A stretch of DNA of 48,128 bases from a virus (lineage: Duplodnaviria > Heunggongvirae > Uroviricota > Caudoviricetes), in IMG/VR virus record IMGVR_UViG_2529292716_000011; one strand, written 5' to 3'. This document shows positions 1 to 48,128 of the stretch, piece after piece. Below the pieces are notes generated by a model, which was given only the letters and a program-made list of their open reading frames with translations, was not told where the DNA came from and did not search any database. Positions within the stretch are counted from its first letter, which is position 1, and each line of letters opens with the position of its first letter. The position numbers and the translations under genes are program-made.

Positions 1-336
1 ATGGCAGAATCATTTGCAACAGGTTCCGATCATCAGGTTGTAAACGAGCTCAACGGGGAAAGACTGAGAGAACCTAACGAAGTTTTTAAACGTTTAGGTC
101 GAGCAATAAGATATAATTTTCAAGTGGACGATGCAAAATTTAGACGCGACAATGTAAAAGAAATAATTTCTAATTTATTCGCTAACAAAGTTGACGTTGA
201 CCATCCTGAAAATAAATACAAAGACTTTAAGGATCTCGAAGATAACGTTGAAAAAAGACTTCAAAATCGCCAGGCGAAATATCAAAATGAAATTAATCAA
301 CTATCTGCGCCAGGTGTTAATTTTGATGATATTTAA
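1..336 (+). CDS. hypothetical protein, C-terminal fragment cut by window start; position upstream of mlaA suggests the yfdF-like neighbour
   Basis: ORF open from base 1, convergent with mlaA, followed by a hairpin terminator; no family recognised from the translation. Confidence 0.4.
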   Translation: MAESFATGSDHQVVNELNGERLREPNEVFKRLGRAIRYNFQVDDAKFRRDNVKEIISNLFANKVDVDHPENKYKDFKDLEDNVEKRLQNRQAKYQNEINQLSAPGVNFDDI

Positions 337-478
337 AATTATTTTTCCAGTTTTTTGATTTTTCAACGCCTGAATATCGGAAATAGTCAGTGACGAACAT
401 CAGTATTTTTACATCATTACGTCCGGGTCATTGTCGGTTTATCTCCTTTTACTTGTGGTAATTGAGGGATAACAACAA

Positions 479-506
479 AAAAGGTGAGTTTTGCGACTCA
501 CCTTTT
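479..506. terminator. bidirectional rho-independent terminator between convergent ORFs
   Basis: ggtgagt / actcacc stem (483-489 with 496-502) flanked by an A-run upstream and a T-run downstream. Confidence 0.6.
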
Positions 507-517
507 TTATTTGTTTC

Positions 518-1273
518 TTATTCAGAATCAATATCTTTTAAATCATCCTGAATCGCTTGTGCGTTCGGATTTTCCTGCGGTTTGAGTTCGCCGCCATTAG
601 CGATGAAATCATGACGCTGGAAGTACGCTTCGCGCACCATAATATAAGGATCGGACGACTGACGCAGCAGACCATCGGAATCCAGCAGCTGAGCGCGGGT
701 TTCGATCCCTTCAAGCGTCCATTTACCCACAGACATCGGCCAGGTCAGCCAGGAAAGAACCGGGTAAAGACCATCCGCCATATCACCACCGTCATCACGC
801 AGCGTGAAGCTACCGTAGAACGGTAACTGAACGTAAGGCCCATAACCCACGCCATAATGACCAAGCGTACTACCGAAGCGGTGAGGTTCAGTCCGTTGCA
901 GTTTCGGGTTCGCCATCCCTGCAACATCAATAAAGCCGCCCATCCCCAAAATGGTGTTCAGGAAAAAGCGGGTAAAGTGGACCATCCCCTGATAAGGGTC
1001 GCCCTGCAAGAAGTAGTTAACCATCACCGCAGGTTCTTCAAGGTTGCCAGTAAAGTTGCTCAAACCATTACGCGCCGGTTGCGGAACATAATCACGCCAG
1101 GCGACAGCGACCGGTCGAACAATATACGGGTCTAATACGTTGAAGTTGAAGTTGTACATGGTGCGGTTGAACCCTTCTAACGGGTCAGAACGCCCTTGCT
1201 GATCTGTACCGGAACTCGCACACCCCACCAGAAGCGTAGTTCCCAGAGCAAGCGCCGACAGGCGAAGCTTCAT
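518..1273 (-). CDS. mlaA: MlaA/VacJ outer-membrane lipoprotein
   Basis: 251 aa; N-terminal lipoprotein signal with LVGC lipobox; translation recognised as MlaA. Confidence 0.9.
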   Translation of the reverse strand: MKLRLSALALGTTLLVGCASSGTDQQGRSDPLEGFNRTMYNFNFNVLDPYIVRPVAVAWRDYVPQPARNGLSNFTGNLEEPAVMVNYFLQGDPYQGMVHFTRFFLNTILGMGGFIDVAGMANPKLQRTEPHRFGSTLGHYGVGYGPYVQLPFYGSFTLRDDGGDMADGLYPVLSWLTWPMSVGKWTLEGIETRAQLLDSDGLLRQSSDPYIMVREAYFQRHDFIANGGELKPQENPNAQAIQDDLKDIDSE

Positions 1274-1566
1274 AAATGTCTCCCTGTTTTTTTATGGCTT
1301 ATGCAGTTTGCCATCCATGACGGAACGATACCGTATCCGCCTGTTTAGGTGTGGGCGATTGTAACAGCACGTCAACTGATGTCCAGACGCCCTGATTTGC
1401 TGATTTGATCATAGCCTGGTAATCGCCGCCCTGTAGGCTACTTGATTCTATAGAAACAGAAAAAGGCAAACGCAGCCTTTTCTACATTTTCAGAGTAACT
1501 CCCGCCAGTTGCGAGCAAAAAAGCCGCTACGCTTTAGCTATACGTGCTAATTCAAGAGAAGAGACC

Positions 1567-2499
1567 ATGGACAACGACAAAATTGATCAACACAGCGACG
1601 AAATTGAAGTTGAGAGCGAAGAAAAAGAGCGCGGCAAAAAAATAGAAATAGATGAAGACCGACTCCCCTCCCGGGCGATGGCAATTCATGAGCATATCCG
1701 CCAGGATGGTGAAAAAGAGCTGGAACGCGACGCAATGGCGCTACTGTGGTCAGCCATTGCGGCGGGTCTGTCGATGGGCGCTTCGTTACTGGCAAAAGGG
1801 ATATTTCATGTCGAACTGGAAGGTGTGCCGGGCAGCTTCTTACTGGAGAATCTCGGTTATACCTTTGGTTTTATTATCGTCATAATGGCCCGCCAGCAAT
1901 TATTTACCGAAAACACCGTGACTGCGGTACTACCCGTCATGCAAAAACCGACAATGAGCAACGTTGGCTTACTTATGCGGTTATGGGGAGTCGTGCTGCT
2001 GGGTAATATTCTCGGGACTGGTATTGCTGCGTGGGCATTTGAATATATGCCTATCTTCAATGAAGAAACTCGCGATGCATTTGTCAAAATCGGCATGGAT
2101 GTGATGAAGAACACCCCCAGCGAGATGTTTGCCAACGCGATCATTTCCGGCTGGCTGATCGCCACTATGGTATGGATGTTTCCTGCAGCAGGTGCGGCAA
2201 AGATTGTGGTGATTATATTGATGACCTGGCTTATTGCCCTAGGTGACACCACCCATATCGTGGTCGGTTCTGTTGAAATCCTCTATCTGGTGTTTAACGG
2301 TACGCTGCACTGGAGCGATTTCATCTGGCCCTTCGCACTACCTACTTTAGCGGGGAACATCTGCGGCGGCACCTTTATCTTCGCGTTAATGAGTCATGCA
2401 CAGATTCGTAACGACATGAGCAACAAGCGTAAAGCAGAAGCACGCCAAAAAGCAGAACGTGCGGAAAACATTAAGAAAAATGATAAAAACCCGGCATAA
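1567..2499 (+). CDS. yfdC: formate/nitrite transporter family inner-membrane protein YfdC
   Basis: 310 aa multi-pass membrane protein; recognised as YfdC; lies between mlaA and argW as in E. coli K-12. Confidence 0.85.
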   Translation: MDNDKIDQHSDEIEVESEEKERGKKIEIDEDRLPSRAMAIHEHIRQDGEKELERDAMALLWSAIAAGLSMGASLLAKGIFHVELEGVPGSFLLENLGYTFGFIIVIMARQQLFTENTVTAVLPVMQKPTMSNVGLLMRLWGVVLLGNILGTGIAAWAFEYMPIFNEETRDAFVKIGMDVMKNTPSEMFANAIISGWLIATMVWMFPAAGAAKIVVIILMTWLIALGDTTHIVVGSVEILYLVFNGTLHWSDFIWPFALPTLAGNICGGTFIFALMSHAQIRNDMSNKRKAEARQKAERAENIKKNDKNPA

Positions 2500-2574
2500 A
2501 TGGCGAGGGTTTAAGCAATCGAGCGGCAGCGTACTTACCCCGCACTCCATTAGCGGGTATACTCATGCCGCATT

Positions 2575-2649
2575 GTCCTCTTAGTTAAATGGATATAACG
2601 AGCCCCTCCTAAGGGCTAATTGCAGGTTCGATTCCTGCAGGGGACACCA
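2575..2649 (+). tRNA. argW: tRNA-Arg (anticodon CCU)
   Basis: 75 nt; 7-bp acceptor stem GTCCTCT with AGGGGAC; anticodon stem agccc/gggct with loop ctCCTaa; 3' CCA encoded. Confidence 0.92.
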
Positions 2650-2810
2650 TTTATCAGTTCGCTCCCATCCGTACCAGTCCGCAAAATCCCCTGAATATCA
2701 AGCCTTCCGTATATTCACGGTTCGTCATGGTTCGCGTCAGATCGTTGACAGCCGCACTCCATGACGGGTAAAAAGTGGATAAAATAATTTTACCCACCGG
2801 ATTTTTACCC

Positions 2811-3968
2811 ATGCTCACCGTTAAGCAGATTGAAGCAGCAAAGCCGAAAGAAAAACCATACCGCCTTCTCGATGGTAATGGCCTGTACCTTTATGTTCCT
2901 GTATCCGGGAAAAAGGTATGGCAGCTTCGCTACAAGATTGACGGTAAGGAGAAAATCCTGACCGTCGGAAAATATCCGCTTATGACTTTGCAGGAAGCAA
3001 GGGATAAGGCATGGACTGCGAGGAAAGACATCTCGGTTGGCATCGTTCCGGTAAAGGCGAAAAAGGCTTCGTCTAACAACAATTCATTTAGTGCGATTTA
3101 CAAGGAATGGTACGAGCACAAGAAGCAAATCTGGTCAGTAGGCTATGCAACTGAACTTGCCAAAATGTTTGATGACGACATTTTACCCATCATCGGCGGT
3201 CTTGAGATTCAGGATATTGAGCCGATGCAACTGCTGGAAGTAATCCGCAGATTTGAAGATCGCGGTGCAATGGAGCGAGCCAACAAAGCCCGCAGAAGAT
3301 GCGGCGAGGTTTTTCGTTACGCTATTGTCACCGGAAGGGCTAAATATAACCCGGCACCTGACCTTGCAGACGCCATGAAAGGATACCGCAAGAAGAACTT
3401 CCCGTTCCTTCCAGCAGACCAGATGCCTGCATTCAACAAAGCACTGGCAACATTTTCAGGAAGTATCGTATCGCTCATTGCGACCAAAGTTTTACGCTAC
3501 ACAGCCCTAAGAACAAAAGAGCTTCGTTCCATGCTATGGAAGAACGTCGATTTTGAAAACAGGATTATCACCATCGACGCCAGTGTGATGAAGGGACGCA
3601 AAATTCATGTGGTCCCGATGTCAGACCAGGTGGTTGAACTTCTCACTACGCTAAGCTCAATCACCAAACCAGTCTCAGAGTTTGTTTTTGCCGGGCGCAA
3701 CGATAAGAAGAAGCCAATCTGCGAGAACGCGGTATTGCTTGTGATCAAACAAATCGGCTATGAAGGTCTGGAAAGCGGTCACGGATTCAGGCATGAATTC
3801 AGCACGATTATGAACGAGCACGAATGGCCTGCTGACGCTATTGAAGTGCAGCTGGCACATGCCAACGGCGGATCTGTGCGCGGTATTTACAACCATGCTC
3901 AGTATCTCGATAAGCGCAGAGAAATGATGCAGTGGTGGGCGGATTGGCTTGATGAAAAAGTGGAGTAA
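2811..3968 (+). CDS. intS: P4-type tyrosine integrase (IntS-like)
   Basis: Integrase translation immediately downstream of the tRNA 3' end; start chosen at ATG 2811 (MLTVKQIEAAK, 385 aa); the ORF track's upstream start 2775 gives 397 aa. Confidence 0.85.
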   Translation: MLTVKQIEAAKPKEKPYRLLDGNGLYLYVPVSGKKVWQLRYKIDGKEKILTVGKYPLMTLQEARDKAWTARKDISVGIVPVKAKKASSNNNSFSAIYKEWYEHKKQIWSVGYATELAKMFDDDILPIIGGLEIQDIEPMQLLEVIRRFEDRGAMERANKARRRCGEVFRYAIVTGRAKYNPAPDLADAMKGYRKKNFPFLPADQMPAFNKALATFSGSIVSLIATKVLRYTALRTKELRSMLWKNVDFENRIITIDASVMKGRKIHVVPMSDQVVELLTTLSSITKPVSEFVFAGRNDKKKPICENAVLLVIKQIGYEGLESGHGFRHEFSTIMNEHEWPADAIEVQLAHANGGSVRGIYNHAQYLDKRREMMQWWADWLDEKVE

Positions 3969-4114
3969 TCCGGACCGTACTTCTTTATCCAGGCATAAAG
4001 GCTGTGGGTAGTGATATCGAGACGTGTTGCAACGCTGGCAACAGAATAACCGCGATCAACAACCTGTTTGACTGCTTCAGTTTTAAACTCTTCGGGATAA
4101 CGCTTACCGCTCAT
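3969..4114 (-). pseudogene. IS3-family transposase OrfA, N-terminal fragment (truncated)
   Basis: HTH-type OrfA start (ATG at 4112-4114); similarity ends at KKYGPD, after which the frame reads the antisense of the intS 3' end. Confidence 0.6.
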
Positions 4115-4177
4115 GGGCACCTCTCTTTAAGCCATCTTAAATGACTCTGAGGTGTCTGTTAAACCCGTGGCGATTCA

Positions 4178-4630
4178 AAACTGCGTGTTACGTTCGCCCT
4201 GGACTGTTGCGATCGTGAAGCCATAGACTGGGCCGCAAGCACGGGAGGTTACGATAAAGCGACAGTGCAGGATGTCATGTTAGGAGCGATAGAAAAACGC
4301 TTTGGCGATAAAGTACCGGAACAGTCCATCCAGTGGCTGACAGATAACGGTTCAGCGTATAGAGCGCATGAAACACGGCAGTTCGCCAGAGAGTTGAATC
4401 TGGAGCCCTGCACAACGGCAATCAGCAGTCCTCAGAGTAATGGAATGGCAGAAAGGTTCGTGAAAACGATGAAGGAAGACTACATCGCGTTCATGCCGAA
4501 ACCGAATGTAAGAACGGCATTGCATAATCTTGCAGTGGCGATCGAACATTACAATGAAAACCATCCGCACAGTGCGCTGGGTTATCGCTCTCCGCGAGAA
4601 TATCGACGTCAGCGGGTAACGTTAACTTAA
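4178..4630 (+). pseudogene. IS2-group transposase OrfB, C-terminal fragment (no start codon)
   Basis: In-frame similarity to IS2 InsD begins near 4178 ([14 protein letters not shown]) upstream of the first Met at 4265; DDE-domain C-terminus present. Confidence 0.65.
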
Positions 4631-4671
4631 GATACACCCCCTGTCTGGAAATAAGGGGGCAAGAACAATGA

Positions 4672-5414
4672 TCAGATTCCCTGGTGAGTAAGAATTTTAC
4701 TTTCTGAACTCCTCTGAGAGTATTGACTTGGAGAAACACCAAAATAACGTCTAAATACATAAGTAAAGTATGAGACACTGGCATAACCACAGACCTTAGC
4801 TACTTTACTAATAGGATAACAACGAGTGCTGAGTAAATATTCAGCCATTTGCATCCTCTCATCAAGTATGATCTTACTGAATGATACCCCCTCTTCTTTC
4901 AATTTCATCTTTAGTAAACTTTCGCTGAGATATAATCTTGATGATATATCCTTAAGACGCCATGGTGCAGATAAATCCGTATGAATAATCGTTTTAACTT
5001 TAGCCCTGTGCTTTTCAAACATCCAAACAGAAATACTCCAAATTGTTTTTCAGAAGAAAATGCAGAGAGACATGTAAAAGCAATAGACTCATCAAAAATT
5101 TCTATGTATTCAGCACAGTGATTAGCCCAACTAATTAATCCTTTAATTAAACTGAAGTCAGCAAAGTTTATTTTTAAATAAGATAGATATTCCCTACAAT
5201 CAGAAATATCCCTTAAGTTATTAGCTTTCAAATAGCGACTAATAAACTCAGCGCCAAAATCCGCCACTATCACTCTTTCAGGATATGTCAGGAAAAAATC
5301 TCTAGAGCTAGAGTCGACAAGTACAGATGAACCTCTCTCCAGAAACACACTCTCTTTTCCGAAATAAACATCAAAGGACTCCAAAATCAATATAACTGAA
5401 CATGTAGTTGCCAT
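4672..5414 (-). pseudogene. AraC/XylS-family regulator (AppY/YdeO/GadX-like), frameshifted
   Basis: N-terminal ORF 4911-5423 and C-terminal HTH ORF 4672-5022 overlap in different frames; C-terminus matches the AraC HTH signature (WRLKDISSRLYLSESLLKMKLKEEG...CGYASVSYF); AT-rich. Confidence 0.6.
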
Positions 5415-5444
5415 ATCATCCACCCAATTGGTAATGACTCCAAC

Positions 5445-5948
5445 TTATTGATAGTGTTTTATGTTCAGATAATGCCCGATGACTTTGTCATGCAGCTCCA
5501 CCGATTTTGAGAACGACAGCGACTTCCGTCCCAGCCGTGCCAGGTGCTGCCTCAGATTCAGGTTATGCCGCTCAATTCGCTGCGTATATCGCTTGCTGAT
5601 TACGTGCAGCTTTCCCTTCAGGCGGGATTCATACAGCGGCCAGCCATCCGTCATCCATATCACCACGTCAAAGGGTGACAGCAGGCTCATAAGACGCCCC
5701 AGCGTCGCCATAGTGCGTTCACCGAATACGTGCGCAACAACCGTCTTCCGGAGACTGTCATACGCGTAAAACAGCCAGCGCTGGCGCGATTTAGCCCCGA
5801 CATAGCCCCACTGTTCGTCCATTTCCGCGCAGACGATGACGTCACTGCCCGGCTGTATGCGCGAGGTTACCGACTGCGGCCTGAGTTTTTTAAGTGACGT
5901 AAAATCGTGTTGAGGCCAACGCCCATAATGCGTGCAGTTGCCCGGCAT
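5445..5948 (-). CDS. insB: IS1 InsB frame (expressed as InsAB' by -1 frameshift)
   Basis: 167-aa ORF; A6C slippery motif present upstream. Confidence 0.9.
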
Positions 5949-6142
5949 CCAACGCCATTCATGGCCATATCAATGATTTTCTGGTGCGTACCGGGTTGAG
6001 AAGCGGTGTAAGTGAACTGCAGTTGCCATGTTTTACGGCAGTGAGAGCAGAGATAGCGCTGATGTCCGGCAGTGCTTTTGCCGTTACGCACCACCCCGTC
6101 AGTAGCTGAACAGGAGGGACAGCTGATAGAAACAGAAGCCAC
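5867..6142 (-). CDS. insA: IS1 InsA
   Basis: 91 aa, [16 protein letters not shown]...; zinc-finger/HTH protein of IS1. Confidence 0.92.
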
Positions 6143-6946
6143 TGGAGCACCTCAAAAACACCATCATACACTAAATCAGTAAGTTGGCAGCATCACCAGC
6201 CTTCTTGAGGCTACCACCTGTTTTCAGGTGTCATTCAGACGTGATTTGCCCCAGATTGGGAAAGCACGCTTTTTTCTCAGCTATCGTCCTCTTATTTTGC
6301 CGTTACATTTCTTTTTGCATTCTAATGATTAATTTACAATAATAATATCGGTAATTATTGAGTAATAATAAATTAATTATTGCAAATGTAATTTAATTCC
6401 ATCTTCGCGTTATATTCCAATCTTTAATCTCCGCATGGAACAAGTTGCATGCGTGACTATATTAAGACGACTTATAACCACCAAAACATTTGCTTTGCAA
6501 GCAAAAACAGTGACCATTGACTCTAAGAAAATTCCGATCTATTGTTAGGGTCATCAAAGTTACTTAACAGTATTCCGAAATGAAAATACAAAGCAAGCTA
6601 ATTGTCTTATTAAACATTATTATTGCATTTATATTATTTGAGCTTTTAGCTCAAAAATTTGGTTTGAGTACATTATTTTAAAGCAAGATAAACAATATCG
6701 GGCACTCTAGTTTTTATAATTAACAATTAAACGTCCATAAAATGTTATTTACTTTTCTTCGCTATTGTCATATCTTAATATAGTGGCTTACGCCACTCTA
6801 CTTTCATCACATTTTGTACGTTTATGTACTCGCCATGAAGCTCTTTCATGGCGATTTTTTATTCTTAATCCAAGAACATACTCCCTACCTATAGCAAAAT
6901 CACTTTTTTAACAAAAGAATAACGTATTTAGGTAATCATTACGAAT

Positions 6947-7528
6947 TTACCCTATAGGTGCTACTGGCCATTCAATATCCGGTGCAGTTGATGTATCAAC
7001 ACGGTTCAGCAACACCCGATACTTTTTCCAAGCTTCCAGCAACAAGGTTTCTTTCTCCGTTGCGATCTCCAGATCCACAGCATCCTGAAGCGGCGCTATA
7101 TGCTCACTGGCTACCTGCATCAGGCTGTTTTTTGTTTCTTCCGCCTCCCGGATCCGGAACAGTTTTTCTGCTTCCGTATCCTTCACCCAGGCTGTGCCGT
7201 TCCACTTCTGAAACTCCCCTTCCGGGGATAACCAGGTGACATTTTCCGGTAATGAGCCGAGTTCAGAAATAAATAACGCGTCGCCGGAAGCCACGTCATA
7301 AACCGTTTTACCCCGATGATCTTCAACGAGATGCCACGATGACTCATCACTGTTGAAAACAGCCACGAAACCAGCCGGAATATCTGGCGGTGCAATATCG
7401 GTACTGTTTGCAGGCAGACCTGTATGAGGCGGAATATATGCGTCACCTTCACCAATAAATTCATTAGTTCCGGCCAGCAGGTTATAAATTTTTATGGTCC
7501 GTGCTTGTTCACTCATTCTGAATGCCAT
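6947..7528 (-). CDS. tfa: tail fiber assembly protein Tfa
   Basis: 193 aa; lambda Tfa-like translation; start overlaps the stf stop. Confidence 0.85.
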
Positions 7529-10500
7529 TATGCGAGCCTCACAATATAGTTAAATGCGATGTTTTTGACGGTGTTTTCCGCGTTACCAGCAGCGTTAACG
7601 GTGATGGTGTGTCCATGTGAACCAATCGCAACAGAGTGCGTATGAGCACCAATACCGACAGTATGCGCGTGTGCACCCGCAGATGCTGCTGTGCCGGACA
7701 GTGAGTGTGTATGGTTTCCTTCTGAAGATGATTTACCTACCCATTGGGAGGTGCCACTGGTTAATGAGCCACTGATACCAACCTGATTAGTCCCGCTAAC
7801 TTGAGTACTCCCTGCCGGAAACATTCCAGTAGGTTGACTCCCGCTATTCGTTCTGGGCCCAGTCTGACTATGTTGGTGGGCCCCAGCTGAACTTGTAGAG
7901 CCGCTCAGACTGTGCGTATGCGCCCCGGTGTTATTCGTGGATTTAGTGCCGTAATCAAACGACGATGTGGTTTTCGTCCCCAAATCCGTACTGGATGCGC
8001 TGGCGCTGTGGGTGTGCGATTTAATGCCATCCTGTTCCTGAGACAATACGGCACGACCACTGGCGGGCTTGCCCTTAATCGTCCAGCCACGCATATCAGG
8101 GATCACGCCTGACGGATAAGCGGCTGCAAGTTTCGGGTAAGCAGATTTGTCAAAAGTCTGCCCCTGCATCAGGGCATAACCAGACGGAACGGTATCTGAT
8201 GGCCACGGGATTGGTGCACCGACTGGATAAAACTCTGCAGGAGGATGAGCCGAGGTGTAAAGCTGCGCCCACGGCGACCAGTTTGCGTCGGTCGTATCCC
8301 GTCGTGAACGAATAAATGCCGGAGCATGAGCACCGCTTGTACCACTCCAGCCGATGAGTAACTCACCTTCGCCAACGGCTGTCATCCCTTTCAGGTGAAT
8401 GATATTTCCATACGCTGTTGGATATCCGTTGTTATACACCTCGTATAACTCAAGACCTGCTGCCCCCTGCGTATTGTCTGTCAGCGCGGCTACCCGACCT
8501 TTTGAAGCCAGATTAACTGATGATACTGCTGTTCCACCTGACGGTAGCGCCCCGATCTCTGATGCCGTTGGCTTATTTCTGGAGTTATAGTCCCTTCGCC
8601 AGCCAGGTGAATAATCTGTTCCGTGATTAATATAGGTAAACTGGGCGTTGGTTGTTCCGCCACCGCTGGATGTGGTCGGAGTGGTAATGCGGATCGTCAT
8701 CGCTGACTTTATCCCCATTACTTCAATGACAGCTCCGGCGAGATGAATATTACCGCAGCCAGTATCAGTAATGATTTTATTATTGCCATAAGACCAGGAA
8801 CCCTTGCACATCCAGTATGGATGGTTAAATGCTCCCTGAGAATCCAGCCACTCGATAAACTGTGCAGTCGTCCAGTTTCCTGTTGTTGTGCTTACTGACC
8901 CACCGAAGGCACGGCAGGCACCAATATTTTTCGTAAAGGTGTCTTTGCCAGGGATATCCGCACCGTTCTGATCTTTCTGCAGACGTTTCTCAGCATTGTC
9001 ATTGGCTGCTTTTACTGCCTTTGGCGTTGCCGCCAGCGTTTCAGACGTGCTGTTGGTCGCGCTGCTTAGCTGGATTATCCCTTTCTGTGCTGTCGTTGCA
9101 TCCTGTGCGGTGTATTTCCCGTTAGCCAGGTCATACGCGGCCTTAACGGCTTTTGGTGTTGCCGCCAGTGACTCGGAAGTGCTGTTAGTCGCACTACTGA
9201 GCTGTACTATCCCCTTTTTCGTCGTGCTCGCATCCTCAAGCGCCACGGCGGATGCAATATCCTCTGCCCGTTTTGCCGCTGTCTCAGCGCGCGTTGCTGC
9301 AGATTCCGCCGTACTTTTGCTCTGAGCTGCTGCCGTCGCACTACCAGCAGCCTCTGTCGCCTTCGTGGATGCCGTCGTGGCGCTGCCCTTCGCTGCTGAC
9401 GCCTGTCTGGTCGCCTCATCTTTTGAAGCAGACGCCGATGATGCCGATGACGCCGCCGAACTGGCGGACGATGCGGCAGCCGTTTTTGAGGATTCTGCAC
9501 GGGTTTCCGACGCTTTCGCGTTCGTTTCGGATGTCTTCGCTGCGGAAGCTGACCTCGCTGCTGCCGTGGCCTGCTCAGTGGCTTCGCCAGCCTTCGTTGT
9601 GGCTGTTGAAGCGGATGATGCGGCGCTTTCTGCCGATTTTCCGGCGGCGGTGGCACTGGCTGAGGCCTGCCCGGCACTTGTTGACGCGGCGCTGGCAGAC
9701 GACGCAGCCGCTGTTTTTGAGCCTGCCGCAGCTGAGGCACTCTGTCCCGCTGCCGTTTCAGAAGACCTGGCGTTCGTCTCGGACGTTTTGGCCGCCTTCG
9801 CAGAATTTGCAGCCGCCGTCGCCGAGGAAGCTGCGCTACTGGCGCTTGATGATGCGTTCGTTTCTGATGATTTTGCCGCCTCTTTTGAAGCCGACGCATC
9901 CCGGGCTGAGGTGGCAGCTTCTGACGCTTTCGTGGTCGCGGTGGATGCAGAAGTGGCTGCTGATTGTTGTGACGCTGCCGCATTCGTTTCTAACGTTTTC
10001 GCCGCACCGGCACTGGTAGCCGCCGCGCTTTTTGAGGACTCTGCAGCGGCAGCACTTTTTGAGGCTTCAGTGGCCTTTGTTGATGCCGTTCCTGCGCTGG
10101 AAGACGCTGACTGAGCCGACGAAGCGGCCTGTCCGGCTGACGTGCTGGCTGCACGTGCTGAATCTGCAGCATCAGTCGCATGGGTTGCCGCCTCACGGGC
10201 TGATGTGCTGGCATCGCTGGCTGATTTCTTCGCGGCTGCCGTGTTCTGTGCCACCGCGGACGCGTTACGCGCCACCTCTTCCACCATCAGCTCAAAACGG
10301 CGCAGTGCCTCCGGACGGGCATCATCCTCCGTCATGGCACCGAGAAAATCATTCAGCGTACCGGGTCGGGAATCTTCATACACGGTGATGGTCCCGGCAT
10401 GTGACGGCGGGAATCCTTCCACCAACAGAATAACGCTGTACTGACCGTACTCAACGTCCATGCTGTAACGCCCGGCTTCATCCGGATTTTCTGAGGCCAG

Positions 10501-10617
10501 CGTGTTCACCACCACCGTGGTGCTGTTACGTTTTGCTTTCAGCTGGATTGTGCAGTTCTGTACCGGTTTTCCTGTGCCGTCTTTCAGTACACCTGAAATC
10601 TTTACTGCCATATTCAC
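7528..10617 (-). CDS. stf: side tail fiber protein Stf with expanded Ala/Ser/Thr-rich repeat shaft
   Basis: 1029 aa; lambda Stf-like N-terminus, long low-complexity repeat core, His/Gly-rich C-terminal receptor domain (HTHS, HAHT motifs). Confidence 0.8.
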
Positions 10618-10662
10618 CCCACAAAAAAGCCCGCCTGAACCGGCGGGCTGTCATAACACTGT

Positions 10663-11192
10663 GTTACCTGGCTAATCAGAATTTATAACCGACACCCACG
10701 ATGAAACCGTCAGTGCGCCAGAGACGTGTTGCTGTGGCGACCGTCATCACTTCCGGTCAGCACATCGTGCGTTTTCCCCTTATTGTCAGTTACGCGGATA
10801 TAATCCCCGGAAAAAGTCGACACACGGCTGTAAGCCACACCCGCCATCGCATACGCGCTGAACCATTCATTCACGCGCACAGACGGCCCCGCCATCACGC
10901 TGAACCAGCGGTTACGCACGGAATCTTCATGCCAGCGGGTATCGCTGTAACGGGTCAGCTGGCGATTCTTGTCTCCTGCATAGCTGAATGACGTCACCAG
11001 CCCCAGCGTATCCGTAAACTCATAACGGTATTTCACGTTAATCCCGTTCAGATCATCACTGCCGGGAACGTTGGTCCGGGCATGAAGATACCCCGCGCTC
11101 AGCGTGGACTGATGTTCAGACGCCCATGCAGGCGCACCGGATACGGCCAGGCAAATGGCTGCGGACAAAATGGCTGCACAAACTTTACGCAT
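10663..11192 (-). pseudogene. lom: lom outer-membrane protein gene, disrupted by an internal deletion/frameshift
   Basis: 160-aa ORF matches the lambda Lom N-terminus up to ...HSNTSLA then stops; the Lom C-terminus (WRTDGFIVGVGYKF) is encoded just downstream in another frame. Confidence 0.7.
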
Positions 11193-11262
11193 AATTACCT
11201 CTCGCTTTTCTGCAATAAAAAAGGCGTCATTCCTGACGCCATTTATTGGGGTTATAAATATT

Positions 11263-14200
11263 TCAACGAATACTGATGCCGGAAGCCGCTTTTTTGGTCA
11301 CAATCACCGTACAGTCGGTGATATTGCCTGCCCCCTGATTGCCTTTCTGGAAAATCTTAAACTCCAGAGTGACGCTACCACCACCACTAGGCATATCAAT
11401 AACTGCACTGTAACTACCGGGAATGGCACCTTTAGTTTCTCTGGATGCGATTAATACGCCGTTTTTGCGAACTTCAAAACCATAACCCGTGTATCGCGTG
11501 CCTCCTGGGTTATTTCCGCTCCCCGGATCGTCATACGCTATACCGTTAAAAATAATGGGCGGAATAATAATCTGGCGGTCAAAGTTATGATCATCGCTTA
11601 TGGTGACTGTAACCGTCCCGTTTGGTGTTTCCGTGTTACCCCACGTACCAGCCTGTTTCGGAAATGATTTGGATACAGCTTTAACGAAGTCACCTCTGAC
11701 CTGAGTCGCCTCCAGCATGCCCTTAATCGTACAGTTTTCATTTACCGTGACATTGTTGAGCGTCCCGGCGTTCGCATTCACACTGCCACTGATATCCGCA
11801 TTTTTAGCGGTCAGCTTTCCGTCCGGAGTCAGGGAAAATGCCGATGGATTTCCACCGCTGGTAATGGTGGGGGCCGTCAGGCGTTTCAGGAACACGTCGT
11901 TCATGAATATCTGATCGCCCTGACCAACAAACATCGGTTTTGTGTTGCCATTCGCAGGATTAACCATCGCAATCCTGTCCGCCGCCAGCAGCACCTGACT
12001 CTGCATGCCGTCAGGGGTGTTCTCAATACCGGCACCAATACCCGCGATATAAAGGCGTCCGTCCTGCATCTGCTGCAGCTTCACAGCCCACATGCTGTTC
12101 AGGTTATTATTTGTATCAACCTGAACCTTCTGTATCTGCTGAATTGCCGCACTCTGGTCTTCCAGTTTCTTATTGACGGTCTGCGTGATTTCATTGCTGA
12201 CATCCGTAATGGACGTCCTGATTTCAGCCAGGTCAGGCGCAAGCTGACCGTTATCAATCTGCGTCCACAGCTCCTGAGCCAGATGGGTTTTCCCTATCTC
12301 GCCTTTGAAAAAATCCAGATAACCGGATGCATCATCACTCGGCTGACCAACAGCCTCCACGAATGCCGATTTGCCAACGGTGTTCACACTGCGGATATAA
12401 AAGTAATAATCATGGCCCGGTTTGATATTGATACTGGCGGCTATCCAGTACAGCGCCGTGCCAAGATAGCGTGCTGTGGTTTCAACCTGCCTGATATCCG
12501 CAATCCGCTTTTCCGAGAACCAGAACTCAAACTGTACCGTCGGATCATAAACCGCAAGATGCGGCGTGGCGGTTATCTGAAAATAGCCCGGCGTCAGCTC
12601 AATCCGCGACAGCGCTGCCGGTGCGGCAATCCGGAACGATACCGACGCCGGATCGCCCTGCTGCCCCCACGCATTTACTGCCCGGACTGTCAGCCTGTAG
12701 TTCCCCAGCGCCAGTTGTGTGAAGCGGTAAGTGGTTTCCGTCGTCCGGGCCGTGCTGACCAGCCGCTCACTGCCGTCATCCGCTGTTACGGTCAGACGGA
12801 GCAGGAAGCTCACGCCCTTCACCACCTTCGGCGTGTCCCAGCGCGCCAGCACCTGATATTCCCCGCTGTCTGCGGTGACTTCGGCAGTCAGGTGCTGCAC
12901 CGCTGGCGGCGTGACACCATTCACCGTGCCGCTCTGGTCGCCGTCAAAGTGCGCCCCGTTATCCACGATGGCTTCTTTTTCCGGCACATGCTGCACGGCG
13001 GTGATGGCATACGTGCCGTCGTCGTTCTCACGGATACTCACGCAGCGGAACAATCGCTGGTGCAGCGTCGGCAGCTTCAGCCCCCACACGCTGTATTCAG
13101 CAACACCGTCAGGAACACGGCTCACTTTTACCTTCACGCCGTCGGTGACGGACTGGACCTCCACGCTGACCGGATTCCCCTGCCCGTCAACCAGGCTTAT
13201 CAGCGTGGTGCCGGAGGATGGCAGCGTGATTTCACGGTCGAGCGTCAGCGTCCGGGTCTGGCTGTTCACCGCCAGCACGCGCCCGCCGGTGCGGATACCG
13301 GCATAGTCATCATCGCAGATTTCAATGACATCGCCCGGTACATGACGAAGCCCTTCAGCACCCACGCTGAAATCCACGGTCTGCGTCTCCAGCAGTTCCG
13401 TTTTAATCAGCCACAGCCCGGCGCGGTGTGCCTGCCCCCGGCTGGTACAGCCAAAGGCATCCATCTTCGTGACGTTACGACCGTAACGGACAATGGCCTG
13501 CGTATCCTCCACAAGCTCTGTCGCCGTCTCCCAGCCGTTATCCGGGTCAATCCAGTTCACCTCAACGGCATTATGGCGGTCTTTCAGGGCGCTGAAACTG
13601 TAGCGGAACGGCGCGCCATCATCCGGCATCACCACATTACTGCGGTTATAGGCCCACACCTTATCCGACTGTCGGTCCTGCACGAACGTCAGCGTCTGCC
13701 CGTTCCATACCGGCATACAGCGCATCGCCGAGCAGAAATCACTGAGCACATCCCACGCCTTGCGCTGTGTGGTCAGCCAGGCATTACAGGTGATGCGCGG
13801 CTCCGTGCTGCCAAAGCCGTCCGGCACCGACTGGTCACAGTACTGGCCGATGACATACAGCGCCCATTTATCCACATCTGCCGCACCAAGACGTTTCCCC
13901 ATGCCATAGCGCGGATGGGTCAGCATATCCCACAGACACCAGGCCATGTTGTTGCTGTATGCCGGTTTTAACGTTCCGTCCCAGATACCGCTGTATTGCC
14001 GCGTCTGCGGATTATAGTTCGACGGCACCTGCAGAATGCGCCCGCGAAGATGATAATTACGGCTCACCTGCTGGCTGCCGAACTGCTCCGAATCCACCTG
14101 TACGCCGACCAGTGCCGTGTTCGGGTAGCACTGTTTCACATCGATGATTTCGGTGTATGACGACCAGAGCGTTTTGTTCTGCAGCTGGTCTGTGGTGCTG

Positions 14201-14760
14201 TCCGGCGTCATTCTGCGCATCCGGATATTAAACGGGCGCGGCGGCAGGTTATCCACCACCACCGAGGCCAGATACTGCGAGGTGGTTTTGCCCTTAATGG
14301 TGATGTCTTTTTCCGTCACCCAGCCACCGTTACGCTGTATCTGAACCAGCAGGCGAACTTCAGACGGATTCCTGTCTCCCTTTGAGGTGGTTTCCACCAG
14401 TGCCTGTACACCGAAGGTAAAACGCAGTCGGTCAATGTTTGCCGACGTGATGGTCCGGGTGATCGGCGTGTCATATTTCACTTCCGTACCCAGCACCGTC
14501 TCGGAGCCGGAGGATTCAAATCCCTCCGGCGGTGACTGCTCCTGCTCACCTGCCCGGAACACCACCGTGACGCCGGAGATGTTGGTATTCCCCTCACTGT
14601 CCAGCACCGGCGTACTGTTCAGCAGCACGCTTTTTAATCCATCCACCGGACCTTCAACCGGCCCTTCGCTGATGGCATCGATCACACTCAGCAGCTGCGT
14701 GGACTTCAGGTTGTCCTTCGCTTCGCGCGGGGTATGCCCCTTACTGCTGCCTTTACCCAT
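11263..14760 (-). CDS. J: host specificity / central tail fiber protein J
   Basis: 1165 aa; lambda J-like throughout, with fibronectin-like repeats and a C-terminal receptor-binding region. Confidence 0.92.
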
Positions 14761-14820
14761 TCGTCATGCTCCATAAACGATAAAACCGCCCGGAGGCGAT
14801 TTCACATAAAACATTTTGCA

Positions 14821-15492
14821 TCAGCGACCAATCACCACAACCTGACCACCGTCCCCTTCGTCTGCCGTGCTGATCTCCTGAGATACCACACGTGACCCCA
14901 CGCGCATTTCACCATACAGAACAGGCATAACATTGCCCTGGGCAACCATGTTATCCAGTGAGGAGAAATAGGTGTTCTGCTTACCGTTATCCGTTGTCTG
15001 TGTGCGGGGAGTTCTGGCTTTCGGTGCCAGCATCTGAGCCACACCGCCGAGCACCATACTGGCACCGAGAGAAAACAGAATGCCGGTCATACCACCGGCA
15101 CCAATGGCAGCCCCCCATGCTGCAAGGGTGGCTCCGGCGGTAAAGAATGATCCGGCAATGGCGGCTGCTCCCAGGACAATCTGGAATACACCACCTGACT
15201 TGGCCCCGGCGACTCTGGGAACAATATGAATCACAGCGCCGTCAGGCAGAGCCTCATGTAACTGTGCCGTTAATCCGGACGTGCTAACATCCTGCCCGGC
15301 AATACGCACCTGATACCAGCCGTCGCTCAGCTTCTGACGAAACGCAGGGAGCTGTGTGGCCATCGCCCGGATGGCTTCGGCACCCGTTTTCACACGAAGG
15401 TCGATGCGGCGGCCAAATCGTTGCAAATCCCCGTAAAGGCAGATGCGTGCCATGCCCGGTGACGCCAGAGGGAGTGTGTGCGTCGCTGCCAT
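14821..15492 (-). CDS. I: tail assembly protein I
   Basis: 223 aa; lambda gpI-like. Confidence 0.92.
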   Translation of the reverse strand: MAATHTLPLASPGMARICLYGDLQRFGRRIDLRVKTGAEAIRAMATQLPAFRQKLSDGWYQVRIAGQDVSTSGLTAQLHEALPDGAVIHIVPRVAGAKSGGVFQIVLGAAAIAGSFFTAGATLAAWGAAIGAGGMTGILFSLGASMVLGGVAQMLAPKARTPRTQTTDNGKQNTYFSSLDNMVAQGNVMPVLYGEMRVGSRVVSQEISTADEGDGGQVVVIGR

Positions 15493-16133
15493 TTGTCGGT
15501 ATACCTCTCTCGTTTGCTCAGTTGTTCAGGAATATGGTGCAGCAGCTCGCCGTCACCACAGTAAATGGCGGCATGATTCGGCACCGATGAACCAAAACAG
15601 CACAGCAGCACATCGCCCGGCTGCGCCGCTGACAACGGCACCTGATACAGCCCTGTGGCCTCCAGATTATCCAGATAGAGATTCTGACCGTGACGCCACC
15701 AGTCATCCTCACGATGAAAATCCGGCATCTCAATCCCCGCCAGATGGTAAGCATCCCGGAACAGCGTGTAACAGTCCGTCACCCCGTGCTCAAAGCGCCG
15801 CCCGGTAAGATGTGGCACACAGCGGAACTTGTGAATCGCCCCCCGGCAGACCAGCCACCACGGCAAATCACTCTGCACCTGCAGCCGCCGGTCGGCCTCA
15901 CTCAGCCAGGGCAGACCACCGGGGTGGCTGTGGACCAGTGCCACAATCTCACCCTGCATCTCTGCCTGCAGCCAGTCTTCCGGCGACATACGGAAATACG
16001 CCTCCGGCTCACCGGAGATATTCACGCAGGGGAAATATCTTTCCCCCTCCGGCGTTCTTACCACGAAGCCGCACGACTCCGCTGGAGCACATCGCCGGGC
16101 GTGCGCCAGAATCGCTGATTCTGTCTCTGTCAT
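15390..16133 (-). CDS. K: tail assembly protein K (JAB/MPN plus NlpC/P60 domains); lambda-annotated start corresponds to 15989
   Basis: ORF open for 247 codons from just after the L stop; lambda K is annotated as 199 aa from the internal Met; overlaps I by about 100 nt as in lambda. Confidence 0.85.
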   Translation of the reverse strand: MTETESAILAHARRCAPAESCGFVVRTPEGERYFPCVNISGEPEAYFRMSPEDWLQAEMQGEIVALVHSHPGGLPWLSEADRRLQVQSDLPWWLVCRGAIHKFRCVPHLTGRRFEHGVTDCYTLFRDAYHLAGIEMPDFHREDDWWRHGQNLYLDNLEATGLYQVPLSAAQPGDVLLCCFGSSVPNHAAIYCGDGELLHHIPEQLSKRERYTDKWQRRTHSLWRHRAWHASAFTGICNDLAAASTFV

Positions 16134-16138
16134 GGGAT

Positions 16139-16837
16139 TTACTGCGAAAGTTTGTTAATGGAAAGGAAGCCGCCAAAGTTGCCGACGTTATTGCGAAACT
16201 TACAGCCACTCAGGCATTTGCTGCATTTATCCTTCGTGATGTCGGACGTTGGCTGGTCATATTCATCCGCGACCGCCGGACCGTGATAACCGCACTCATC
16301 GCCGCGATAGGTCCAGGTGCAGGTGTTGGCCAGCATGATACGTCCCGGAAAAACAGCGCCATCTGTTTCCGTCGGCGTGGACAGTACAAAAGAGGCACTC
16401 ACCGCGCTCAGTTCGCTGCACTGCTCAATGCGCCAGCGGCTGATCACCTCCTGCTCCGGATCGGCGTCACTGTTTCCGTTGACGAAGTTCACCGCATCCA
16501 GAAAACGGGCGTAAACCTTACGCCGGACCACCGTTCCGCCGACCAGACTCTGTAGATCTTCCGCCATCCCGGTGACCATACCGTACAGGTTAGAAACCAT
16601 CAGCGTGGGGCGCGTACTGGTGCCTTTGCCATTCAGTTCAAAACCACTCCCCTGAATGGGATACGGCTGATACTGTCGCCCCTGCCAGGTGACCGGCTCA
16701 CCTTTTTCGTTCTGCTCATTACAGAAAAAATAACGTTCTCCACCGACCTCTGTCAGATCGATTTCCCAGAGCACCACGCTGGCCGACTGCTCCGCACGGG
16801 TGCATTCATTCAGTGTTTCCTGCCGGATATCCTGCAT
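16139..16837 (-). CDS. L: minor tail protein L
   Basis: 232 aa; lambda gpL-like with C-terminal Cys cluster. Confidence 0.92.
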   Translation of the reverse strand: MQDIRQETLNECTRAEQSASVVLWEIDLTEVGGERYFFCNEQNEKGEPVTWQGRQYQPYPIQGSGFELNGKGTSTRPTLMVSNLYGMVTGMAEDLQSLVGGTVVRRKVYARFLDAVNFVNGNSDADPEQEVISRWRIEQCSELSAVSASFVLSTPTETDGAVFPGRIMLANTCTWTYRGDECGYHGPAVADEYDQPTSDITKDKCSKCLSGCKFRNNVGNFGGFLSINKLSQ

Positions 16838-17166
16838 CAGTTCACCACCTGTTCAAACTCTGCGCTGAACTCAACACGCAGCATACTGACCCGCGACGAC
16901 CATTTTGCGCAGGTCACCTTTATCTGCCGCCACTCATAAGGCGGCGTCCACAGAAAGGCTTTCCAGCCCCCGTGCTCTTCCAGAAACGACTCCAGTACCA
17001 TGGCCTCCTCACGGGGGACAGAAAGCGTCACGCTGTACGTTTTCAGGTTGGCATTCAGCCCGGCAGGCGCTCGCTGGGAATAGCCATCACCAAAGCGCAC
17101 CTTTCTTACAGAAGGGGCCGAAGCCACATCCATACCGGGTTTCACTTTCCAGCGGAAGGTTTTCAT
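16837..17166 (-). CDS. M: minor tail protein M
   Basis: 109 aa; lambda gpM-like. Confidence 0.92.
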   Translation of the reverse strand: MKTFRWKVKPGMDVASAPSVRKVRFGDGYSQRAPAGLNANLKTYSVTLSVPREEAMVLESFLEEHGGWKAFLWTPPYEWRQIKVTCAKWSSRVSMLRVEFSAEFEQVVN

Positions 17167-19724
17167 CGTCCACCTCCGGAGAACAGGCCACCATCACGCA
17201 TCTGTGTCTGAATTTCATCACGGGCACCCTTGCGGGCCATGTCATACACGGCCTTCATCATCTGTGGACCTGGCAGACCATTCGTACCGTCGTTCTGAAT
17301 CACCACGTGATTGTTCTGATTAAAATTAATGCCTTCAGCCCGCCGCATCTGCGCCGGACTTCCGGCACCGCCCACATAACCACCTTCCGCATAGCCGCGC
17401 ATCAGCCGGTAGAGATTCCCCACGCCAATCCGGCTGGTTGCCTCCTTCGTGAAGACAAATTCACCACGGTGAACAATCCCCGCTGGCTCATATTTGCCGC
17501 CGGTTCCCGTAAATCCCCCGGTTGCAAAATGGAATTTCACCGCAGCGGCCTGAATGGCTGTACCACCTGACGCGGATGCGCCGCCACCAACAGCCCCGCC
17601 AATGGCGCTGCCGATACTCCCGACAATCCCCACCATTGCCTGCTTAAGCAGAATTTCTGTCATCATGGACAGCACGGAGCGGGTGAAGCTGCGCCAGTTC
17701 TGTTCACTGCCGGTCAGCATCGCCGCCATATTCTGTGCAATACCATCAAAGGTCTGCGTGGCTGCACTTTTAACCTGTGACATACTGTCCGTGGCGCTCT
17801 CTTCCCACTCACTCCAGCCGGACTTCAGGCCTGCCATCCAGCTCCCGCGAAGCTGGTCTTCAGCCGCCCAGGTCTTTTTCTGCTCTGACATGACGTTATT
17901 CAGCGCCAGAGGATTATCGCCATACTGTTCCTTCAGGCGCTGTTCCGTGGCTTCCCGCGCTGCCTGCCGGTCAGTCAGCCCCCGGTTTTTCGCATCAATG
18001 GCTGCCCGTTTTGCCCGTTGCTGCTGTGCGAATTTATCCGCCTGCTGCGCCAGCGCATTCAGGTGCTCCTGATACGTAACCTTGTCACCAAGTGCAGCCA
18101 GCTGGCGTTTGTACTCCAGCGTCTCGTCTTTATGCGCCAGCAGGGATTTCTCCTGTGCGGACAGCTGGCGACGTTGTGCCGCCTCCTCCAGTACCGCGAA
18201 CTGACTTTCTGCCTTCCACAAATCCCGGCGCTGCTGGCTGATTTTCTCATTCGCTCCGGCATGCTTCTCCAGCGTCCGGAGTTCTGCCTGAAGCGTCAGC
18301 AGGGCCGCATGAGCACTGTCTTCCTGACGATCGCCCGCATACACCTTCACGCCGGACTGTTTCGGCTTTTTCAGCGTCGCTTCATAATCCTTTTTCGCCG
18401 CCGCCATCAGCGTGTTGTAATCTGCCTGCAGGATTTTTCCGTCTTTCAGTGCCTTGTTCAGTTCTTCCTGACGGGCGGTATATTTCTCCAGCGGCGTCTG
18501 CAGCCGTTCGTAAGCCTTCTGCGCCTCTTCGGTATATTTCAGCCGTGACGCTTCGGTATCGCTCTGCTGCTGCGCATTTTTGTCCTGTTGACGCTGTTGA
18601 TCTACCCTCTTTTGGGCTGCATCCCGCTCCAGGCGTTTTTTTTCACGATCATCCCAGTAACGCGCCCGTGCTTCATCGTTAACGAAATAATCATCCTTGC
18701 GCAGATTCCAGATGTCGTCTGCTTTCTTAAACGCAGCCTCTGCCTTAATCAGCATCTCCTGCGCGGTATCAGGACGACCAATATCCAGCACCGCATCCCA
18801 CATGGATTTGAATGCACGTGCAGTCCTGTCTGCCCAGGTCTCCAGCGTGCCCATGTTCTCTTTCAGGCGGCGGGTCTGGTCATCAAACCCTTTCGTTGCG
18901 GCCTCGTTCGCCGCCTGCAATGCCCCGGCTTCATCGCCGGAACGCTGCAACTGAGCAACATACGCAATCTGCTCCGCCGTCACGTTATGGAACTGGCGTG
19001 CCATCGCCGTCAGCCCCGACGTCGGGTCTGTGGTCAGCTTCCCGAAGGCTTCAGCGACCTTGTCCACCTCCACGCCGGATGCATAGGAGAAACGCGCCAC
19101 ACTCTGGCTGATGGACGCAATCTGAGCCTCACCGCTTACCCCCGCCTTAACCAGTGCGCTGAGTGACTCGCTGGTCTGGTTAAACGTCAGCCCTGCCGCC
19201 TGCCCGGCTCTGGACAGGACCAGCATACGATCTGCCGTCAGTCCCGCCTGATTACCGGAAAGGACCAGCGTTTTGTTGAAATCGGACAGGGTTGAGTTGC
19301 CCTGATACCAGGCATACGCCAGCGCACCGGTCGCCACCGCCAGCGAGGTGGCCCCCACCATCGGCAGGGTGATCGCGCCGGCAAGCCCCCTGAACATGGG
19401 GATCATCCCGCCGAAGGAGTCCTTAACCTGACCACCCTGTTGCAGCAGGATCAGCCAGGGATTCTGCCCCCCTGCAAGCTGCGTGGCCACGTCGGTGAAC
19501 TGTGCAGGCAGCATACGCATGGCGGCTTTATACTGCCCGACGGAAATCCCCGCTTTCTGTGCAGCCAGCGCCTGTCGGCTCAGCGACTGTTCAACGACTG
19601 CCGCTGTTTTTTTCGCATCACTTTCCGTACCGGAAAAATGACGCCTGACTCTGGCCATCTGCTCGTCAAATCTGGCCGCATCCAGACTCAAATCAACGAC
19701 CAGATCGCCTACCGGTTCAGCCAT
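17163..19724 (-). CDS. H: tail tape measure protein H
   Basis: 853 aa; lambda gpH-like. Confidence 0.92.
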   Translation of the reverse strand: MAEPVGDLVVDLSLDAARFDEQMARVRRHFSGTESDAKKTAAVVEQSLSRQALAAQKAGISVGQYKAAMRMLPAQFTDVATQLAGGQNPWLILLQQGGQVKDSFGGMIPMFRGLAGAITLPMVGATSLAVATGALAYAWYQGNSTLSDFNKTLVLSGNQAGLTADRMLVLSRAGQAAGLTFNQTSESLSALVKAGVSGEAQIASISQSVARFSYASGVEVDKVAEAFGKLTTDPTSGLTAMARQFHNVTAEQIAYVAQLQRSGDEAGALQAANEAATKGFDDQTRRLKENMGTLETWADRTARAFKSMWDAVLDIGRPDTAQEMLIKAEAAFKKADDIWNLRKDDYFVNDEARARYWDDREKKRLERDAAQKRVDQQRQQDKNAQQQSDTEASRLKYTEEAQKAYERLQTPLEKYTARQEELNKALKDGKILQADYNTLMAAAKKDYEATLKKPKQSGVKVYAGDRQEDSAHAALLTLQAELRTLEKHAGANEKISQQRRDLWKAESQFAVLEEAAQRRQLSAQEKSLLAHKDETLEYKRQLAALGDKVTYQEHLNALAQQADKFAQQQRAKRAAIDAKNRGLTDRQAAREATEQRLKEQYGDNPLALNNVMSEQKKTWAAEDQLRGSWMAGLKSGWSEWEESATDSMSQVKSAATQTFDGIAQNMAAMLTGSEQNWRSFTRSVLSMMTEILLKQAMVGIVGSIGSAIGGAVGGGASASGGTAIQAAAVKFHFATGGFTGTGGKYEPAGIVHRGEFVFTKEATSRIGVGNLYRLMRGYAEGGYVGGAGSPAQMRRAEGINFNQNNHVVIQNDGTNGLPGPQMMKAVYDMARKGARDEIQTQMRDGGLFSGGGR

Positions 19725-20151
19725 ACCGGACTCCTCCTGCGATCCCTTCTGATACTGTCATCAGCATTACGTCATCCTCCGTCATGTCCGCCACATCCGG
19801 GGAAGCGGGGATAACTTCATTCCCGTCCGGGCCAAAGCGGACACCTCCGGCAAGCCCTGCCGCTTTCTGCATCAGCACATCATCTTCAGGCTCTTCGTCA
19901 GCCTCGCGCCGGTTCAGCAGACTGAAATCCAGCGGATGCATCTCCGGATCGCTGAAAAACAGGCTGAGCACGGTGTACGTCAGCCCGGAAAAGTGCATAT
20001 CCAGCAGAACATCATGAAAATAATGGGTACTGTAAAAGCGGTGCCAGTCGGCATACTCCGTGGATGACATCCCGGCAAGCATGGCGCGCCAGTCGGGTCG
20101 CCCCATCTCACGCGCCAGTTTCAGGGCAAAACTCAGCTCACCGTCGAACAC
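19717..20151 (-). CDS. T: tail assembly protein T frame (expressed as G-T fusion)
   Basis: 144 aa; reached from G by -1 frameshift at GGGAAAG. Confidence 0.88.
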   Translation of the reverse strand: MFDGELSFALKLAREMGRPDWRAMLAGMSSTEYADWHRFYSTHYFHDVLLDMHFSGLTYTVLSLFFSDPEMHPLDFSLLNRREADEEPEDDVLMQKAAGLAGGVRFGPDGNEVIPASPDVADMTEDDVMLMTVSEGIAGGVRYG

Positions 20152-20555
20152 TTTCCCGCAGAAACAGGCTCTGCAGGCCCGGCGTCCTCTGCCTGTTCAG
20201 GAGCATCATTCACCACAAACTCATACATACCGGACAGCCGGTACACCACGTTTTCAGCATGAGAAATTGCCTCTGTGGGCCAGGTGGTAAGCACTTCCTG
20301 CTCAATCTGTTTAACGGCTTCATTCATGGACGGCATCTGCGTCTTCTTCGGATGGTTATGCCACAGGGACATCGCAACCACAAAAGCGCCGGTTCTGATG
20401 GCGTCTTCCACAGTAAACTTCCGGTTGCTGTCTGACTCCGCCTGTTCTGCCTGCCGTTTCATCAGGTCGAGATGCTCAATACGCTGCAGGGCTGACAGTT
20501 CAGAAAGCGTGACGGTCACACCGTTATGTTCAAATGATTCGGTTTTCAGGAACAT
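20133..20555 (-). CDS. G: tail assembly chaperone G
   Basis: 140 aa; lambda gpG-like; ends AGKCSTVS just past the slippery site. Confidence 0.9.
   Translation of the reverse strand: MFLKTESFEHNGVTVTLSELSALQRIEHLDLMKRQAEQAESDSNRKFTVEDAIRTGAFVVAMSLWHNHPKKTQMPSMNEAVKQIEQEVLTTWPTEAISHAENVVYRLSGMYEFVVNDAPEQAEDAGPAEPVSAGKCSTVS
20141..20147 (-). other. programmed -1 ribosomal frameshift slippery heptamer GGGAAAG (G to G-T fusion)
   Basis: ctttccc on the plus strand; shifting -1 here joins the G frame to the T ORF (GKVFDGELSFALKLA...). Confidence 0.85.
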
Positions 20556-20570
20556 CGCTGACTCTCCGGA

Positions 20571-21311
20571 TTAACTGGCGGTGACGTTGATTTCTGCAAC
20601 CGCAGCAAACTCACCATTACCAGATACGACCGGAATGTTGACCTTGCCTGCAGCAACACCTTTCACGGTGATGGTCATACCACTGACCGACACGGTGGCT
20701 TTTGTTTTATCCGCAGACACCGCACGGAAGCTCTTGTCGGTTGCGCCATCCGGCTGGAATGCCACGGTCAGCGTGGTGCTCTGCCCTTTCACTACGGAAG
20801 CACTGGCGGGTGTCACCGTCATGCCGGTCGTCGCCGTCACCGTGCTGCGATCTTCTGCCATCGACGGACGTCCCACATTGGTGACCTTCACCGTGCGGGT
20901 AATCACCTCCTTCGCCGTCACCGCCTTACCGATACTGCTGACCCAGCCACGGAACACATCGACCGTGCCGTTCGGGAAGCGGATTTTATAGGCACGGGTA
21001 TCACCTTCATTAAACCACGCCAGCAGCGCCTGCTGCCCCTGCTCTCCGGGCATCCACGCCAGCGTGAAGCTGGTATCTCCGGCAGATTTCTGCCCCTGCC
21101 CGGTCGCAGTCCAGTCTGCATCTTCATCATCGAGATAGCTGTCGTCATAGGACTCAGCGGTCAGTTCGCCGGGCGTCAGGTCTTTAACTTTTGCCAGACG
21201 CGACCAGTCAACGTCTGAAAGCGGGTTCGCATAAGGGTCACCGCTCCCCTTATAAACCCACAGGGTGGTCCCGGCACCTTTCACCGGCATTGTAGGATTT
21301 GGTACAGGCAT
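20571..21311 (-). CDS. V: major tail protein V with C-terminal Ig-like domain
   Basis: Start taken at [12 protein letters not shown] (246 aa), 7 nt after the U stop as in lambda. Confidence 0.92.
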
Positions 21312-21318
21312 AGCGTCC

Positions 21319-21714
21319 TCACATTTCATAGATAATGACATAAGTCAGATCGGCTGAACTCCACAGGCCCGCATCATCGTCGCGCCGGTAGTCATAGCCG
21401 CTGGCCACCATACTGGTGATCAAATCTGACAGTGCCGGGATATCGCTCATCACCGGATAAATCCGGGACTCCATCCACGAATCCAGCTCTGAATCCGGCA
21501 CCTGAGCAGGCAGGAAAACTTCAATATGCAGCTCCGCCTGCCAGGTATCGCTGTCCAGCTCTTCGCCCGTGTATTCAGCGCCGGTGAGATAAACGGCAAT
21601 TGCCGGAAAATCTTCCTCATCAAAAACAGCGGGGCGACCATCAAAAAGCGTCGCCCCGGTGTCATGCTTCTCCAGTGCATCCAGTACGGCTGCACGGAGT
21701 TCAGTATGTTTCAT
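21319..21714 (-). CDS. U: tail terminator protein U
   Basis: 131 aa; lambda gpU-like. Confidence 0.92.
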
Positions 21715-22289
21715 CGCTTTATTACCATTCTCAGTTGATGCTGCAGCGCATAGCCCAGCTCTTTCGGAAGACGTTCACGCCGTATCCGTTCAATATTCTG
21801 TTTAAACGCCGTGGTCAGCGGCACCGCCATCGGGATTTTCACCACATCAATGGGGTAACGGTTTTTCCCGGCCACACGCTGCATAACATGCCACCGGCCG
21901 TTTTTCAGTTGCTGAATAAACGCGCCGGGAATACGACGGTTACCCACCACAAGCACGCTGCCGCCACCTTTCAGGGATGAACGCTGCCCCTTTTTATGAC
22001 GCCTGCGGCGGGACAGGACAACCCGCGCATTACCCAGCTTGATTACGGGCAAATCCCCCCGGTTAACTTTGATTCTGGCCTGCGGATTTTTGACCGTGGC
22101 CCTTTTCAGCCTGGCCCTTTCCTTTACCAGTTTCCGGCGTACCTTTGTCTCACGGGCAACCTGTGACGCAGACTGCGATATCGCGGATGAAGCAACGCGG
22201 TTAATGGCCATTGCGGCGGCACCGGGCACCGCCGTTTTGCTGATACGGCTGAGGTTTTCAACGGCCTGCTCAAGACCTTTTATGGCCAT
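21711..22289 (-). CDS. Z: minor tail protein Z
   Basis: 192 aa; lambda gpZ-like. Confidence 0.92.
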   Translation of the reverse strand: MAIKGLEQAVENLSRISKTAVPGAAAMAINRVASSAISQSASQVARETKVRRKLVKERARLKRATVKNPQARIKVNRGDLPVIKLGNARVVLSRRRRHKKGQRSSLKGGGSVLVVGNRRIPGAFIQQLKNGRWHVMQRVAGKNRYPIDVVKIPMAVPLTTAFKQNIERIRRERLPKELGYALQHQLRMVIKR

Positions 22290-22300
22290 ACATCCCCCTT

Positions 22301-22654
22301 TCAGCGGCGACGGTTAACGGCAGGCGGTACGCCCCGTCCAAGCCAGAGATGACAACTTCCGCCATCATCCGGCGAAACCCGATCTACCCAGAAATTTTCC
22401 TCACCGATGGTCAGCGTGTCTCCACGCCGCAGCTGCCGCACCTCATCAGTCCGGACAAACAGGGACGGGCTGGAGCCTTCAACGCGCACGCCCTGTCCGG
22501 CATAGCTGATATTTTCAGGGTCATCAAAAACACCACGTATCACCGCACCTGACTGCTCACCGGATGTCATGGTGGCTGACGTTCCCATGTACCCGCGTAT
22601 CGTTTCATCGGCGCGGGCAATGGCAGCATCGAACAGGTTATCGAAATCAGCCAC
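22301..22654 (-). CDS. FII: head-tail joining protein FII
   Basis: 117 aa; lambda gpFII-like. Confidence 0.92.
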   Translation of the reverse strand: MADFDNLFDAAIARADETIRGYMGTSATMTSGEQSGAVIRGVFDDPENISYAGQGVRVEGSSPSLFVRTDEVRQLRRGDTLTIGEENFWVDRVSPDDGGSCHLWLGRGVPPAVNRRR

Positions 22655-22665
22655 AGCGCCTCCCG

Positions 22666-23064
22666 TTATTGCATTCTGGCCAGGCCGCGCTCTGTCATTT
22701 CGGCTGCCACACCGGCAGAGACACGAAACGCCGTTCCCGGCAGCACAAATGCCACAGGTTTATCCCGCGTGGCGTGAAGTGCATCAGTATGCAGCGTCAC
22801 CAGTGCCACGACCGTGACCAGTTCAGCCGTATCCTGAATCACGGTATCCGGCTGCGCTGATACCACCTCATTTTCATGCCCGGTCAGCACATTTTCCCGG
22901 CTGAGAGGGGTGTCCTGACCGGCAGTTTCATCCGTGTCATCAAGCTCTTCTTCCAGCTCTGCCACACGAAGCGCCAGTTCTTCTTTCGTTCCCGTCAAAC
23001 TGACATCGCGGTTCAATTGCTCACCCAGCTCCTGAAGACGGGCAATCAGTTCATCTTTCGTCAT
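22666..23064 (-). CDS. FI: DNA packaging protein FI
   Basis: Start at MTKDELIARL (132 aa); spacing to E matches lambda. Confidence 0.9.
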   Translation of the reverse strand: MTKDELIARLQELGEQLNRDVSLTGTKEELALRVAELEEELDDTDETAGQDTPLSRENVLTGHENEVVSAQPDTVIQDTAELVTVVALVTLHTDALHATRDKPVAFVLPGTAFRVSAGVAAEMTERGLARMQ

Positions 23065-23105
23065 GAACTCCTCCACAGAGAGAAAATGGCCCCGAAGGGC
23101 CATGA

Positions 23106-24131
23106 TTACGCCAGTTGAACGGACACGAACTCATCAGGATCAGCCAGCAGCATCAGCGGTGCTGACTGAATCATGGTGAACTCACGCGCCGGATCGCCGG
23201 TGGTCACCCAGTTTTTCGGGTAACGGGCAGAAGCGTTAATGCCTTCGCGCTGTGCGTCCGCATCCTGAATGCAGCCATAGGTGCGCAGACCGCGAGCCTG
23301 AGTGTTCCCCAGCACCATCGTGTTGTCCGGCAGGAAGTTCTTTTTGACGCCGTTTTCCACGTACTGTCCGGAATACACGACGATGGCCACATCGCCATAC
23401 ATTCCCTTATAGGACACCGCTTTGCCCAGGTCTTTTACCGCTGTCTCCAGCTCGGAATGAGAGCCGCGACGGGTATCCAGCTTCTCCTTGACGGCTTTGA
23501 AGGAACGGAACAGCGCCCAGCCTTTCGGGTCAAACACGATGATATTCACCACACCGCTGGCGTTCAGCGCGTAGGCTTCGATATCGTCGGTCGGGTCATA
23601 CGTGGACTTGTCACGCTTGCTCCACTCCGTGACGCCGGACTGTGTGATGTTGTTCGCCGCACTGCGGCCCATATCCACCTCAACCGGATCGAAGGCTTCA
23701 CCGGTCATGGTGTATTTGCCCTTGAGCACGGCAGAAACTGCCTGCATCTCTTCGACCTGAGCAATGGCCAGCTCTTCGTCACGCATGTTCTGCATGATGA
23801 TGCGACGGCGGCGGTAAGCCGGGTCCGCCAGATTCTGCGGATCTTCATCCGGCAGGCGACGCAGGGTCATCTGCGGATTCACCTCATGCTTGGGTTTGAC
23901 ATATCCCGGCGTAAATTCAGAGGTGGAGCCGCCACGGGAACGGATAACCTCACCGGAAACAATCGGCGAAACGTACAGCGCCATGTTTACCAGTCCCGGA
24001 ATTTGTGAGAGATAGACTTTCTCCGTAGTGAAGGGATAGCTCTCACGGAAAAAGAGACGCAGAAACAGCGGATCAAACTTAAATTTCTGCTCATTTGCCG
24101 CCAGCAGCTGGGCGGTTGTGTACATCGACAT
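23106..24131 (-). CDS. E: major capsid protein E
   Basis: Start at MSMYTTAQLL (341 aa); lambda gpE-like. Confidence 0.93.
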   Translation of the reverse strand: MSMYTTAQLLAANEQKFKFDPLFLRLFFRESYPFTTEKVYLSQIPGLVNMALYVSPIVSGEVIRSRGGSTSEFTPGYVKPKHEVNPQMTLRRLPDEDPQNLADPAYRRRRIIMQNMRDEELAIAQVEEMQAVSAVLKGKYTMTGEAFDPVEVDMGRSAANNITQSGVTEWSKRDKSTYDPTDDIEAYALNASGVVNIIVFDPKGWALFRSFKAVKEKLDTRRGSHSELETAVKDLGKAVSYKGMYGDVAIVVYSGQYVENGVKKNFLPDNTMVLGNTQARGLRTYGCIQDADAQREGINASARYPKNWVTTGDPAREFTMIQSAPLMLLADPDEFVSVQLA

Positions 24132-24186
24132 AAAAAAATCCCGTAAAAAAAGCCACACAGGCGGCCTTTAGTGATGAAGGGTAAAG

Positions 24187-24519
24187 TTAAACGATGCTGA
24201 TTGCCGTTCCGGCAAACACGGTCCGTTTTTTCGTCTCGTCGCTGGCAGCCTCCGGCCAGAGCACATCCTCATAACGGAACGTGCCGGACTTGTAGAACGT
24301 CAGTGTGGTGCTGGTCTGGTCAGCAGCAACCGCAAGAATGCCAACGGCAGCACCGTCGGTGGTGCCATCCCACGCAACCAGCTTACGGGTGGAGGTGTCC
24401 AGCATCAGCGGGGTCATTGCAGGCGCTTTCGCACTCAATCCGCCGGGCGCGGTTGCGGTATGAGCCGGGTCACTATTGCCCAGCGGCTGGTAATGGGTAA
24501 AGGTTTCTTTGCTCGTCAT
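24187..24519 (-). CDS. D: head decoration protein D
   Basis: Start at [11 protein letters not shown] (110 aa); lambda gpD-like. Confidence 0.92.
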
Positions 24520-24528
24520 AAACATCCC

Positions 24529-25134
24529 TTACACTGGTGTGTTCAGCAAATCGTTAACGGCATCAGATGCCGGGTTACCTGCAGCCAGCGGTGCCGGTGC
24601 CCCCTGCATCAGACGATCCAGCGCAGTGTCACTGCGCGTCTGTGCACTCTGTGGTGCTGCGGCCAGAATACGGCGGGCCGTTTCCACGGTCATACCGGGG
24701 GTTTCGGCCAGCACGCGTGCCTGTTCTTCGCGTCCGTGAGCCTCCTCACAGTTGAGGATCCCCATAATGCGACTGTTTTCTGCCGCAACCGCTGCGGTGA
24801 TCTGCGCGTTCACGTCCGGCTGCGCCGCGCTGGCGTTCTCGCCCTCCGTCGCTTGCACCACGCCAGTAACGTCAGCCTGCGAAGCAGTGGCTGAAACAGT
24901 TGTTGATTGAGTCTCTTTGGTCATTCGCCCTCCTGAGAGACGGGATTTACGTGCATCCAGTGCATCACGCATGACGGTGATCGCATCGGTACTGTTAACA
25001 AGTTCATCAGCCAGTCCGGCATCAATGGCCTCCTGACCGCTGTACACTGCAGCCTCGGTATCCAGCACAGCCTGCACGGACAGGCCGGTATATGCCGACA
25101 CCTTCTGTGCAAACATCCGGCGGGTTGCATCCAT
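24529..25134 (-). CDS. Nu3: scaffolding protein Nu3 (in-frame internal start within C)
   Basis: In-frame ATG at 25132-25134 (MDATRRMFAQ...) sharing the C stop, at the position expected from the lambda map. Confidence 0.6.
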   Translation of the reverse strand: MDATRRMFAQKVSAYTGLSVQAVLDTEAAVYSGQEAIDAGLADELVNSTDAITVMRDALDARKSRLSGGRMTKETQSTTVSATASQADVTGVVQATEGENASAAQPDVNAQITAAVAAENSRIMGILNCEEAHGREEQARVLAETPGMTVETARRILAAAPQSAQTRSDTALDRLMQGAPAPLAAGNPASDAVNDLLNTPV

Positions 25135-25828
25135 CCGGGACTGCAATGTTTCCCGGACATCATCCGGTAGATGGCTGTAGGGGTTGCCATCCACCTTATG
25201 GCTGCCGCTGTAAATCAGCGTGATTTCCACGCCCTGTTTCTCCAGTGCAGCGCCGTAATTACTGTGAGCCATCATGACGCCGATGGAGCCTGTCCGGGCG
25301 GTCTGCGTGACCAGACGCCGGGAGGCGGCACTGGCAAGCAGCTGACCTGCGCTGCAGTTCATGTCATTGGCCAGCGCCCATACCGGCTTTATGTCACGCA
25401 CACGGGCGATGATGTCAGCGCAGTCAAATGCTCCCGCCACCATTCCGCCCGGTGTGTCCATATCGAGCAGAATGCCGTCCACCATCGGGTCGCTGGCAGC
25501 CTGTTGCAGACGGGCGATAATGCCGTTGTAACCGGTCATCCCCGAGTACGGCTGCAGCGCCCGCGTCCGGCTGACCAGCGTGCCGGACACCGGCAGCACG
25601 GCGATGCCGTTCATTACCTGATAACTGCGGGCCTGTCGTGGTCCGTCATCATCACCGGATAACGCCAGCGCCGCGGGTGCCTCTCCGGCAGTCAGGCTGT
25701 CGCCGGATACTGCATCCGTCAGGCAGCTGATCCCAAGCTGGCCTGCAAGCGCACAAAAGAAAACCCGCGCATAGGCGGGTTCAAGCATCAGCGGCTCATT
25801 AAAAGCCATGCTGGCAATATGCGGGAGA

Positions 25829-25848
<20 letters not shown>
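24529..25848 (-). CDS. C: head maturation protease / minor capsid protein C
   Basis: 439 aa from a GTG start (MTAELRNLPHIAS); overlaps the B 3' end by 20 nt. Confidence 0.9.
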
Positions 25849-29529
<3,681 letters not shown>

Positions 29530-29555
<26 letters not shown>

Positions 29556-30075
29556 TCAGCAACCCCGGTATCAGTTCATCCAGCGCGGCTGCTTTGTTCA
29601 TGGCTTTGATGATATCCCGTTTCAGGAAATCAACATGTCGGTTTTCCAGTTCCGGAAAACGCCGCTGCACCGACAGGGGGATCCCGTCGAGAATACTGGC
29701 AATTTCACCTGCGATCCGCGACAGCACGAAAGTACAGAATGCGGTTTCCACCACTTCAGCGGAGTCTCTGGCATTTTTCAGCTCCTGTGCGTCGGCCTGC
29801 GCACGCGTAAGTCGATGGCGTTCGTACTCAATAGTCCCTGGCTGGAGATCTGTCTCGCTGGCCTGCCGCAGTTCTTCAACTTCCCGGCGCAGCTTTTCGT
29901 TCTCAATTTCAGCATCCCTTTCGGCATACCATCTTATAACGGCGGCAGAGTCATAAAGCACCTCATTACCCTTGCCACCGCCTCGCAGAACGGGCATTCC
30001 CTGTTCCTGCCAGTTCTGAATGGTACGGATACTCGCACCGAAAATGTCAGCCAGCTGCTTTTTGTTGACTTCCAT
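29530..30075 (-). CDS. Nu1: terminase small subunit Nu1
   Basis: 181 aa; lambda gpNu1-like with winged-HTH N-terminus. Confidence 0.93.
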
Positions 30076-30280
30076 TGTTCATTCCACGGACAAAAACAGA
30101 GAAAGGAAACGACAGAGGCCAAAAAAGCCCGTTTTCAGCACCTGTCGTTTCCTTTCTTTTCAGGGGGTGTTTTAAATAAAAACATTAGGTTACGGCGAAG
30201 AAGAACGGAAACGCCTTAAACCGGAAAATTGTCATAAATAGCGAAAACCCGCGCGCCTTCCGCCCCGTAACCTGTCGGAT
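30076..30280. other. cos region (cosB and cosN; cohesive-end 12-mer at 30254-30265)
   Basis: Flanks match the lambda ends (cgcgggttttcgctatttatga... and ...gatccgacaggttacg); the 12-mer reads gggcggaaggcg on the phage top strand instead of gggcggcgacct. Confidence 0.75.
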
Positions 30281-30301
30281 CGCCGGAAAGGACCCGCAAA
30301 A

Positions 30302-30316
30302 TGATAATAATTATCA
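30302..30316. promoter_or_regulatory. perfect 7-1-7 inverted repeat TGATAAT-A-ATTATCA (Fur-box-like)
   Basis: Exact palindrome about 150 bp upstream of the ylcI-like start, in AT-rich DNA between cos and the first plus-strand gene. Confidence 0.35.
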
Positions 30317-30464
30317 TCTACATGTCACAACGTGCATCTACGCCATCAAACCACGTCAAATAATCAATTATGACGCAGGTATCGTATTAATTGATCTGCA
30401 TCAACTTAACGTAAAAACAACTTCAGACAATACAAATCAGCGACACTGAATACAGGGCAACCTC

Positions 30465-30698
30465 ATGTCAACGAAGAACAGAACCCGCAGAACAACAACC
30501 CGCAACATCCGCTTTCCTAACCAAATGATTGAACAAATTAACATCGCTCTTGTTCAAAAAGGGTCCGGGAATTTCTCAGCCTGGGTCATTGAAGCCTGCC
30601 GCCGGAGACTGTGCTCAGAAAAAAGAGTTTCGCCTGAAGCAAACAAAGAAAAGAGTGACATTACTGAATTGCTCAGAAAACAGGTTAGACCAGATTGA
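30465..30698 (+). CDS. small basic protein, YlcI-like (DUF3950-type)
   Basis: 77 aa; Arg/Thr-rich N-terminus; resembles the DLP12 YlcI family from memory. Confidence 0.55.
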   Translation: MSTKNRTRRTTTRNIRFPNQMIEQINIALVQKGSGNFSAWVIEACRRRLCSEKRVSPEANKEKSDITELLRKQVRPD

Positions 30699-30755
30699 AG
30701 CAATTTAGATAATCGTGCAGACTACGCCCCCTCATATCACATGGAAGGTACTACA

Positions 30756-31166
30756 ATGGCTCAGGTTGCCATTTTTAAACAAATATTCGATAAAGTGCGA
30801 AATAATTTAAACTATCACTGGTTTTATTCTGAACTAAAACGTCACAATGTCTCACATTACATTTACTATTTAGCCACAGAGAATATTCATCTTGTTCTTG
30901 AAAACGATAATACGGTTTTAATAAAAGGACAGGGTAAGGTTGTAAATGTAAGATTTTCAAAAAATAAATGCCTTATAGAAGCCACCTTAAAAGGATTCAA
31001 ATCAGGAGAGTTATCATTTTACGAATACAGGAAAAATCTTGCTACAGCAGGGGTTTTCAGATGGATTACAAATATCCACGAAAACAAAAGGTATTACTAT
31101 ACCTTTGATAATTCATTACTCTTTACTGAGAACATACAGAACACTACACAAATATTTCCGCACTAA
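30756..31166 (+). CDS. ybcV: DUF1398 family protein, YbcV-like
   Basis: Start at [12 protein letters not shown] (136 aa; ORF track start 30741); translation resembles DLP12 YbcV. Confidence 0.7.
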
Positions 31167-31345
31167 ATCATAACGTCCGGTTTCTTCCGTGCCAGAACCG
31201 GACTCGCTGGCATGATGAAATATGTGTACCCGGTAACCCCGGTGTGCATCGTTTTTGATTATTCCCGCACACTCGCGCAGAAGGAGTTCCCCGTCGGGCT
31301 ACGGTCTCTGTTAATACGGGAATACGGCGACGATTGGATTTGCCC

Positions 31346-32251
31346 CTATATTTCCAGACATCTGTTATCACTTAACCCATTACAAGCCCGCTGCCGCAGA
31401 TATTCCCGTGGCGAGCGATAACCCAGCGCACTATGCGGATGCCATTCGTTATAATGCTCGAACGCCTCTGCAAGGTTCTTTGCTGCCGTTAACCCGTCTG
31501 GTTTGGGCATGATACTGATGTAGTCACGCTTTATCGTTTTCACGAAGCTCTCTGCTATTCCGTTACTCTCCGGACTCCGCACCGCCGTGTTCTTCGGTTC
31601 AAGTCCCAACATCCGGGCGAACTGGCGTGTTTCATTAGCCCGGTAGCATGAACCATTATCCGTCAGCCACTCCACTGGAGACGACGGAAGATCGTTGCCG
31701 AAGCGGCGTTCCACCGCTCCCAGCATGACGTCCTGTACTGTTTCACTGTTGAAGCCGCCGGTAGTCACCGCCCAGTGCAGTGCCTCACGATCACAGCAGT
31801 CCAGCGCGAACGTGACACGCAGTCTCTCTCCGTTATCACAGCAGAACTCGAACCCGTCAGAGCACCATCGCTGATTGCTTTCTTTCACGGCCACTCTGCC
31901 TGTATGTGCCCGTTTCGATGGCGGTACAGCAGGTTTTCGCTCAAGCAACAGCGCATTCTGGCGCATGATCCGGTAAACACGTTTGGCATTGATCGCAGGC
32001 ATACCATCAAGTTCTGCCTGTCTGCGAAGCAGCGCCCATACCCGACGATAACCATACGTGGGCAGCTCTCCGATAACATGGTGTATACGGAGAAGCACAT
32101 CCGTATCATCAGTGTGACGACTGCGGCGGCCATCCATCCAGTCATCGGTTCGTCTGAGAATGACGTGCAACTGCGCACGCGACACCCGGAGACAACGGCT
32201 GACTAAGCTTACTCCCCATCCCCGGGCAATAAGGGCGCGTGCGCTATCCAC
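31346..32251 (-). CDS. insD: IS2 transposase InsD
   Basis: 301 aa; DDE transposase. Confidence 0.92.
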
Positions 32252-32574
32252 TTTTTTGCCCGTCCATATTCAACGGCTTCTTTGAGGAGTTCATTTTCCA
32301 TCGTTTTCTTGCCGAGCAGGCGCTGGAGTTCTTTAATCTGCTTCATGGCGGCAGCAAGTTCAGAGGCAGGAACAACCTGTTCTCCGGCGGCCACAGCAGT
32401 AAGACTTCCTTCCTGGTATTGCTTACGCCAGAGAAATAACTGGCTGGCTGCTACACCATGTTGCCGGGCAACGAGGGAGACCGTCATCCCCGGTTCAAAG
32501 CTCTGCTGAACAATTGCGATCTTTTCCTGTGTGGTACGCCGTCTGCGTTTCTCCGGCCCTAAGACATCAATCAT
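32209..32574 (-). CDS. insC: IS2 InsC
   Basis: Start at [13 protein letters not shown] (121 aa). Confidence 0.9.
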
Positions 32575-33090
32575 CTGTACTCCAATGACTAGTCTAAAAA
32601 CTAGTATTAAGACTATCACTTATTTAAGTGATACTGGTTGTCTGGAGATTCAGGGGGCCAGTCTAACGATACAGCGCATGATGTGTCAGGCTTGAATACC
32701 TTTATCCTTTAAAAGGGATATCAGTTAAGTTATCCCGTGTAGGGTATAAGCCATTATCAAAGCCACTCTGTAGGGAATGGCTTTTGTGATGGCATCACTT
32801 ACTCTTTACGCTGCTATCCCACTCATCCCGGAATTTTGATGGGTTATTGAAACCTTCTGCTGACATAACAACTCCTTCAATGTTTGGCTGAAATTGGGAT
32901 GTCTTTCCATCAGTCCGCCACCACAAAGAATCTTTTTTGCCATAAGGCAGGAGGTTCATCTTTCAGTGGCTGCCGGTGTTATTTCCCCACTTACTGGCTT
33001 GGGTTGTTTCGTGGTACTGCCGTTAACTGGTGGCCCAGAATAAATTCCGGTTTCATTATCAAGCCCACCCGTAAATGGGCTTTGTAATGG

Positions 33091-33348
33091 CTACTTCGCT
33101 TTTGCTTCCGCTCGCTTACGCCGGCGCTCTTCTTTCCTCTCGGCTTTTGCCATGTCCATGAATGCCTGCATGATCGAGTTCCGCATCATGTAGCTAACAA
33201 AGTGATGATTGACACAGCCGTTGAGGCGCAGCTGCTCGCCAAACTCATCCACCGAGGCCAATGCTTCCATCATGCCCTTCTCGCCTTTCATGAACTCTGA
33301 GAAGTCGCGCCCCGCTCTGGAGGCGCATTCAATAACATGATCACTCAT
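33091..33348 (-). CDS. hypothetical protein (85 aa) translationally coupled to the KilA-N gene
   Basis: Start overlaps the upstream stop (ATGA); charged Lys/Arg/Glu-rich C-terminus; no family recognised. Confidence 0.5.
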   Translation of the reverse strand: MSDHVIECASRAGRDFSEFMKGEKGMMEALASVDEFGEQLRLNGCVNHHFVSYMMRNSIMQAFMDMAKAERKEERRRKRAEAKAK

Positions 33349-33842
33349 CCCGGAAGCCCGGGGATCGTAATCTGCAGCTGGTTAGCCAGGGAGTTAATCT
33401 CAGCGACCAACACTGGCTTCGTATAGCGCCATGCTGCCAGCCCTTGTCCGCAGAAGCTCGCCATATCTTTCTTCTGGTCAAATTCATGACATTTCATGTT
33501 GAGCTGCGCACTTAAGCTGTTGCGATGCTGAAGTTCTCCGGTGAAGTAGTCATCGAGGACTTTATAGGCCGCGTACTTGAACCCGGGGTTTAACCAAGCC
33601 GCATAATCGTAAGCAACAAACTTCCCGCCATATGTTCCACCGTGTACACCGCGCTCAGTAAAAACCACAGATTCGTGGTTTTTCTCCAGCTCGGCTAAGA
33701 ACTCTTTGGTCTGCTTGTTTCGCAGGTAGTGGTAAGGCGATTCAGATTCACTTTTACCACTGGCTTTCCACATATCAGTGAGGCAGATCATGCCATCTTC
33801 ACCGATACGAATTGGTTGATTGAAGAGGGTTAATGATTTCAT
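33345..33842 (-). CDS. KilA-N domain protein
   Basis: 165 aa; N-terminal motif (ICLTDMWKASGK...YHYLRNKQTKEFLAEL) typical of KilA-N/Bro-N. Confidence 0.65.
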   Translation of the reverse strand: MKSLTLFNQPIRIGEDGMICLTDMWKASGKSESESPYHYLRNKQTKEFLAELEKNHESVVFTERGVHGGTYGGKFVAYDYAAWLNPGFKYAAYKVLDDYFTGELQHRNSLSAQLNMKCHEFDQKKDMASFCGQGLAAWRYTKPVLVAEINSLANQLQITIPGLPG

Positions 33843-34043
33843 AGCGTGTACCTACTCTTTGAAATGAACCTTTGCCGCACAGGAAACCAGCCCACCGAGG
33901 CTCGCCAGCACTAACTGGTATCCTCAAAGGCCCATTCCAAAGGGGCAGGTTCGGTGTAAAAAACATGCGTTGCGGTACGCATTTATTGCAAAAAGCCCCG
34001 CATCGCGAGGCTCATTAAATGGACTTTGTGATTTGCAAAAAAA

Positions 34044-34502
34044 TTATTTCAGGCATTGCGTCCTGATGTATTCCTGCAGGTAGTTAACCTGCGCGGTTAT
34101 CTTGTCGATTCCACTTCGGAGACGGTAATAATTGAGTTCAGCATCTGCTGTAAGTCCTGGGCTTTCTCCATCGCCCATGCCGCTGGCTCCGGTCGTTGAC
34201 TTTGCACAGGTGGCGGCGACTTGCAGGCGCTTACGCCCAGCAGAAACATCAGCACGGAGACTTTCGATAGTCGCGTTAGCATCAGCAAGCTCCTTTATGT
34301 ATCTTGCGTCGAGTTCTGCTACATCACGTTGACGCTTCCGCATGTCAGCGATGGTGGCGTTCGCCTTCTCCAGTTCACTGGCCTTGTTATCGCGCTGCTC
34401 TTTGTAGGCGATTGCGTTATCACGGTAATGATTAACAGCCAATGACAGGCAGACGATGATGCAGATAACCAGAGCGGAGATAATCGCGGTTACTCTGCTC
34501 AT
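34044..34502 (-). CDS. Rz: i-spanin Rz
   Basis: Start at [17 protein letters not shown] (ORF track start 34514); start overlaps the R stop. Confidence 0.88.
34097..34288 (-). CDS. Rz1: o-spanin Rz1 (lipoprotein embedded in Rz in another frame)
   Basis: 63 aa; signal with lipobox LGVSAC; proline-rich mature region. Confidence 0.8.
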
Positions 34503-34996
34503 TGTTTCCCCCACAAACAGACTTCACGCTCAATCTCACGGCGAGTCATCAGTCCTTTCCATTGATTACCGCCAGCGTATGTCCAGCGCCGTAGCTGATC
34601 ACATGCGCCTTTAATATCACCCTGGTTTATTTTGCGAAGAAGCGTCGATGTTCTGAAATTGCCAGCACCCACGTTGTAGACGAACGAGTAAAGAGCGCAG
34701 CGCGTTGTTTCCGGTATATCGACTTTGATGTACGGGTTAATTTGTCTGGCGACAGTGGCAAGGTCTTTATTCAGGAGGGCTTTGCACTCTGCTTCGGTAT
34801 ACGTTTTACCGGGAATGATGTCTTTTCCTGTATGCCCGTAACATACAGTCCATACACCAACTATGTCTTTGTAAGGATTATGTCTCACACCTTCCAGACC
34901 ATCGTTACCACCTGGGCCAGTGATTAACACAGATGCTATAGCAATAGCCCCGCCACCAATAGCAGCAGCAACAGCTTTTCGTAATGATGGAGGCAT
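34499..34996 (-). CDS. R: SAR endolysin (phage-21-type lysozyme R)
   Basis: 165 aa; N-terminal signal-anchor-release segment ([19 protein letters not shown]) followed by a T4-lysozyme-like domain. Confidence 0.9.
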
Positions 34997-35211
34997 TATC
35001 CACCTCTCGCAGCCTTGCGCTTATCTTCTTTAATCTTGAAATAAAGGTTTGTCAGGTACGTCAGCAGGCCAAATACCAGGCTACCCAGCACTCCAATTGC
35101 CGCCCACTGTGAGGGCGTGACTTTATCTAGCAGCTGTAAAAACCAGTACCCGGCACTACCTGCTGAGGTGCCATAGGCGACACCCGTTGTTAACTTATCC
35201 ATGGATTTCAT
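34996..35211 (-). CDS. S: pinholin S (phage-21 S-like)
   Basis: 71 aa; two TM segments and a charged C-terminus. Confidence 0.9.
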
Positions 35212-35401
35212 AACCCCACCTCGCAGACAAAGCGGGTGTAAATTGAGGGAATACTACGAAACGTAACAGACTCGGAGTCAGTGAATAACTCAGGTATTGG
35301 GTTATCAGCTAATATCGAGACTCAAAAAATGGAAAAACCCGCTCGACGGCGGGTTTAAGCTGTGTGACGAAGTAACCACTCTTAACAGCATAACCAATTT
35401 T

Positions 35402-36168
35402 GGTGATGCTGCCAACTTACTGATTTAGTGTATGATGGTGTTTTTGAGGTGCTCCAGTGGCTTCTGTTTCTATCAGCTGTCCCTCCTGTTCAGCTACTGA
35501 CGGGGTGGTGCGTAACGGCAAAAGCACTGCCGGACATCAGCGCTATCTCTGCTCTCACTGCCGTAAAACATGGCAACTGCAGTTCACTTACACCGCTTCT
35601 CAACCCGGTACGCACCAGAAAATCATTGATATGGCCATGAATGGCGTTGGATGCCGGGCAACAGCGCGCATTATGGGCGTTGGCCTCAACACGATTTTAC
35701 GTCACTTAAAAACTCAGGCCGCAGTCGGTAACCTCGCGCATACAGCCGGGCAGTGACGTCATCGTCTGCGCGGAAATGGACGAACAGTGGGGCTATGTCG
35801 GGGCTAAATCGCGCCAGCGCTGGCTGTTTTACGCGTATGACAGTCTCCGGAAGACGGTTGTTGCGCACGTATTCGGTGAACGCACTATGGCGACGCTGGG
35901 GCGTCTTATGAGCCTGCTGTCACCCTTTGACGTGGTGATATGGATGACGGATGGCTGGCCGCTGTATGAATCCCGCCTGAAGGGAAAGCTGCACGTAATC
36001 AGCAAGCGATATACGCAGCGAATTGAGCGGCATAACCTGAATCTGAGGCAGCACCTGGCACGGCTGGGACGGAAGTCGCTGTCGTTCTCAAAATCGGTGG
36101 AGCTGCATGACAAAGTCATCGGGCATTATCTGAACATAAAACACTATCAATAAGTTGGAGTCATTACC
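35402..36168 (+). mobile_element. IS1 copy 2 (767 bp) with 8-bp target duplication CCAATTTT; one A missing from the frameshift A-run
   Basis: Terminal repeats present; CCAATTTT at 35394-35401 and 36169-36176; slippery run is A5C where copies 1, 3 and 4 have A6C, so insA reads on to 99 aa. Confidence 0.93.
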
Positions 36169-36558
36169 CCAATTTTTTACGTACGTAAACCACTAAATGA
36201 TATTTGCGAGAATGCTACCGAGTATTGAAAACACCACTACAAATACATAAGCAAATCCCAACAAATAACCAACAAATAATTTCCAGTGTTATTTTTAGCC
36301 GGTTTAAATTGAACCTTCAAATTATAGAGCACTTATAAATAACAGCCGTTAATATAAATTGGCTAATAGATTTATTTTTATTCAGTCAAGAGCCATGAAT
36401 AGGATTCGATAGAAAAAAGTTCAGATAAAAATAGAGATCTACTTCACAAATCAAACGAGAAACCAAAACTTACATCTTGAAATAATCACATTGATTAGAT
36501 GAATATTTATCGCGCAATGACATCATTTTTTAATAATAGTTCAAAAAAAGGGCTCACG

Positions 36559-37641
36559 ATGAAAAAATTAACAGTGGCAATTTCTGCTGTAGCTGCATCA
36601 GTACTGATGGCGATGTCTGCTCAGGCAGCTGAAATTTATAATAAAGACAGTAACAAGCTGGATCTGTACGGGAAAGTTAATGCTAAGCACTACTTCTCCT
36701 CTAATGATGCAGATGATGGTGATACTACTTATGCCCGTCTTGGCTTCAAAGGTGAAACCCAAATCAACGATCAACTGACTGGTTTCGGTCAGTGGGAATA
36801 TGAATTCAAAGGCAACCGCGCTGAATCTCAAGGTTCCTCCAAAGATAAAACCCGTCTTGCCTTCGCTGGCCTGAAATTCGGTGACTACGGCTCCATCGAT
36901 TACGGCCGTAACTACGGTGTAGCATACGACATCGGTGCGTGGACTGACGTCCTGCCAGAATTCGGTGGTGACACTTGGACTCAAACAGATGTGTTCATGA
37001 CTGGTCGCACCACTGGTGTTGCAACTTATCGTAACAACGACTTCTTTGGTCTGGTTGATGGTCTGAACTTTGCTGCTCAGTATCAGGGTAAAAATGACCG
37101 CACTGACGTAACTGAAGCTAATGGTGATGGTTTCGGTTTCTCCACTACTTATGAGTATGAAGGATTCGGTGTAGGTGCAACCTATGCTAAATCTGACCGC
37201 ACTAATAATCAGGTTATCTACGGTAACAACAGCCTGAATGCATCTGGTCAAAATGCTGAAGTATGGGCAGCTGGTCTGAAATATGATGCGAACAACATCT
37301 ATCTGGCTACCACCTATTCTGAAACCCAGAACATGACTGTTTTTGGTAATAACCATATTGCCAACAAAGCACAAAACTTCGAAGTAGTTGCACAATATCA
37401 GTTCGACTTCGGTCTGCGTCCGTCCGTTGCTTACCTGCAATCTAAAGGAAAAGACTTGGGTGCGTGGGGTGATCAGGACCTGGTTGAATATATTGATGTA
37501 GGTGCAACCTATTACTTCAACAAAAATATGTCCACTTTTGTTGATTACAAAATCAACCTGATTGATAAGAGCGATTTCACGAAAGCATCTGGCGTTGCTA
37601 CCGATGATATCGTTGCTGTAGGTATGGTTTACCAGTTCTAA
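36559..37641 (+). CDS. nmpC: outer-membrane general porin (NmpC/OmpD-like), intact
   Basis: Start at [23 protein letters not shown]; porin translation with C-terminal aromatic residue; sits between Q and the lysis cassette on the opposite strand as in DLP12. Confidence 0.85.
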
Positions 37642-37771
37642 TTTGATTACTAAAAGATATGTTGCGGGAGGCTTTGCCTCCCCAACATATAAGTGGCTCC
37701 CTCAAGCCACTTCCTTTAGGAGCACAACCTTGCTTCTAACTATATAAACCTTCTGTTATATATTACCCTTT

Positions 37772-37803
37772 ATTTTTGGGGGCGTTGCAACGCCCCATTT
37801 TTA
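37772..37803. terminator. bidirectional rho-independent terminator between porin and Q
   Basis: Perfect palindrome ggggcgttgcaacgcccc flanked by T-runs on both sides. Confidence 0.7.
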
Positions 37804-37829
37804 ATAATTTTTAGTAAACAATTGGCATA

Positions 37830-38228
37830 TTAATTAGAGTTATTAACAACGATATCCATCTCTAACCGGATATCTAATGCCATTAACATCCCTTCAATTA
37901 TGCCCTCAGCCTTCTGTAACCTTTTCCCGATATAACCATCAGAGCAGCAATGCTTACCTGCCAGTGACATGAATGTCATACCGACTACATAATAATCTAC
38001 TAATAAATCGTGCAAATCGCTGTTGTTCTTTTTCAGACGGGCCATGCACCCGCAAATAATCATCGCGTCATCGTCACAACATTGCGGGCGAGATTTTACT
38101 TTTGAAGTAATTAATCCCTTAAAACCGGCGGCAATGGACGACCAGGTCACATCTTCATGATTATTAGCCGCCCACGCTCCCCAACGCTCAAGAACCATCT
38201 GAATATCACGCATCAACTTACTCCACAA
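37830..38228 (-). CDS. Q: late-gene antiterminator Q (phage-82/DLP12 QuuD type)
   Basis: Cys-rich zinc-binding translation ([16 protein letters not shown]); true start may be the internal MRDIQMV. Confidence 0.85.
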
Positions 38229-38435
38229 AAATCAGACCAGAACGCCAATTACAAGCAAAAATCAACAAAACAGTATTAGTTGATTGTTATCTCTGACTTC
38301 ATACTCCTGCTCCTGTCAGGGTTTTGGCGTAATTCTTCAGTATTCGGTAATCGGTCAAAACAGAACCGGGGAAACGATATAAGCGCAGATGCCCCCAGCG
38401 GTGGCGAAGAAGTTCTGCCATATAAAACTCAAACA

Positions 38436-38798
38436 TCATTCATTCCCCATTTCGGTGATGGTCAGTTCCAGCCTCCCACCTTTGGTAACAGGCATCTTCA
38501 CAACGCGGTAATCAACGACCTGAGCATCATCCAGCCAGAAACCTGCTTTGGTGAGTGCGTCAAAAGCGGCTTTTTGCAGATTATCCAGGTCACGGCGACG
38601 GCGATCCGGCATGTGGCACTCAATACGGATTTTCACTGGCATAGCCAGGCCGATATCCAGCATTGCGTTTTTAATGATTCGGGTGACGTTATCGCGGTAT
38701 GCCTGCCCTTCTGCGCTGATGTGTGTGCGCCCGCGATTATGGCGGTAATAGCGGTTATTGCTCGGAGGCCAGGGTAATGTGATGCTGTAGGTATTCAC
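38436..38798 (-). CDS. rusA: Holliday junction resolvase RusA
   Basis: 120 aa; RusA-like. Confidence 0.9.
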
Positions 38799-39085
38799 GC
38801 CTTAATAACCCCCTCTTTCAGCCAGATAACCTGCGTTCTCGCCATACCTTCCAGCGCGCATTCTTTTGCATACTCAGCATCGACAAAATATGTGCGGCGG
38901 TCGATTTCGTCGTGACAGGCAGAACATGCAATGGTGGCAATCAGGTCTGGCGGTTTGATACCGGTACCGCACAATCCAGCCAGCCGGATATGTGCCAGTA
39001 CTGACGTTTCAGGATTGCCATTACATACGCCAGGGATTCTTACCTGGCATTCCCGACCACGCGCTGCTTTTCTCAAATCAGCCAT
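38795..39085 (-). CDS. ybcO: DUF1364 protein (YbcO-like putative nuclease)
   Basis: Cys-rich translation; start taken at [10 protein letters not shown] after an AGGAGG RBS (ORF track start 39124). Confidence 0.75.
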
Positions 39086-39248
39086 GATTCCTCCTTGCTG
39101 CCAGTCGCAACCATTTTTTATCAACCAGGCTAGCGGTATATCCGAGCAGTGTTGGTATTTCGGATGGCTTCAGCTCAGGCTTACGCTTACGACGATTTGA
39201 TACTCTGTAGATGTGCCCGTTCATGACACGAATAAGCGGTGTAGCCAT
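39078..39248 (-). CDS. ninE: NinE-like small protein
   Basis: 56-codon ORF below the ORF-track threshold, translated by hand ([56 protein letters not shown]); overlaps the ninB stop (TAATG) and the ybcO start. Confidence 0.6.
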   Translation of the reverse strand: MATPLIRVMNGHIYRVSNRRKRKPELKPSEIPTLLGYTASLVDKKWLRLAARRNHG

Positions 39249-39703
39249 TACGCCTCCTGCTTATCGCGCAGCTGCTGGTATTCACAGCTCTGCGGAATTG
39301 TCAGGTGGCAGCCGATATTCATCGCCCAGGCTTCGACTTTGCACAGGAAGATGTACATCTCGCCGGTTTCCAGCTCTGACGTATGGCGGAGGGATTGGAC
39401 GGTGGTGACCTCGCCGGACACGACATCTACACGGTCTTTGCTTTCGTAGCCGAGATAGGTGTGCTTCATCGCGTCTTTGACCCACTCAGGCGTAGCGAAG
39501 GTCTTGCCGCGGGCGATGAGATATTCGCTGATCTCCGTGTACCACATGTGGCTGAGCGCGTTCTGCGACAGGCTGCGCTTCTCGCGCCACGGCTTAACCT
39601 GCAGGCGTAAGCATTGCCCGGCATCCAGCAATGGCTGAATCTGCTGGCCGATGGCCGCGAAGTTACCGCGATGGAGTTTGATGCCGTCTACTGGCAGAGT
39701 CAT
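39248..39703 (-). CDS. ninB: NinB/YbcN-family recombination protein
   Basis: 151 aa; NinB-like motif RSLSQNALSHMW. Confidence 0.8.
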   Translation of the reverse strand: MTLPVDGIKLHRGNFAAIGQQIQPLLDAGQCLRLQVKPWREKRSLSQNALSHMWYTEISEYLIARGKTFATPEWVKDAMKHTYLGYESKDRVDVVSGEVTTVQSLRHTSELETGEMYIFLCKVEAWAMNIGCHLTIPQSCEYQQLRDKQEA

Positions 39704-39967
39704 ACGGCCTCCCTAACGGAAACCGCAGAATGCAGAAAATCGCAGGTGCATTTCTGCATCTGTGACAAGGTGATGAGTTCAGATTGTGGTCGCATTTAAG
39801 TCCCCTTAAATGCGCAGAAGTCACCGGAGTTGTTCAGGCTCCGATGAGAGGATTATGGCGGATTGATTACGATAAATCAAAACTATCTTGAAGCCAAAAC
39901 AGTGATCTTCGCTTTAAAAACCTTGTATACTTTCACCTAATCACAGCCAGAACTATGGATCTAACCA

Positions 39968-40345
39968 ATGACCAACAAAGAAAACAAAGATAAATATATT
40001 AACAAGTTCAAGAAAGAGCTTTCAAAATATATACAACCAACTGCTGGAGTGGACATTCAATTATTTAACTCTAAGGATGGTGGTGGTGTAATTAAAGCCA
40101 CTTTGAATAGAAGTGGAAAAAGAAAATCATCTATTGCTGGTAATTTTACTAAATTAGGTGAGGCAATTACCTCGAGTGGGCAGAGGGTTTTTGGTGGTGA
40201 TCTATCAAATGTGAATTTTTACGGAACAAATACGATTTTTGATGGAGATACAATATTTTTAATTAAATCACCTGATTCAGAGGAGTGGTCATCACAAAAA
40301 GCTTCCAAAGACGTAGAGGGCATCGTATTTGGAGGGAAAAAATGA
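39968..40345 (+). CDS. hypothetical soluble protein (125 aa), AT-rich
   Basis: Lys-rich; no signal peptide or TM; no family recognised; opposite strand to the nin genes. Confidence 0.55.
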   Translation: MTNKENKDKYINKFKKELSKYIQPTAGVDIQLFNSKDGGGVIKATLNRSGKRKSSIAGNFTKLGEAITSSGQRVFGGDLSNVNFYGTNTIFDGDTIFLIKSPDSEEWSSQKASKDVEGIVFGGKK

Positions 40346-40427
40346 TTAACATTACTACTAAGGATGCACTCAAGTCAGTGGTGAAGTAAGAGATCTAGTA
40401 ATTCTTCTTGAAACTGATGGAAAAACG

Positions 40428-40769
40428 GTGTCTGATTATTTGCAGCCAATCCCTCCCAAAAAAGATACACACTGGAGCATGATTTTCATTCCGGTAGCAA
40501 TTTATATACTACTTAATCTTGTATACATTATTGCTCACCCATTATTTCCTGAAAAATATCTAAAAACATCAACATCTATATTTCTATTCATTTCCTTCAT
40601 ATTAAGTGCAATAGTAGCATATTTTGTTTTCCATAAGCATAAATCTGCCACTCTATCCATATGCAGCTTAGTGTTCTTAGTGTTAATTGTAGGTGCTAAC
40701 GTAGGGTTTATCAGTTACAGCGACCTAACACAAAAAGCGACGCAAAAATTAGATAGTTTGTCTAAATAA
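40428..40769 (+). CDS. hypothetical small membrane protein (about 3 TM), AT-rich
   Basis: ORF begins at GTG 40428; a better start is ATG 40479 preceded by GGAG; three hydrophobic helices. Confidence 0.5.
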   Translation: MSDYLQPIPPKKDTHWSMIFIPVAIYILLNLVYIIAHPLFPEKYLKTSTSIFLFISFILSAIVAYFVFHKHKSATLSICSLVFLVLIVGANVGFISYSDLTQKATQKLDSLSK

Positions 40770-41208
40770 TTATGTTGCCATGCGAAGTATGCATGGCTGC
40801 ATGTCTGCCTTCCATTTAAAATGGGCTAAGACCTATAACCCTAAATATTATTCTTTATTATCTTCTTTACCACTTCGGTGATGCTGCCAACTTACTGATT
40901 TAGTGTATGATGGTGTTTTTGAGGTGCTCCAGTGGCTTCTGTTTCTATCAGCTGTCCCTCCTGTTCAGCTACTGACGGGGTGGTGCGTAACGGCAAAAGC
41001 ACTGCCGGACATCAGCGCTATCTCTGCTCTCACTGCCGTAAAACATGGCAACTGCAGTTCACTTACACCGCTTCTCAACCCGGTACGCACCAGAAAATCA
41101 TTGATATTGTCAGCGCCAGTGATATAAGACGGTAATTCGCCATTTGGATTGTCCGCTCCACCCAACATGTTGTTTCCTTAAGGTTCTCACACCAGAAAGG
41201 ACATCAAC

Positions 41209-43178
<1,970 letters not shown>

Positions 43179-43259
43179 CGAAAGTATTTAGCGGGCATGA
43201 AAATGGCAAATAACGGTCAAACATCGTGGCGTTGACAATATGGCCATGAATGGCGTTGG

Positions 43260-43763
43260 ATGCCGGGCAACTGCACGCATTATGGGCGTTGGCCTCAACA
43301 CGATTTTACGTCACTTAAAAAACTCAGGCCGCAGTCGGTAACCTCGCGCATACAGCCGGGCAGTGACGTCATCGTCTGCGCGGAAATGGACGAACAGTGG
43401 GGCTATGTCGGGGCTAAATCGCGCCAGCGCTGGCTGTTTTACGCGTATGACAGTCTCCGGAAGACGGTTGTTGCGCACGTATTCGGTGAACGCACTATGG
43501 CGACGCTGGGGCGTCTTATGAGCCTGCTGTCACCCTTTGACGTGGTGATATGGATGACGGATGGCTGGCCGCTGTATGAATCCCGCCTGAAGGGAAAGCT
43601 GCACGTAATCAGCAAGCGATATACGCAGCGAATTGAGCGGCATAACCTGAATCTGAGGCAGCACCTGACACGGCTGGGACGGAAGTCGCTGTCGTTCTCA
43701 AAATCGGTGGAGCTGCATGACAAAGTCATCGGGCATTATCTGAACATAAAACACTATCAATAA
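43260..43763 (+). CDS. insB: IS1 InsB frame of interrupted copy 3
   Basis: 167 aa, one substitution relative to copy 1. Confidence 0.85.
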
Positions 43764-43911
43764 GTTGGAGTCATTACCCGCTTGCAGTAACGGCGAAAGG
43801 GGCAATGACAGCGCTGCCATGTCGACAAGAACTGGAATAGTGAGAAGTAAACGGCGAAGTCGCTCTTATCTCTAAATAGGACGTGAATTTTTTAACGACA
43901 GGTAGGTAATT

Positions 43912-45159
43912 ATGGCACTGAATATTCCATTCAGAAATGCGTACTATCGTTTTGCATCCAGTTACTCATTTCTCTTTTTTATTTCCTGGTCGCTGTGGTG
44001 GTCGTTATACGCTATTTGGCTGAAAGGACATCTAGGGTTGACAGGGACGGAATTAGGTACACTTTATTCGGTCAACCAGTTTACCAGCATTCTATTTATG
44101 ATGTTCTACGGCATCGTTCAGGATAAACTCGGTCTGAAGAAACCGCTCATCTGGTGTATGAGTTTCATCCTGGTCTTGACCGGACCGTTTATGATTTACG
44201 TTTATGAACCGTTACTGCAAAGCAATTTTTCTGTAGGTCTAATTCTGGGAGCGCTCTTTTTTGGCCTGGGGTATCTGGCGGGATGCGGTTTGCTTGACAG
44301 CTTCACCGAAAAAATGGCGCGAAATTTTCATTTCGAATATGGAACAGCGCGCGCCTGGGGATCTTTTGGCTATGCTATTGGCGCGTTCTTTGCCGGCATA
44401 TTTTTTAGTATCAGTCCCCATATCAACTTCTGGTTGGTCTCGCTATTTGGCGCTGTATTTATGATGATCAACATGTGTTTTAAAGATAAGGATCACCAGT
44501 GCGTAGCGGCGGATGCGGGAGGGGTAAAAAAAGAGGATTTTATCGCAGTTTTCAAGGATCGAAACTTCTGGGTTTTCGTCATATTTATTGTGGGGACGTG
44601 GTCTTTCTATAACATTTTTGATCAACAACTTTTTCCTGTCTTTTATGCAGGTTTATTCGAATCACACGATGTAGGAACGCGCCTGTATGGTTATCTCAAC
44701 TCATTCCAGGTGGTACTCGAAGCGCTATGCATGGCGATTATTCCTTTCTTTGTGAATCGGGTAGGGCCAAAAAATGCATTACTTATCGGTGTTGTGATTA
44801 TGGCGTTGCGTATCCTTTCCTGCGCGCTGTTCGTTAACCCCTGGATTATTTCATTAGTGAAGCTGTTACATGCCATTGAGGTTCCACTTTGTGTCATATC
44901 CGTCTTCAAATACAGCGTGGCAAATTTTGATAAGCGCCTGTCGTCGACGATCTTTCTGATTGGTTTTCAAATTGCCAGTTCGCTTGGGATTGTGCTGCTT
45001 TCAACGCCGACTGGGATACTCTTTGACCACGCAGGCTACCAGACAGTTTTCTTCGCAATTTCGGGTATTGTCTGCCTAATGTTGCTATTTGGCATTTTCT
45101 TCCTGAGTAAAAAACGCGAGCAAATAGTTATGGAAACGCCTGTACCTTCAGCAATATAG
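43912..45159 (+). CDS. cscB: sucrose:proton symporter CscB (oligosaccharide/H+ symporter, LacY family)
   Basis: 415 aa, 12-TM MFS permease; translation recognised as CscB from memory; no cscK/cscA/cscR nearby. Confidence 0.8.
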   Translation: MALNIPFRNAYYRFASSYSFLFFISWSLWWSLYAIWLKGHLGLTGTELGTLYSVNQFTSILFMMFYGIVQDKLGLKKPLIWCMSFILVLTGPFMIYVYEPLLQSNFSVGLILGALFFGLGYLAGCGLLDSFTEKMARNFHFEYGTARAWGSFGYAIGAFFAGIFFSISPHINFWLVSLFGAVFMMINMCFKDKDHQCVAADAGGVKKEDFIAVFKDRNFWVFVIFIVGTWSFYNIFDQQLFPVFYAGLFESHDVGTRLYGYLNSFQVVLEALCMAIIPFFVNRVGPKNALLIGVVIMALRILSCALFVNPWIISLVKLLHAIEVPLCVISVFKYSVANFDKRLSSTIFLIGFQIASSLGIVLLSTPTGILFDHAGYQTVFFAISGIVCLMLLFGIFFLSKKREQIVMETPVPSAI

Positions 45160-45514
45160 ACGTAAACTTTTCCGGTTGTTGTCGATATCTCCCTATCCCT
45201 CAACCGGAAAATAATAATACTAAAGTGCTTAGCCCGGCTAATAATCACCTAATCCAAACGCCTCATTCATGTTCTGGTACAGTCGCTCAAATGTACTTCA
45301 GATGCGCGGTTCGCTGATTTCCAGGACATTGTCGTCATTCAGCGACCTGTCCCGTGTATCACGGTCCTGCGAATTCATCAAGGAATGCATTGCGGAGTGA
45401 AGTATCGAGTCACGCCATATTTCGCTATCAGGATTCTGTGTGATGGTTACATCGCCCGGCCCAGGGCTGTTTAGTCATCAGCGCTTTCTGACAGTGCTGA
45501 GATTTCAACCTGTT

Positions 45515-45650
45515 GCAGTAAAAATGAGTAGATATAAGGCAAGTGTGCTGCCAAACCCATCTTTTACGGGGTGCAACCTGTTGCAGTAAAAATGAGTAGA
45601 TATAAGGCAAGTGTGCTGCCAAACCCATCTTTTACGGGGTGAAGGTAGAT
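45515..45650. repeat. perfect tandem duplication, 2 x 68 bp
   Basis: 45515-45582 and 45583-45650 are identical (caacctgttgcagtaaaaatgagtag...ttttacggggtg). Confidence 0.95.
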
Positions 45651-45667
45651 TTCGTTTGAAGGGTATC

Positions 45668-45682
45668 TGGTGTCCCCTGCAG
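45668..45682 (-). other. att-like core: inverted 15-nt copy of the argW 3' end
   Basis: tggtgtcccctgcag is the reverse complement of the last 15 nt of the tRNA (ctgcaggggacacca, through CCA); similarity stops at the tRNA terminus. Confidence 0.6.
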
Positions 45683-45755
45683 ACATCTACTTGAGGCGGC
45701 AGGGGATTGATTGGAATGCTGTTTTTTAGATTTGAAAAATATTTTACCCGCTATT

Positions 45756-45956
45756 TTACCCATTGGCGCGGCTTAAGAGCTTATTTTTGAATTCACAATG
45801 GTCACGATATAACCATCTTGCTCGTCCGTGGATAACTTTGGCTTTAGGCAGGTCGCCGGACTTAATCCGGTCATAGATGAAGGTCTTACCGAAGCCAGTA
45901 TCAGCCATGATGAATTTCAAATCAACCAGTGAATCAGGTTGTAGTTCGTGTTGCAT
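45756..45956 (-). CDS. torI: AlpA/TorI-family excisionase-like DNA-binding protein
   Basis: 66 aa; winged-helix AlpA signature; length, N-terminus and position at the far end of an argW island fit the KplE1 RDF TorI (identity from memory). Confidence 0.6.
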   Translation of the reverse strand: MQHELQPDSLVDLKFIMADTGFGKTFIYDRIKSGDLPKAKVIHGRARWLYRDHCEFKNKLLSRANG

Positions 45957-46078
45957 GAGTGCTATCTCCGAATATGGAATCGAACCTGCAAATCAGGCAA
46001 TAAAAAGCCGCATTGATGCAGCAATGGTAGGTCTGGATATCTTGAGAAATGAACAGGCCTCATCGAGTGTGAGGCGGG

Positions 46079-46423
46079 TTAGTCCTTGCGTAGCTCGCTG
46101 ATTCTTCTGTAAGTCTCTGGTGCTTTGTTCCCGTACGTCTTCATTTCAGACTTCAACAGAGCAACGAGTGAATCCCATTCGTTGAGGATTCCTTTGAATG
46201 CCGGAACGCGCTTTGCAACCTTGTCGAATGAATCTCTGATTTCTGGAATCTGCTCAACAAGTGCAACGCATCGCCGAAAGTCTGCTGCGTCATGGGGAGC
46301 GCCGAAGTGATGACCATAGATATTCTTTTTCAGGCCACATGCGATTGAGGCAAGAGTTGCGCTACTGATGCCGACATCGCCAGTTGATTGCCATTTCAAA
46401 ACCTTCATAGCCAAATCTGACAT
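46079..46423 (-). CDS. hypothetical protein (114 aa)
   Basis: No family recognised. Confidence 0.5.
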   Translation of the reverse strand: MSDLAMKVLKWQSTGDVGISSATLASIACGLKKNIYGHHFGAPHDAADFRRCVALVEQIPEIRDSFDKVAKRVPAFKGILNEWDSLVALLKSEMKTYGNKAPETYRRISELRKD

Positions 46424-46739
46424 TTCTTGTCTCCATAAAACAAAACTCGCCGTAGCGAGCTCAGATAAAAGAAATCCCCGTCAGTGCGAGGATGCTGTTC
46501 ATTGCTGCTATACACTTTTTTGCTCTCAACGTAAGCGGTAGCCCATTCTGTTGGGTTGGTCAGTTGCTTTTAGGAAATGCTCTTTACCCCTTAAACGTCG
46601 GCTGAAAGAGCTAAAATCCATGCAAAAAATTTACGCAATTTTGTGTATTATTGTGCAGTAAGTAATGAGCTATTTTCTGTGCAAAAAATGGATGATAAAT
46701 TTGTCCGGGGCAGGAAAAATTTTATGGGCGCTAAACATG

Positions 46740-47267
46740 AAAAAAGATTCGTATCCTTATTTGATTTGCATGACAGTTTCAGGGCTGATCTTTATTTTCC
46801 TTTTCTTCTGGTGGCGGGCAGATATCTACAGGGTCACGTTTCTTAATCAGAGTATATCCCACTATTACATTCTGTTTAGCATGGGAATAGCTTTTCTGTT
46901 ATCTCTGTTTTGGGTTAAGAAGGGGATAGTAAAACAAAGCGGCTGGAAGAGTCTGTCAGCATACCTTAAGGTTTATGCAGGGATATGCATATTTTCTGGA
47001 TTTTTTCTGATTATACCCCTTACAACACTAACTTATTTTTTGCCTGGAGAGACATCGTCTTATGTTGCACCGTATCGGTATACTTCCGGTAGTTCAAAAA
47101 GTTGTTCTGGAGCTGAGGTGGATGACCCCGATCTACATGAGAATATTCGCATTTGCTATCCGTATGGCAATTATGAGTACGATAATATTATCTATGTTGA
47201 AAAGAAAATTAATACATTAGGTGCGGTAGTGACATATGCACAGACCGCGCGTGATGATACTGAATGA
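46740..47267 (+). CDS. hypothetical membrane protein with Cys-containing C-terminal domain, AT-rich
   Basis: Likely start at MKKDSYPYLICMTVSGL (ORF track start 46665); 3-4 TM segments, then a soluble tail. Confidence 0.45.
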   Translation, partial: KKDSYPYLICMTVSGLIFIFLFFWWRADIYRVTFLNQSISHYYILFSMGIAFLLSLFWVKKGIVKQSGWKSLSAYLKVYAGICIFSGFFLIIPLTTLTYFLPGETSSYVAPYRYTSGSSKSCSGAEVDDPDLHENIRICYPYGNYEYDNIIYVEKKINTLGAVVTYAQTARDDTE

Positions 47268-47415
47268 GATAGTATATAGCGGGCAAGTTTTAGTTAATTT
47301 ATCGAGGTAATATAATTTACCTCGACTCGTTTATTCTGGTATGAATATTTCGCTTTACGATCGATTTTTATCTGATGATATCATGCGGTTTTCATATACT
47401 GACTTACTGTCTTTT

Positions 47416-48128
47416 GGTAATGACTCCAACTTATTGATAGTGTTTTATGTTCAGATAATGCCCGATGACTTTGTCATGCAGCTCCACCGATTTTGAGAAC
47501 GACAGCGACTTCCGTCCCAGCCGTGCCAGGTGCTGCCTCAGATTCAGGTTATGCCGCTCAATTCGCTGCGTATATCGCTTGCTGATTACGTGCAGCTTTC
47601 CCTTCAGGCGGGATTCATACAGCGGCCAGCCATCCGTCATCCATATCACCACGTCAAAGGGTGACAGCAGGCTCATAAGACGCCCCAGCGTCGCCATAGT
47701 GCGTTCACCGAATACGTGCGCAACAACCGTCTTCCGGAGACTGTCATACGCGTAAAACAGCCAGCGCTGGCGCGATTTAGCCCCGACATAGCCCCACTGT
47801 TCGTCCATTTCCGCGCAGACGATGACGTCACTGCCCGGCTGTATGCGCGAGGTTACCGACTGCGGCCTGAGTTTTTTAAGTGACGTAAAATCGTGTTGAG
47901 GCCAACGCCCATAATGCGTGCTGTTGCCCGGCATCCAACGCCATTCATGGCCATATCAATGATTTTCTGGTGCGTACCGGGTTGAGAAGCGGTGTAAGTG
48001 AACTGCAGTTGCCATGTTTTACGGCAGTGAGAGCAGAGATAGCGCTGATGTCCGGCAGTGCTTTTGCCGTTACGCACCACCCCGTCAGTAGCTGAACAGG
48101 AGGGACAGCTGATAGAAACAGAAGCCAC
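47416..48128 (-). mobile_element. IS1 copy 4, cut by the window end
   Basis: End ggtaatgactcc at 47416; insB 47431-47934 and insA 47853-48128 intact; A6C motif intact. Confidence 0.93.

Follow-up and report, generated by a model that had tools for sequence, protein, structure and literature searches.

Classical gal/chl deletions starting at the end of an IS1 element were reportedly described by Reif and Saedler in 1975, and Panis et al. are said to have described KplE1 (CPS-53), a prophage at argW of Escherichia coli K-12 with IntS and TorI at opposite ends. IS1 generates target-site duplications (TSDs) of 8-9 bp, has a preference for AT-rich DNA, and is prone to local hopping (PMC5009759). 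Adjacent deletions have been described for IS150 in the E. coli long-term evolution experiment; such deletions grow stepwise with time, and missing TSDs have been attributed either to them or to recombination between IS copies (PMC11708052). Inversion between inverted IS copies, or duplicative inversion through intramolecular replicative transposition, is widespread in Shigella genomes (PMC8072062; PMC5009759). Among regulators carried by prophages, PatE (z0321, OI-8) is an AraC-like activator of acid-resistance genes in E. coli O157:H7 (PMC10877973).

The stretch of 48,128 nucleotides analysed here (the window) is, judging from its sequence, a degraded lambdoid KplE1-type prophage at the argW site of Shigella sonnei. 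It is highly probable that its two IS1 copies lacking a TSD record secondary events driven by IS1, namely adjacent deletions at copy 1, and an inversion together with a 9,254-bp deletion at copies 3 and 4. The copy 1 region resembles the gal/chl and IS150 cases in that an intact IS borders the deletion directly at one end and keeps its other junction, no TSD remains, and the process is stepwise; unlike those cases, the series has been pieced together by comparing natural isolates of the two species, E. coli and S. sonnei, and involves both IS ends. As in other Shigella IS inversions, opposite IS1 copies bracket the flipped segment and a 9-bp TSD is split as reverse complements, but this inversion is small (3.6 kb), straddles the prophage attR, and is accompanied by a 9.25-kb deletion at the same IS1. 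The prophage shares with KplE1 the argW site, a repeated core, intS beside argW, a torI-like gene beside attR, and an integrase beside the tail-fibre end; it differs in possessing a full lambdoid late region with DLP12-like lysis and Q genes, in the inversion of attR and torI, and in the loss of the early region. An AraC-family gene beside copy 1 is nearly identical, in its intact E. coli form, to the O157:H7 gene, whereas in S. sonnei it is promoterless and frameshifted.

The prophage and its insertion sequences

The left end of the window reads mlaA-yfdC-tRNA-Arg(argW)-intS, with the tRNA-Arg (CCT) gene argW at 2575-2649. The attL core (2635-2649, plus strand) forms the 3' end of argW, and the attR core (45668-45682, minus strand) has the same 15 bases in inverted orientation. 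Use of the argW 3' end, the repeated 15-bp core, intS at attL, and a torI-like excisionase at attR together characterize a prophage type that we take to be KplE1 (CPS-53). Both intS and torI are annotated by RefSeq in collinear E. coli loci. After intS, on the minus strand, lies a lambdoid late region (tfa, stf, lom, J, tail and head genes, and terminase), past which are found lysis genes, a porin gene, Q, rusA, and ninB. The position of intS beside the tail genes was considered as a rearrangement and rejected, as strain F404, which carries a complete intact prophage, has an identical layout.

Among the complete S. sonnei chromosomes with an exact match to the 200-aa protein adjoining IS1 copy 4 is that of Ss046 (CP000038.1), and S. 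sonnei CP022672.1 is collinear with window positions 36616-48128 at 99.99% identity. Another S. sonnei genome, CP046286.1 (L030), has a 716-bp deletion corresponding to window positions 3521-4236, which falls in intS and transposase remnants and leaves the IS1 untouched.

Copy 1 was aligned to the window by BLAST, and the terminal repeats were read, to fix the IS1 boundaries. Four IS1 copies are present, copies 1 and 4 in one orientation and copies 2 and 3 in the opposite one, and all four have both of the imperfect terminal inverted repeats of ~23 bp (GGTGATGCTGCCAACTTACTGAT / GGTAATGACTCCAACTTATTGAT). The insA and insB' open reading frames are 91 and 167 aa in length, Pfam families PF03811, PF12759, and PF03400 (Zn-ribbon/HTH, DDE_Tnp_IS1) are matched by the corresponding IS1 genes in S. 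sonnei loci, and the RefSeq label for these transposases is IS1A family. In keeping with an IS1A-like element, copies 1, 3 (with an IS21-like insert removed), and 4 are 768 bp long and copy 2 is 767 bp.

Copy 1 (5430-6197) lies with its GGTAATGAC end on the left side, has insA/insB' on the minus strand, in the direction of the neighbouring AraC-like gene, and lacks a TSD. Copy 2 (35402-36168, plus strand) is a simple insertion with an 8-bp TSD, CCAATTTT, which is confirmed by an 8-bp overlap in the comparison with an IS-free relative (L022 18527-18534). Compared with the other copies, it lacks 1 bp at IS1 position 457 and has two SNPs, and its insB' frame is probably broken. Copy 3 (40877-43778, plus strand) is in two parts, 40877-41107 and 43238-43778, and has no outer TSD; it is inactivated by the IS21-like element (istA/istB) inside it (41108-43237, plus strand; 2130 bp, TSD ATAT). 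Copy 4 (47416-48128, minus strand) is cut by the window end and is present at its full 768 bp in S. sonnei genomes. An IS2 (31335-32665, minus strand; 1331 bp, 5-bp TSD ACGAT) is a simple insertion and served as a control.

An initial annotation of the window had noted that copies 1 and 3 lack TSDs and that copy 2, IS2, and the IS21-like element have clean duplications of 8, 5, and 4 bp, respectively. Reading of the flanks confirms both statements, and shifting of the boundaries creates no duplication, the IS1 ends being canonical. TSDs were found at other IS1 insertions, with lengths of 8 bp at copy 2, 9 bp in cscK, and 9 and 10 bp at independent E. coli insertions; the absence of a TSD at copy 1 and at the outer-left flanks of copies 3 and 4 is due to secondary events. 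Pairing of flanks across all IS1 copies within the window, both directly and as reverse complements, gave no match, so the window alone is insufficient to solve the junctions, and comparison with relatives and with DNA just past the window is needed.

Nested deletions and the AraC-like gene at copy 1

Coordinates at copy 1 are given in the IS1-free locus of strain 23CRST047 (L008), in which the ATG of the AraC-like gene is at 3244. In this locus, the DNA upstream of the AraC-like gene continues through 550 bp (3451-4000) into DNA downstream of tfa. The left flank of copy 1 in the window (cacccaatt, 5421-5429), a deletion junction, corresponds to L008 3251-3259, and the right flank (agccttctt, 6198-6206) begins at the junction at L008 4001, such that the two flanks are 741 bp apart in the IS1-free state. 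At least 30 genomes have the contiguous arrangement as a single piece with 100% coverage, and in 97 the coverage reaches 80% or more.

Four different junction pairs are observed where IS1 is present. In TUM3755 (L002), IS1 replaces the 550 bp, with junctions 3450|4001; in IAL7252 (L005), the junctions are 3450|4119; in the S. sonnei window, they are 3259|4001; and in F404 (L001), whose prophage is at argW as in S. sonnei, they are ~3202|4119. The right junction at 4001 is identical in S. sonnei and TUM3755-type E. coli, and agccttctt is possibly the surviving half of the original TSD. The total loss in S. sonnei, 741 bp, exceeds that in TUM3755-type E. coli by 191 bp, and this extra loss is seen only in S. 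sonnei among the genomes compared. The copy 1 junction is identical in eight of the ten S. sonnei assemblies inspected, and the AraC-like gene, IS1, and tfa occur together (covering 80% or more of a 5-kb query that spans copy 1) in 71 E. coli genomes.

In this series, the IS is intact, one junction is common to relatives, and the other moves into DNA that is contiguous in IS-free relatives. Because what each derived state lacks adjoins an IS1 end in its parent state, these are IS-adjacent deletions by definition, and since each such deletion removes one copy of the TSD, copy 1 has none. Apart from the further 191 bp, the deletions predate S. sonnei, because ~71 E. coli genomes have the same arrangement on the agccttctt side of IS1. 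As reconstructed from these junctions, copy 1 is a local and partly ancient deletion scar that is common to E. coli and was produced from both IS1 ends.

The order of the nested deletions can be proposed from six genomes (L001, L002, L005, L008, L022, and the window). One old IS1 would have inserted in the AT-rich spacer (31-40% G+C) between the PatE-like AraC gene and the tail-fibre assembly gene, at a point somewhere within L008 3451-4009, and would then have undergone repeated end-adjacent deletion, either via intramolecular transposition or via a local hop followed by IS1-IS1 recombination. These two routes, one by transposase and the other by host recombination, give the same sequence product. 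The spread of the module among E. coli and Shigella would have followed a loss of about 550 bp, and the S. sonnei lineage would then have lost a further 191 bp on the AraC side, stopping 15 nt from the ATG. Independently, other lineages would have lost 118 bp on the opposite side and, on the AraC side, ~57 bp more than S. sonnei. A copy 1 IS1 with an intact TSD was not found among 5,426 complete E. coli genomes when queried with the 559 bp lost plus 300 bp of IS1.

Several further features of this neighbourhood were observed. The module of AraC-like gene, IS1, and tfa also occurs at bioA-ybhB (lambda att), where only the last 84 bp of the intS-like integrase gene are kept (window 3885-3968 compared with positions 6001-6084 of the TUM3755 locus); this suggests that the copy at bioA-ybhB derives from an intS-bearing prophage like that at argW. 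The lost 550 bp holds a 62-nt 3' fragment resembling a tRNA-Ser gene (L008 3829-3890), which is absent from the window; ARAGORN detected no intact tRNA in the IS1-free spacer, and the 62 nt are only a fragment. It is located where homology switches from the O157:H7-like AraC module to the lambdoid prophage end, and is probably an old attachment-site remnant joining two elements. In S. sonnei LR213458.1 (L028, 8085-12582), a fimbrial usher/chaperone operon replaces the AraC-intS-argW side next to copy 1, which is a later, strain-specific rearrangement with copy 1 as the rearrangement point.

The PatE/YdeO-like AraC-family gene itself occupies window positions 4672-5414 on the minus strand. Copy 1 had been placed 16 bp upstream of its start, and this is borne out: 15 nt separate the ATG (5414-5412) from the IS1 end, and the first IS1 base is the 16th upstream. 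Relative to the E. coli and O157:H7 copies, one base is missing from a GGGG run near 5003-5006, and the frameshifted product ends before the HTH domain. As read from its frame and flank, the S. sonnei gene is a pseudogene without native upstream DNA; its separation from that DNA by copy 1 had been recognized in the initial annotation and is supported, the frameshift having been missed. Since the gene is frameshifted in the window, the question of its promoter is largely moot. The lost 191 bp held the sole sigma-70-like match upstream of the gene (L008 3307-3278, minus strand, 10/12), which is a consensus match only. No promoter-like site fits in the 15 nt between IS1 and the ATG, and the nearest such site on the same strand is in the right-hand IS1 terminal repeat (6190-6163, minus strand); any transcription of the AraC-like gene would therefore have to be read-through from IS1. 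Among protein families, the intact E. coli protein comes closest to YdeO and GadX, in each case under the cut-off, and the intact E. coli gene differs by one nucleotide in 744 from an AraC-family gene in the 0.31-Mb prophage remnant of O157:H7. The latter is probably PatE (z0321, OI-8), an identification made from its map position and a review (PMC10877973), and not from an accession.

Three further independent IS1 insertions were observed in the upstream or 5' region of the AraC-like gene, in YD786 (L033), D1 (L034), and B-JRPT-4119 (L035). They fall at L008 3226-3736 in the orientation of copy 1, two with clean TSDs of 9-10 bp and one joined to unrelated DNA. Counting the old shared copy, at least four independent IS1 arrivals, all in one orientation, have taken place within ~800 bp (L008 3226-4009), and in two lineages deletion beside the old copy has advanced towards or into the AraC-like gene. 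The region is an IS1 hotspot, which may stem from AT-rich target preference or from selection. That the AT-rich DNA upstream of the PatE-like regulator is a selected, and not a neutral, target of IS1 is quite unlikely; if true, it could mean that an acid-resistance/LEE regulator has repeatedly been selected for rewiring or silencing, its native promoter giving way to read-through from IS1.

Inversion and early-region loss at copies 3 and 4

In E. coli without the prophage, the gene order is dsdA-dsdX'-cscR-cscA-cscK-cscB-argW-yfdC-mlaA. Window positions 43779-45682, which comprise the 3' end of cscK, cscB, and the first 15 nt of argW, align to this reference in the orientation opposite to that of positions 1-2649, and the attR side is therefore inverted relative to attL. 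The inverted segment as a whole (43779-47415) contains the cscK 3' end, cscB, a 68-bp tandem duplication, attR, the torI-like excisionase gene, and two hypothetical genes. The excisionase and hypothetical genes lie beyond attR, as they do in intact relatives, and are followed by copy 4.

The partner junction lies just past the window. In complete S. sonnei genomes, the 768-bp copy 4 is followed by a 9-bp outer flank, CTGCAAGCG, and then, on the minus strand, by the remainder of cscK. On its right side, copy 3 is flanked (43779-43787) by CGCTTGCAG, the exact reverse complement of this outer flank (9/9), a result obtained through the comparison with copy 4 that the initial annotation had proposed. 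In intact cscK, the string cgttgcggag-CGCTTGCAG-taacggcg has a single occurrence. A single-copy 9-mer that is split and inverted in this way indicates that a cscK target duplication of IS1, of which the right flank of copy 3 is one half, has been separated by inversion of 43779-47415. At base level, the arrangement of copies 3 and 4 was the same in each of the five complete S. sonnei genomes examined. Copies 3 and 4 are oppositely oriented around the reversed segment, and the halves of the TSD are reverse complements of one another; read in this way, copy 3 marks one join of a 3.6-kb inversion that took place between IS1 copies of opposite orientation. The IS21-like insertion within copy 3 must postdate the inversion junctions, or at least leave them undisturbed.

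The remaining flanks mark a deletion. The left flank of copy 3 (taccacttc, 40868-40876) is the end of the phage replication gene P, according to relatives, and forms one deletion edge; the left flank of copy 4 (ctgtctttt, 47407-47415) forms the other. Both are found in the intact prophage of E. coli JNEC-KY177 (L022), at 13826 and 4571, respectively, and the 9,254 bp between these positions are missing from the window, with IS1 in their place. The missing early region includes TraR, exo, bet, gam, kil, the immunity genes, O, and P. The copy 4 junction, queried as 250 bp of unique DNA plus 250 bp of IS1, was not found among 5,426 complete E. coli genomes. With attR and torI inverted and the early region gone, normal excision, which joins attL and attR in direct orientation, would no longer be possible.

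The surroundings of the inversion show additional changes. The 68-bp tandem duplication (window 45506-45641, between cscB and attR) is also present in CP022672.1, and is absent from four other aligned complete S. sonnei genomes and from E. coli. Beyond the window (L012-L019, about 11500-15000), an IS3-family element breaks the remaining part of cscK and an IS4-family element lies before cscA, such that IS elements pervade the entire sucrose (csc) locus of S. sonnei.

Alternative explanations, event order, and significance

The initial annotation interpreted the TSD-less copies as products of IS-mediated deletion or inversion and not of simple insertion, a reading supported by the junctions in relatives, and linked both copies to the early-region loss and the inverted att segment. 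The link holds for copy 3, through the 9/9 flank match, and fails for copy 1. For copy 1 to be one end of the copies 3/4 rearrangement, distant flanks would have to have been joined by IS1-IS1 recombination; the missing TSD, the presence of IS1 in both orientations in one prophage, and the junction with an unrelated fimbrial operon in LR213458.1 are all compatible with this, but it is very improbable, given that in syntenic IS1-free E. coli loci (at least 30 genomes) the flanks are natural neighbours, 741 bp apart, as expected of a local deletion and not of a large-rearrangement junction. The right junction is, moreover, common to E. coli with the prophage at bioA-ybhB, and neither flank pairs with the flanks of copies 2-4 in either orientation. 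The first 550-bp loss might instead have been simultaneous with insertion, in which case a TSD was never made. The 5,426 E. coli genomes yielded no intermediate in which this IS1 has an intact TSD, and IS movements coupled to TSD-less deletions have been proposed (PMC11708052); such an origin is nevertheless unlikely, as the long-term evolution cases all resolved into insertion and then adjacent deletion (PMC11708052), and the later nested deletions show that copy 1 does make adjacent deletions. Decay of the TSDs by point mutation, or assembly error at repeats, would explain the absence of TSDs and nothing beyond, and is scarcely conceivable where the flanks have no residual similarity, relatives possess hundreds to thousands of bases that are missing here, and the junctions recur in many independently assembled complete genomes. 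Secondary IS1-driven events are thus the preferred reading of both TSD-less copies.

At copies 3 and 4, these events would comprise an IS1 event in cscK, with CTGCAAGCG as its 9-bp target, an inversion between opposite IS1 copies, and an IS1-adjacent deletion that removed 9,254 bp of the early region, from the TraR side to P, which together would give the present order. What the sequences show directly is where the junctions lie, that the 9-mer is split into inverted halves, that the gene order is reversed, and how much DNA is missing; the order of events, and whether transposase or homologous recombination acted at each join, are inferred. Three events could suffice, for example in either of two ways: insertion into cscK, duplicative inversion into the end of P, and adjacent deletion from the left end of copy 4; or insertion in the early region, adjacent deletion, and duplicative inversion into cscK. 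The data would be fitted equally well by four events that include two separate insertions and homologous recombination. RecA-dependent recombination of this kind, between pre-existing opposite IS1 copies (one inserted in cscK, the other at the early-region deletion) in place of a one-step duplicative inversion, has a probability only a little short of even. The split inverted 9-bp TSD is its expected product, IS-IS recombination is frequent in E. coli (PMC5009759), and Shigella genomes often rearrange at IS copies (PMC8072062). It would, however, require four events against three for the intramolecular transposition routes, and both kinds of route predict identical junctions, the copies being without informative SNPs. 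The S. sonnei IS1 copies are nearly identical and show no chimeric patterns on SNP comparison, and so do not discriminate among the routes.

The behaviour of IS1 at this locus is textbook, and is already known biology in a genome known for IS expansion; current understanding of IS1 and of Shigella genome decay is unchanged by these results. What the prophage does provide is a clean, fully reconstructed example in which a missing TSD has two meanings within a single element, namely creeping local deletion in one place and inversion with large deletion in another, and in which comparison with relatives and reading just past the window tell which meaning applies. For S. sonnei, the outcome is an argW prophage that would have lost the capacity for normal excision, a csc locus broken by IS1, and a PatE-like acid-resistance regulator reduced to a pseudogene.

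Follow-up and report, generated by a model that had tools for sequence, protein, structure and literature searches.

The minus strand of the window, a 48,128-nucleotide stretch of viral DNA (IMGVR_UViG_2529292716_000011) considered at its full length, codes for what is very probably (at about 0.9) an intact side tail fibre (Stf) of a lambda-like prophage, belonging to the common E. coli type. The "low-complexity" centre of this lambdoid Stf would be a strictly phased coiled coil with an Ala/Ser core and a conserved length. The architecture is already known and the rod is present at its commonest length, so that this is an ordinary feature. The gene and its immediate surroundings are as follows:

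7528..10611, minus strand: stf coding sequence, 1027 aa from the ATG at 10611, with the stop codon at 7528-7530
6947..7528, minus strand: tfa, a tail fibre assembly chaperone of 193 aa (Pfam Caudo_TAP, PF02413, E=4.6e-44)
10623..10650, minus strand: intrinsic-terminator-like hairpin followed by a T-run, between lom and stf, recognized from sequence

The mechanically called stf frame comprises 1029 codons (7528..10617, minus strand) and opens with a GTG at 10617, 6 nt upstream of the ATG. The true start is most likely the ATG at 10611, which yields the protein of 1027 aa, because lambda and the RefSeq relatives begin at the Met of MAVKISG and because a G-rich stretch abutting the GTG would serve as ribosome-binding site for the ATG two codons downstream. 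We therefore advise that the start of stf be annotated at 10611. The gene order here is J-lom-stf-tfa, as it is in lambda and nine relatives, and the start of tfa overlaps the stf stop codon. The terminator-like hairpin and T-run stop roughly 12 nt short of the stf ATG, and the records of mEp460 and 434 mark a rho-independent terminator at the corresponding site. The domains and repeats within the gene, with ORF residues counted along the 1029-codon frame, are arranged in the following manner:

10330..10611, minus strand: N-terminal collar domain, ORF aa 3-96 (Pfam PF08400, PDB 9e7m_Ta, Ur-lambda gpStfN)
9226..10317, minus strand: proximal coiled-coil rod, approximately ORF aa 101-464, with 50 heptads from aa 115 (periodicity, AF2, lambda homology)
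9388..9702, minus strand: block of 15 heptads (105 aa) within the rod, found in most E. coli prophage Stf proteins and absent from lambda Stf (alignment)
9431..9455, minus strand: 9-nt microrepeat inside the rod, 2.8 copies, encoding ASS units (TRF, indels of relatives)
9103..9234, minus strand: PF03406 phage tail fibre repeat, copy 1, 44 aa, ORF aa 462-505 (Pfam)
8971..9102, minus strand: PF03406 repeat, copy 2, ORF aa 506-549, absent from an allele class of 983 aa (Pfam)
8443..8997, minus strand: domain similar to the phage Mu tail fibre S/S', ORF aa 541-725 (PDB 8ju3_A and 5yvq_A)
7531..8232, minus strand: distal tip of the T4 gp37 type, ORF aa 796-1029 (PDB 2xgf_A, E=1e-81; Pfam Collar, PF07484)
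7687..7914, minus strand: hypervariable "head" of the tip, about ORF aa 902-977 (structure match, allele comparison)

The Pfam domain PF08400 (prophage tail fibre N-terminal) covers Stf aa 3-136 with E=1.4e-71, and residues 1-94 of the "Tail fiber protein" 9e7m_Ta match the collar with E=1.3e-51. Residues 1-94 of gpStfN form a 12-copy collar in Ur-lambda (PMC12617516), and the nearly identical collar domain encoded here would dock the fibre on the tail at the junction of the tail tube and the tip. Together, the 1029-codon frame, the PF08400 match and the conserved gene order bear out the original prediction of a side tail fibre gene longer than that of lambda; the length of 774 aa quoted earlier for lambda Stf is likewise that of the intact protein in record KT232076.

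Ala, Ser and Thr make up 70-78% of Stf residues from about 121 to 460. Autocorrelation over aa 101-465 gives a residue identity of 0.40 at lag 7 (z=10.5 against 500 shuffles), with z between 7.7 and 10.5 at every multiple of 7 up to 56 and peaks nowhere else. The period resolves into 50 heptads of the form A-x-x-S-A-x-x, which run in a single unbroken register from VARNASA to VALEDAS, with Ala at position 1 in 47/49, Ser at position 4 in 36/49 and Ala at position 5 in 35/49. The recurrence of Ala at positions 1 and 5 produces the 3-4 spacing of coiled-coil core positions, and neither a 2-residue nor a Gly-X-Y period was found in the rod by residue autocorrelation or in the heptad register. The periodic shaft rich in Ala, Ser and Thr that had been anticipated is thus present, while the "SETNA"-type repeat units in which it had been described give way to a degenerate heptad coiled coil that has no repetition at the level of DNA. 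AF2, run as a monomer on the single sequence without an alignment, models ORF aa 100-468 as a single helix without a break, at a mean pLDDT of 76 and with dips below 60 at two places. The Ala/Ser/Thr-rich centre can be equated with a known proximal coiled-coil rod because the homologous segment of Ur-lambda gpStf, residues 102-393, is a coiled coil: combining cryo-EM, cryo-ET and AF3, Yu et al. (Sci Adv 2025, PMC12617516) divide that protein into a collar (1-91), a linker (92-101), the proximal coiled coil as a trimeric bundle (102-393), a hinge, a distal domain and a receptor-binding domain. The Ur-lambda virion carries four such trimeric fibres, which bind OmpC and speed adsorption (PMC12617516). 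By analogy, we infer that the region here also forms a trimeric coiled-coil rod. Its approximately 350 residues, at the canonical helix rise of 0.148 nm per residue, would extend for about 52 nm, some 15 nm more than the rod of lambda.

The rod is masked as low complexity in tblastn searches against phages; hence, its length was compared through DNA searches and marker motifs, and is defined as the distance between the conserved markers EEVARNAS and AEDIASAV. This distance is 346 aa both here and in the nine long relatives fetched, which include the phages PhiR68_2, mEp460_ev081, SPF_0923 and PhiR29_1 and the E. coli strains SE11, ST70, 100181 and Z1323HEC0016. These nine proteins total 964-1024 aa and differ solely downstream of the rod. 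A rod of 346 aa is likewise found in 92 of the 120 closest protein clusters, which are 92-95% identical. At the DNA level, at least 80% of the 1116-nt rod sequence is covered in 3578 of 5426 complete E. coli genomes, or about two thirds, and three quarters of a spread sample of records (45/60) carry the same 1116-nt span as a single ungapped piece at 89-98% identity, K-12 Rac stfR and O157:H7 among them. The isolated phages with a match to the rod DNA are PhiR68_2, mEp460_ev081 and SPF_0923; these and Rac StfR, a protein of 1120 aa in its K-12-type form that likewise has 50 heptads, share an identical rod length at 95-98% DNA identity.

In lambda, 241 aa separate the two markers, that is, 105 aa or 15 heptads fewer. 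In the alignment this deficit is one contiguous gap, and the remaining, shared rod differs by few substitutions, with the same rod end and the same first PF03406 repeat. On these comparisons, most E. coli prophages have a rod of the length described here, and lambda is the short outlier, a variant with a deletion of 15 heptads. The 253 residues by which the present Stf exceeds that of lambda divide into 105 in the rod and 148 in different distal modules, so that the gap in length appears to comprise one 15-heptad block and a different set of distal modules, not a recent repeat expansion. The description of the shaft as "greatly expanded" consequently does not hold. Other departures from the majority length include a rod of 34 heptads in one E. 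coli strain and a fragment from phage 500465-3, whose span, judged from the alignment only, is 651 nt (31 x 21) shorter and in which no reading frame with the N-terminal AVKISG motif was found. The large rod gaps thus amount to whole heptads, 15 and 16 and perhaps 31 of them (315, 336 and perhaps 651 nt). The more general proposition that all indels in the rod are whole heptads was rejected, as 27/120 clusters have indels of 1, 2, 3 or 6 aa.

Immediately after the rod, PF03406 is recognized in two stretches with a score of 125.3 bits, against a cut-off of 22. These two 44-aa units, aa 462-505 and 506-549, account for the block of roughly 40 aa that had been noticed to occur twice. They share 30/44 residues (68%), with a DNA identity of 63% overall and 74% over the best 107 nt. 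As 17 of the 30 common residues use different codons and the DNA identity is only 63%, the duplication is old. Copy number differs among relatives: two units are present in 85 of the 120 closest clusters and one in the other 35. The 983-aa class equals the present protein minus exactly 44 aa, its remaining unit being a hybrid that opens as copy 1 and closes as copy 2; PhiR29_1 also has a single copy, with its junction elsewhere in character. Both forms are as would be expected from independent events of unequal recombination between the two copies. Lambda and StfR each have a single copy, as against the two here, followed by different distal modules, which in StfR make up a different distal half. 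According to literature cited in PMC3945230, the PF03406 motif has long been known as a site of exchange between tail fibre genes, and the pattern of copies and junctions, with one copy and then different modules in lambda and StfR, fits that role. The one or two 44-aa repeats could accordingly be pictured as a conserved joint for the swapping of distal modules.

The segment beyond this joint resembles the tail fibre S/S' of phage Mu. ORF aa 492-725 match it in the structures 8ju3_A (E=1.4e-69 for the stretch) and 5yvq_A (E=6e-16), at high identity, the match running through a repeat of the PF03406 type and some 185 residues of the next domain. The Mu-like domain is internal here and not the fibre tip, and Mu has an invertible G-segment, of which none was found in this case: no inverted repeat involves stf, leaving no sign of an invertible segment of the Mu G, P1 C or e14 P type, and the ORFs checked downstream of tfa, namely an IS1, a split AraC-like gene and an integrase, include no invertase. 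Some relatives have a recombinase of the PinQ/PinR type after tfa. In lambda, a hinge and a distal segment stand in the place of the Mu-like domain. PhiR68_2 and mEp460_ev081 have two PF03406 repeats, a Mu S'-like domain and a gp37-like tip as here, and their Stf proteins are 93% identical to this one outside the masked region.

The fibre ends in a tip made up of a collar domain, a needle in which the His-x-His motif occurs seven times, and a C-terminal stretch of 11 residues. ORF aa 796-1029 align to tip residues 28-242 of the crystallised T4 gp37 fragment (2XGF) through both the collar domain and the His-x-His motifs. The head segment differs, being about 19 residues longer here, and the remainder of gp37, a beta-structured shaft, is unrelated. 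T4 uses gp38 and gp57A rather than a Tfa-type chaperone. Lambda Stf has the same gp37-like tip with its His-x-His motifs and C-terminal 11 residues, and a Tfa chaperone encoded downstream; it is set apart by a different head and by small indels in the needle. Most of the divergence from close relatives is held in the approximately 75 residues of the head, for which at least three alleles exist among relatives that are more than 93% identical overall, PhiR68_2 having one that differs from the allele described here. The same region of the tip diverges between T4 gp37 and its relatives, and receptor specificity has been mapped to it (PMC9659904). We presume, by this comparison, that the head is the determinant of receptor specificity. 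The putative receptor would be a porin such as OmpC and/or LPS. In such a scheme, the Mu S/S'-like domain and the gp37-like iron-needle tip with its hypervariable head would recognise the cell surface, and the Tfa chaperone encoded downstream would fold the tip. For typing or engineering, the host-range determinant to consider would then be the head at 7687-7914 and not the rod.

The unusual composition of the rod invites two other interpretations. Its extreme content of Ala, Ser and Thr, and the action of the BLAST low-complexity filter, which masks the region and leaves 67% coverage in two pieces, could be taken as the marks of a disordered linker or a beta-structured shaft instead of a coiled coil. 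This is exceedingly improbable given that 350 residues keep strictly to a period of 7, with Ala recurring at positions 1 and 5, that AF2 returns a helix, and that the homologous lambda segment is a trimeric bundle or rod by cryo-EM/ET (PMC12617516). The region could alternatively be a recently expanded, unstable tandem repeat of the contingency type, in which gain and loss of units tune the length of the fibre. The existence of length classes (50 heptads here, 35 in lambda and 34 in the one E. coli strain), the large gaps in multiples of 21 nt and the small indels in just over a fifth of the clusters all point in this direction. Among those small indels, the commonest, a gain or loss of 3 aa ("ASS"), falls exactly at the microrepeat at 9431-9455 in the 120 closest clusters. 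A 3-residue shift maps heptad positions {1,4,5} onto {5,1,2}, which are small residues again, and this may explain how such a stutter is tolerated. Against a recent expansion stands the divergence of the units themselves: the heptads are mutually only 39% identical on average when in register, and even the best 42-aa pairs of the rod, with 60-67% identity in protein, have 53-56% in DNA, which we judge to be too low for recent duplication. No exact direct repeat anywhere in the stf gene exceeds 11 nt, and TRF reports just three arrays, all short and weak. Recent tandem expansion was rejected as a candidate on these grounds, TRF and searches of the gene for exact and seeded repeats having yielded no real DNA array. 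The near-identical tandem DNA units with varying copy number that define a contingency locus are lacking in the rod, and are approached, weakly, by the 9-nt microrepeat and the 44-aa unit alone. With the length of the rod also kept in most of the sampled records, an unstable repeat is highly improbable, and the periodicity is, as far as sequence can tell, old, degenerate and maintained by structure. The suggestion that repeat number varies fibre length survives for the 44-aa block, present once or twice, and for the 3-aa microrepeat; slippage in the rod is unlikely at 53-56% DNA identity and with no exact repeat beyond 11 nt. The proposed comparison of copy number among related prophages divides in the same manner, between a rod of constant length in 45 of the 60 records and PF03406 in one or two copies.

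A distinct question is whether this particular allele is real. By exact look-up, the Stf protein is absent from a collection of 15 billion proteins. Its two-repeat middle shows 100% identity, over the stretches concerned, with the class of 1023/1024 aa, and its head allele occurs, among the 120 closest clusters, solely on the one-repeat class of 983 aa; none of these clusters pairs two repeats with this head. An assembly artefact, whether a wrong repeat count or a chimera of two stf paralogues from different prophages of one genome, would account for such a novel junction of modules, and it has a plausible setting in that the rod sequence recurs within genomes (median 2 copies, maximum 7) and many database entries are fragments at contig ends. 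When the N-terminal 131 aa were used to look for homologues, only fragments of this kind were retrieved, hundreds of entries of 113-230 aa from which no rod could be measured; we take the several rod copies per genome to be the cause of short-read assemblies breaking in stf. The earlier description of the gene is accurate, but its reading as prone to misassembly is for the most part unsupported, collapse of the rod being unlikely with 11 nt as the longest exact repeat. For the allele itself an artefact is very unlikely: the frame is intact throughout, each module is 98-100% identical to that of some known allele, the change in combination occurs at the PF03406 repeats, the gene has no internal repeats longer than 11 nt, and stf genes are well documented to recombine in nature (PMC3945230). 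On the simplest reading, the allele would be a further product of natural recombination in a gene notorious for its mosaicism. A further proposal, that it is a new recombinant in which the number of 44-aa joints and the stutter of 3 aa have been selected to tune the reach or hinge of the fibre relative to the central J fibre, is doubtful; if true, fibre length would be adaptive and set by recombination rather than a matter of neutral mosaicism.

The base composition of the rod also has a consequence for gene calling, which concerns the following feature:

9207..10114: three long non-coding ORFs in other frames, at 9207-9983 (minus strand), 9252-10019 (plus strand) and 9365-10114 (plus strand)

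These frames are 258, 255 and 249 aa in length. Spurious ORFs over the shaft had been expected, and they do exist, though their cause lies more in base composition, with low T and few stops, than in the repetition to which they had been ascribed. T makes up 12.6% of the coding strand of the rod, and four of the six frames have at most 3 stop codons in 1115 nt, as against 10-22 stop codons in each of the non-coding frames of the distal part. They are best regarded as compositional artefacts and should not be annotated. The lambda record has an ORF named "orf206b" annotated under the same stretch.

The stf gene for the side tail fibre belongs to a lambdoid prophage, and the window also carries the following features:

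2575-2649 (+), tRNA-Arg(CCT), followed by a tyrosine integrase
2775-3968 (+), tyrosine integrase, named intS in the annotation of the closest E. coli genome
4672-5022 and 4911-5423, AraC-family regulator in two overlapping ORFs, adjoining IS1
5445-6142 (-), IS1 element (InsA and transposase ORFs), ~800 bp past the tail fibre assembly chaperone gene tfa
6000-7000, AT-rich stretch (36% GC) separating IS1 from tfa
10623-10650 (-), terminator-like hairpin with a T-run, its 3' edge ~12 nt 5' of the stf ATG
10710-11192 (-), truncated lom
30001-31000, 36001-38000 and 40001-41000, low-GC islands (36-41% GC)

The tRNA-Arg(CCT) and the intS-type integrase, with mlaA and yfdC upstream of the pair, indicate that the argW/intS integration hotspot directly borders the lambdoid tail genes in the window. 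The AraC-family regulator beside IS1 appears to be split between its two ORFs, and this end of the prophage seems to be degraded or rearranged. In the AT-rich stretch, 6321-6346 pairs with 6616-6641 and 6443-6467 with 6773-6797 as weak inverted repeats, and no ORFs of at least 100 aa were found within 6000-7000.

On the other side of stf, a rho-independent terminator is annotated in phages mEp460 and 434 at the position equivalent to the hairpin. Given its location just before the stf ATG, transcription would seem to require read-through of this element to reach the gene. The product of the neighboring lom is shortened (160 aa versus 199 aa). Compared with lom of phage PhiR68_2, the window copy has lost 83 bp, shifting the reading frame, and a 6-bp direct repeat, CTGGCG, occurs at the borders of this deletion.

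The annotation of phage mEp332 divides stf (locus 1507-4907) into two CDSs, each labelled "hypothetical protein". In the rod DNA comparison, covering the Ala/Ser/Thr-rich coiled-coil part of Stf, the span aligned for mEp332 is 1 nt less than the query, which suggests that its rod contains either a frameshift or a sequencing error. Finally, the low-GC islands stand out against the 50-60% GC of the remainder of the prophage and are possibly moron or cargo genes.

Follow-up and report, generated by a model that had tools for sequence, protein, structure and literature searches.

A recurrent lambda-type cosN allele with an altered right half beside nearly unchanged terminase genes

Introduction

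The nicking site of lambda-like phages, cosN, is structurally symmetric but functionally asymmetric (Feiss et al. 2015, PMC4669245). Mutations at bp 7–12 have minimal effects: C11G is silent, whereas the symmetric change G2C costs about 10-fold (PMC4669245). Natural variants are known from N15 and phiD326 (bp 9 and 12) and from Gifsy-1 (bp 8, 9, and 11), and the left half of cosN, the flanking CG pairs, and cosQ are conserved among lambda-like phages (PMC4669245). Lambda terminase gave equal yields with cosN-lambda and cosN-N15, neither the lambda nor the N15 enzyme showed cosN specificity (PMC4669245, Table 4), and chromosomes pairing a lambda end with an N15 end, mismatched at two bases, were viable at a lower yield (PMC4669245). 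According to the interpretation in PMC4669245 and PMC9026076, TerS at R3 anchors TerL, which renders bottom-strand nicking insensitive to sequence. Regarding individual ends, the GenBank record of N15 gives GGGCGGCGTCCG as the physically determined end, and mEp213/LLS have been inferred to carry GGGCGGCGCGCT (PMC12315714). The survey of natural cosN variation by Vahanian et al. (2017), as represented in the papers that cite it, found the first bases and the flanking pairs to be conserved.

Results

Sequence of the cohesive end

The window analyzed here is the whole 48,128-nt stretch of viral DNA, in which cos and the terminase genes are read on the minus strand. The cohesive-end 12-mer (30254..30265, minus strand) was read directly as GGGCGGAAGGCG and aligned to lambda (NC_001416) and to its prophage form DE3. 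Together with the conserved CG base pairs flanking each nick site, it forms a 16-bp cosN at 30252..30267 (minus strand; ACG^GGGCGGAAGGCG^CGCG). The lambda 12-mer, GGGCGGCGACCT, reads alike in NC_001416 and in DE3 at its annotated ‘cos site’, and agrees with the sequence quoted in the earlier note. The two sequences differ at bp 7, 8, 9, 10, and 12, with C11 kept; the note's claim of a difference at 5 of 12 positions, made without naming the strand, was confirmed by this minus-strand alignment. All of the mismatches are confined to bp 7–12, the right half (cosNR), which changes from CGACCT to AAGGCG. The left half (GGGCGG) is unaltered, the 13 bases to the left of the top-strand nick are those of lambda, and the CG pairs at both nick sites are kept, as in other lambda-like cos sites.

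No indels relative to lambda were observed in cos bp 1–200, and the remaining mismatches in this range are single substitutions at positions 35, 71, 73, 78, 97, 102, 134, 137, 139, and 140, none of which lies in R3 (50–65), R2 (109–124), or R1 (151–166). The clustering in the cohesive end is non-random: when 21 mismatches were placed randomly in the 270-nt alignment, five of them fell within one 6-nt window in 408 of 200,000 placements. The G+C content of the 12-mer is 10/12, the same as before the change. The number of rotationally symmetric positions in the 16-bp site, counted from the sequence, drops from 10 in lambda to 8 in the window, and the idea that the variant gains or restores two-fold symmetry was rejected on this ground.

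Between cosN and R3, the substitution at cos bp 35 (window position 30231, minus strand) is an A-to-C change (ATGACAAT). This change, which marks the sub-lineage of the window, was present at 11 of 83 loci with the variant and at 1 of 119 with the canonical allele.

Flanking cos subsites and terminase genes

The packaging-termination signal cosQ (GGGTCCT) was located by alignment at 30289..30295 (minus strand) and is identical to its lambda counterpart (bp 48473–48479). Its spacing from cosN is also that of lambda, in keeping with a lambda-like cos. Within cosB, R1 (lambda bp 151–166; CTGTCGTTTCCTTTCT) lies at 30100..30115 (minus strand) and is identical to lambda. The same is true of R2, an inverted 16-mer at 30142..30157 (minus strand; lambda bp 109–124); the repeat itself was read from the sequence, and its limits were set by the 16-bp repeat common to R1. 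R3 (lambda bp 50–65, limits from PMC9026076; AGGCGTTTCCGTTCTT) is found at 30201..30216 (minus strand), again identical to lambda. A complex cosB (R3-I1-R2-R1) is thus present at the lambda distance from cosN, as in lambda-like cos sites. The substitutions at 71, 73, 78, and 97 fall in or near the I1 region and are common to Stx1 phages with a canonical cosN.

The cosN site is directly upstream of the minus-strand genes Nu1 and A, so that genes for a Nu1-type TerS and a gpA-type TerL adjoin cos, as is typical of the lambda-like arrangement. Nu1 (TerS; 29530..30075, minus strand) is full length (181 aa) and 98.4% identical to lambda Nu1 (K48R, A75T, L132I). A (TerL; 27630..29555, minus strand) has a GTG start as in lambda and encodes 641 aa that are 99.5% identical to lambda gpA (T151S, D185E, T466I), and the 68-aa head-tail adaptor W (27427..27633, minus strand) is 100% identical. 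The Pfam family Phage_Nu1 was found in identical Nu1 proteins of other genomes, and both GpA_ATPase and GpA_nuclease domains are present in the exact gpA of the window, a protein listed in 3,604 index blocks. The earlier description of the flanks and the Nu1/A terminase as lambda-like was therefore borne out by the identity of cosQ and R1–R3 and by the near-identity of both terminase subunits.

Judged on every trait that sequence can test, the window site belongs with the lambda-like cos sites and, among these, with the known cosNR variants. It shares with lambda the architecture, the spacing, cosQ, the left cosN half, the flanking CG pairs, and R3/R2/R1, and differs from it in cohesive-end bp 7, 8, 9, 10, and 12 and in the lower count of symmetric positions. 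With N15, phiD326, Gifsy-1, and mEp213/LLS it shares substitutions within bp 7–12 together with the retained left half and CG pairs, and it differs from these named examples in degree: they depart from lambda at 2–3 positions, whereas the window allele departs at 5 of the 6 right-half positions. In addition, the terminases next to the named variants are more diverged (for N15 TerL, identity to the lambda protein is about 65%; PMC4669245), while the window allele sits with essentially lambda's own terminase. In the searched literature, no phage paper contained GGGCGGAAGGCG or its reverse complement, the matches being to plant and Streptomyces papers on unrelated subjects; a listing of the allele may exist in Vahanian et al. 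2017 (Virology 509:140), which lies outside that literature.

State of the prophage copy

The structural half of the prophage looks intact, with ORFs from Nu1 through J, stf, and tfa of lambda-like length. The other half is badly disrupted and, moving away from cos, contains in order a DUF1398 gene, an IS3-family element (31346–32619), KilA-N, Rz, and R, then IS1 (35401–36168), a porin gene, Q, rusA, ybcO, ybcN, an IS1 fragment, and IS21 (41209–43178), and then a partial IS1, the chromosomal gene lacY (43912–45159), and a further IS1 at the edge of the window. Beyond tfa, at the opposite end of the prophage, come IS1 and then intS (2775–3968), yfdC (1567–2499), and mlaA (518–1273). Immunity, replication, and integration genes were absent from the prophage part of the window, and no complete E. 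coli genome covered more than 48% of the region to the right of cos.

Five full or partial IS1 copies (5430–6198, 35401–36168, 40877–41107, 43238–43778, and 47414–48128; 99.3–100% mutually identical), the IS3-family element, and IS21 (istA/istB) bracket and truncate the prophage within 48 kb. So many IS elements, together with the mosaic gene order, point to an E. coli chromosome that is Shigella-like or has otherwise undergone IS expansion. The lacY gene lies a few kb from the Q-rusA-ybcN remnant, and intS-yfdC-mlaA abuts the other prophage end; since these loci are far apart in E. coli K-12, an IS-mediated rearrangement is implied. What makes the window prophage cryptic is the loss of its early region to IS elements, which has nothing to do with cosN. 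The term ‘cryptic prophage’ used by the earlier note thus holds for the replacement of the early region by IS elements and lacY, and is not supported as the cause of the cosN change. This copy of cos would be usable only if the late genes were expressed in trans or in situ.

Distribution of the variant

The variant 12-mer was detected in 159 of 5,426 complete E. coli genomes (154 chromosome and 16 plasmid places) with a 48-nt query carrying 18-nt flanks, for which megablast seeds only if the variant bases are present. For comparison, about 3,510 of the 5,426 genomes contain a lambda-type cos region. An exact-pattern scan of IMG/VR recovered 78 contigs, a count that, like those of the scans with a free right half, is conditioned on exact flanks. 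The sequences read placed the identical 12-mer in at least 12 left-flank haplotypes; carriers read included E. coli 582, APEC E14033, SBF22, and FHI_NMBU_03, the plasmids pAH01-1 and pG749_3, and the deposited phages PhiR46_1 and YDC107_1, and the differences among them were confined to the left flank. The 12-mer, which had been put forward as unusual, is therefore a common cos allele among lambdoid phages, and the observation loses most of its surprise.

The variant prophage of E. coli 582 has an unbroken gene set from exo/bet to Q, lysis, and Nu1 through J/stf, and is apparently complete. PhiR46_1 (PV340565, host ECOR13) combines the variant cosN with Nu1 and A genes of full length. By name it belongs to the PhiR series, a set of lambda-related temperate phages that has served as a panel for plaque assays, and from the GenBank metadata and the naming and description of the panel (panel paper: Brenes & Laub 2025) we infer that PhiR46_1 forms plaques. 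In the phage collection, the variant 12-mer stands at neither end of any record; both phage matches are internal and in prophage-style permutations. A scan of species-representative genomes, a collection that holds one genome per species and says little on frequency, yielded nine variant loci; only that of Escherichia sp. E1V33 is a real cos, and the other eight were rejected as chance matches in G+C-rich non-enteric genomes.

The variant carriers also included many ~46-kb plasmids with a lambda-type Nu1/A packaging module (L132, L134, and others; 45.8–68 kb), and YDC107_1 (L130) is classified as a Ravinvirus (N15-like). The plasmid carriers and YDC107_1 appear to be phage-plasmids with swapped-in lambda-type packaging genes. 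In the variant-cos prophage of APEC E14033 (L127; NZ_CP126948, 26184–38485), an ~11-kb insertion interrupts the major capsid gene and brings with it major capsid and head-decoration genes of its own, as well as genes for a tyrosine integrase, an Icd-like protein, a primase, and an SSB. This insertion looks like a capsid-encoding satellite integrated into the capsid gene of its helper.

Right-half alleles and their association with terminase

The series of right-half alleles was obtained from scans in which the right half was left free between the flanks ACG...CGCGGGTTTTCGC, and all recovered alleles keep GGGCGG and the flanking CG pairs, a result imposed at least in part by the patterns, which required both. 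The canonical CGACCT was found at at least 122 loci and AAGGCG, the right half of the window, at 87, followed by CAGGCG (4 loci), CAGACG and AGACCT (3 loci each), and CTGACG, CGACCG, AAGGCT, and AAGCGT (1 locus each). AAGGCG is thus the second commonest allele in the recovered series, and intermediates are rare; CAGGCG is one step from AAGGCG. N15-like or mEp213-like alleles (bp 9 not A after CG) were not found by the scan in a lambda-type flank.

A one-step allele, GGGCGGAGACCT (bp 7 C to A), was carried by the deposited phage PhiR70_1 (L001) and by two viral contigs (L223 and L224), the latter with an N15/Monarch-like cosB.

Among 94 full-length gpA sequences (47 per allele), no column separated the two alleles, the best separation being 0.23, and nearest neighbours were interspersed between them. 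Full-length gpA was present at 47 of 52 variant loci, compared with about 45 of 61 canonical loci. A search of public assemblies for the exact gpA of the window returned eight genomes, seven with the canonical and one with the variant cosN. At L236, L238, L240, and L243, gpA and Nu1 are both 100% identical to those of the window, yet cosN is canonical; L237 combines the window-identical gpA with the variant. The variant lies beside TerS/cosB of the lambda type at 51 loci, of the 21 type at 16, and of the N15/Monarch type at 4, and the canonical allele likewise occurs beside all three types. A search for co-varying positions elsewhere in cos showed that only bp 7–10 and 12 separate the alleles perfectly. 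Taken together, the identity of gpA and Nu1 across alleles and the three TerS types indicate that cosN assorts independently of both terminase subunits.

Downstream of cos, the ungapped comparison of the window with L237 and L194 breaks down almost at once, as would be expected if the non-coding stretch before Nu1 differed slightly in length. At four canonical-cosN loci (L105, L017, L019, and L123), the Nu1 position is occupied by an unrelated 169-aa ORF (VATQTEVARHLSLTDRQLRRL...) with a TerS-like C-terminal half. Its product may be a TerS of a further specificity type or else a redirecting protein of a satellite.

Discussion

The window 12-mer is very probably a functional, naturally occurring lambda-type cosN allele in which only the cosB-proximal right half has been replaced. 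On this reading, Nu1 would bind the unchanged R3-I1-R2-R1 array of cosB and position gpA at a fixed distance from it; this gpA would cut the bottom strand at the bp 12/13 junction, with the local sequence mattering little, and a second gpA would nick the top strand via the conserved left half (ACG^GGGCGG). Nicking by terminase at the usual two positions would generate GGGCGGAAGGCG 5' overhangs, and the product would be a chromosome with 12-nt 5' overhangs consisting of this sequence and its complement. The ends would be expected to anneal, as they are self-compatible because both ends of one chromosome derive from the same allele. Bp 7–12 presumably vary and tolerate mutation because the cosB-anchored terminase nicks there with little regard to sequence, with the proviso that the published tolerance data concern single to triple changes and the window allele changes 5 of 6 positions. 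Weighing against a functional allele, position 12 lies directly at the bottom-strand nick and position 10 belongs to the symmetric base pairs.

The earlier note had offered two alternatives, of which the variant cohesive end gains from the recurrence of the allele, the intact terminase genes, and the three TerS types; decay abolishing packaging finds no support as the origin of the 12-mer. The latter would make the clustered changes a mutational degeneration of a cryptic prophage's cos that prevents cutting and packaging, and the window prophage is indeed defective and IS-interrupted, with its immunity/replication/integration region replaced by lacY and chromosomal DNA. However, the identical 12-mer in 159 E. 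coli genomes and 78 viral contigs, on many flanking haplotypes and beside three TerS types, makes such an origin very improbable, as do the mostly intact gpA at variant loci and the presence of the variant both in a deposited phage, from a panel used for plaque assays, and in a prophage that appears complete. In the window itself, Nu1, A, and W have their full length, with identities to lambda of 98.4% or higher, and none of the ~20 head and tail ORFs departs from a lambda-like length. Decay would not spare cosQ, the left half, the CG pairs, and R1–R3 and yet strike 5 of 6 adjacent bases; neither a private lesion nor decay of the other subsites or of terminase, the marks of a pseudo-cos, was found here.

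Arens and colleagues are said to have described, in 1999, gpA suppressor mutations that widen cosN specificity, and co-evolution of protein and site is conceivable in view of such suppressors. The variant could then represent a distinct nicking specificity that needs a co-adapted TerL and would not be cut by standard lambda terminase. This is hardly credible, being largely refuted by four independent genomes in which gpA and Nu1 identical to those of the window accompany the canonical cosN. The alleles are not told apart by any gpA column, the window gpA differs from that of lambda only at the three conservative positions 151, 185, and 466, and the lack of cosN specificity in the lambda and N15 terminases (PMC4669245, Table 4) argues in the same direction. 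The probability that the sequence is a sequencing or assembly artefact of a G+C-rich stretch is negligible, given its identical recovery in many independent assemblies from different laboratories and platforms.

A further proposal adds to the explanation by a functional allele and does not compete with it, namely that the allele both works and defines a second cohesive-end compatibility class, which would act as a partial barrier to exchange across cos. Chromosomes cut from a mixed canonical/variant concatemer would carry ends that mispair at 5 of 12 positions, which would prevent circularisation. The two abundant alleles with only rare intermediates are in line with this proposal, as are the occurrence of both alleles in the same terminase backgrounds, which means that mixed concatemers could be cut, and the lowered yield of viable chromosomes with the 2-base lambda/N15 mismatch (PMC4669245). 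On the other hand, mismatch tolerance is known for 2 bases and not for 5, the rarity of intermediates may simply reflect the low overall divergence of the region, and the shuffling of the allele among many flanks implies frequent exchange next to cos, against a strong barrier. We therefore hold the proposal to be rather unlikely. The broader statement that E. coli lambda-like phages fall into two major cohesive-end classes, with AAGGCG as the second, and that the two classes are cohesive-end incompatibility groups, is speculative to a similar degree.

The result fits the established picture in which the cosB-proximal half of cosN is free to vary. A change of 5 of the 6 right-half positions beside terminase proteins that, residue for residue, also occur next to the canonical site is stronger natural evidence for sequence-independent bottom-strand nicking than the usual variants of 2–3 bases. 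In practical terms, annotation and phage-end prediction tools that seek GGGCGGCGACCT will miss cos in about 3% of complete E. coli genomes (159/5,426), or in roughly 1 in 20 of the genomes with a lambda-type cos region, and cosmids or in vitro packaging substrates that mix both alleles may yield non-cyclising products. If the two-class proposal were true, the alleles would provide a natural demonstration that the bottom-strand nick of lambda TerL is set almost entirely by the distance from cosB and not by sequence, and the incompatibility groups would shape DNA exchange and co-packaging across cos among co-resident lambdoid phages, phage-plasmids, and satellites.

Follow-up and report, generated by a model that had tools for sequence, protein, structure and literature searches.

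A Fur-type palindrome beside cosQ of a lambda-family phage is the catalogued nohA/nohB Fur site and travels with the cos block

Introduction

What does a binding site for the host iron sensor Fur serve when it lies at the cos junction of a lambda-family phage, with the packaging signals on one side and genes read outward on the other? The question is raised by a 48,128-nt stretch of phage DNA (the window), in which the palindrome TGATAATAATTATCA was confirmed at 30302-30316. A preliminary description had proposed that this palindrome places the adjoining prophage cargo under iron-responsive control. There is a precedent for such an arrangement, as the Stx1-converting lambdoid phages reportedly carry a Fur-repressed stx1 promoter. 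The likeness lies in a host Fur box within a lambdoid prophage and a proposed iron response of cargo.

Results

Sequence, position and identity of the dyad

The palindrome and the genes that read away from it are as follows.

30302-30316, no strand: Fur 7-1-7 dyad TGATAAT-A-ATTATCA (left arm 30302-30308, centre A 30309, right arm 30310-30316), the candidate primary high-affinity Fur site
30317-30322, no strand: conserved tail TCTACA, family consensus nTT(G/A)CA
30465-30698, plus strand: gene of the DUF3950 / YlcI-YnfO family, 77 aa, the first outward gene
30741-31166, plus strand: DUF1398 (YbcV/YdfO-like) gene, 141 aa, 29-36% GC

All 14 specified positions of the 7-1-7 motif are matched by the dyad, which also agrees with the classical 19-bp Fur consensus GATAATGATAATCATTATC at 16 of 19 positions and is the sole strong match to it in the window. 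At two mismatches or fewer the dyad is the only match in the 48 kb, while shuffled sequences average 0.14; a background set of 52-nt windows (2587, from related phage loci) contained no sequence within two mismatches of it, and the background rate at three mismatches or fewer is 0.35% of windows. The exact Fur-type palindrome of the preliminary description is thus borne out, near-identical copies being bound by Fur in vitro and in vivo (see below), and so is its placement about 150 bp upstream of two plus-strand genes: the end of the dyad and the DUF3950 ATG are 148 bp apart. A near-identical sequence had also been suspected at the right end of lambda. It is found there as TGATAATGATTATCA at 48452-48466, with only the central base different, and since lambda carries the dyad, the element is conserved rather than strain-specific, as had been thought possible. 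Among 18 variants the tail is conserved as T83 T94 R C89 A78, and farther out identity drops to 0.15. By our assignment of the half-sites, the TCTACA tail most likely belongs to another 7-1-7 Fur site, weaker than the first and overlapping it with an offset of 6 bp.

The dyad is not new; papers on Fur have carried it as nohA/nohB since 1994-2007. In K-12 prophage DLP12 the 15-mer of the window recurs unchanged as the "nohB" site, equally far from the Nu1 homologue; "nohA" is the allele of lambda and Qin, which has G at the centre and differs from the window allele only there. The nohB site was reported through the Fur titration assay (Stojiljkovic 1994, as cited in Chen 2007), and nohA was cloned by in vivo Fur selection (Vassinova and Kozyrev 2000). 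The predicted information content is 25.3 bits for nohB and 22.3 bits for nohA, the latter at -233, and a nohA oligo was gel-shifted by 150 nM Fur; two overlapping nohA sites 6 bp apart were described, the weaker one farther from nohA, and the nohA site was picked as a predicted Fur-controlled sigma-70 promoter (Chen 2007). It is among the strongest predicted Fur clusters of E. coli, and the dyad is present in about four-fifths of complete E. coli genomes. In both nohB (DLP12) and nohA (Qin) the same element stands between ylcI/ynfO and the Nu1 homologue, ~233 nt upstream of the latter; in the window, by contrast, Nu1 and A are still full-length and the cohesive-end sequence is a variant one. 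This literature assigns the site to the noh gene and leaves its adjacency to cosQ unmentioned. The main text of Beauchene 2015 does not mention the site, and a search of the open-access literature found no link of the noh Fur site to cosQ, or to lambda, phi80, N15 or 21.

In CFT073, Fur occupies such dyads in vivo according to two independent datasets (ChIP-seq and ChIP-exo). One ChIP-seq summit, 3046729 (height 20.55), falls inside a 15-mer identical to the window dyad, in a prophage with the arrangement Nu1-cos-dyad-ylcI. At the phage-21-type dyad of CFT073, ChIP-seq shows a peak with a height of 283, and ChIP-exo has a peak that was called in iron-replete cells only. The K-12 ChIP-exo lists (MG1655 and W3110) contain no peak at the DLP12 or Qin copy; here mapping may be at fault, since the two copies are near-identical repeats. 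An FNR ChIP-seq peak at the Qin copy prompted us to consider the dyad as an FNR site, which was rejected because its half-site spacing is unlike TTGAT-N4-ATCAA.

The dyad and the cos block

On the other side of the dyad lie the packaging site and the terminase genes.

30289-30295, minus strand: cosQ, the subsite for packaging termination (AGGACCC on the shown strand, late strand GGGTCCT), separated from the dyad by 6 bp
30254-30265, no strand: 12-nt cohesive-end sequence in cosN, late strand GGGCGGAAGGCG
30076-30253, minus strand: cosB region (I2, R3, I1, R2, R1), between cosN and the Nu1 start codon
29530-30075, minus strand: Nu1 (small terminase, TerS), Pfam Phage_Nu1, E 2.4e-101
27630-29555, minus strand: ORF of a gpA-like large terminase, 641 aa

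The conserved block thus runs cosN, 17-bp spacer, cosQ, short A-run and, at its outer edge, the Fur box. The identification of cosQ is based on the annotation in the phage 434 and phage 21 records and on alignment. The cohesive end GGGCGGAAGGCG has five differences from GGGCGGCGACCT of lambda, all within positions 7-12. The cosB spacing, aligned with Qin and DLP12, is the same as in lambda; the region was placed as a whole, and its subsites are named by position from the packaging literature. From the Nu1 start codon to the dyad centre is 234 nt. An NCBIfam search gave no match for the large terminase ORF, which we take to be gpA from its position after Nu1 and from inspection of its sequence. 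An Rfam scan of 30000-31300 returned only sub-threshold miRNA-family matches on the cosB hairpin region and no known RNA.

The dyad travels with cos, not with cargo. In lambda, 434, phi80, N15, HK225, 21 (where it is degenerate) and in IMG/VR loci it is found 5-10 bp outside cosQ, and the conserved cos block ends ~6 bp past it. Thirteen of 16 unrelated flank classes have the dyad (background 0.35%), many of them without an outward-reading gene; the other three classes and Gifsy-1 are without it. The gene next to the dyad in N15, phi80 and several further classes reads on the late strand, opposite to outward, and has its end at the dyad or within it; the dyad is also kept in the Rz/Rz1-flanked class, where there is no outward gene.

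Arm positions are 72-100% conserved and the central base is free. Conservation is 0.80 in the arms versus 0.71 in the cosN-cosQ spacer, and this excess, together with the variable centre, is the signature of a dimer site. The motif persists across changes in A-run length, centre and flanks in 13 classes, and homology stops just past it. These observations speak against a reading that we regard as unlikely, in which the dyad would have no selected function and would be an AT-rich relic inherited with the cos block, bound by Fur through a chance match to the consensus. The relic reading draws on the fact that the flank classes owe their common cos block to descent and so are not independent draws, on expression effects that are weak or contradictory (see below), and on the dispensability of the dyad in a sizeable minority of phages. 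The size of this minority comes from a TerS-anchored retrieval with a five-sequence Nu1 alignment, which kept 80 loci. All of these are 99-100% identical to the window Nu1, so TerS diversity was not widened. The estimate is independent of the cos-flank anchor. Among the loci with 99-100% identical Nu1 and canonical cosQ, the dyad is present in 61 of 74 and absent in 13 (~17%), and any function is therefore dispensable. PICI satellites were considered as the source of the dyad-less classes and rejected, since classes 7 and 8 have a complete TerS of the Nu1 type. In a cosQ-anchored scan of species-representative genomes, most matches were either fortuitous, in unrelated phyla, or due to contaminating lambda control DNA; the scan yielded a single real divergent cos (L234) and left the taxonomic breadth unchanged.

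Could the site act on packaging itself? By analogy with IHF, Fur might serve as a packaging accessory or brake before cosQ, or the dyad might be a Fur-titrating decoy at high copy number, and we give such a non-transcriptional role a slim chance. The IHF site I1 of lambda cosB is likewise a conserved host-protein site within the ~200-bp cos region, but for I1 an architectural function in the initiation of packaging has been demonstrated, whereas phages with the same terminase can lack the Fur box. Like a cos subsite, the dyad has a fixed place in the conserved block; it is not present wherever the cognate terminase is, and its absence from Gifsy-1 and from ~17% of the phages with 99-100% identical Nu1 indicates that it is not required for packaging. 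A role at cos is consistent with the position 5-10 bp from cosQ in most lambda-family phages, whatever the neighbour genes, and with the fact that no consistent transcriptional output was found. Mutants with slower translocation suppress cosQ defects, which counts in the same direction, and the site was first recovered because multicopy clones titrate Fur. Standard packaging cos inserts begin at lambda 48442 or 48446 and so always include the dyad, the contribution of which was never separated. On the other hand, the dyad-cosQ spacing varies by several bp, and the cos maps in the packaging literature show no element left of cosQ. A more specific version would make the Fur box an unrecognised accessory cos subsite: terminase would meet Fur at cosQ, Fur would help it to stop and cut, and packaging or terminase expression would be coupled to iron status. 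This we consider a long shot, slimmer still; if it were true, the catalogue entry as a "nohA" operator would miss the actual role of the site.

Promoter-like sites and expression of the neighbouring genes

The outward region is AT-rich (29-38% GC, versus ~54% in the terminase genes) and, together with the dyad, contains the following candidate promoter elements.

30301-30328, minus strand: promoter-like GTGACA-16-TATCAT, 10/12, toward cosQ, cosN and Nu1, with its -10 inside the dyad
30280-30308, plus strand: weak promoter-like TCGCCG-17-GATAAT, 8/12, outward, with the dyad left arm as its -10 and cosQ in its spacer
30679-30695, no strand: PdhR-like box AACAGGTTAGACCAGAT ahead of the DUF1398 gene, agreeing with the consensus at 10/14 positions
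30686-30713, plus strand: promoter-like TAGACC-16-GATAAT, 9/12, a candidate separate DUF1398 promoter

The GTGACA-16-TATCAT site was seen only in the flank class of the window, and TCGCCG-17-GATAAT recurs in many classes only because it is inside the conserved cos block. No sigma-70-like promoter conserved across flank classes was found at the dyad, outward strand included. The PdhR-like box is homologous to the Qin box AAcaGGTcagACCAgaT, and published data show that ybcV drops 10-fold in delta-pdhR. The best explanation is that transcription of the DUF1398 gene comes mainly from a predicted PdhR-dependent promoter of its own. The ylcI/ybcV-like cargo, which the preliminary description had put forward as the target of the dyad, loses ground on these results: the dyad is kept with cos whatever adjoins, the ybcV-like gene has a PdhR-activated promoter, and the outward sigma-70-like promoter is not conserved at the dyad.

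Expression data bear on the same proposal. If the dyad were the operator of a Fur-repressed promoter for DUF3950 and then DUF1398, on under iron starvation as at stx1, the cargo transcripts should rise in delta-fur. In public RNA-seq data from the homologous prophages of K-12 they do not. In MG1655 delta-fur, ydfO and ybcV are unchanged at ~0-2 counts; in W3110 delta-fur the log2 values are -5.1 for ynfO, -2.05 for ydfO, -3.7 for ybcV and -3.9 for ylcI, at very low counts and with a ylcI drop that is not significant. Under copper stress ybcV is among the most strongly downregulated genes, while Fur-repressed genes rise. In CFT073 delta-fur, genes around the 21-type dyad show a 4- to 8-fold derepression; the fifth terminase-operon gene is one of them, and two genes beside the dyad reach log2 2.3 and 2.9. 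The two derepressed genes (tags C_RS07340 and C_RS26755) are probably outward-strand ORFs; by exact-sequence look-up, the outward-strand ORFs at this place carry consecutive tags in other genomes, and one of them encodes an 83-aa protein with a signal-peptide-like N-terminus. The tables of Banerjee 2020, as far as available, list the CFT073 peaks with no expression change for the flanking genes. The proposed iron-responsive control of cargo thus finds partial support only in the phage-21-type prophage of CFT073, where flanking genes are derepressed in delta-fur, and is not supported by K-12 ynfO, ydfO, ylcI and ybcV.

For the window, then, a cargo operator is improbable. It can call on a left arm, GATAAT, that is usable as an outward -10, on the lack of any better sigma-70 promoter in the 148 bp between the dyad and the DUF3950 ATG, and on the two derepressed, probably outward, genes of CFT073. 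It has to contend with the K-12 and copper results, with the separate PdhR-activated promoter of the DUF1398 gene, with a poor outward -35 (3/6) and with conservation of the dyad in N15, phi80 and the Rz/Rz1-flanked class, which have no outward gene. The comparison with stx1 points the same way: there the box overlaps a defined cargo promoter and low-iron derepression is demonstrated, whereas the window has predicted promoters only, a box at the cos junction and K-12 cargo homologues that are not derepressed in delta-fur.

The lower expression in W3110 suggests the opposite sign. Fur reportedly activates ftnA by displacing H-NS, and the present locus resembles ftnA in that the Fur site lies well upstream and the target is AT-rich and lower in delta-fur (W3110). 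By analogy, iron-loaded Fur might counter H-NS silencing of the AT-rich outward genes, with the cargo on in iron-replete cells and off once Fur is inactive. The fall of ynfO/ydfO and ylcI/ybcV in W3110, the downregulation of ybcV under copper stress, the induction of ydfO together with sodB in an ionic-liquid study and the low GC content of the outward region are all in line with positive action. RyhB as the cause of the lower delta-fur expression was rejected, since its duplex energies were no better than those of shuffled sequences in a crude pairing test, and this also counts for a positive role of Fur. However, the counts are very low, the ylcI change is not significant and the effect is absent in MG1655. 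The whole DLP12 neighbourhood falls in W3110 delta-fur, appY included, which suggests a regional or indirect effect, and reads from DLP12 and Qin, being paralogous, do not count as independent measurements. An indirect route is also offered by PdhR, which activates ybcV, as delta-fur and copper both perturb Fe-S/pyruvate metabolism; in this the locus differs from ftnA. Activation by Fur would moreover not explain why phages that have no outward genes keep the dyad, and we judge it quite unlikely.

Discussion

Our preferred explanation, held tentatively and at somewhat less than an even chance, is that the window contains a genuine high-affinity Fur operator, predicted from its sequence, and that this operator occludes weak promoter-like elements at the cos junction, with a small and context-dependent output. 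Iron-loaded Fur dimers would bind the 7-1-7 dyad, as they do identical and near-identical copies, and the weaker overlapping site 6 bp farther out would probably be bound as well. In the window, bound Fur would sterically cover the AT-rich -10-like hexamers in the dyad: on the late strand TATCAT, from the 10/12 site aimed through cos into Nu1-A, and on the outward strand GATAAT, from the 8/12 site aimed at the DUF3950 gene. In an iron-replete lysogen, transcription at the cos junction would thereby be held down, and weak initiation would become possible there when iron is limiting. The size of the output would be set by the flanking module, and in the class of the window there is no sign of Fur repression of DUF3950 or DUF1398.

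Several observations count against occlusion. The promoter-like sites are conserved no more than the block imposes, nohA and nohD are not derepressed in K-12 delta-fur RNA-seq, and the dyad is dispensable.

As a Fur box the dyad is ordinary, being one more copy of a known E. coli Fur site. The catalogue assigns it to the Nu1 homologue and the preliminary description assigned it to cargo; both assignments rest on proximity, and the expression data back neither cleanly. For the lambda family the finding means that lambda, phi80, N15 and 21 keep a strong host iron-sensor site against cosQ, on which the packaging literature is silent. Every standard cos fragment has this Fur-titrating site, and so, presumably, do most cosmids. 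Lambda genetics is already suited to testing a Fur box at cosQ.

A Fur box beside cosQ in the window

The 7-1-7 palindrome of the preliminary description was confirmed exactly as described. It lies between terminase genes on the late strand (the minus strand of the window) and two genes reading outward on the plus strand. Since Nu1 is followed by an ORF in the gpA position, the 389 bp from Nu1 to the DUF3950 gene represent the phage cos region, in the reverse complement of the lambda map. The cos features were placed by alignment with lambda, 434, 21, Qin, and DLP12 and by the cosQ annotations of the 434 and 21 records.

Features of the cos region in the window
gpA position after Nu1, minus strand, 641-aa ORF, assigned by position
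29530-30075, minus strand, Nu1, small terminase subunit (Pfam Phage_Nu1, E 2.4e-101)
30254-30265, 12-nt cohesive-end sequence, late strand GGGCGGAAGGCG, by alignment
30289-30295, cosQ, GGGTCCT on the late strand, by alignment and the 434/21 annotations
30302-30316, palindrome (centre 30309), Fur dyad TGATAATAATTATCA
30465-30698, plus strand, DUF3950/YlcI-YnfO gene (77 aa), first outward gene
30741-31166, plus strand, DUF1398 gene (141 aa), downstream of the DUF3950 gene

The dyad is the sole match in 48 kb when up to two mismatches are allowed (dinucleotide-preserving shuffles of the window gave a mean of 0.14 matches at this threshold), and 0 of 2587 background 52-nt windows of related phage loci came within two mismatches of it. 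It scores 16/19 against the classical 19-bp Fur consensus, again the sole strong match in the window. The gap to cosQ is 6 bp, the dyad end is 148 bp from the DUF3950 ATG, and the centre is 234 nt from the Nu1 ATG (30075). The near-identical lambda copy expected in the preliminary description does exist: in lambda coordinates the dyad TGATAATGATTATCA is at 48452-48466 and cosQ at 48473-48479, and the central base is the sole difference from the window. Both K-12 cryptic prophages, DLP12 and Qin, bear the dyad at the same place, DLP12 with exactly the 15-mer of the window and Qin with the lambda allele.

Among the window, lambda, Qin, and DLP12, the leader at 30340-30464 is nearly invariant (one difference, at 30455) and the 40 bp around the dyad contain several substitutions; the leader gave no Rfam match and shows no obvious sigma-70 promoter. 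The cohesive end differs from that of lambda (GGGCGGCGACCT) at positions 7, 8, 9, 10, and 12, all in the half reported as change-tolerant. The allele is in the minority: with a 79-nt query, most matches in E. coli genomes are 90-95% identical and only a handful are near-identical (98.7% for the best among the matches listed). An IS2 element at 31346-32619 (TnpB 301 aa, 727 bits; TnpA 276 bits) sits roughly 180 bp downstream of the DUF1398 gene, where its insertion has displaced whatever separated that gene from the lysis region.

Linkage of the dyad to cos

IMG/VR was scanned with the pattern CGGAAAGGACCCGNAAA, in which only cosQ and a few neighbouring bases are specified. The scan yielded 116 loci with cosN-like context, and 97 of them carry GATAA-N3-TTATC (up to two mismatches) just past cosQ. 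After clustering on the sequence 70-270 nt past cosQ, the dyad was found to be kept in 13 of 16 unrelated flank classes. The first substantial ORF past the dyad differs by class and reads outward only in the DUF3950 and 21-type classes; in at least seven others it lies on the late strand, toward cos, as do Rz/Rz1 spanins and N15 gp59-like genes ending in or beside the dyad. In phi80 the 15-mer is perfect and a gp59-like late gene stops about 20 bp past it, the N15 copy, CGATAATAGTTATCG, shares bases with the end of gene 59, and in HK225 (CGATAATAATTATCA) a spanin gene is the only neighbour. By this distribution, the dyad goes with cos and not with the cargo.

A non-redundant alignment of 23 variants shows conserved cosN and cosQ, then a run of A that varies in length, then (T/C)GATAAT-NN-TATCA and nTT(G/A)CA, after which conservation ends. 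In the 18 dyad-bearing variants arm conservation (%) is G100 A100 T72 A100 A89 T94 / A72 T72 T100 A94 T100 C83 A94 with a free central base (50%), and mean pairwise identity is 0.80-0.81 in the arms, 0.71 in the 17-bp cosN-cosQ spacer, and 0.15 in the 20 nt past the conserved tail. Two caveats apply to these figures: the cos block is common to the flank classes through descent, and there is some circularity in comparing positions among dyad-bearing variants only. Wieczorek and Feiss reportedly found in 2001, by mutagenesis, that the spacer tolerates substitutions. The pattern has the look of a dimer-binding site under selection, and we consider it unlikely that the dyad has no selected function.

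Eight short contigs (L139, L146, L150, L154, L155, L162, L184, and L198 in genome_contigs), labelled Colwellia, Chromatiales, Kitasatospora, Oceanobacillus, Veillonella, Pseudomonas, Pseudomonadales, and Streptomyces, have the exact lambda right end, most likely as lambda control-DNA contamination.

The dyad is absent from 3 of the 16 flank classes. Class 2 (15 loci, e.g. L010) has at the dyad position, on the late strand, GCCGGAGAAATCCGGC plus T8 right before cosQ, an intrinsic-terminator-like hairpin where the last late-strand gene ends, which may insulate cos and the terminase genes from non-antiterminated transcription. The other two classes were considered as satellites; they encode a full Nu1-type TerS and are thus phages. 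Gifsy-1 (L250, NC_010392, about 808-850) has cosQ and lacks the Fur dyad; an inverted repeat TTGTTA-N5-TAACAA occupies that position, upstream of an outward-reading gene. In a sample anchored on the TerS protein instead of DNA (80 loci, every Nu1 99-100% identical), canonical cosQ is present in 74 loci, with the dyad at 5-7 bp in 61 of the 74 (82%) and absent in 13, which indicates that the same terminase works without it. Two TerS-anchored IMG/VR loci (of L253-L332) lack canonical cosQ; one example has AGGGCCC (late strand GGGCCCT), the variant cohesive end of the window, and an intact Fur dyad, and could represent natural variation in cosQ or come from a defective prophage.

As the dyad lies inside the cos block yet is not found everywhere the terminase occurs, we did not file it as a cos subsite. 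The Feiss-laboratory packaging papers name cosQ, cosN, I2, and cosB (R3, I1, R2, R1) only, and their cos inserts begin at lambda 48442 or 48446, so the dyad was always present and its contribution to packaging was never isolated in that work. A Fur box linked with a lambdoid cos site was not found in the open-access literature. That the dyad acts outside transcription, through packaging or by titrating Fur, seems very unlikely, and the specific proposal that Fur assists at cos, in terminating packaging or in coupling it to iron, is the least probable of those considered here.

Fur binding to copies of the dyad

The Fur site itself is already known. In the strong-Fur-cluster table of Chen et al. 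(2007; PMC2189734), 'nohB' (579824; 25.3 bits) has the third-highest value, with reference to a Fur titration assay (Stojiljkovic et al., 1994). They also list 'nohA' (1634624; 22.3 bits), 233 nt upstream of the nohA gene, together with a second site of 12.6 bits that overlaps it and is displaced outward by 6 bp. In-vivo selection (Vassinova and Kozyrev, 2000) had recovered the nohA site, and 150 nM Fur shifted its oligonucleotide. The 234 nt from the dyad to Nu1 in the window place it at the same position as the nohA site, and the window dyad and the K-12 nohA/nohB sites are one and the same element. The likeness of the dyad to the stx1 Fur box is in concept only. On alignment, the conserved tail past the dyad fits the second nohA site. 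In the current K-12 record the DLP12 dyad occupies 580595-580607, 777 bp off the catalogued nohB coordinate, an offset that we take to be the shift between two K-12 genome versions at this locus.

In CFT073, Fur ChIP-seq (Banerjee et al., 2020; PMC7157518, Table S5A) gave a summit at 1424721 with height 283 ('nohA', c1568), compared with acnA 315, bfd 120, exbB 676, and fepA 3285, and a second at 3046729 with height 20.55 ('nohB', c3174). The c3174 locus (L252) has the layout of the window (Nu1 homologue, cos, TGATAATAATTATCA, ylcI), and the summit falls inside its dyad (3046725-3046739). The c1568 locus (L128) is a phage-21-type prophage with a degenerate dyad, GTGATAATTATTCTCG, at 1424694-1424709, with 4 bp between it and cosQ; this prophage has no DUF3950 gene. 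A ChIP-exo peak at 1424699-1424711, called under iron-replete conditions only (Gao et al., 2023; PMC10164565, Dataset 2), overlaps the L128 dyad, so that two independent CFT073 datasets place Fur on such dyads in vivo. Within the same ChIP-seq experiment the perfect dyad is weak (20.55) and the degenerate one strong (283); multi-mapping read loss, H-NS occlusion, or extra Fur sites near the 21-type dyad are possible causes. The MG1655 and W3110 Fur ChIP-exo lists contain no peak at the DLP12 or Qin dyad; the K-12 copies are near-identical repeats, and multi-mapping read loss is therefore a possible cause here as well. An FNR ChIP-seq peak at 1634625 (U00096.2) lies exactly on the Qin dyad and was grouped with nine other Fur-bound operons (Myers et al., 2013). 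The half-site spacing is not that of FNR, so cross-reaction or indirect recruitment seems possible. We concluded that iron-loaded Fur binds identical or near-identical copies of the dyad in vitro and in vivo, and the Fur box of the preliminary description is real, both as a sequence match and because Fur binding to that sequence has been published.

Expression of the flanking genes

The preliminary description also proposed iron-responsive control of the outward cargo by Fur, which remains unproven and is contradicted for the class of the window by K-12 delta-fur data. Gao et al. (2023; PMC10164565) report log2 delta-fur/wt under iron-replete conditions (sign verified by fepA at +6.6). In MG1655, nohD, nohQ (Qin nohA, b1548), ybcV, and ydfO are unchanged with counts of 0-5. 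In W3110, ynfO (-5.1, p 0.0096), ydfO (-2.05, p 2e-5), ybcV (-3.7, p 8e-5), ylcI (-3.9, not significant), and DLP12 nohD (-2.8) decrease; appY (-4.1) and other DLP12 genes are down too, which suggests a regional or indirect effect. The test for cargo derepression thus failed in the sole class with data, and repression of outward cargo by Fur is unlikely; activation of the outward genes by Fur through anti-silencing is a shade more doubtful still.

In CFT073, C_RS26755 (+2.95), C_RS07340 (+2.33), and C_RS07370 (+2.13), the last being the fifth gene of the terminase operon, were placed in the direct Fur regulon and assigned to the 21-type dyad (PMC10164565). The first two tags are gone from RefSeq; by exact-sequence look-up, outward ORFs beside the 21-type dyad carry consecutive tags in other genomes, and the derepressed unit is therefore probably outward. 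One outward ORF of 83 aa, about 105 nt past the 21-type dyad, has a signal-peptide-like N-terminus (MKIRNILAISLATSSFSCLAF...). A gene for a TonB-family C-terminal-domain protein lies just before cos in phage 21 (L002) and in the 21-type CFT073 prophage (L128, 1423654-1424369), the source of the strong ChIP peak on the degenerate dyad. The text-form expression tables of Banerjee et al. (PMC7157518) lack the flanking genes of both CFT073 peaks. Elsewhere, copper stress, under which Fur-repressed genes rise, lowers ybcV more strongly than most other downregulated genes, and an ionic-liquid study found ydfO induced along with sodB. In a crude duplex test, RyhB pairing did not exceed that of shuffled controls.

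Promoter-like sequences and a possible mechanism

Promoter-like sequences and a PdhR-like box in the window, by sequence match
-10 inside the dyad, late strand, through cos toward Nu1, GTGACA-16-TATCAT, 10/12, promoter-like
outward, TCGCCG-17-GATAAT, 8/12, weak promoter-like
30679-30695, DUF3950 gene end, PdhR-like box AACAGGTTAGACCAGAT, 10/14
30686-30713, plus strand, TAGACC-16-GATAAT, promoter-like, before the DUF1398 gene

GTGACA-16-TATCAT is confined to the flank class of the window, TCGCCG-17-GATAAT recurs across classes only because it lies inside the conserved block, and no other promoter conserved across flank classes was found. The PdhR-like box overlaps the -35 of TAGACC-16-GATAAT. 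It matches the published Qin site, a PdhR-bound box in the ynfO-ydfO interval, and PdhR-dependent ybcV expression, the mRNA being down 10-fold in a pdhR mutant (PMC7660256). The box and the promoter-like site suggest that the DUF1398 gene has its own promoter of PdhR type, in which case the fall of this gene in delta-fur and under copper may be indirect.

The most likely mechanism, which we put forward tentatively and at somewhat less than even confidence, is occlusion by Fur of the -10-like hexamers at the cos junction. In an iron-replete lysogen, bound Fur would cover these hexamers in the dyad on both strands and keep the junction transcriptionally quiet; with Fur inactive, weak initiation could proceed toward Nu1-A or the DUF3950 gene, depending on the flanking module. 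Such occlusion fits the sequence, classical Fur action, and the CFT073 data; the K-12 expression data give it no support. The systematic linkage of the dyad to cosQ (lambda, 434, 21, phi80, N15, and related prophages), which we did not find in the literature, is a modest curiosity that can be tested by standard lambda genetics.

Follow-up and report, generated by a model that had tools for sequence, protein, structure and literature searches.

A widespread KilA-N gene cassette of lambdoid phages, its coupled 85-residue partner, and a conserved leader hairpin predicted to sequester the Shine-Dalgarno sequence

A gene for a KilA-N protein and a coupled gene for an 85-residue protein form, judging from their sequences, an ordinary accessory cassette that is widespread among lambdoid and related enterobacterial phages. 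The pair was studied in a 48,128-nucleotide stretch of DNA from a tailed phage (IMG/VR record IMGVR_UViG_2529292716_000011), hereafter the window. Upstream of the pair lies a conserved unit, reported here as new, that consists of a terminator, a GCGC-N7-GCGC box, and a hairpin of about 100 nt that pairs with the Shine-Dalgarno sequence (SD). The cassette moves as one unit from phage to phage and from one genome position to another. With roughly even confidence, we infer that it corresponds to the rha locus, with KilA-N in place of Rha, and acts as a translationally gated and non-essential regulator.

The two open reading frames (ORFs) follow Rz/Rz1 on the minus strand, exactly as the original prediction had placed them (Table 1). 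The stop codon of the KilA-N gene overlaps the start codon of the 85-residue gene by 4 nt (ATGA, 33345-33348). The cassette is located between Rz and the terminase side of the window prophage, and the terminator after Rz/Rz1 is its 5' boundary. The short hairpin beyond the second gene lacks a T-run on the minus strand and was not called by the terminator scan. This hairpin probably marks the 3' boundary, facing convergent genes that were present before an IS2 insertion. In PhiR49_1, an IS-free relative, the genes next to the cassette run on the opposite strand. Both ORFs are real genes and not chance ORFs, because their dN/dS values against diverged homologues are low. These values are 0.05-0.23 for the 85-residue gene and 0.00-0.17 in three comparisons of the KilA-N gene, a fourth being saturated at synonymous sites.

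Table 1. Positions of the cassette, its leader elements, and the neighbouring lysis genes in the window
Feature	Position	Strand	Remarks
Holin gene	34996-35211	minus	upstream of cassette
Lysozyme gene	34499-34996	minus	upstream of cassette
Rz gene	34044-34514	minus	upstream of cassette
Rz1 gene	34097-34288	minus	embedded in Rz; upstream of cassette
Intrinsic terminator after Rz/Rz1	33990..34011	minus	GCCTCGC-GAT-GCGGGGC then TTTTT; read from sequence
Box element	33965..33982	minus	ATGCGT-ACCGCA-ACGCAT then T6; terminator-like score in terminator scan
Long imperfect leader hairpin	33850..33950	minus	MFE fold, covariation, model R1
KilA-N+ORF11CD3 gene	33345-33842	minus	165 aa; Pfam, PHROG, AlphaFold2
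85-aa partner gene (PHROG 875)	33091-33348	minus	sequence, family evidence, AlphaFold2, dN/dS
Hairpin AAGCCCA-N8-TGGGCTT	33061..33082		9 nt past the stop codon of the 85-aa gene; read from sequence

The first gene encodes a protein of 165 residues. Its original assignment to the KilA-N family is borne out by Pfam, which places the domain (PF04383) at residues 9-101 with 57.6 bits against a gathering cut-off of 23.8. Residues 109-161 match a second domain, ORF11CD3 (PF10549; 50.5 bits, cut-off 25), which had gone unmentioned. The protein also matches PHROG 129 and 10441. An AlphaFold2 model (pLDDT 84.6) consists of beta-hairpins and helices followed by two helices at 86-130 and 132-156, and the ORF11CD3 part is modelled within this C-terminal helical hairpin. 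The best PDB neighbour of the model is the APSES domain of Mbp1, at a non-significant level (E 0.54, TM 0.23-0.28). The protein is predicted to be a DNA-binding member of the Bro network with a C-terminal helical hairpin. Pfam searches found no Ant-type domain (ANT/KilA-C, P22_AR_N, or P22_AR_C) in either protein of the pair and no Phage_pRha domain in the window proteins. BLASTP found no significant similarity between the KilA-N protein and the Rha protein of phi80.

A domain-shuffling network of Bro, KilA-N, Ant and T5orf172 domains was reportedly described by Iyer, Koonin and Aravind in 2002, and the term Bro network is used in PMC10111431. KilA-N and ORF11CD3 are listed members of this network, and the swapping of partner domains that characterizes it is seen in the cassette as well, with ORF11CD3, P63C or Rha in the first gene and T5orf172 in fusions. 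The 85-residue domain differs in that it lies outside the ten listed Pfam families, has no Pfam model, and is encoded by a separate coupled gene instead of being a fused domain.

The 85-residue protein had been described as small, highly charged and of no recognizable family, and each of these features was confirmed. It has no above-threshold match in Pfam or NCBIfam and is listed only as PHROG 875 ('unknown function'), where residues 1-85 align with profile positions 1-85 (E 1.3e-53). It contains 16 K+R and 14 D+E residues; residues 1-60 form an acidic core (pI 5.4) and residues 61-85 a basic tail (pI 10.5). The acidic core is conserved, and the C-terminal helix has a basic end. AlphaFold2 models three helices (3-20, 26-42, and 48-84) with a pLDDT of 92.9, and the best-conserved residues gather in helix 1 and in the loop between helices 2 and 3. 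A remote homology and structure search, which the original prediction had proposed, gave this three-helix fold and no informative structural neighbour. Searches of PDB and BFVD with the model returned nothing at E <= 0.001, the best hits being designed helical bundles, and a profile search of PDB sequences with the family gave no match. The family is narrow, since a profile search of 1.84 billion representative proteins yielded only 21 matches, T5orf172 fusions among them. A zinc site formed by C8, C45, H48 and H49, which are nearly invariant in close homologues, was considered and rejected. C8 is replaced by S in the diverged homologue P0122 and by A in P0132, and C45 and H48 are missing in P0134.

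The original prediction spoke of a split pair and raised the possibility that the 85-residue ORF is a fragment of a longer gene. According to this explanation, the ORF is the detached C-terminal part of a KilA-C/Ant-type gene, and the pair is a pseudogene. The PHROG 129 profile has 273 positions, of which the 165-residue protein spans only 3-174, and a few longer homologues of the small protein exist (P0001, 123 aa; P0002, 139 aa), as might be expected of a broken gene. However, these long homologues are isolated products of a frameshift or of read-through. The protein is free-standing and 83-87 residues long in nearly all of about 137 clusters, and its dN/dS range indicates purifying selection. 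No full-length fusion of KilA-N with the 85-residue protein was found among KilA-N homologues. The true fusions, found in the distant homologues P0132 and P0134, place the domain N-terminal of T5orf172/MUG113, a Bro-network domain, and not C-terminal of KilA-N. P0132 adjoins a KilA-N+P63C gene, and P0134 sits between lysis and terminase genes. The fragment explanation is close to refuted.

The cassette is common in phage genomes. The region is matched, at least in part, by 233 GenBank phage records, of which 21 extend over 80% or more of it. PhiR49_1 shares 99.4% identity across 92% of the query; identity or coverage is lower for the Stx phages 1717 and 2851 (95.2%) and for HK620 (hkbK/hkbL, 96.4%). 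The cassette fills the slot after Rz in HK620, ECP1, PhiR49_1, Stx phages 1717 and 2851, HK022, mEp234 and others. In IMG/VR the pair is contiguous and directly follows Rz in 78 of 80 loci, which are all the loci that retain upstream sequence. Although the pair had been thought unusual at this position, a cassette after Rz is thus frequent, and phi80 carries rha there behind the same leader. Conservation of the pair in lambdoid late regions, on which the original prediction had been made to depend, is strong. HK620, the two Stx phages, ECP1 and PhiR49_1 have the same genes in identical order, and only the window has IS2 and IS1 insertions flanking the cassette region. The records of Stx phages 1717 and 2851, ECP1 and PhiR49_1 name the products 'KilA-N domain-containing protein' and 'hypothetical protein', and none of these records, that of HK620 included, gives a functional annotation. 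A literature search on ORF11CD3, hkbK/hkbL, PhiR49, KilA-N with P63C, and KilA-N antirepressors near lysis genes found neither a functional study nor expression data for the cassette.

The mobility of the cassette is apparent from its surroundings. Compared with the window, the proteins of the IMG/VR loci are 92-100% (KilA-N protein), 99-100% (small protein) and 54-100% (Rz) identical, and cassettes that are 96-100% identical occur in phages whose flanking Rz is only 54-58% identical. In Klebsiella phages the pair is also found within tail-gene clusters, and the diverged member P0122 lies in an Arc-Arc-Ant-Rha block. The small gene is frameshifted in HK97 (P0117). Because of this frameshift, and because phage lambda presumably has no cassette, the cassette appears to be non-essential. 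A one-species-per-genome scan found only five loci, confirming a narrow host range.

The partner of the 85-residue gene, defined as the gene that ends at its start, was determined in 162 loci where the small gene is intact. A Bro-network DNA-binding gene precedes the small gene in 157 of these loci, with three partner architectures and at three genome positions. The partner is KilA-N+ORF11CD3 in 85 loci (81 with a 4-nt overlap), KilA-N+P63C in 69 (67 with a 2-nt gap), and Rha in 3 (4-nt overlap). Translational coupling of the window pair, as originally proposed, is supported by the 4-nt overlap and by the near absence of an SD belonging to the small gene itself (duplex of only -2.5 kcal/mol). 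No partner gene is present in five loci, and four of these (L155, L157, L158 and L160) carry an intact stand-alone small gene. In L155 and L157, the two that were searched with R1, a covariance model of the leader, a degenerate leader copy lies directly upstream of the small gene. The L155 gene has a dN/dS of 0.19 against that of the window.

The stand-alone genes are consistent with another reading, in which the 85-residue protein is an independent effector, for example in host takeover, anti-defence or antirepression. It would merely share the leader and the ribosome flow of the preceding Bro-type gene, and the KilA-N protein would not be its functional partner. Small proteins that are 96% identical occur beside partners whose C-termini are unrelated (ORF11CD3 or P63C) and whose KilA-N domains have diverged, which argues against a tightly co-evolved interface. 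The clustering of conserved residues in helix 1 and in the helix 2-3 loop is also what a binding surface would show. Nevertheless, this reading seems unlikely given the near-constant presence of a Bro-network gene before the small gene across architectures and positions. Even the distant relatives fused to T5orf172 still occur beside KilA-N+P63C, and the small gene never follows the non-Bro cargos of the same leader.

A GC-rich hairpin followed by a T-run is found at the place of the terminator in every leader type, with a stem that varies through compensatory changes. The box is an invariant GCGC-N7-GCGC (GCGCATCKCACGCGCA) in most relatives, from which the copy of the window differs; of 74 distinct leaders, 73-74 contain GCGC...GCGC, with conservation extending to the loop. 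The box is helix 1 of model R1, which scores 95.1 bits at 33837-33994, its sole match in the 48-kb window. The 3' arm of the long hairpin holds the SD region AAAGAGTAGG (33851-33860). The window leader folds with a minimum free energy (MFE) of -48.7 kcal/mol (z = -3.5). The MFE fold places the SD in the 3' arm for the window's leader type and two others, whereas for the HK022/L004 type it differs and leaves the SD largely unpaired.

Comparison of leaders supports the hairpin. When 14 leaders were aligned by sequence alone, 83% of cells paired, compared with 32-53% when partners were slid, and 12 of 29 pairs showed compensatory changes, compared with 1-5 when slid. Over 74 distinct leaders, 92% pair and 20 of 29 pairs are compensatory, values reached in 0 of 500 shuffles, although these counts lean towards structure because the alignment was fitted to the model. 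On the sense strand, G-U pairs outnumber A-C mismatches (86 versus 48). Compensatory changes hold the hairpin despite sequence drift, which indicates selection on structure and not homology alone. By its conserved covarying helix that pairs with the SD, the leader is predicted to belong to the class of SD-sequestering 5' leaders. No Rfam 15 family, including C4, isrK and isrJ, reached its gathering score in the window region or in eight related loci; the faint best scores were for the rimP leader (20.1 bits versus 47) and isrJ (14.5 versus 37). A sigma-70 promoter in the box region was considered but found no support. The scan found none on the minus (coding) strand, and in compact leaders the terminator T-run abuts the box, leaving no room for a -35 element. 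A weak -10-like hexamer can be seen by eye in some leader types only.

The same leader is common to phi80 rha, HK620 hkbK, 73 Stx2a-phage records and many other accessory genes. It precedes Rha, KilA-N, Ant-N, T5orf172 and further accessory genes, including HNH_3(+AP2) endonuclease genes. In L009, the leader and the KilA-N gene are separated by an extra coding sequence that, when translated, matches the C-terminal end of the HNH_3+AP2 cargo cluster. This variety of cargo allows the cassette to be viewed as a selfish mobile unit, with a leader that serves mainly as a recombination 'linker' for cargo swaps and with nuclease-related folds (KilA-N, T5orf172, HNH) that serve mobility. Near-identical cassettes beside divergent Rz genes, the occupation of three genome positions, and the L009 insert would all fit such a unit. 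Bro-network proteins swap domains and resemble homing endonucleases (PMC10111431). Against this stands the selection on hairpin structure that is evident from the compensatory changes and from the excess of G-U pairs over A-C mismatches. In addition, the distance between the start codon and the point where the hairpin engages the SD is fixed, and Pfam identified no nuclease catalytic motif in the two proteins of the window. A selfish unit of this kind is therefore distinctly improbable.

Correspondence to rha is what favours the reading of the cassette as a KilA-N version of that locus. Both the cassette and the rha locus of phi80 and P22 occupy the slot directly after Rz/Rz1 and the terminator in the late-gene orientation. 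The same leader RNA lies immediately upstream of phi80 rha, where R1 scores 130 bits. Many Rha genes behind the leader carry a C-terminal ORF11CD3, and both loci consist of non-essential late-region genes. They differ in the N-terminal DNA-binding domain, which is Rha in one and KilA-N in the other, and in the 85-residue gene, which none of the 35 Rha+ORF11CD3 cassettes with this leader contains. In the phi80 record, the annotation of rha names 'DNA synthesis inhibition in IHF- hosts' as its effect. Products of rha impair lytic growth when IHF is absent, and IHF regulates rha (PMC4936722). Growth inhibition in IHF-deficient hosts is known only for the rha genes of phi80 and P22 (Henthorn and Friedman 1995, cited in PMC4936722).

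In a mechanism compatible with these observations, Q-antiterminated late transcription would read through the terminator into the cassette; this step is suggested by position alone, and the cassette may have its own promoter. The leader would keep KilA-N translation low until the hairpin is opened or cut, possibly by RNase III, a trans-acting RNA, or a protein. Only ribosomes coming off the end of the KilA-N gene would make the small protein, and the ratio of the two products would thereby be fixed. Both proteins together might then regulate DNA transactions. An excess of this regulator would be expected to harm the phage or the host, as the analogy with Rha and with antirepressor-type relatives suggests.

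The pair could also be a kill/antidote module resembling a toxin-antitoxin or abortive-infection system, with a toxic KilA-N protein and a small protein that neutralizes it. The KilA-N family is said to be named after the host-killing KilA of P1, and tightly coupled pairs of small genes are typical of toxin-antitoxin systems. Some 30 residues of the KilA-N domain also give a weak PADLOC match to PDC-S22, a candidate defence protein (E 1.2e-8). The small protein, however, has no meaningful PADLOC match (QatB, E 0.022, a chance-level value), and no known or candidate system in PADLOC-DB is matched by both components. Many Bro genes behind the leader, among them Rha+ORF11CD3 and further KilA-N genes, lack a small partner, and intact small genes persist where the KilA-N gene is missing. 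The place and direction of the cassette agree with late lytic expression, when an antidote would have no obvious use. A kill/antidote module is thus very unlikely.

RNA-gated antirepressor modules such as c4-icd-ant of P1 and P7 and sar-ant of P22 provide another comparison, from which the window leader differs by its lack of an Rfam isrK or C4 match. Unlike P22-type Ant, the window cassette lies outside an immI-type Arc/Mnt region; only the diverged P0122 is found in such surroundings. The IsrK-orf45-anrP module of Gifsy-1 shares with the cassette a prophage Bro/Ant-type gene behind a structured, translation-blocking leader (here a predicted one) and a design with translational coupling through an ATGA overlap (PMC4825925). 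In Gifsy-1, the small ORF lies upstream and anrP follows it as the coupled gene, whereas in the window the large gene comes first. AnrP induces its own prophage, Gifsy-1 (PMC4825925).

Members of the Bro/KilA-N/Rha network recur in temperate phages, satellites and Shiga-toxin phages. The PHROG 875 protein, being conserved, under purifying selection and almost always coupled to a Bro-type gene, defines a two-protein unit that is suitable for testing. The leader suggests a common post-transcriptional switch for late-region accessory genes and may relate to the long-standing finding that rha needs restraint, as seen in its IHF dependence. Should it prove to respond to a signal, such a switch would be relevant to prophage induction and to the biology of Stx phages. 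A bolder and rather doubtful extension is that the terminator-box-hairpin leader represents a new class of cis-regulatory RNA, which would gate phage accessory genes on a signal such as RNase III, IHF, a phage or host small RNA, or a protein that recognizes the GCGC-N7-GCGC box. In this extension, the 85-residue protein would be a new Bro-network module and an effector acting with the KilA-N protein, for example in prophage cross-induction, replication control or phage-satellite conflict.

The cassette may also be compared with the morons of lambdoid phages, reportedly described by Juhala et al. in 2000. It differs from them in that the scan found no sigma-70-type promoter on the coding strand. 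Its downstream hairpin lacks a T-run. Like a moron, it is an extra unit that is present in some relatives and absent from others, is bounded by a hairpin and a terminator, and is found at several genome positions.

Two minus-strand ORFs with an ATGA overlap lie directly 3' of the holin, lysozyme, Rz and Rz1 genes, and the coordinates of the original prediction were confirmed. Its KilA-N assignment for the larger protein also held (Pfam, 57.6 bits, residues 9-101), and the same protein carries ORF11CD3 at residues 109-161 (Pfam, 50.5 bits). Judged from their sequences, both ORFs are true genes. Purifying selection acts on both: dN/dS is 0.05-0.23 for the small gene against diverged homologues and 0.00-0.17 for the KilA-N gene in three comparisons, a fourth being saturated at synonymous sites.

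Features of the cassette and its surroundings in the window
Feature	Position	Strand	Remarks
KilA-N+ORF11CD3 gene	33345-33842	minus	ORF, 165 aa
Small partner gene	33091-33348	minus	ORF, 85 aa; PHROG 875
Holin gene	34996-35211		upstream of pair
Lysozyme gene	34499-34996		upstream of pair
Rz gene	34044-34514		upstream of pair
Rz1 gene	34097-34288		embedded in Rz
Whole leader	33837-33994	minus	terminator, box, SD-sequestering hairpin
Intrinsic terminator	33990-34011	minus	GC-rich
Box	33965-33982	minus	variant ATGCGT-N6-ACGCAT, then T6
Hairpin	33850-33950	minus	~100 nt, Shine-Dalgarno (SD) sequence inside 3' arm
Faint isrJ match	33992-34059	minus	terminator after Rz
Trp_leader match	35329-35420	minus	just 5' of holin gene
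IS2 (InsC/InsD-type ORFs)	~31346-32619	minus	between cassette and DUF1398/ybcV gene
IS1 (InsA/InsB-type ORFs)	~35457-36153	plus	between holin and OmpC-like porin gene

A lambda-like prophage with numerous IS insertions makes up the window. The closest intact phage, Escherichia phage PhiR49_1 (99.4%), is IS-free and has the order Q, porin, S, R, Rz, 'KilA-N-ORF11CD3', hypothetical, ybcV, Nu1, A, which is the original arrangement before IS2 and IS1 inserted in the window. IS2, IS1 and further IS-like ORFs suggest a decaying prophage. Its host is possibly Shigella, and partial proteins with 100% identity are labelled Shigella sonnei. The Rfam Trp_leader match is below threshold (28.8 bits vs 41) and spans a strong hairpin of terminator type, AAACCCGCC...GGCGGGTTT and then a T-run; it is probably a tR'-type terminator of the late operon rather than a trp leader.

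The small protein was predicted to be charged and to lack a recognizable family. Its core is acidic (pI 5.4) and its tail basic (pI 10.5). Neither Pfam nor NCBIfam has a family for it, but over its full length it belongs to PHROG 875, labelled 'unknown function'. That the 85-aa ORF is a fragment of a longer gene, and the pair a pseudogene, is essentially excluded by purifying selection and by the form of its homologues. Of the ~137 clusters, nearly all consist of stand-alone proteins of 83-87 aa, frameshifts or read-through account for the few that are longer, and no full-length fusion with KilA-N was found among KilA-N homologues. By sequence search the family is very narrow. Profiles retrieved 21 matches from 1.84 billion representative proteins, and a one-genome-per-species scan retrieved 5 loci, 4 with Enterobacterales titles and 1 on a contig of 4 kb whose bin is labelled Candidatus Nanosynbacter. 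AlphaFold2 confidently predicts three helices (3-20, 26-42 and 48-84; pLDDT 92.9), for which a structure search gave no informative neighbours in PDB or BFVD. A Cys/His metal site was rejected because the residues are lost in distant members. In two distant homologues, P0132 and P0134, the domain forms the N-terminus of T5orf172/MUG113 proteins; the P0132 gene adjoins a KilA-N+P63C gene and an Arc/Arc/Bro-N block, and that of P0134 is flanked by lysis genes on one side and terminase genes on the other.

Contrary to the original prediction, the cassette is not unusual at this position. At least part of the region is matched by 233 GenBank phage records, and at least 80% of it is covered in 21 of these, including Stx phages 1717 and 2851, ECP1 and PhiR49_1. 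HK620 covers 78%, with hkbK/hkbL being the same genes as the window pair, and 57 records encode the small protein. Nor is conservation lacking: the pair is contiguous in 80 IMG/VR loci, directly 3' of Rz, with 92-100% identity to the window for the KilA-N protein and 99-100% for the small protein. Since the neighbouring Rz varies from 54 to 100%, the cassette is a conserved block independent of the lysis module. The pair also occurs within the tail-gene cluster of Klebsiella phages, and a diverged member sits in an Arc-Arc-Ant-Rha block. The cassette is dispensable; the small gene of HK97 is frameshifted, and lambda carries bor in this slot. Actinobacillus phage vB_Apl-pPE4 (L002, PP818812; 1-100, 1857-2566), reported from a Pasteurellaceae host, has enterobacterial-type leaders, a KilA-N+ORF11CD3 gene that shares 96% identity with that of E. 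coli, and a small gene that ends abruptly after 22 codons, which points to recent transfer or a mislabelled host.

In 162 loci whose small gene is intact, the gene ending at its start was recorded. It encodes KilA-N+ORF11CD3 in 85 loci (4-nt overlap in 81), KilA-N+P63C in 69 (2-nt gap in 67) and Rha in 3 (4-nt overlap), and 5 loci have no such partner. Together with the T5orf172 fusions, this census places the small protein as a module of the domain-swapping Bro/KilA-N/Rha/T5orf172 network. The module and its association rule are covered by neither Pfam nor NCBIfam, and were not found in the literature searched. Usually, the small protein is a separate gene with predicted translational coupling to a DNA-binding gene. 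The small gene of the window has hardly any SD independent of the upstream gene (-2.5 kcal/mol), which fits such coupling. Subtype A of the small protein accompanies the ORF11CD3 architecture in 83 loci and P63C in 4, and subtype B accompanies P63C in 65 and ORF11CD3 in 2. Because both subtypes occur with both KilA-N architectures, any interaction would be untied to the C-terminal domain of the partner. This partner swapping is consistent with the small protein being an independent effector, which it may be, and so are four stand-alone small genes, with a leader remnant in the two checked. In these Klebsiella-type IMG/VR loci (L155, L157, L158 and L160; ~4829-5252), an intact 83-aa gene stands between tail genes and the tape-measure gene with no KilA-N gene before it. 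For L155 and L157, the leader covariance model R1 was run on the locus, and a degenerate leader of 37-42 bits lies directly 5' of the gene. A kill/antidote pair is a weakly supported reading.

The ~190 nt 5' of the KilA-N gene are conserved along with the cassette in every context. A GCGC-N7-GCGC box is invariant in 73-74 of 74 distinct leaders, its loop is conserved too, and in compact variants the terminator T-run abuts the box. The window leader folds with -48.7 kcal/mol (z = -3.5). Three further sequence types form the same kind of long hairpin, and in the MFE fold of the HK022 type (L003/L004) the base differs and the SD is mostly unpaired. The structure containing the SD is supported by covariation. 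When 14 leaders are aligned with MAFFT on sequence only, 83% of cells pair, compared with 32-53% in a control with partners slid, and compensatory changes occur in 12 of 29 pairs, compared with 1-5. An alignment of the 74 distinct leaders, fitted to R1 and hence biased towards structure, has 92% of cells paired, 20 of 29 pairs compensatory and 260 compensatory cells (11-45 slid), and none of 500 shuffles reaches its pairing or compensatory values. The sense strand has 86 G-U pairs vs 48 A-C mismatches. No family of Rfam 15 matches the leader, and its terminator-box-hairpin arrangement was not found in the literature searched. The isrJ match at the terminator (14.5 bits, E 2.6, far below threshold) may be a mere terminator resemblance; the isrJ of Gifsy-1 closely follows anrP, a gene of Bro type.

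R1 has a single match in the 48-kb window (95 bits). Related loci that were searched and still have the region 5' of the KilA-N gene each show one match there. The leader also precedes the P0134 fusion gene (37 bits; contig of 33% GC) and, as a second copy in L002, a TerB-domain gene. A pattern scan of IMG/VR for its 3' half gave at least 120 stretches. Among the matches listed, R1 confirms 83 leaders in 77 loci (31-146 bits), and the cargo is Rha+ORF11CD3 (35), a 273-aa protein related to Phage_Tail_Tip (25), KilA-N (15), a glycosyltransferase-like protein with a weak Glycos_transf_2 match below cut-off (10), HNH_3 (6, 3 with AP2), P22_AR_N+ORF11CD3 (5), KilA-N+P63C (5), KilA-N+ORF11CD3 (3), Rha (2), T5orf172 (1) and, for the remainder, others. 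BLASTN with one leader matched 155 phage records, 73 of them Stx2a phages; the matches include HK620 (5' of hkbK), CUS-3, HK639 rha and phi80 rha.

Mosaic boundaries and the HNH cargos suggest that the cassette may be a selfish mobile unit with the leader as its recombination linker. However, the compensatory changes show selection on structure. The HNH_3(+AP2) endonuclease genes follow the leader in L208, L219 and L009 (IMG/VR and Scandinavium loci). In L009, the leader is ~560 nt 5' of the KilA-N gene, and in translation the intervening sequence gives KHIGYFDDFREAVKARKAAEMQLQYH, the motif at the C-terminus of the HNH_3+AP2 cargo cluster. The cassette seems to have been invaded in the manner of a homing endonuclease. 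Downstream of the cassette in L068 (7105-7894), a shorter second leader (60.6 bits) is followed by a 53-codon ORF and, in a different frame, a 182-aa ORF, which resemble the 273-aa cargo and are probably a frameshifted copy.

We propose instead that the leader gates a regulatory pair. The Q-modified late operon would transcribe the cassette by reading through the terminator, and a scan found no sigma-70-like promoter on the coding strand. Until its hairpin opens or is cut, the leader would allow little translation of the Bro-type protein, and ribosomes terminating at ATGA could re-initiate on the small gene, fixing the product ratio. The KilA-N protein, with a predicted DNA-binding head and long helical hairpin, and the small three-helix protein may act jointly as a regulator. 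Rha products harm phage growth once IHF-dependent control of rha fails (PMC4936722), and tight gating is proposed on this precedent. The window protein differs from Rha by domain, and the cassette has the same slot and leader as rha; by this analogy, the pair probably works like rha. IsrK-orf45-anrP of Gifsy-1, an RNA-gated Bro/Ant-type gene of ATGA-coupled design (PMC4825925), resembles the cassette in RNA gating and ATGA coupling, both predicted here. The pair belongs to KilA-N, ORF11CD3 and PHROG 875; a P22-type Ant was rejected, as its defining domains and immI context were both absent on testing. What the locus offers, in phages of medical relevance, is an RNA motif that is new and well supported, together with a defined unit of two proteins.

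In phi80 (L294, JX871397), leader copies lie between Rz and cos at 2482-2634 and 4076-4213. Rz is followed by a terminator, a leader of 130 bits and then rha, whose annotation reads 'DNA synthesis inhibition in IHF- hosts'; the second copy, of 67 bits, stands before PHI80_66. As annotated, rha begins inside the leader hairpin, at record position 43739, and this start may be too early; the ATG aligned with all other cargo starts is 36 nt downstream.

Follow-up and report, generated by a model that had tools for sequence, protein, structure and literature searches.

The second IS1 copy of this DNA raises a question of function. The stretch under analysis, referred to below as the window, is 48,128 nt of viral DNA, and it carries an IS1 copy that is one A short in the run at which the element makes its transposase. 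IS1 mobility is governed above all by the −1 frameshift at the A6C motif (PMC12428005). We asked whether this copy can still produce a transposase of its own, whether the missing base is truly absent from the DNA, and whether an insertion lying next to phage lysis genes disturbs their expression.

Anatomy of IS1 copy 2 and its target site

The IS1 copies were located by BLAST and MAFFT alignment of the window with itself, which gave four copies in total. Copy 1 (5430-6197, minus strand) is 768 bp long. Copy 2, the subject of this study (35402-36168, plus strand), has 767 bp, the canonical 768 minus one base. Copy 3 (plus strand) is split into 40877-41107 and 43238-43778, and copy 4 (47416-48128, minus strand) is incomplete and ends at the window edge. 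Copy 2 shares 99.6-99.7% identity with the other copies, with one gap in the alignment. Its slippery run is TTAAAAAC (A5), compared with TTAAAAAAC (A6) in the three other copies. In the aligned form it reads CACTT-AAAAA-CTCAGG, with the A residues at 35708-35712 and the C at 35713. Compared with the other copies of the window and with the orthologous copies, the motif at 35708..35713 (plus strand) is a shortened A5C in place of the canonical A6C. Six A residues are found in copy 1, in the right part of copy 3 and in copy 4. The original prediction that copy 2 has one A fewer than the others is thus borne out, as is its description of the three others as A6, with the correction that an IS21-family element interrupts copy 3 and that the window holds only part of copy 4. 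Outside the A run, just two differences separate copy 2 from copy 1, at IS positions 262 and 265 (window 35663 and 35666); each is a synonymous change in insA.

Other hallmarks of an IS1 are in place. The left terminal inverted repeat (IRL, 35402..35424, end GGTGATGCTGCCAACTTACTGAT) and the right one (IRR, 36146..36168, end ATCAATAAGTTGGAGTCATTACC), both given on the plus strand, are the same as in the other copies, and copy 2 conforms to the expected length of ~768 bp with ~23-bp imperfect terminal inverted repeats. Pfam searches recovered the zinc-ribbon and HTH domains of insA and the downstream DDE frame insB', and the element is flanked by a direct target duplication within the usual 8-9 bp. 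What copy 2 does not have, according to the alignment and the frame tests, is an A6C motif with insB' in the −1 frame; the motif is A5C. Judged from its sequence, copy 2 descends from IS1, with 99.6% identity and with A6 orthologues in the sister genomes, and is, as written, a defective copy. Compared with consensus IS1 (IS1A/IS1E, E. coli K-12), it is alike in the terminal repeats, the insA domains, the DDE frame of insB' and the 8-bp duplication, but lacks one A, has insB' at +1/−2 rather than −1, and has a replaced InsA tail of 14 aa.

The flanking sequence preserves the record of the insertion event. The same octamer, CCAATTTT, stands on the left at 35394..35401 and on the right at 36169..36176. 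The corresponding empty site, ...CATAACCAATTTTTTACGTACG... with a single CCAATTTT, is found in related DLP12-like prophages (our loci L022-L024 and L026-L031); the predicted site is matched exactly in seven of them and with one different flank base in two more. Given the 8-bp duplication and the single octamer in the relatives, copy 2 is a simple insertion, as originally proposed. Copies 1 and 3 have no matching target duplications.

Reading frames at the A5 run and their predicted consequences

Translation, frame tests and Pfam searches define a variant insA ORF at 35457..35756 (plus strand), with a GTG start at 35457 and a product of 99 aa. Residues 1-85 of this protein are wild type; after K85 the ordinary ending NSGRSR is replaced by a new 14-aa tail. 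An altered InsA C-terminus had been predicted and is indeed present, although the figure of 99 aa describes the entire protein and only its last 14 residues are new. The variant retains both DNA-binding domains: PF03811 (Zn_ribbon_InsA, 1.9e-21) covers residues 1-36, and PF12759 (HTH_Tnp_IS1, 5.3e-29) covers residues 43-86 with 44 of 46 profile positions. The catalytic insB' frame, an ATG-bounded ORF of 125 aa at 35776..36153 (plus strand; PF03400, DDE_Tnp_IS1, 7.2e-74), is intact and, beyond the A run, matches copy 1 throughout.

Explicit frame tests placed insB' of copy 2 at +1/−2 relative to insA. Reading on in the zero frame gives the 99-aa variant. A −1 slip, the event that joins the two frames in an A6 copy and occurs on ~1.6% of wild-type transcripts (PMC12903888), gives in copy 2 only the ordinary wild-type InsA of 91 aa. 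The usual −1 route to InsAB' is therefore closed, in agreement with the prediction that insB' cannot be reached by −1 slippage, and since the normal rare slip cannot fuse insB' to insA, copy 2 is predicted to be non-autonomous. The further claim that this copy cannot make its own transposase stands with respect to the −1 route; in the stronger form of no transposase at all it claims more than the sequence shows, because a low-level +1 slip of tRNA-Lys on A-AAA-A, after TTA-AAA, would yield an InsAB' of 231 aa that is one Lys short.

This raises the alternative that the A5 copy is weakly autonomous and still yields some transposase by +1 or −2 slippage. Judging from the sequence, tRNA-Lys could re-pair perfectly from one AAA to the next on the A5 run. 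The product of a +1 shift would be intact apart from the one Lys, and a −2 shift restores the exact wild-type InsAB' of 232 aa. The wild-type event is itself infrequent, at the rate given above. However, the context that stimulates +1 shifting is absent, with neither a rare nor a stop codon in the A site and ACU as the next codon, and the structure downstream of the IS1 slippery site has been described as a stimulator of −1, not +1, frameshifting (PMC12428005). We thus regard residual autonomy by this route as very improbable.

On the preferred reading, that copy 2 as written has lost normal access to insB', ribosomes translating insA would enter the third frame and finish at the 99-aa variant, and the catalytic insB' frame, intact yet out of −1 reach, would give no normal InsAB'. 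The zinc-finger and HTH region is common to InsA and InsAB', and the A6C motif and the role of InsA as a repressor are established (PMC12428005). Since the 99-aa variant keeps all of the shared residues 1-85, its binding to the IS1 ends and its repressor activity should persist. InsAB' acts in trans on otherwise immobile IS1 copies (PMC12903888). With both inverted repeats intact, and with InsAB' acting in trans when abundant, copy 2 could be moved by the InsAB' of many other IS1 copies. The gain of a single A would be expected to restore it. From the frames and domains, then, we infer loss of transposase, retained repressor function and mobilisability in trans.

Engineered slippery-site mutants provide a useful comparison, because they alter the same motif. 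In mutants where A6C was changed to GA2GA3C, insA and insB' are fused by an added base and transposition rises more than 1000-fold; transposase output is set entirely at the slippery site (PMC12428005). In copy 2 a base has been lost rather than added, which removes access to insB'. The natural equivalent of the engineered fused form is an A7 call in the orthologous copy of one sister genome (CP104423.1), discussed below.

The A run in sister genomes and public assemblies

Sister loci were found through exact matches to the lysozyme and porin proteins of the window. They are colinear with it at 99.92-99.96% identity over 16.5 kb, and one of the genomes, CP179990, is Shigella sonnei 830292 (PMC12511311), which places the origin of the window in S. 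sonnei or a very near relative. IS1 occupies the same junctions in nine of nine S. sonnei-type sister loci (L013-L020 and L025). Seven of them have A6 in the orthologous run (L014, L015, L016, L017, L018, L020 and L025). In L013 (CP104423.1, locus 6827-7595) the run is A7 and the gene has been called as a fused protein of 232 aa. In L019 (CP029794.1) the orthologous IS1 is only 464 bp long, a ~304-bp internal deletion having taken the slippery site. None of the eight sister assemblies that retain the run has A5. With A6 in seven sisters, A7 in one and the run deleted in one, A5 is private to the present sequence.

Two of these sisters deserve a remark in their own right. The A7 copy of L013, with insA and insB' fused, amounts to a constitutive transposase ORF and, if real, would make the allele hyperactive; alternatively it may be a homopolymer miscall, as other T-run differences of plus or minus one base occur in that assembly at window positions 32252 and 32521. 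The internal deletion in L019 represents an independent route of decay of the same IS1.

The distribution of the insertion itself appears to extend well beyond the complete genomes. The exact lysozyme occurs in 1267 index blocks, and in 1034 of the 1267 the longest contig is only 2-5 kb. One example (L021) is a 3.1-kb contig that spans from IS1 to IS2. Short lysozyme contigs that end in IS1 are, it appears, what a fixed insertion would give in the heavily sequenced S. sonnei population. A 60-nt query over the left junction gave only split hits, and no true match, among 5,426 complete E. coli genomes, and the exact 40-nt junction gave no hits in GTDB representative genomes. The history that we propose is that an ordinary IS1 inserted once, by simple transposition with an 8-bp duplication, into a DLP12-like lambdoid prophage remnant, in the intergenic space that separates its holin gene from the divergent porin gene, that this insertion is now fixed in the S. 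sonnei lineage, and that one A of its A6C run is absent from the present sequence. We consider it quite probable that copy 2 is such a single fixed insertion which, with A5 as written, is a non-autonomous copy that can be mobilised in trans.

Whether A5 exists in the DNA is a separate matter, and the earlier advice to exclude a read error was well founded, given that the eight sister assemblies that keep the run have A6 (seven) or A7 (one) and never A5. We scored private differences over 16.5 kb against seven sister loci and found four. The first is an added A at 30121, in an intergenic run that lies ~45 bp ahead of the terminase gene Nu1 and is A6 here and A5 in seven of seven sister loci; the second is a synonymous SNP in IS2 at 32392; the third and fourth are the SNP at 35666 and the missing A at 35708. 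The 35663 difference is shared with L020 only. The A run lies 42-45 bp from 35666 and 35663, and so three differences from most orthologues fall within 46 bp of a high-copy repeat. All changes private to the window lie in repeats (IS1, IS2) or in homopolymers. Apart from the missing A at 35708, 39 kb contain one private indel, the added A at 30121, and it too lies in a homopolymer.

This pattern fits a consensus or polishing error inside a multi-copy repeat, with the real element being a normal A6 IS1, and we lean, without much assurance, towards that explanation. Calls that are off by one base do turn up at this site among deposited S. sonnei assemblies, as the A7 of CP104423.1 illustrates, and the differences between the sisters over the 16.5 kb are mostly homopolymer indels. 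Unique flanking sequence is also no closer than ~306 nt to the A run, a depth at which polishing with short reads is presumably weakest. Set against this, the window is otherwise clean. The 22.5 kb of head and tail genes contain no private indel relative to four sister contigs and have all their long ORFs intact, which indicates that the assembly is good in unique sequence. A generally error-ridden assembly was accordingly rejected as a description of the unique sequence. Furthermore, among real spontaneous frameshifts the commonest is likewise the loss of a single base from a homopolymer, and the host exerts no selection for IS copies to remain active. That A5 is truly in the DNA, as a very recent homopolymer slip, is nearly as likely as the error.

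The same lesion is widespread in public assemblies. More than 450 contigs carry the exact 99-aa InsA variant, which is found at many loci and with several IS1 haplotypes. In complete E. coli genomes, at least 125 of the 9166 records with an IS1 contain the A5 motif and 14 records contain A7; A5 also occurs in at least 141 plasmids. RefSeq labels A5 IS1 copies as 'frameshifted' pseudogenes. Examples with the same A5C lesion and the same 99-aa InsA as copy 2 are the IS1 of pAA-EA11 in E. coli O104:H4 2011C-3493 (NC_018666.1) and a 'frameshifted' IS1 of E. coli G5 (NZ_CP060065.1). These RefSeq copies are at other loci and carry haplotypes TC, AC and CC, compared with AG in copy 2; neither the genomes nor the plasmids of E. 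coli contained a 100% match to the combination of AG with A5. We considered a single spreading A5 lineage and rejected it on the basis of these haplotypes and loci, which indicate independent events.

Two of the eight A7 records listed, SCU-308 (NZ_CP053281.1) and E138 (NZ_AP022351.1), are also on the A5 list. Such co-occurrence in the same E. coli assemblies is far above chance expectation, and several assemblies with many A5 copies contain many broken genes (L005-L007). On both counts much of the A-run variation in databases looks like assembly noise, with real slippage also possible, and both add weight to an error in the present sequence. A bolder reading would treat A5, A6 and A7 as states of a reversible switch, with A5 copies retained as repressor donors that make InsA alone, mobilisable in trans and revertible by slippage, in genomes rich in IS elements like that of Shigella. 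If true, A5 copies would damp transposition of the whole IS1 population. Since the A5 copies arose on independent backgrounds and cluster in noisy assemblies, they lend this idea no specific support, and we think it highly unlikely.

Copy 2 is an ordinary dead or mis-called IS1 copy of an already-known kind that is common in databases, and not a new feature. If the deletion is real, it adds one more non-autonomous IS1 to the hundreds per Shigella genome, in a state that annotation already flags as 'frameshifted'; if it is an artefact, the lesson concerns assembly quality. The slippery run lies ~300 nt inside a high-copy repeat, where miscalls escape polishing, and counts of active and dead IS1 copies based on assemblies should therefore be treated with care.

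Position of the insertion in the late region of a prophage remnant

Gene order confirms that copy 2 lies between the Q gene and porin gene on one side and the lysis cassette on the other. The antiterminator Q gene (37830..38213, minus strand) encodes a QuuD-like protein of 127 aa, identified by PF06530 (4e-53) and by sister annotation. The porin gene (36559..37641, plus strand; PF00267) encodes an OmpC/NmpC-like protein of 360 aa, is divergent from the lysis genes and is crossed antisense by late transcription. Beyond copy 2 follow, all on the minus strand, the first lysis gene, an ORF for an EssD-like holin of 71 aa (34996..35211; PF04971 in sister loci, essD in E. coli relatives), whose start is 190 bp from the left end of copy 2; an ORF for an RrrD-like lysozyme of 165 aa (34499..34996; PF00959); and an ORF for an Rz-like spanin (34044..34514; PF03245) with an embedded Rz1-like ORF at 34097-34288. 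Downstream of the lysis genes are a KilA-N gene, IS2, Nu1, A, W, the portal gene and a complete lambda-like head/tail module to ~6950. A Q-family gene (PF06530) upstream of the lysis cassette, with all of these genes co-oriented on the minus strand, is the arrangement of a lambdoid late operon. As candidates for a pR' promoter with its Q-utilisation site and terminator, the sequence after Q and ahead of the holin gene offered hairpins and pattern matches only.

The closest known counterpart is DLP12 of E. coli K-12 and B, whose genes quuD, nmpC, essD, rrrD and rzpD have the same order and orientation at ~95% identity. In REL606 and BL21, DLP12 carries an IS1 inside the porin gene, so an IS near the porin is a shared trait; in the window, by contrast, the IS1 leaves the porin gene whole and occupies intergenic sequence, 190 bp ahead of the holin start.

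The original prediction further held that copy 2, lying in the path of late transcription, may uncouple lysis from Q. Late transcripts that start at Q (38213-37830) would indeed pass the insertion before they reach the holin gene (35211), with the correction that the late operon runs on the minus strand and crosses IS1 antisense. IS1 insertions are classically polar, which would favour a block to late transcription. The junction also creates a hybrid promoter-like site aimed at the holin gene, with a −35 element TTGGCA in the IRL at 35415 and a −10 element TATGCT in the flank, ending at 35387, which could allow a bypass of Q. Several observations argue against both effects. RNA polymerase modified by Q overrides intrinsic and Rho-dependent terminators, and does so over long distances. 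A consensus scan detected a native terminator-like hairpin with a T run at 35335..35356 (minus strand; a pattern match only), which separates the IS1 site from the holin gene. Expression of the holin would thus have needed antitermination before the insertion occurred, and the same hairpin would also stop transcripts from the weak hybrid promoter-like site. The region as a whole has five promoter-like hits, with 6.5 expected in shuffled sequence. The insertion is also old and fixed in the lineage, in all S. sonnei-type sisters examined and apparently in more than 1000 short-read assemblies.

The last argument comes from the prophage itself, which is a rearranged remnant. From ninE/ybcN to copy 3 we found no ORFs for N, cI/cro, O or P, the lambdoid early functions that would normally drive Q; the two ORFs in this interval (39968-40345 and 40428-40769) had no informative Pfam match. 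In a remnant without an early region the coupling of lysis to Q was probably already moot. With a lineage-fixed insertion, a pre-existing native hairpin and no early region, the uncoupling claim is not supported; we judge it improbable that IS1 blocks or bypasses Q-dependent transcription of the holin-lysozyme-Rz cassette, and in such a remnant we see no evident effect of an IS1 placed ahead of the lysis genes.

The boundaries of the remnant involve two further IS1 copies. Copies 1 and 3 bound it in inverted orientation and without target duplications. On the left are copy 1, a P4-type integrase gene (2775-3968) and tRNA-Arg(CCT) (2575-2649); on the right, copy 3 lies beyond ninE/ybcN and is followed directly by lacY (43912-45159). 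The inverted bounding copies, the presence of late genes only and the joins to lacY and to the integrase and tRNA genes together point to IS1-mediated deletion or inversion. Copy 3 is itself interrupted: after IS position 231 it carries an IS21-family element of 2130 bp (41108-43237) with a 4-bp ATAT duplication and IstA-like (41209-42381) and IstB-like (42378-43178) ORFs. Its insA is thereby destroyed, though its A6C motif is intact.

An IS2 element (~31340-32670, minus strand), with InsC- and InsD-like ORFs at 32209-32619 and 31346-32251, separates the KilA-N gene from Nu1. It too lies on the late path, between the lysis and morphogenesis genes, and is common to the sister genomes. The head/tail module (7150-29740, terminase to tail fibre) has long ORFs that are all intact and near-invariant among sister contigs, and the exact tape-measure protein occurs in 6744 index blocks, a degree of conservation that stands out in a remnant without an early region.

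Follow-up and report, generated by a model that had tools for sequence, protein, structure and literature searches.

A decayed two-gene cassette in the P-ninB interval of a lambdoid prophage, a candidate mobile conflict module with relatives in many bacterial phyla

Results

A two-gene cassette lies beside ninB in a truncated lambdoid prophage

The window analysed here is a viral DNA stretch of 48,128 nucleotides (IMG/VR record IMGVR_UViG_2529292716_000011). Two plus-strand genes, referred to as gene 1 and gene 2, lie in it between ninB/ybcN and an IS1 element. The features of the locus are as follows.

36499-37641, plus strand: OmpC/NmpC-like porin gene
37830-38228, minus strand: quuD (Q antiterminator), on the same strand as rusA, ybcO, ninE and ninB/ybcN
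39248-39703, minus strand: ninB/ybcN, which opens the nin region and adjoins the cassette on its left
39902-39931, plus strand: promoter-like region, with a -10-like hexamer TATACT at 39926-39931, about 36 nt 5' of the gene 1 ATG
39968-40345, plus strand: gene 1, intact open reading frame of 125 aa
40342-40769, plus strand: gene 2, a frameshifted pseudogene in the window, as judged from alignment with UPEC 536
40771-40803, plus strand: 3' hairpin directly after the gene 2 stop, stem GCCATGC...GCATGGC at 40777-40797
40823-40841, minus strand: terminator-like hairpin with T-run, 7 nt downstream of the mapped P stop
40848-40876, minus strand: final 29 nt of replication gene P; matches to intact prophages stop at window position 40877
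40877-43778, plus strand: IS1, split by an IS21-family element; ends read directly, open reading frames as listed
41209-42381 and 42378-43178: istA and istB, genes of the IS21-family element inside IS1

This region is part of a DLP12-like lambdoid prophage. Beyond ninB/ybcN, the minus strand carries ninE, ybcO, rusA and quuD in that order. Of the early region, only 29 nt from the 3' end of P are left; the stop position of P was mapped from an annotated intact prophage through the UPEC 536 alignment. IS1 stands where P, O, cII/cro/cI and everything further would be, and a cscB-like permease gene lies beyond the IS1 end at 43778. The same IS layout recurs in two relatives (L016 and L023). The G+C content of the cassette was 32-38%, whereas the phage and IS DNA on either side had 50-59%.

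The original prediction, made from the sequence alone, had described a plus-strand reading frame for a Lys-rich soluble protein of 125 aa. It placed this frame next to ninB on the strand opposite the nin, Q and lysis genes, in DNA far more AT-rich than its flanks, with nothing else left of the replication and immunity region. All of this agrees with gene 1 at 39968-40345, with ninB/ybcN on the minus strand at 39248-39703, with the G+C values, and with the 29-nt remnant of P ahead of IS1 at 40877.

Gene 1 encodes a small soluble protein of a widespread family

The gene 1 protein is rich in Lys and has no hydrophobic segment. Its counterpart in UPEC 536 is WP_000182282.1 (125 aa, named hypothetical protein by NCBI), and a great many public assemblies contain the identical protein. 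One record, labelled Shigella sonnei, has a partial copy (110 aa, 100% identity). The protein matched phrog_18061, a PHROG with no functional annotation, over its full length (E 9e-85).

A word-indexed homologue search with the two proteins of the cassette returned Enterobacteriaceae relatives only, all named hypothetical. We searched 1.84 billion cluster representatives with a profile of nine gene 1 sequences and obtained 111 representative relatives at E <= 1e-3, nearly all of 120-135 aa. An alignment of 68 relatives revealed a conserved N-terminal Y.N.FR followed by F.GTN, I.LIK[DG], EW and A..D[VI], and the family motif reads F.GTN...I.LIK[DG]....EW...A..D[VI]. Genome contigs were scanned with a profile made from a 17-sequence sub-alignment of gene 1 relatives. 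These scans placed relatives in at least eight phyla, with distant members in Deltaproteobacteria, Betaproteobacteria, Acidobacteriota, Synechococcus (Cyanobacteria) and Desulfobacterota, and also in Myxococcota, Gemmatimonadota and Bacteroidota (Bacteroides, Flavobacterium and Mariniflexile). Relatives were also present in metagenomes and viral contigs, including three further IMG/VR contigs.

The AF2 model of the gene 1 protein has the order alpha-beta-beta-alpha-beta-beta-alpha at low confidence (pLDDT 58), and fold searches with this low-confidence model gave generic matches only. Pfam searches of 68 diverse relatives found no family common to them, and the gene 1 profile had no relative among PDB sequences. 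A DNA-binding antitoxin fold was not recognisable in Pfam, PDB-sequence and fold searches, which is a weak negative.

Gene 2 encodes a membrane protein and is frameshifted in the window

Intact gene 2 encodes 142 aa, and its ATG overlaps the gene 1 stop (ATGA, at window position 40342). The counterpart in UPEC 536 is WP_000608370.1 (142 aa, likewise a hypothetical protein at NCBI), and the protein matched phrog_16940, which carries no functional annotation, over its full length (E 2e-96). Its conserved N-terminal domain spans about 36 aa; three transmembrane helices follow, and a further helix forms the C-terminus. In the AF2 model (pLDDT 74), an N-terminal beta-hairpin-plus-helix domain is followed by three long helices, and a fold search with this model found generic helical bundles only. 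Pfam searches of 17 gene 2 relatives revealed no family in common. A match of the gene 2 protein to 7TMR-DISM, at 22 bits against a cut-off of 29, was rejected as hydrophobic-helix noise.

The intact pair of UPEC 536 and its upstream DNA lie at 2868265-2869300 of NZ_CP066743.1. Alignment with UPEC 536 showed that one G is missing from the window after 40365 (GGATGGCAC to GGATGCAC). The true gene 2 frame runs into a stop at 40387-40389, leaving a stub of 15 codons (40342-40389). The GTG-initiated reading frame at 40428-40769 (113 aa) covers the intact gene 2 protein from residue 30 to residue 142. Among 15 relatives, conservation of this protein is strongest over the 36 N-terminal residues that have been lost in the window (MINITTKDGTQVSGEV.DL.ILLE..GK.VSDYLQP). 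The remainder still encodes the three hydrophobic helices. The original prediction of a second reading frame with three transmembrane helices was thus right about the helices, but the 113-aa frame as drawn is the remnant of a frameshifted 142-aa gene.

Records that share the IS1::IS21-cscB layout of the window have no gene 2 call, and the 142-aa gene 2 persists in a related record that has IS1-cscB and lacks IS21, indicating that the frameshift is a lineage-specific decay. With a frameshift in its putative effector gene and its prophage cut short by IS1, the module is most likely inactive in the window, and this copy of the cassette is probably non-functional.

The two genes form a conserved unit under purifying selection

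Every enterobacterial prophage locus examined contained both genes, with a start/stop overlap of 4 nt (or 1 nt). Among the 16 genome loci that included the gene 1 stop and downstream sequence, a homologous three-helix partner followed gene 1 in 15, and the 4-nt ATGA overlap was present in 12 of these 15. The clear exception among genomes was Microbulbifer, in which the gene that overlaps gene 1 encodes a membrane protein with one transmembrane pass and a long coiled coil. Partner proteins across phyla are 117-154 aa long and share the N-terminal consensus MK.G..EG..EE[VI][KR]D[LF]...GL.L..Y[IL]E.P. Three hydrophobic helices come next, the third of them preceded by a loop of the Q[LI]RFK type, and then a C-terminal helix.

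Of 76 metagenome or viral loci in which the sequence extends 330 nt or more past gene 1, a partner HMM detected a gene 2 homologue directly downstream of gene 1 in 75. Co-occurrence of the pair in other genomes, whose absence would have counted against the original prediction, was thus observed. When 260 neighbouring proteins were compared all against all, no third gene recurred from one locus to another, indicating that the unit consists of two genes. Judged from these gene arrangements, the two genes are translationally coupled, and the pair, a cytoplasmic protein of roughly 125 aa and an inner-membrane protein of roughly 125-145 aa, is inherited as an obligate two-gene unit in many phyla.

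Pairwise Nei-Gojobori estimates between diverged cassettes (dS > 0.5) gave dN/dS values of 0.07-0.11 for gene 1 and 0.07-0.13 for gene 2, and by this measure both genes are under purifying selection. These values, together with homologues across phyla, the conserved start/stop overlap and a partner in 75/76 loci, refute the view that AT-rich spacer DNA simply contains two open frames by chance. AT-rich DNA in any case has few stop-free frames, which makes this view weak a priori, although the 40428-40769 frame is indeed not a complete gene. The pair was not found in 50,697 isolated phage genomes (DNA search and tblastn), nor in 72,556 plasmids.

The cassette is a moron of the P-ninB interval

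The same DNA was present in 46/5,426 complete E. coli genomes at 99.6-99.7% identity. The order in intact E. coli prophages is a cI-type repressor, a cro-type HTH protein, a YdaT-like protein, O, P, the cassette, ybcN/ninB, ninE and onwards to Q, with the cassette between P and ninB/ybcN and antisense to the pR operon. Prophages of the Klebsiella and Enterobacter type carry the pair at 66-92% identity, again in antisense orientation, flanked by the last gene of the replication side and by NinB or DUF1367 as the first of the nin genes. This slot was constant despite differing replication modules (O/P, DnaB-type or IstB/DnaC-type), immunity regions and nin genes.

The cI-adjacent slot, about 3 kb away, contained other cargo: a 353-aa protein with an ASCH protein, BstA (in L006), a CbiA/AAA_31 protein or an NYN protein. 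In ybcN prophages without the cassette, the P-ninB interval held variable small genes in the pR sense, including a Pol III theta homologue, ren and ead/Ea22-like genes. Because the pair occupies the slot between P and ninB in intact prophages and other cargo lies beside cI, the cassette is a moron of the variable P-ninB interval and not an immunity-region module. The original prediction, which had placed it in the cI/rex immunity slot, was not supported on this point. In keeping with a lambdoid moron, the cassette has an atypical G+C content, a conserved promoter-like hexamer and 3' hairpin, a patchy presence and an independent orientation.

Candidate expression signals mark the ends of the cassette

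The hexamer TATACT aligned with TATGAT and TATAAT in cassettes with coding dS > 1, in which the surrounding non-coding DNA had diverged. This conserved motif suggests that the hexamer at 39926-39931 may be a promoter element of the cassette; a generic promoter scan of the window made no call there. At the other end, the hairpin stem GCCATGC(G)/(C)GCATGGC was kept in three cassettes with coding dS > 1, and its loop and flanks varied. Its folding energy was -16.6 kcal/mol (z -3.35) in the window, -27.5 (z -6.9) in L003 and -22.7 (z -6.1) in L008, with z scores calculated against shuffled sequence. No U-tract follows the hairpin. It marks the 3' boundary of the cassette and is probably a transcript terminator or stabiliser.

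On the minus strand, two further terminator-like hairpins were found ahead of ninB, in addition to that at 40823-40841. These hairpins recall, as we see it, the tR2 region of lambda. From its context, the 40823-40841 hairpin could be a tR2-like site that would shield the cassette from pR transcription.

Relatives of the pair are nested in restriction-modification loci, and one gene 1 domain is fused to a nuclease

We examined the neighbourhoods of the pair outside enterobacterial prophages. In a Bacteroides genome it lies between type III mod and res, with the four genes on one strand and gaps of 35 and 94 nt. Type I hsdM-hsdS stands immediately ahead of it in a proteobacterial MAG, and on another contig hsdM/S lies 3 kb from the pair with an HNH gene close by. 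At 28 metagenome or viral loci, the 150 neighbours included, as raw counts, AbiTii (two), C5 DNA methylases (two), PARIS AriA and integrases (three); the PADLOC candidate families PDC-S09, S15 and S32 and HEC-01A were also among them. One prophage copy lies between early and lysis genes. Many other neighbourhoods were of a housekeeping kind (ValRS, ClC channel, smc-zipA-ligA, AccA, PlsX and fatty-acid synthesis). The pattern as a whole is suggestive of a mobile conflict cassette.

In a protein of 447 aa (P0104), a gene 1 domain (residues 1-120) is followed by a McrA-like HNH nuclease domain. This second part matched PDB entry 6ghc (E. coli McrA related) at E 2.6e-5, and Pfam HNH. The fusion comprises one 50% cluster on two short contigs from two assemblies. 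Together with the exchanged partner in Microbulbifer, it suggests, from these few cases, that the gene 1 domain may be a sensor or adaptor that pairs with alternative effectors.

The proteins belong to no described family and differ from known two-gene systems

Searches of Pfam and NCBIfam with both proteins gave nothing significant. None of the 5,027 defence protein models of PADLOC-DB v2.0.0 matched gene 1 or intact gene 2 at E <= 1, and profile searches of PDB sequences with both families gave nothing below E 0.02. The only matches were to PHROGs of unknown function: phrog_18061 and phrog_16940 are these very proteins, already clustered from prophage data. Both proteins are thus outside any described family, as the original prediction had supposed, and the profile-HMM and structure searches that it had called for returned no Pfam, NCBIfam or PDB-sequence family and only generic fold matches. 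In the literature we found no mention of either WP accession or PHROG identifier, and both WP accessions were absent from the DefensePredictor supplements. No published description of the family was found in a literature search that did not take in the Brenes and Laub 2025 prophage defence screen.

RexAB-type relatives of lambda RexA/RexB include PP_5643/5644 of Pseudomonas putida (PMC12894663). Like RexA/RexB, the cassette is a prophage pair that encodes a soluble protein first and a small multi-pass inner-membrane protein second, and it opposes the rightward lytic (pR) operon, which makes expression in the lysogen plausible. The sensor and membrane effector logic that we propose for it is also similar. 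In contrast, the gene 1 protein has 125 aa against 279 aa in RexA, and the gene 2 protein has three transmembrane helices and an N-terminal cytoplasmic domain against four transmembrane helices in RexB. The cassette has its own promoter-like region between P and ninB, whereas rexAB belongs to the PRM transcript after cI; unlike rexAB, it also occurs outside phages. With RexA and RexB from phage SfI, the hhalign probability was 0.03% for the gene 1 profile and 1.4% for the gene 2 profile. We rejected membership in RexAB: the cassette has no RexA/RexB homology, lacks four transmembrane helices and is not adjacent to cI, and it shares only gene order and orientation. The proposal of a RexAB-type module was therefore sound as to the order of soluble and membrane genes and the antisense orientation, and not as to protein similarity or the rex slot.

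Other two-gene and nested systems offer partial parallels. The gp30/gp31 pairs of the mycobacteriophages Sbash and Butters are reportedly prophage-expressed pairs of a cytoplasmic and a membrane protein that protect lysogens against heterotypic phages. Their hosts and protein families are presumably unrelated to those of the cassette, and we liken them by description alone. CptA (YgfX) and CptB (SdhE) form a type II-like toxin-antitoxin system whose operon encodes a small soluble protein first and a small inner-membrane toxin after it. The cassette proteins differ in having no Pfam or NCBIfam homology, and the cassette is mobile and patchy, whereas the cpt genes belong to the chromosomal core. 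PrrC, an anticodon nuclease, is an accessory defence gene embedded in the type I prr locus. Relatives of our pair are similarly nested, between mod and res or directly after hsdM-hsdS, but the cassette proteins are unrelated to PrrC (no PADLOC match), and the proposed effector is a membrane protein and not an anticodon nuclease.

Discussion

We consider it about an even chance that the cassette in the window is a decayed copy of an uncharacterised, horizontally mobile two-gene conflict module made up of a sensor and a membrane effector. A broader reading, which we hold more tentatively and put at somewhat less than even, is that a novel sensor/adaptor fold of about 125 aa with interchangeable effectors founds a phylum-spanning family of abortive-infection-type anti-phage systems. 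In most members of such a family the effector would be the three-helix membrane protein; now and then its place would be taken by an HNH nuclease or by a coiled-coil membrane protein with one transmembrane pass. Its members would be lysogen-expressed morons of the P-ninB interval in some genomes and nested in restriction-modification operons in others. As for the original candidate of a defence or exclusion system, the genomic contexts and the one HNH fusion fit a conflict module, but Rex-type membership was not supported.

A Rex-like scheme, in which a soluble partner is combined with a prophage-expressed membrane effector, may serve as the best available working model. The resident prophage would express the module as a moron; the soluble protein would sense or gate, and the membrane protein would be the effector. 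By the positive-inside rule, the N-terminal domain of the gene 2 protein and the basic loop before its third transmembrane helix are predicted to face the cytoplasm. The N-terminal domain, which is acidic, might there bind to the basic helix at the N-terminus of the gene 1 protein. Infection, or loss of the partner, might then lead the effector to compromise the inner membrane, resulting in abortive infection or exclusion of the incoming phage. In some lineages an HNH nuclease, or a coiled-coil protein that spans the membrane once, could stand in for this effector.

The same gene arrangement would suit a toxin-antitoxin module, with gene 2 as a membrane toxin and gene 1 as its coupled antitoxin, which would stabilise the prophage or restriction-modification locus that carries it and have no dedicated anti-phage role. 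We regard this as unlikely, even with its several points in favour. As in type II systems, there are two small genes, with a 4-nt overlap in most loci and co-occurrence in 75/76. The soluble gene precedes the overlapped membrane gene in a self-contained pair with no third partner, located in variable or mobile DNA, and nesting in restriction-modification loci and prophages is typical of toxin-antitoxin pairs too. The decay of the putative toxin gene in the window, where gene 1 is intact, also fits. In E. coli CV839-06, however, gene 1 is cut by IS1 and the 142-aa gene 2 is annotated as intact, which is unexpected for an unneutralised toxin. This IS1 insertion probably also takes away the promoter and the translational coupling of gene 2. 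Furthermore, gene 1 has no recognisable DNA-binding antitoxin fold, and its fusion to an HNH domain looks more like a sensor joined to an effector than an antitoxin joined to a toxin. Toxin-antitoxin function and defence are not mutually exclusive. A non-conflict accessory pair hitch-hiking on mobile DNA, active in membrane stress, transport, signalling or the control of lysis timing, appears quite unlikely. It would explain the many housekeeping neighbourhoods, the lack of a match to any defence model, the resemblance of the gene 2 model to generic helical bundles only, and the prophage copy near lysis genes. It fits poorly with the patchy presence in 46/5,426 complete E. coli genomes, the G+C content atypical of the flanks, the nesting inside restriction-modification operons and the HNH nuclease fusion, and absence from all isolated phage genomes searched speaks against a core phage function.

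Superinfection exclusion, another variant of this two-gene architecture in which the membrane protein and its soluble partner would block entry of phage DNA without killing, as do HK97 gp15, P22 SieA and T4 Imm, seems decidedly improbable. The cassette is a prophage moron with its own signals in a lysogen-type orientation, it encodes a small inner-membrane protein, and known exclusion or defence genes occur in nearby prophage cargo, such as BstA beside cI in L006. Against this, the module is also found away from prophages, for which the mod-res and hsdMS loci and the housekeeping neighbourhoods are examples, and the replacement of the membrane partner by a nuclease or another membrane protein argues for a generic effector and not a phage-specific entry block. 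In addition, we know of no classical entry blocker with a conserved cytoplasmic partner. The conflict module that we prefer has points against it as well, namely the many housekeeping neighbourhoods, the absence from isolated phages and plasmids, and an HNH fusion confined to one cluster. Also counted against it are the promoter-like hexamer that went uncalled in the generic scan, the hairpin without a U-tract and the low-confidence model of the gene 1 protein.

If the conflict module is a defence system, it would be a compact module of about 0.8 kb that adds two unannotated protein families, and a new type of cargo for the lambdoid P-ninB interval, separate from the well-known cI-adjacent slot. 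Its wide but patchy spread, the nesting in restriction-modification loci and the nuclease fusion make the pair directly testable. For the genome represented by the window, the cassette is a relic, with its effector gene frameshifted and its prophage beheaded by IS1. IS-driven decay of this kind is typical of Shigella-type genomes.

Insertion elements at the right edge of the cassette

At the right edge of the cassette, the window carries insertion elements followed by a permease gene, and the entire early region of the prophage is replaced by IS1:

40877-43778, IS1 split by an IS21-family element
41209-42381, istA of the IS21-family element
42378-43178, istB of the IS21-family element
43912-45159, cscB-like sucrose/oligosaccharide MFS permease, adjoining IS1

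Because IS1 stands in for the whole early region and abuts the cscB-like permease, these findings indicate that an IS1-mediated deletion fused the prophage with an unrelated part of the chromosome. Two public chromosomes (L016 and L023) show this IS1/IS21/cscB-like arrangement as well.

IS1 was also found inside gene 1 of the cassette in E. coli CV839-06 (locus L002, 6169-7026), where gene 2 (142 aa) is still annotated as intact despite the interrupted gene 1, a decay pattern that is the reverse of that in the window.

Cargo and flanking features of the replication-ninB interval

A prophage in NCBI assembly GCA_030132385.1 (locus L008) carries colicin-like and colicin-immunity-like genes and a DndB-like gene (5665-7348 and 9850-10971). 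The colicin-like gene (377 aa; weak Pfam match) is a further occupant of the stretch between the replication genes and ninB, with the immunity-like gene convergent to it, and the DndB-like gene is on the replication side; the presence of these genes shows that the replication-ninB interval gathers varied cargo.

Two further features were located in the window:

39723-39758, minus strand, two hairpins that resemble terminators and carry T-runs, a short way upstream of where ninB starts
36499-37641, strand opposite Q and the lysis genes, OmpC/NmpC-like porin gene

The hairpins lie where tR2 is located in lambda, and some E. coli records annotate a 32-aa ORF (WP_224922665.1) across this stretch. 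The porin gene, with an ORF of 380 aa, is a classical DLP12-type porin moron and is apparently intact.

Other contexts of the module and of the gene 1 domain

Relatives of the cassette or of gene 1 were found in other settings:

L052, 3969-9919, homologous two-gene module nested between type III mod and res, uncultured Bacteroides sp. UMGS1534
L144/L145, 246-1589, P0104 (447 aa), a relative of the gene 1 protein joining a gene 1-type domain to an McrA-like HNH nuclease domain
L012, 6380-6859, gene 1 homologue with an overlapping partner, Microbulbifer yueqingensis

In the Bacteroides locus, mod, the module and res share one strand and are separated by short gaps. Besides its two assigned domains, P0104 has a further C-terminal region of ~200 aa without assignment. 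The Microbulbifer partner is an unrelated protein in which a single transmembrane helix precedes a long coiled coil, and the pair adjoins a DUF4062 protein, an SNase-like nuclease and resolvases.

Follow-up and report, generated by a model that had tools for sequence, protein, structure and literature searches.

The repeat between the sucrose permease gene cscB and the excisionase gene torI is very probably a neutral tandem duplication that arose spontaneously and very recently from 68 bp of DNA without function, and that is private to DNA of the Shigella sonnei 866 type. The window, by which we mean the whole stretch of 48,128 nucleotides analysed here, carries two identical copies of the unit head to tail. 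Every relative that was compared carries one copy, and part of the unit derives from the decayed DUF4942 gene in which the array begins. The copies were identified by Tandem Repeats Finder as a single array at 45506-45641 with a period of 68, 2.0 copies, 100% matches and 0 indels. A pattern search found exactly two copies of the unit with 0 mismatches, at 45506-45573 and 45574-45641, and 0 in 100 shuffles. The first copy represents the ancestral sequence that is single-copy in other genomes, and the second is identical to it.

An earlier note on this DNA had described a perfect 68-bp tandem duplication between cscB and an att-like core. This description was confirmed, as the copies are 100% identical, but the array had been placed at 45515-45650, which is a register 9 bp too far to the right. 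When the DNA is read in that register, the two "units" no longer agree in their final 9 bases (CAACCTGTT vs AAGGTAGAT). The distance from the array end at 45641 to the att core at 45668-45682 is likewise 26 bp and not the 18 bp given before. This spacer (45642-45667) is bacterial B' flank that was untouched by the duplication. There is no partial third copy at the array edges, where exactly 2.0 copies were counted, and the edges of the unit share 0 bp of microhomology (...GAGATTT/CAACC...GGGGTG/CAACC...GGGGTG/AAGGT..., with slashes at the edges).

The junction of the two copies at 45573/45574, represented by the k-mer TTTTACGGGGTGCAACCTGTTGCA, is novel DNA that was found only in the window and in CP022672.1, the genome record of S. 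sonnei strain 866. The junction also makes a perfect 6+2+6 palindrome (TGCAAC-CT-GTTGCA, 45572-45585), of which the ancestral left edge has only CAAC-CT-GTTG. This palindrome may be a coincidence or a clue to a hairpin-associated origin. Three ORFs of at least 40 aa cross the copy junction, namely 45428-45628(-), 45440-45589(+) and 45564-45686(-), so the first of them is not the sole overlapping ORF that it had been taken for. The same ORF had been judged spurious, and this judgement stands: because 68 is not a multiple of 3, the 66-aa ORF changes frame between the copies, it exists solely owing to the duplication, and its product is not on record. When all three junction-spanning ORFs were used as exact-match protein probes, none was on record, although such a negative carries little weight, since gene callers seldom predict ORFs in this DNA.

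Copies of the unit in close relatives and across genomes

The unit is present in about 2,455-2,496 of 5,426 complete E. coli genomes and wholly missing from about half of them. Genomes that carry it have it in 1 place (lowest, median and highest count alike), always on the chromosome and always at the same locus. It was single-copy in the loci L001-L005, L008-L017, L020-L023, L025-L027 and L029-L037, and was not found in six dsdC-flank loci that were fetched with the same torI (L018, L038-L040, L045 and L047). To look for the tandem itself, we used a probe of 54 nt that takes 27 nt from each side of the copy junction, with which megablast seeds solely on the true junction. An 80-bp junction query was dropped because both of its halves align to the unit, which leaves one-copy and two-copy genomes inseparable. 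The 54-mer had no megablast match in any of the 5,426 complete E. coli genomes; a probe of the same design across the ordinary left boundary matched 2,496. A junction 24-mer had 0 matches among 185,579 GTDB species representatives and 0 in JGI metagenomes.

The lineage of the window was reached via exact-protein look-ups with the 114-aa and 200-aa prophage ORFs that adjoin torI, the exact CscB and TorI proteins being too widespread to single it out. Ten complete genomes have the window's IS1/IS21 arrangement (CP044151, CP061367, CP104423, CP049169, CP179952, CP180280, CP179990, CP109775, CP064376 and CP049183), and each of these sister genomes carries one copy of the unit (10/10). When the relatives were compared base by base, the sister loci were 99.92-100% identical to the window, with 0-2 differences per ~11 kb and likewise 0-2 per alignment block of 2.5-9 kb.

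The only other genome record with two copies was CP022672.1 (S. sonnei strain 866; loci L028/L048), which has the identical 136-bp tandem. It shows 1 difference from the window in the 11,513 bp of 36616-48128, and this lies at 47922 inside an IS1 copy. At this position in the right IS1 the window has T and CP022672.1 has A; among the sisters, T is also present in CP049169.1 and CP049183.1, against A in the remaining eight, so that this position is polymorphic, or reflects IS1 gene conversion or polishing noise. The window has no exact RefSeq E. coli match because it is S. sonnei 866 or a near-identical isolate. In CP022672.1 the 200-aa ORF is listed as a 652-nt range (3501-4152 / 10001-10652) and flagged "does not translate to query", yet at the DNA level it is 100% identical to 46601-47420, and the flag looks like an annotation or coordinate oddity with no sequence difference.

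A recent duplication had been one of two explanations offered earlier for the perfect match of the copies, and the distribution bears it out: the unit is single in ten near-identical sisters and doubled only in strain 866-type DNA. The comparison of one versus two copies across genomes that had been proposed along with it gave a second copy in none of the genomes searched except CP022672.1. The second explanation, selection for identity, is unnecessary, because recency accounts for the identical copies, which are too young to have diverged.

We consider it unlikely that the tandem is an assembly or polishing artefact, in which one true copy would exist and the second would have been made during HGAP/Quiver/Pilon consensus. 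The absence of the junction from every other genome and metagenome searched, the single copy in all ten sisters and the perfect identity of the copies could all result from such an error. However, strain 866, a clinical isolate from 2000, was assembled with HGAP3/Quiver from 107x PacBio RS II data of a 20-kb library and corrected with Pilon using 250-bp paired MiSeq reads; reads of either type are long enough to cross the 136 bp (PMC6128377). In addition, the window differs from CP022672.1 at one base, so that two records may carry the tandem. To our knowledge, neither sequencing method invents clean in-register 68-bp tandems in unique sequence, and private short duplications are common real variants.

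The chromosomal flank and the origin of the unit

At its left end the window has the order yfdF-mlaA-yfdC, followed by argW (2575-2649, +), a tRNA-Arg(CCT) gene whose 3' end is the attL core (2635-2649). An IntS-like tyrosine integrase is encoded at 2775-3968 (Pfam Phage_integrase and Arm-DNA-bind_3), and the long run of ORFs after it, up to about 40 kb, can be read as a lambdoid prophage. The repeat lies between cscB and torI. Its left neighbour cscB (43912-45159, +) encodes the sucrose permease of the LacY family (Pfam LacY_symp, E=2.6e-193; annotation in homologous loci). torI (45756-45956, -), which encodes the 66-aa excisionase or RDF, was identified from the ORF list and the RefSeq annotation of the homologous gene in locus L001, and lies 115 bp from the repeat. 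At 45168-45211, directly past the stop codon of cscB, two 11-bp arms (TTTTCCGGTTG...CAACCGGAAAA) form an inverted repeat around a 22-nt loop. This possible 3' structure of cscB was not flagged by the terminator scan (loop >8 nt).

The attR core of the window (45668-45682, -) is 15 nt long (CTGCAGGGGACACCA), identical to the 3' end of argW, and forms the start of the tRNA-Arg gene in the non-lysogens L002 and L005. The phage-side (P) arm of attR lies on its other side and reaches into the 3' end of torI. We take this arm to be 45683-45779 from the published attR-IHF2 primer CTCTTAAGCCGCGCCAATGG, which is the reverse complement of 45760-45779.

Where argW carries no insertion (L002 and L005), the order is cscA-cscK-cscB, a flank of about 440 bp, argW(-) and yfdC, and the unit is present as a single copy in the cscB-argW flank, 27-94 nt past the 3' end of the tRNA gene. 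The flank with the unit also adjoins other elements inserted at argW. In O157:H7 (L003) this is a resolvase-type island, and in FDAARGOS_1257 (L004) the flank is followed by the core TGGTGTCCCCTGCAGG and then by CP4-type island DNA. Because the unit flanks intact argW as well as unrelated argW insertions, it is host-side (B') DNA, and the repeat lies beyond the argW attachment site on the chromosome, outside the prophage. A match (H35) that ended almost exactly at the right edge of the unit had suggested an old deletion or island boundary, but this idea was rejected: homology continues to the core, and megablast had stopped at mismatches.

The flank contains a decayed DUF4942 gene relic (45247-45533, -). 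In it, one frame encodes residues ~76-151 and includes an internal stop, and a second frame encodes residues ~38-65. Short partial pieces of a "DUF4942 domain-containing protein" were annotated by PGAP in the flank (L002, L003). In tblastn, an intact DUF4942 protein of 281 aa (L006) matched 45474-45247 over residues 76-151 with 50% identity and one in-frame stop (E=5e-19), and 45533-45450 in the other frame over residues 38-65 (E=0.005, in a tiny local database). At the DNA level, 45446-45533 is 74-78% identical to intact DUF4942 genes, with a local alignment score of 61, as against 18 on average and 28 at most for shuffles. The matched intact genes are found in CP4-44-type islands in the order YeeU antitoxin, CbtA, DUF5983, DUF957 and DUF4942. 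The relic thus resembles the DUF4942 genes at the distal end of CP4-44/CP4-57-type islands, past YeeU/CbtA, DUF5983 and DUF957, in frameshifted and stop-containing form, but differs from them in that only about 115 of the 281 codons are still detectable in the flank and 40 nt of the unit have no detectable homologue.

The 5'-most detectable part of the relic, 45506-45533, is the first 28 nt of the unit and corresponds to decayed codons ~38-46 of the pseudogene. For the other 40 nt a detectable homologue was not found; a tblastn similarity between the right part of the unit and DUF4942 residues 4-19 had an E value of about 3-5 and was not accepted as evidence. DUF4942 homology is unbroken across the left edge of the unit (45505/45506), and the duplication endpoints therefore delimit no element. 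Nothing suggests any expression of the relic. Across five diverged alleles the unit is conserved no better than its flanks, with 7/68 differences in L004 and 7/68 in L005, the latter including a 2-bp deletion. This lack of conservation, together with the lack of motifs, argues that the duplication is neutral. The cscB-argW flank with the relic is found in about half of E. coli, and its presence implies that an older island was once inserted at argW, before the csc genes and the present prophage.

Candidate functions of the unit

In both copies, the minus strand carries a weak terminator-like hairpin (GGCAGCACACTTGCC, then TTATATCTAC) that was picked up by the terminator scan (45538-45552 in copy 1 and 45606-45620 in copy 2). 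This strand is the sense strand for torI and, in non-lysogens, for argW. The unit could then be a functional cis element, either a natural argW/torI terminator formed by the hairpin GGCAGCACACUUGCC and a U-rich tail or a small RNA, and its doubling would strengthen termination of torI read-through into cscB antisense. The presence of one hairpin per copy on the appropriate strand (4 regional sites vs 0.9 expected), the lack of any other terminator-like site from the torI stop codon to the repeat, and the folding of the 136-nt minus strand, which is somewhat better than that of shuffles (z=-2.1), are consistent with such an element. However, the stem has 5 pairs including one G-U, the tail UUAUAU is poor, and it is not conserved: its first T is C in L003, L004 and L005, and in L005 two tail bases are also deleted. 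We would not regard the hairpin as a conserved terminator. It shares with intrinsic terminators downstream of tRNA genes a small G+C hairpin and a T-rich tail about 48-62 nt past the argW 3' end on the argW strand (in non-lysogens), but differs from them in its weak 5-pair stem and poor, unconserved U-tract, and termination is putative here. In addition, the unit is missing from about half of E. coli, including the six fetched dsdC-flank torI lysogens.

A small regulatory RNA had been named as one of the elements to be expected at this position, and the searches spoke against it. Rfam 15 gave 0 matches at E<=10 on both strands of 45100-46100, sigma-70-like promoter sites numbered 0 vs 2.2 expected, and the single unit folded no better than shuffles on either strand (z=+0.92 on the plus strand and -0.84 on the minus strand). 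The variants of the unit consist of an indel and tail substitutions with no compensatory pattern, a variation too small for a formal covariation test. Taken with the weak hairpin, these results make a cis-acting or RNA function of the unit very unlikely.

It is more doubtful still that the duplication is non-neutral, in the sense that the doubled hairpin beyond attR, or the additional 68 bp between attR and the cscB 3' end, would alter torI 3'-end formation or read-through. The doubled hairpin may have a small effect on torI read-through. TorI acts both as an excisionase and as an anti-response-regulator. No result of the analysis speaks for such an effect; if the duplication were non-neutral, it might add to a phenotype of S. 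sonnei 866, a strain noted for its unusual susceptibility to lysogenisation (PMC6128377).

The position of the repeat near the att core and the excisionase gene had also led the earlier note to expect integrase or RDF arm-type binding sites here. Arm-type and RDF sites lie within the phage arms (P or P') and are carried on attP. The unit is host-side (B') DNA that abuts argW in non-lysogens, and unrelated islands adjoin it in L003 and L004. The short distances to the att core (26 bp) and to torI (115 bp) are the one point that speaks for an integrase arm-type, RDF or IHF binding module of attR that has been doubled to alter intasome architecture. In the KplE1/HK620/Sf6 module, five TorI sites (GTTCG, GATCG, GTCCG) and the P' arm-type sites are located on attL, overlapping the intS promoter, and a 135-bp attR of KplE1 suffices for excision in vitro (PMC2951348, PMC3509656). 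By analogy with K-12, whose B' flank differs in sequence, a 135-bp span from the primer site at 45760-45779 ends near 45645; the repeat ends at 45641 and lies outside this span.

The TorI pentamers GTTCG, GATCG and GTCCG were found on neither strand of 45506-45641 or 45642-45780. At the attL of the window, six TorI-type pentamers lie at 2657-2744 beside argW, and this cluster between argW and the IntS-like gene (2775-3968) matches the published KplE1 attL layout (PMC2951348). Individual pentamers are GTTCG at 2657, 2720 and 2730, GTCCG at 2677 and GATCG at 2740, and a GTTCG at 2626 is inside argW. The unit has no k-mer of at least 8 nt in common with either phage arm. The 7-mer AGTAGAT, common to the unit and the P arm, was rejected as a site and attributed to chance, as about 1 shared 7-mer is expected by a rough estimate. 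The window thus resembles the KplE1/HK620/Sf6 argW module in its argW core, its IntS-like integrase, the TorI pentamers by argW and torI by the other core. In contrast, the repeat falls outside this module, in host B' DNA, and is free of its motifs, and the unit was not found in the fetched dsdC-flank lysogens that have the module. We therefore give a binding module of attR hardly any credence. DNA on the host side of an att core does not belong to the recombination machinery just because the core and an excisionase gene are nearby, and a false lead is removed. Finally, there is next to no chance that the unit belongs to a dispersed repeat family (REP/BIME, ERIC or MITE-like) and was doubled by chance, as its nested imperfect inverted repeats (GTAAAAATGAGT...ACCCATCTTTTAC around GGCAAGTGTGCTGCC) might suggest, since this was already refuted by the copy-number counts, with exactly one place per carrier genome, always chromosomal and always at the cscB-argW locus, and the only weaker paralogues, DUF4942 coding sequences, match no more of the unit than its first 28 nt.

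Inverted surroundings, formation and significance of the duplication

The locus is enclosed by a pair of inverted IS1 arms. The left arm (43238-43778), which encodes IS1 transposase, is 541 nt long and ~100% complementary to the right arm (47416-47956), with one mismatch, at 47922. Between them lies the 3,637-bp segment 43779-47415, with a 62-bp cscK stub, cscB, the duplication-bearing relic, attR, torI and two ORFs of the prophage. The limits of this segment are exactly those of the homology to ordinary E. coli loci (43779-47415), and it is inverted relative to the standard argW-prophage-csc order. The inverted arrangement was common to 11/11 S. sonnei genomes sampled and is not present in ordinary E. 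coli. The rearrangement is an IS1-mediated inversion. This inversion, bracketed by the inverted IS1 copies, is the simple cause of the inverted att core that had been noticed earlier.

The attL core (2635-2649, +) and the attR core (45668-45682, -) are in opposite orientation, and therefore IntS/TorI recombination should invert about 43 kb and not excise the prophage. The argW prophage is presumably locked in by the IS1-mediated inversion, and this surrounding rearrangement is more instructive than the duplication. An IS21-family element (IstA 41209-42381, IstB 42378-43178; region 40932-43778) has split the left IS1, and both IS1 pieces, 40932-41112 and 43238-43778, pair with the right IS1 copy. 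The cscK gene is destroyed: a 3' stub of about 62 bp (43779-43840) remains next to cscB, and further cscK (PfkB) fragments are found in the sister genomes past the right IS1 (window 47957-48128), where an IS3-family element interrupts them and IS4 follows. With cscK reduced to fragments, the sucrose locus is presumably non-functional.

We propose that the tandem was formed by one illegitimate, homology-independent replication or repair event that copied 45506-45573 head to tail. This event would have affected the ~500-bp stretch of chromosome from cscB to the argW att site, a decayed remnant of a DUF4942 gene that an older CP4-type island left behind, only very recently on the line leading to strain 866. 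Neither the att core nor the 26-bp B' spacer, torI or cscB was altered. Short tandem duplications in bacterial chromosomes arise by RecA-independent illegitimate recombination or slippage, and are unstable and strain-private. Slippage-type duplications normally use short direct repeats. Classical slippage between such repeats is an unlikely source here because the junction is blunt, 0 bp of microhomology being atypical for replication slippage. By recombination between its copies, the tandem should eventually collapse to one copy.

Identical head-to-tail copies, a novel junction, a single copy in relatives and endpoints off element boundaries are the features of a tandem duplication, and all were found. 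Short direct repeats at the endpoints were not, which does not affect its status as a tandem duplication. Compared with spontaneous short tandem duplications in general, the present one is alike in being confined to one strain and absent from its clonal relatives, in endpoints that avoid functional boundaries and in its location in dispensable DNA; it differs in the 0 bp of microhomology and in the palindrome at 45572-45585.

The duplication was previously undescribed, yet is an ordinary case of a known kind of mutation and provides one example of homology-independent short tandem duplication. It carries little biological weight and would be useful, if at all, for marking S. sonnei 866-type isolates.
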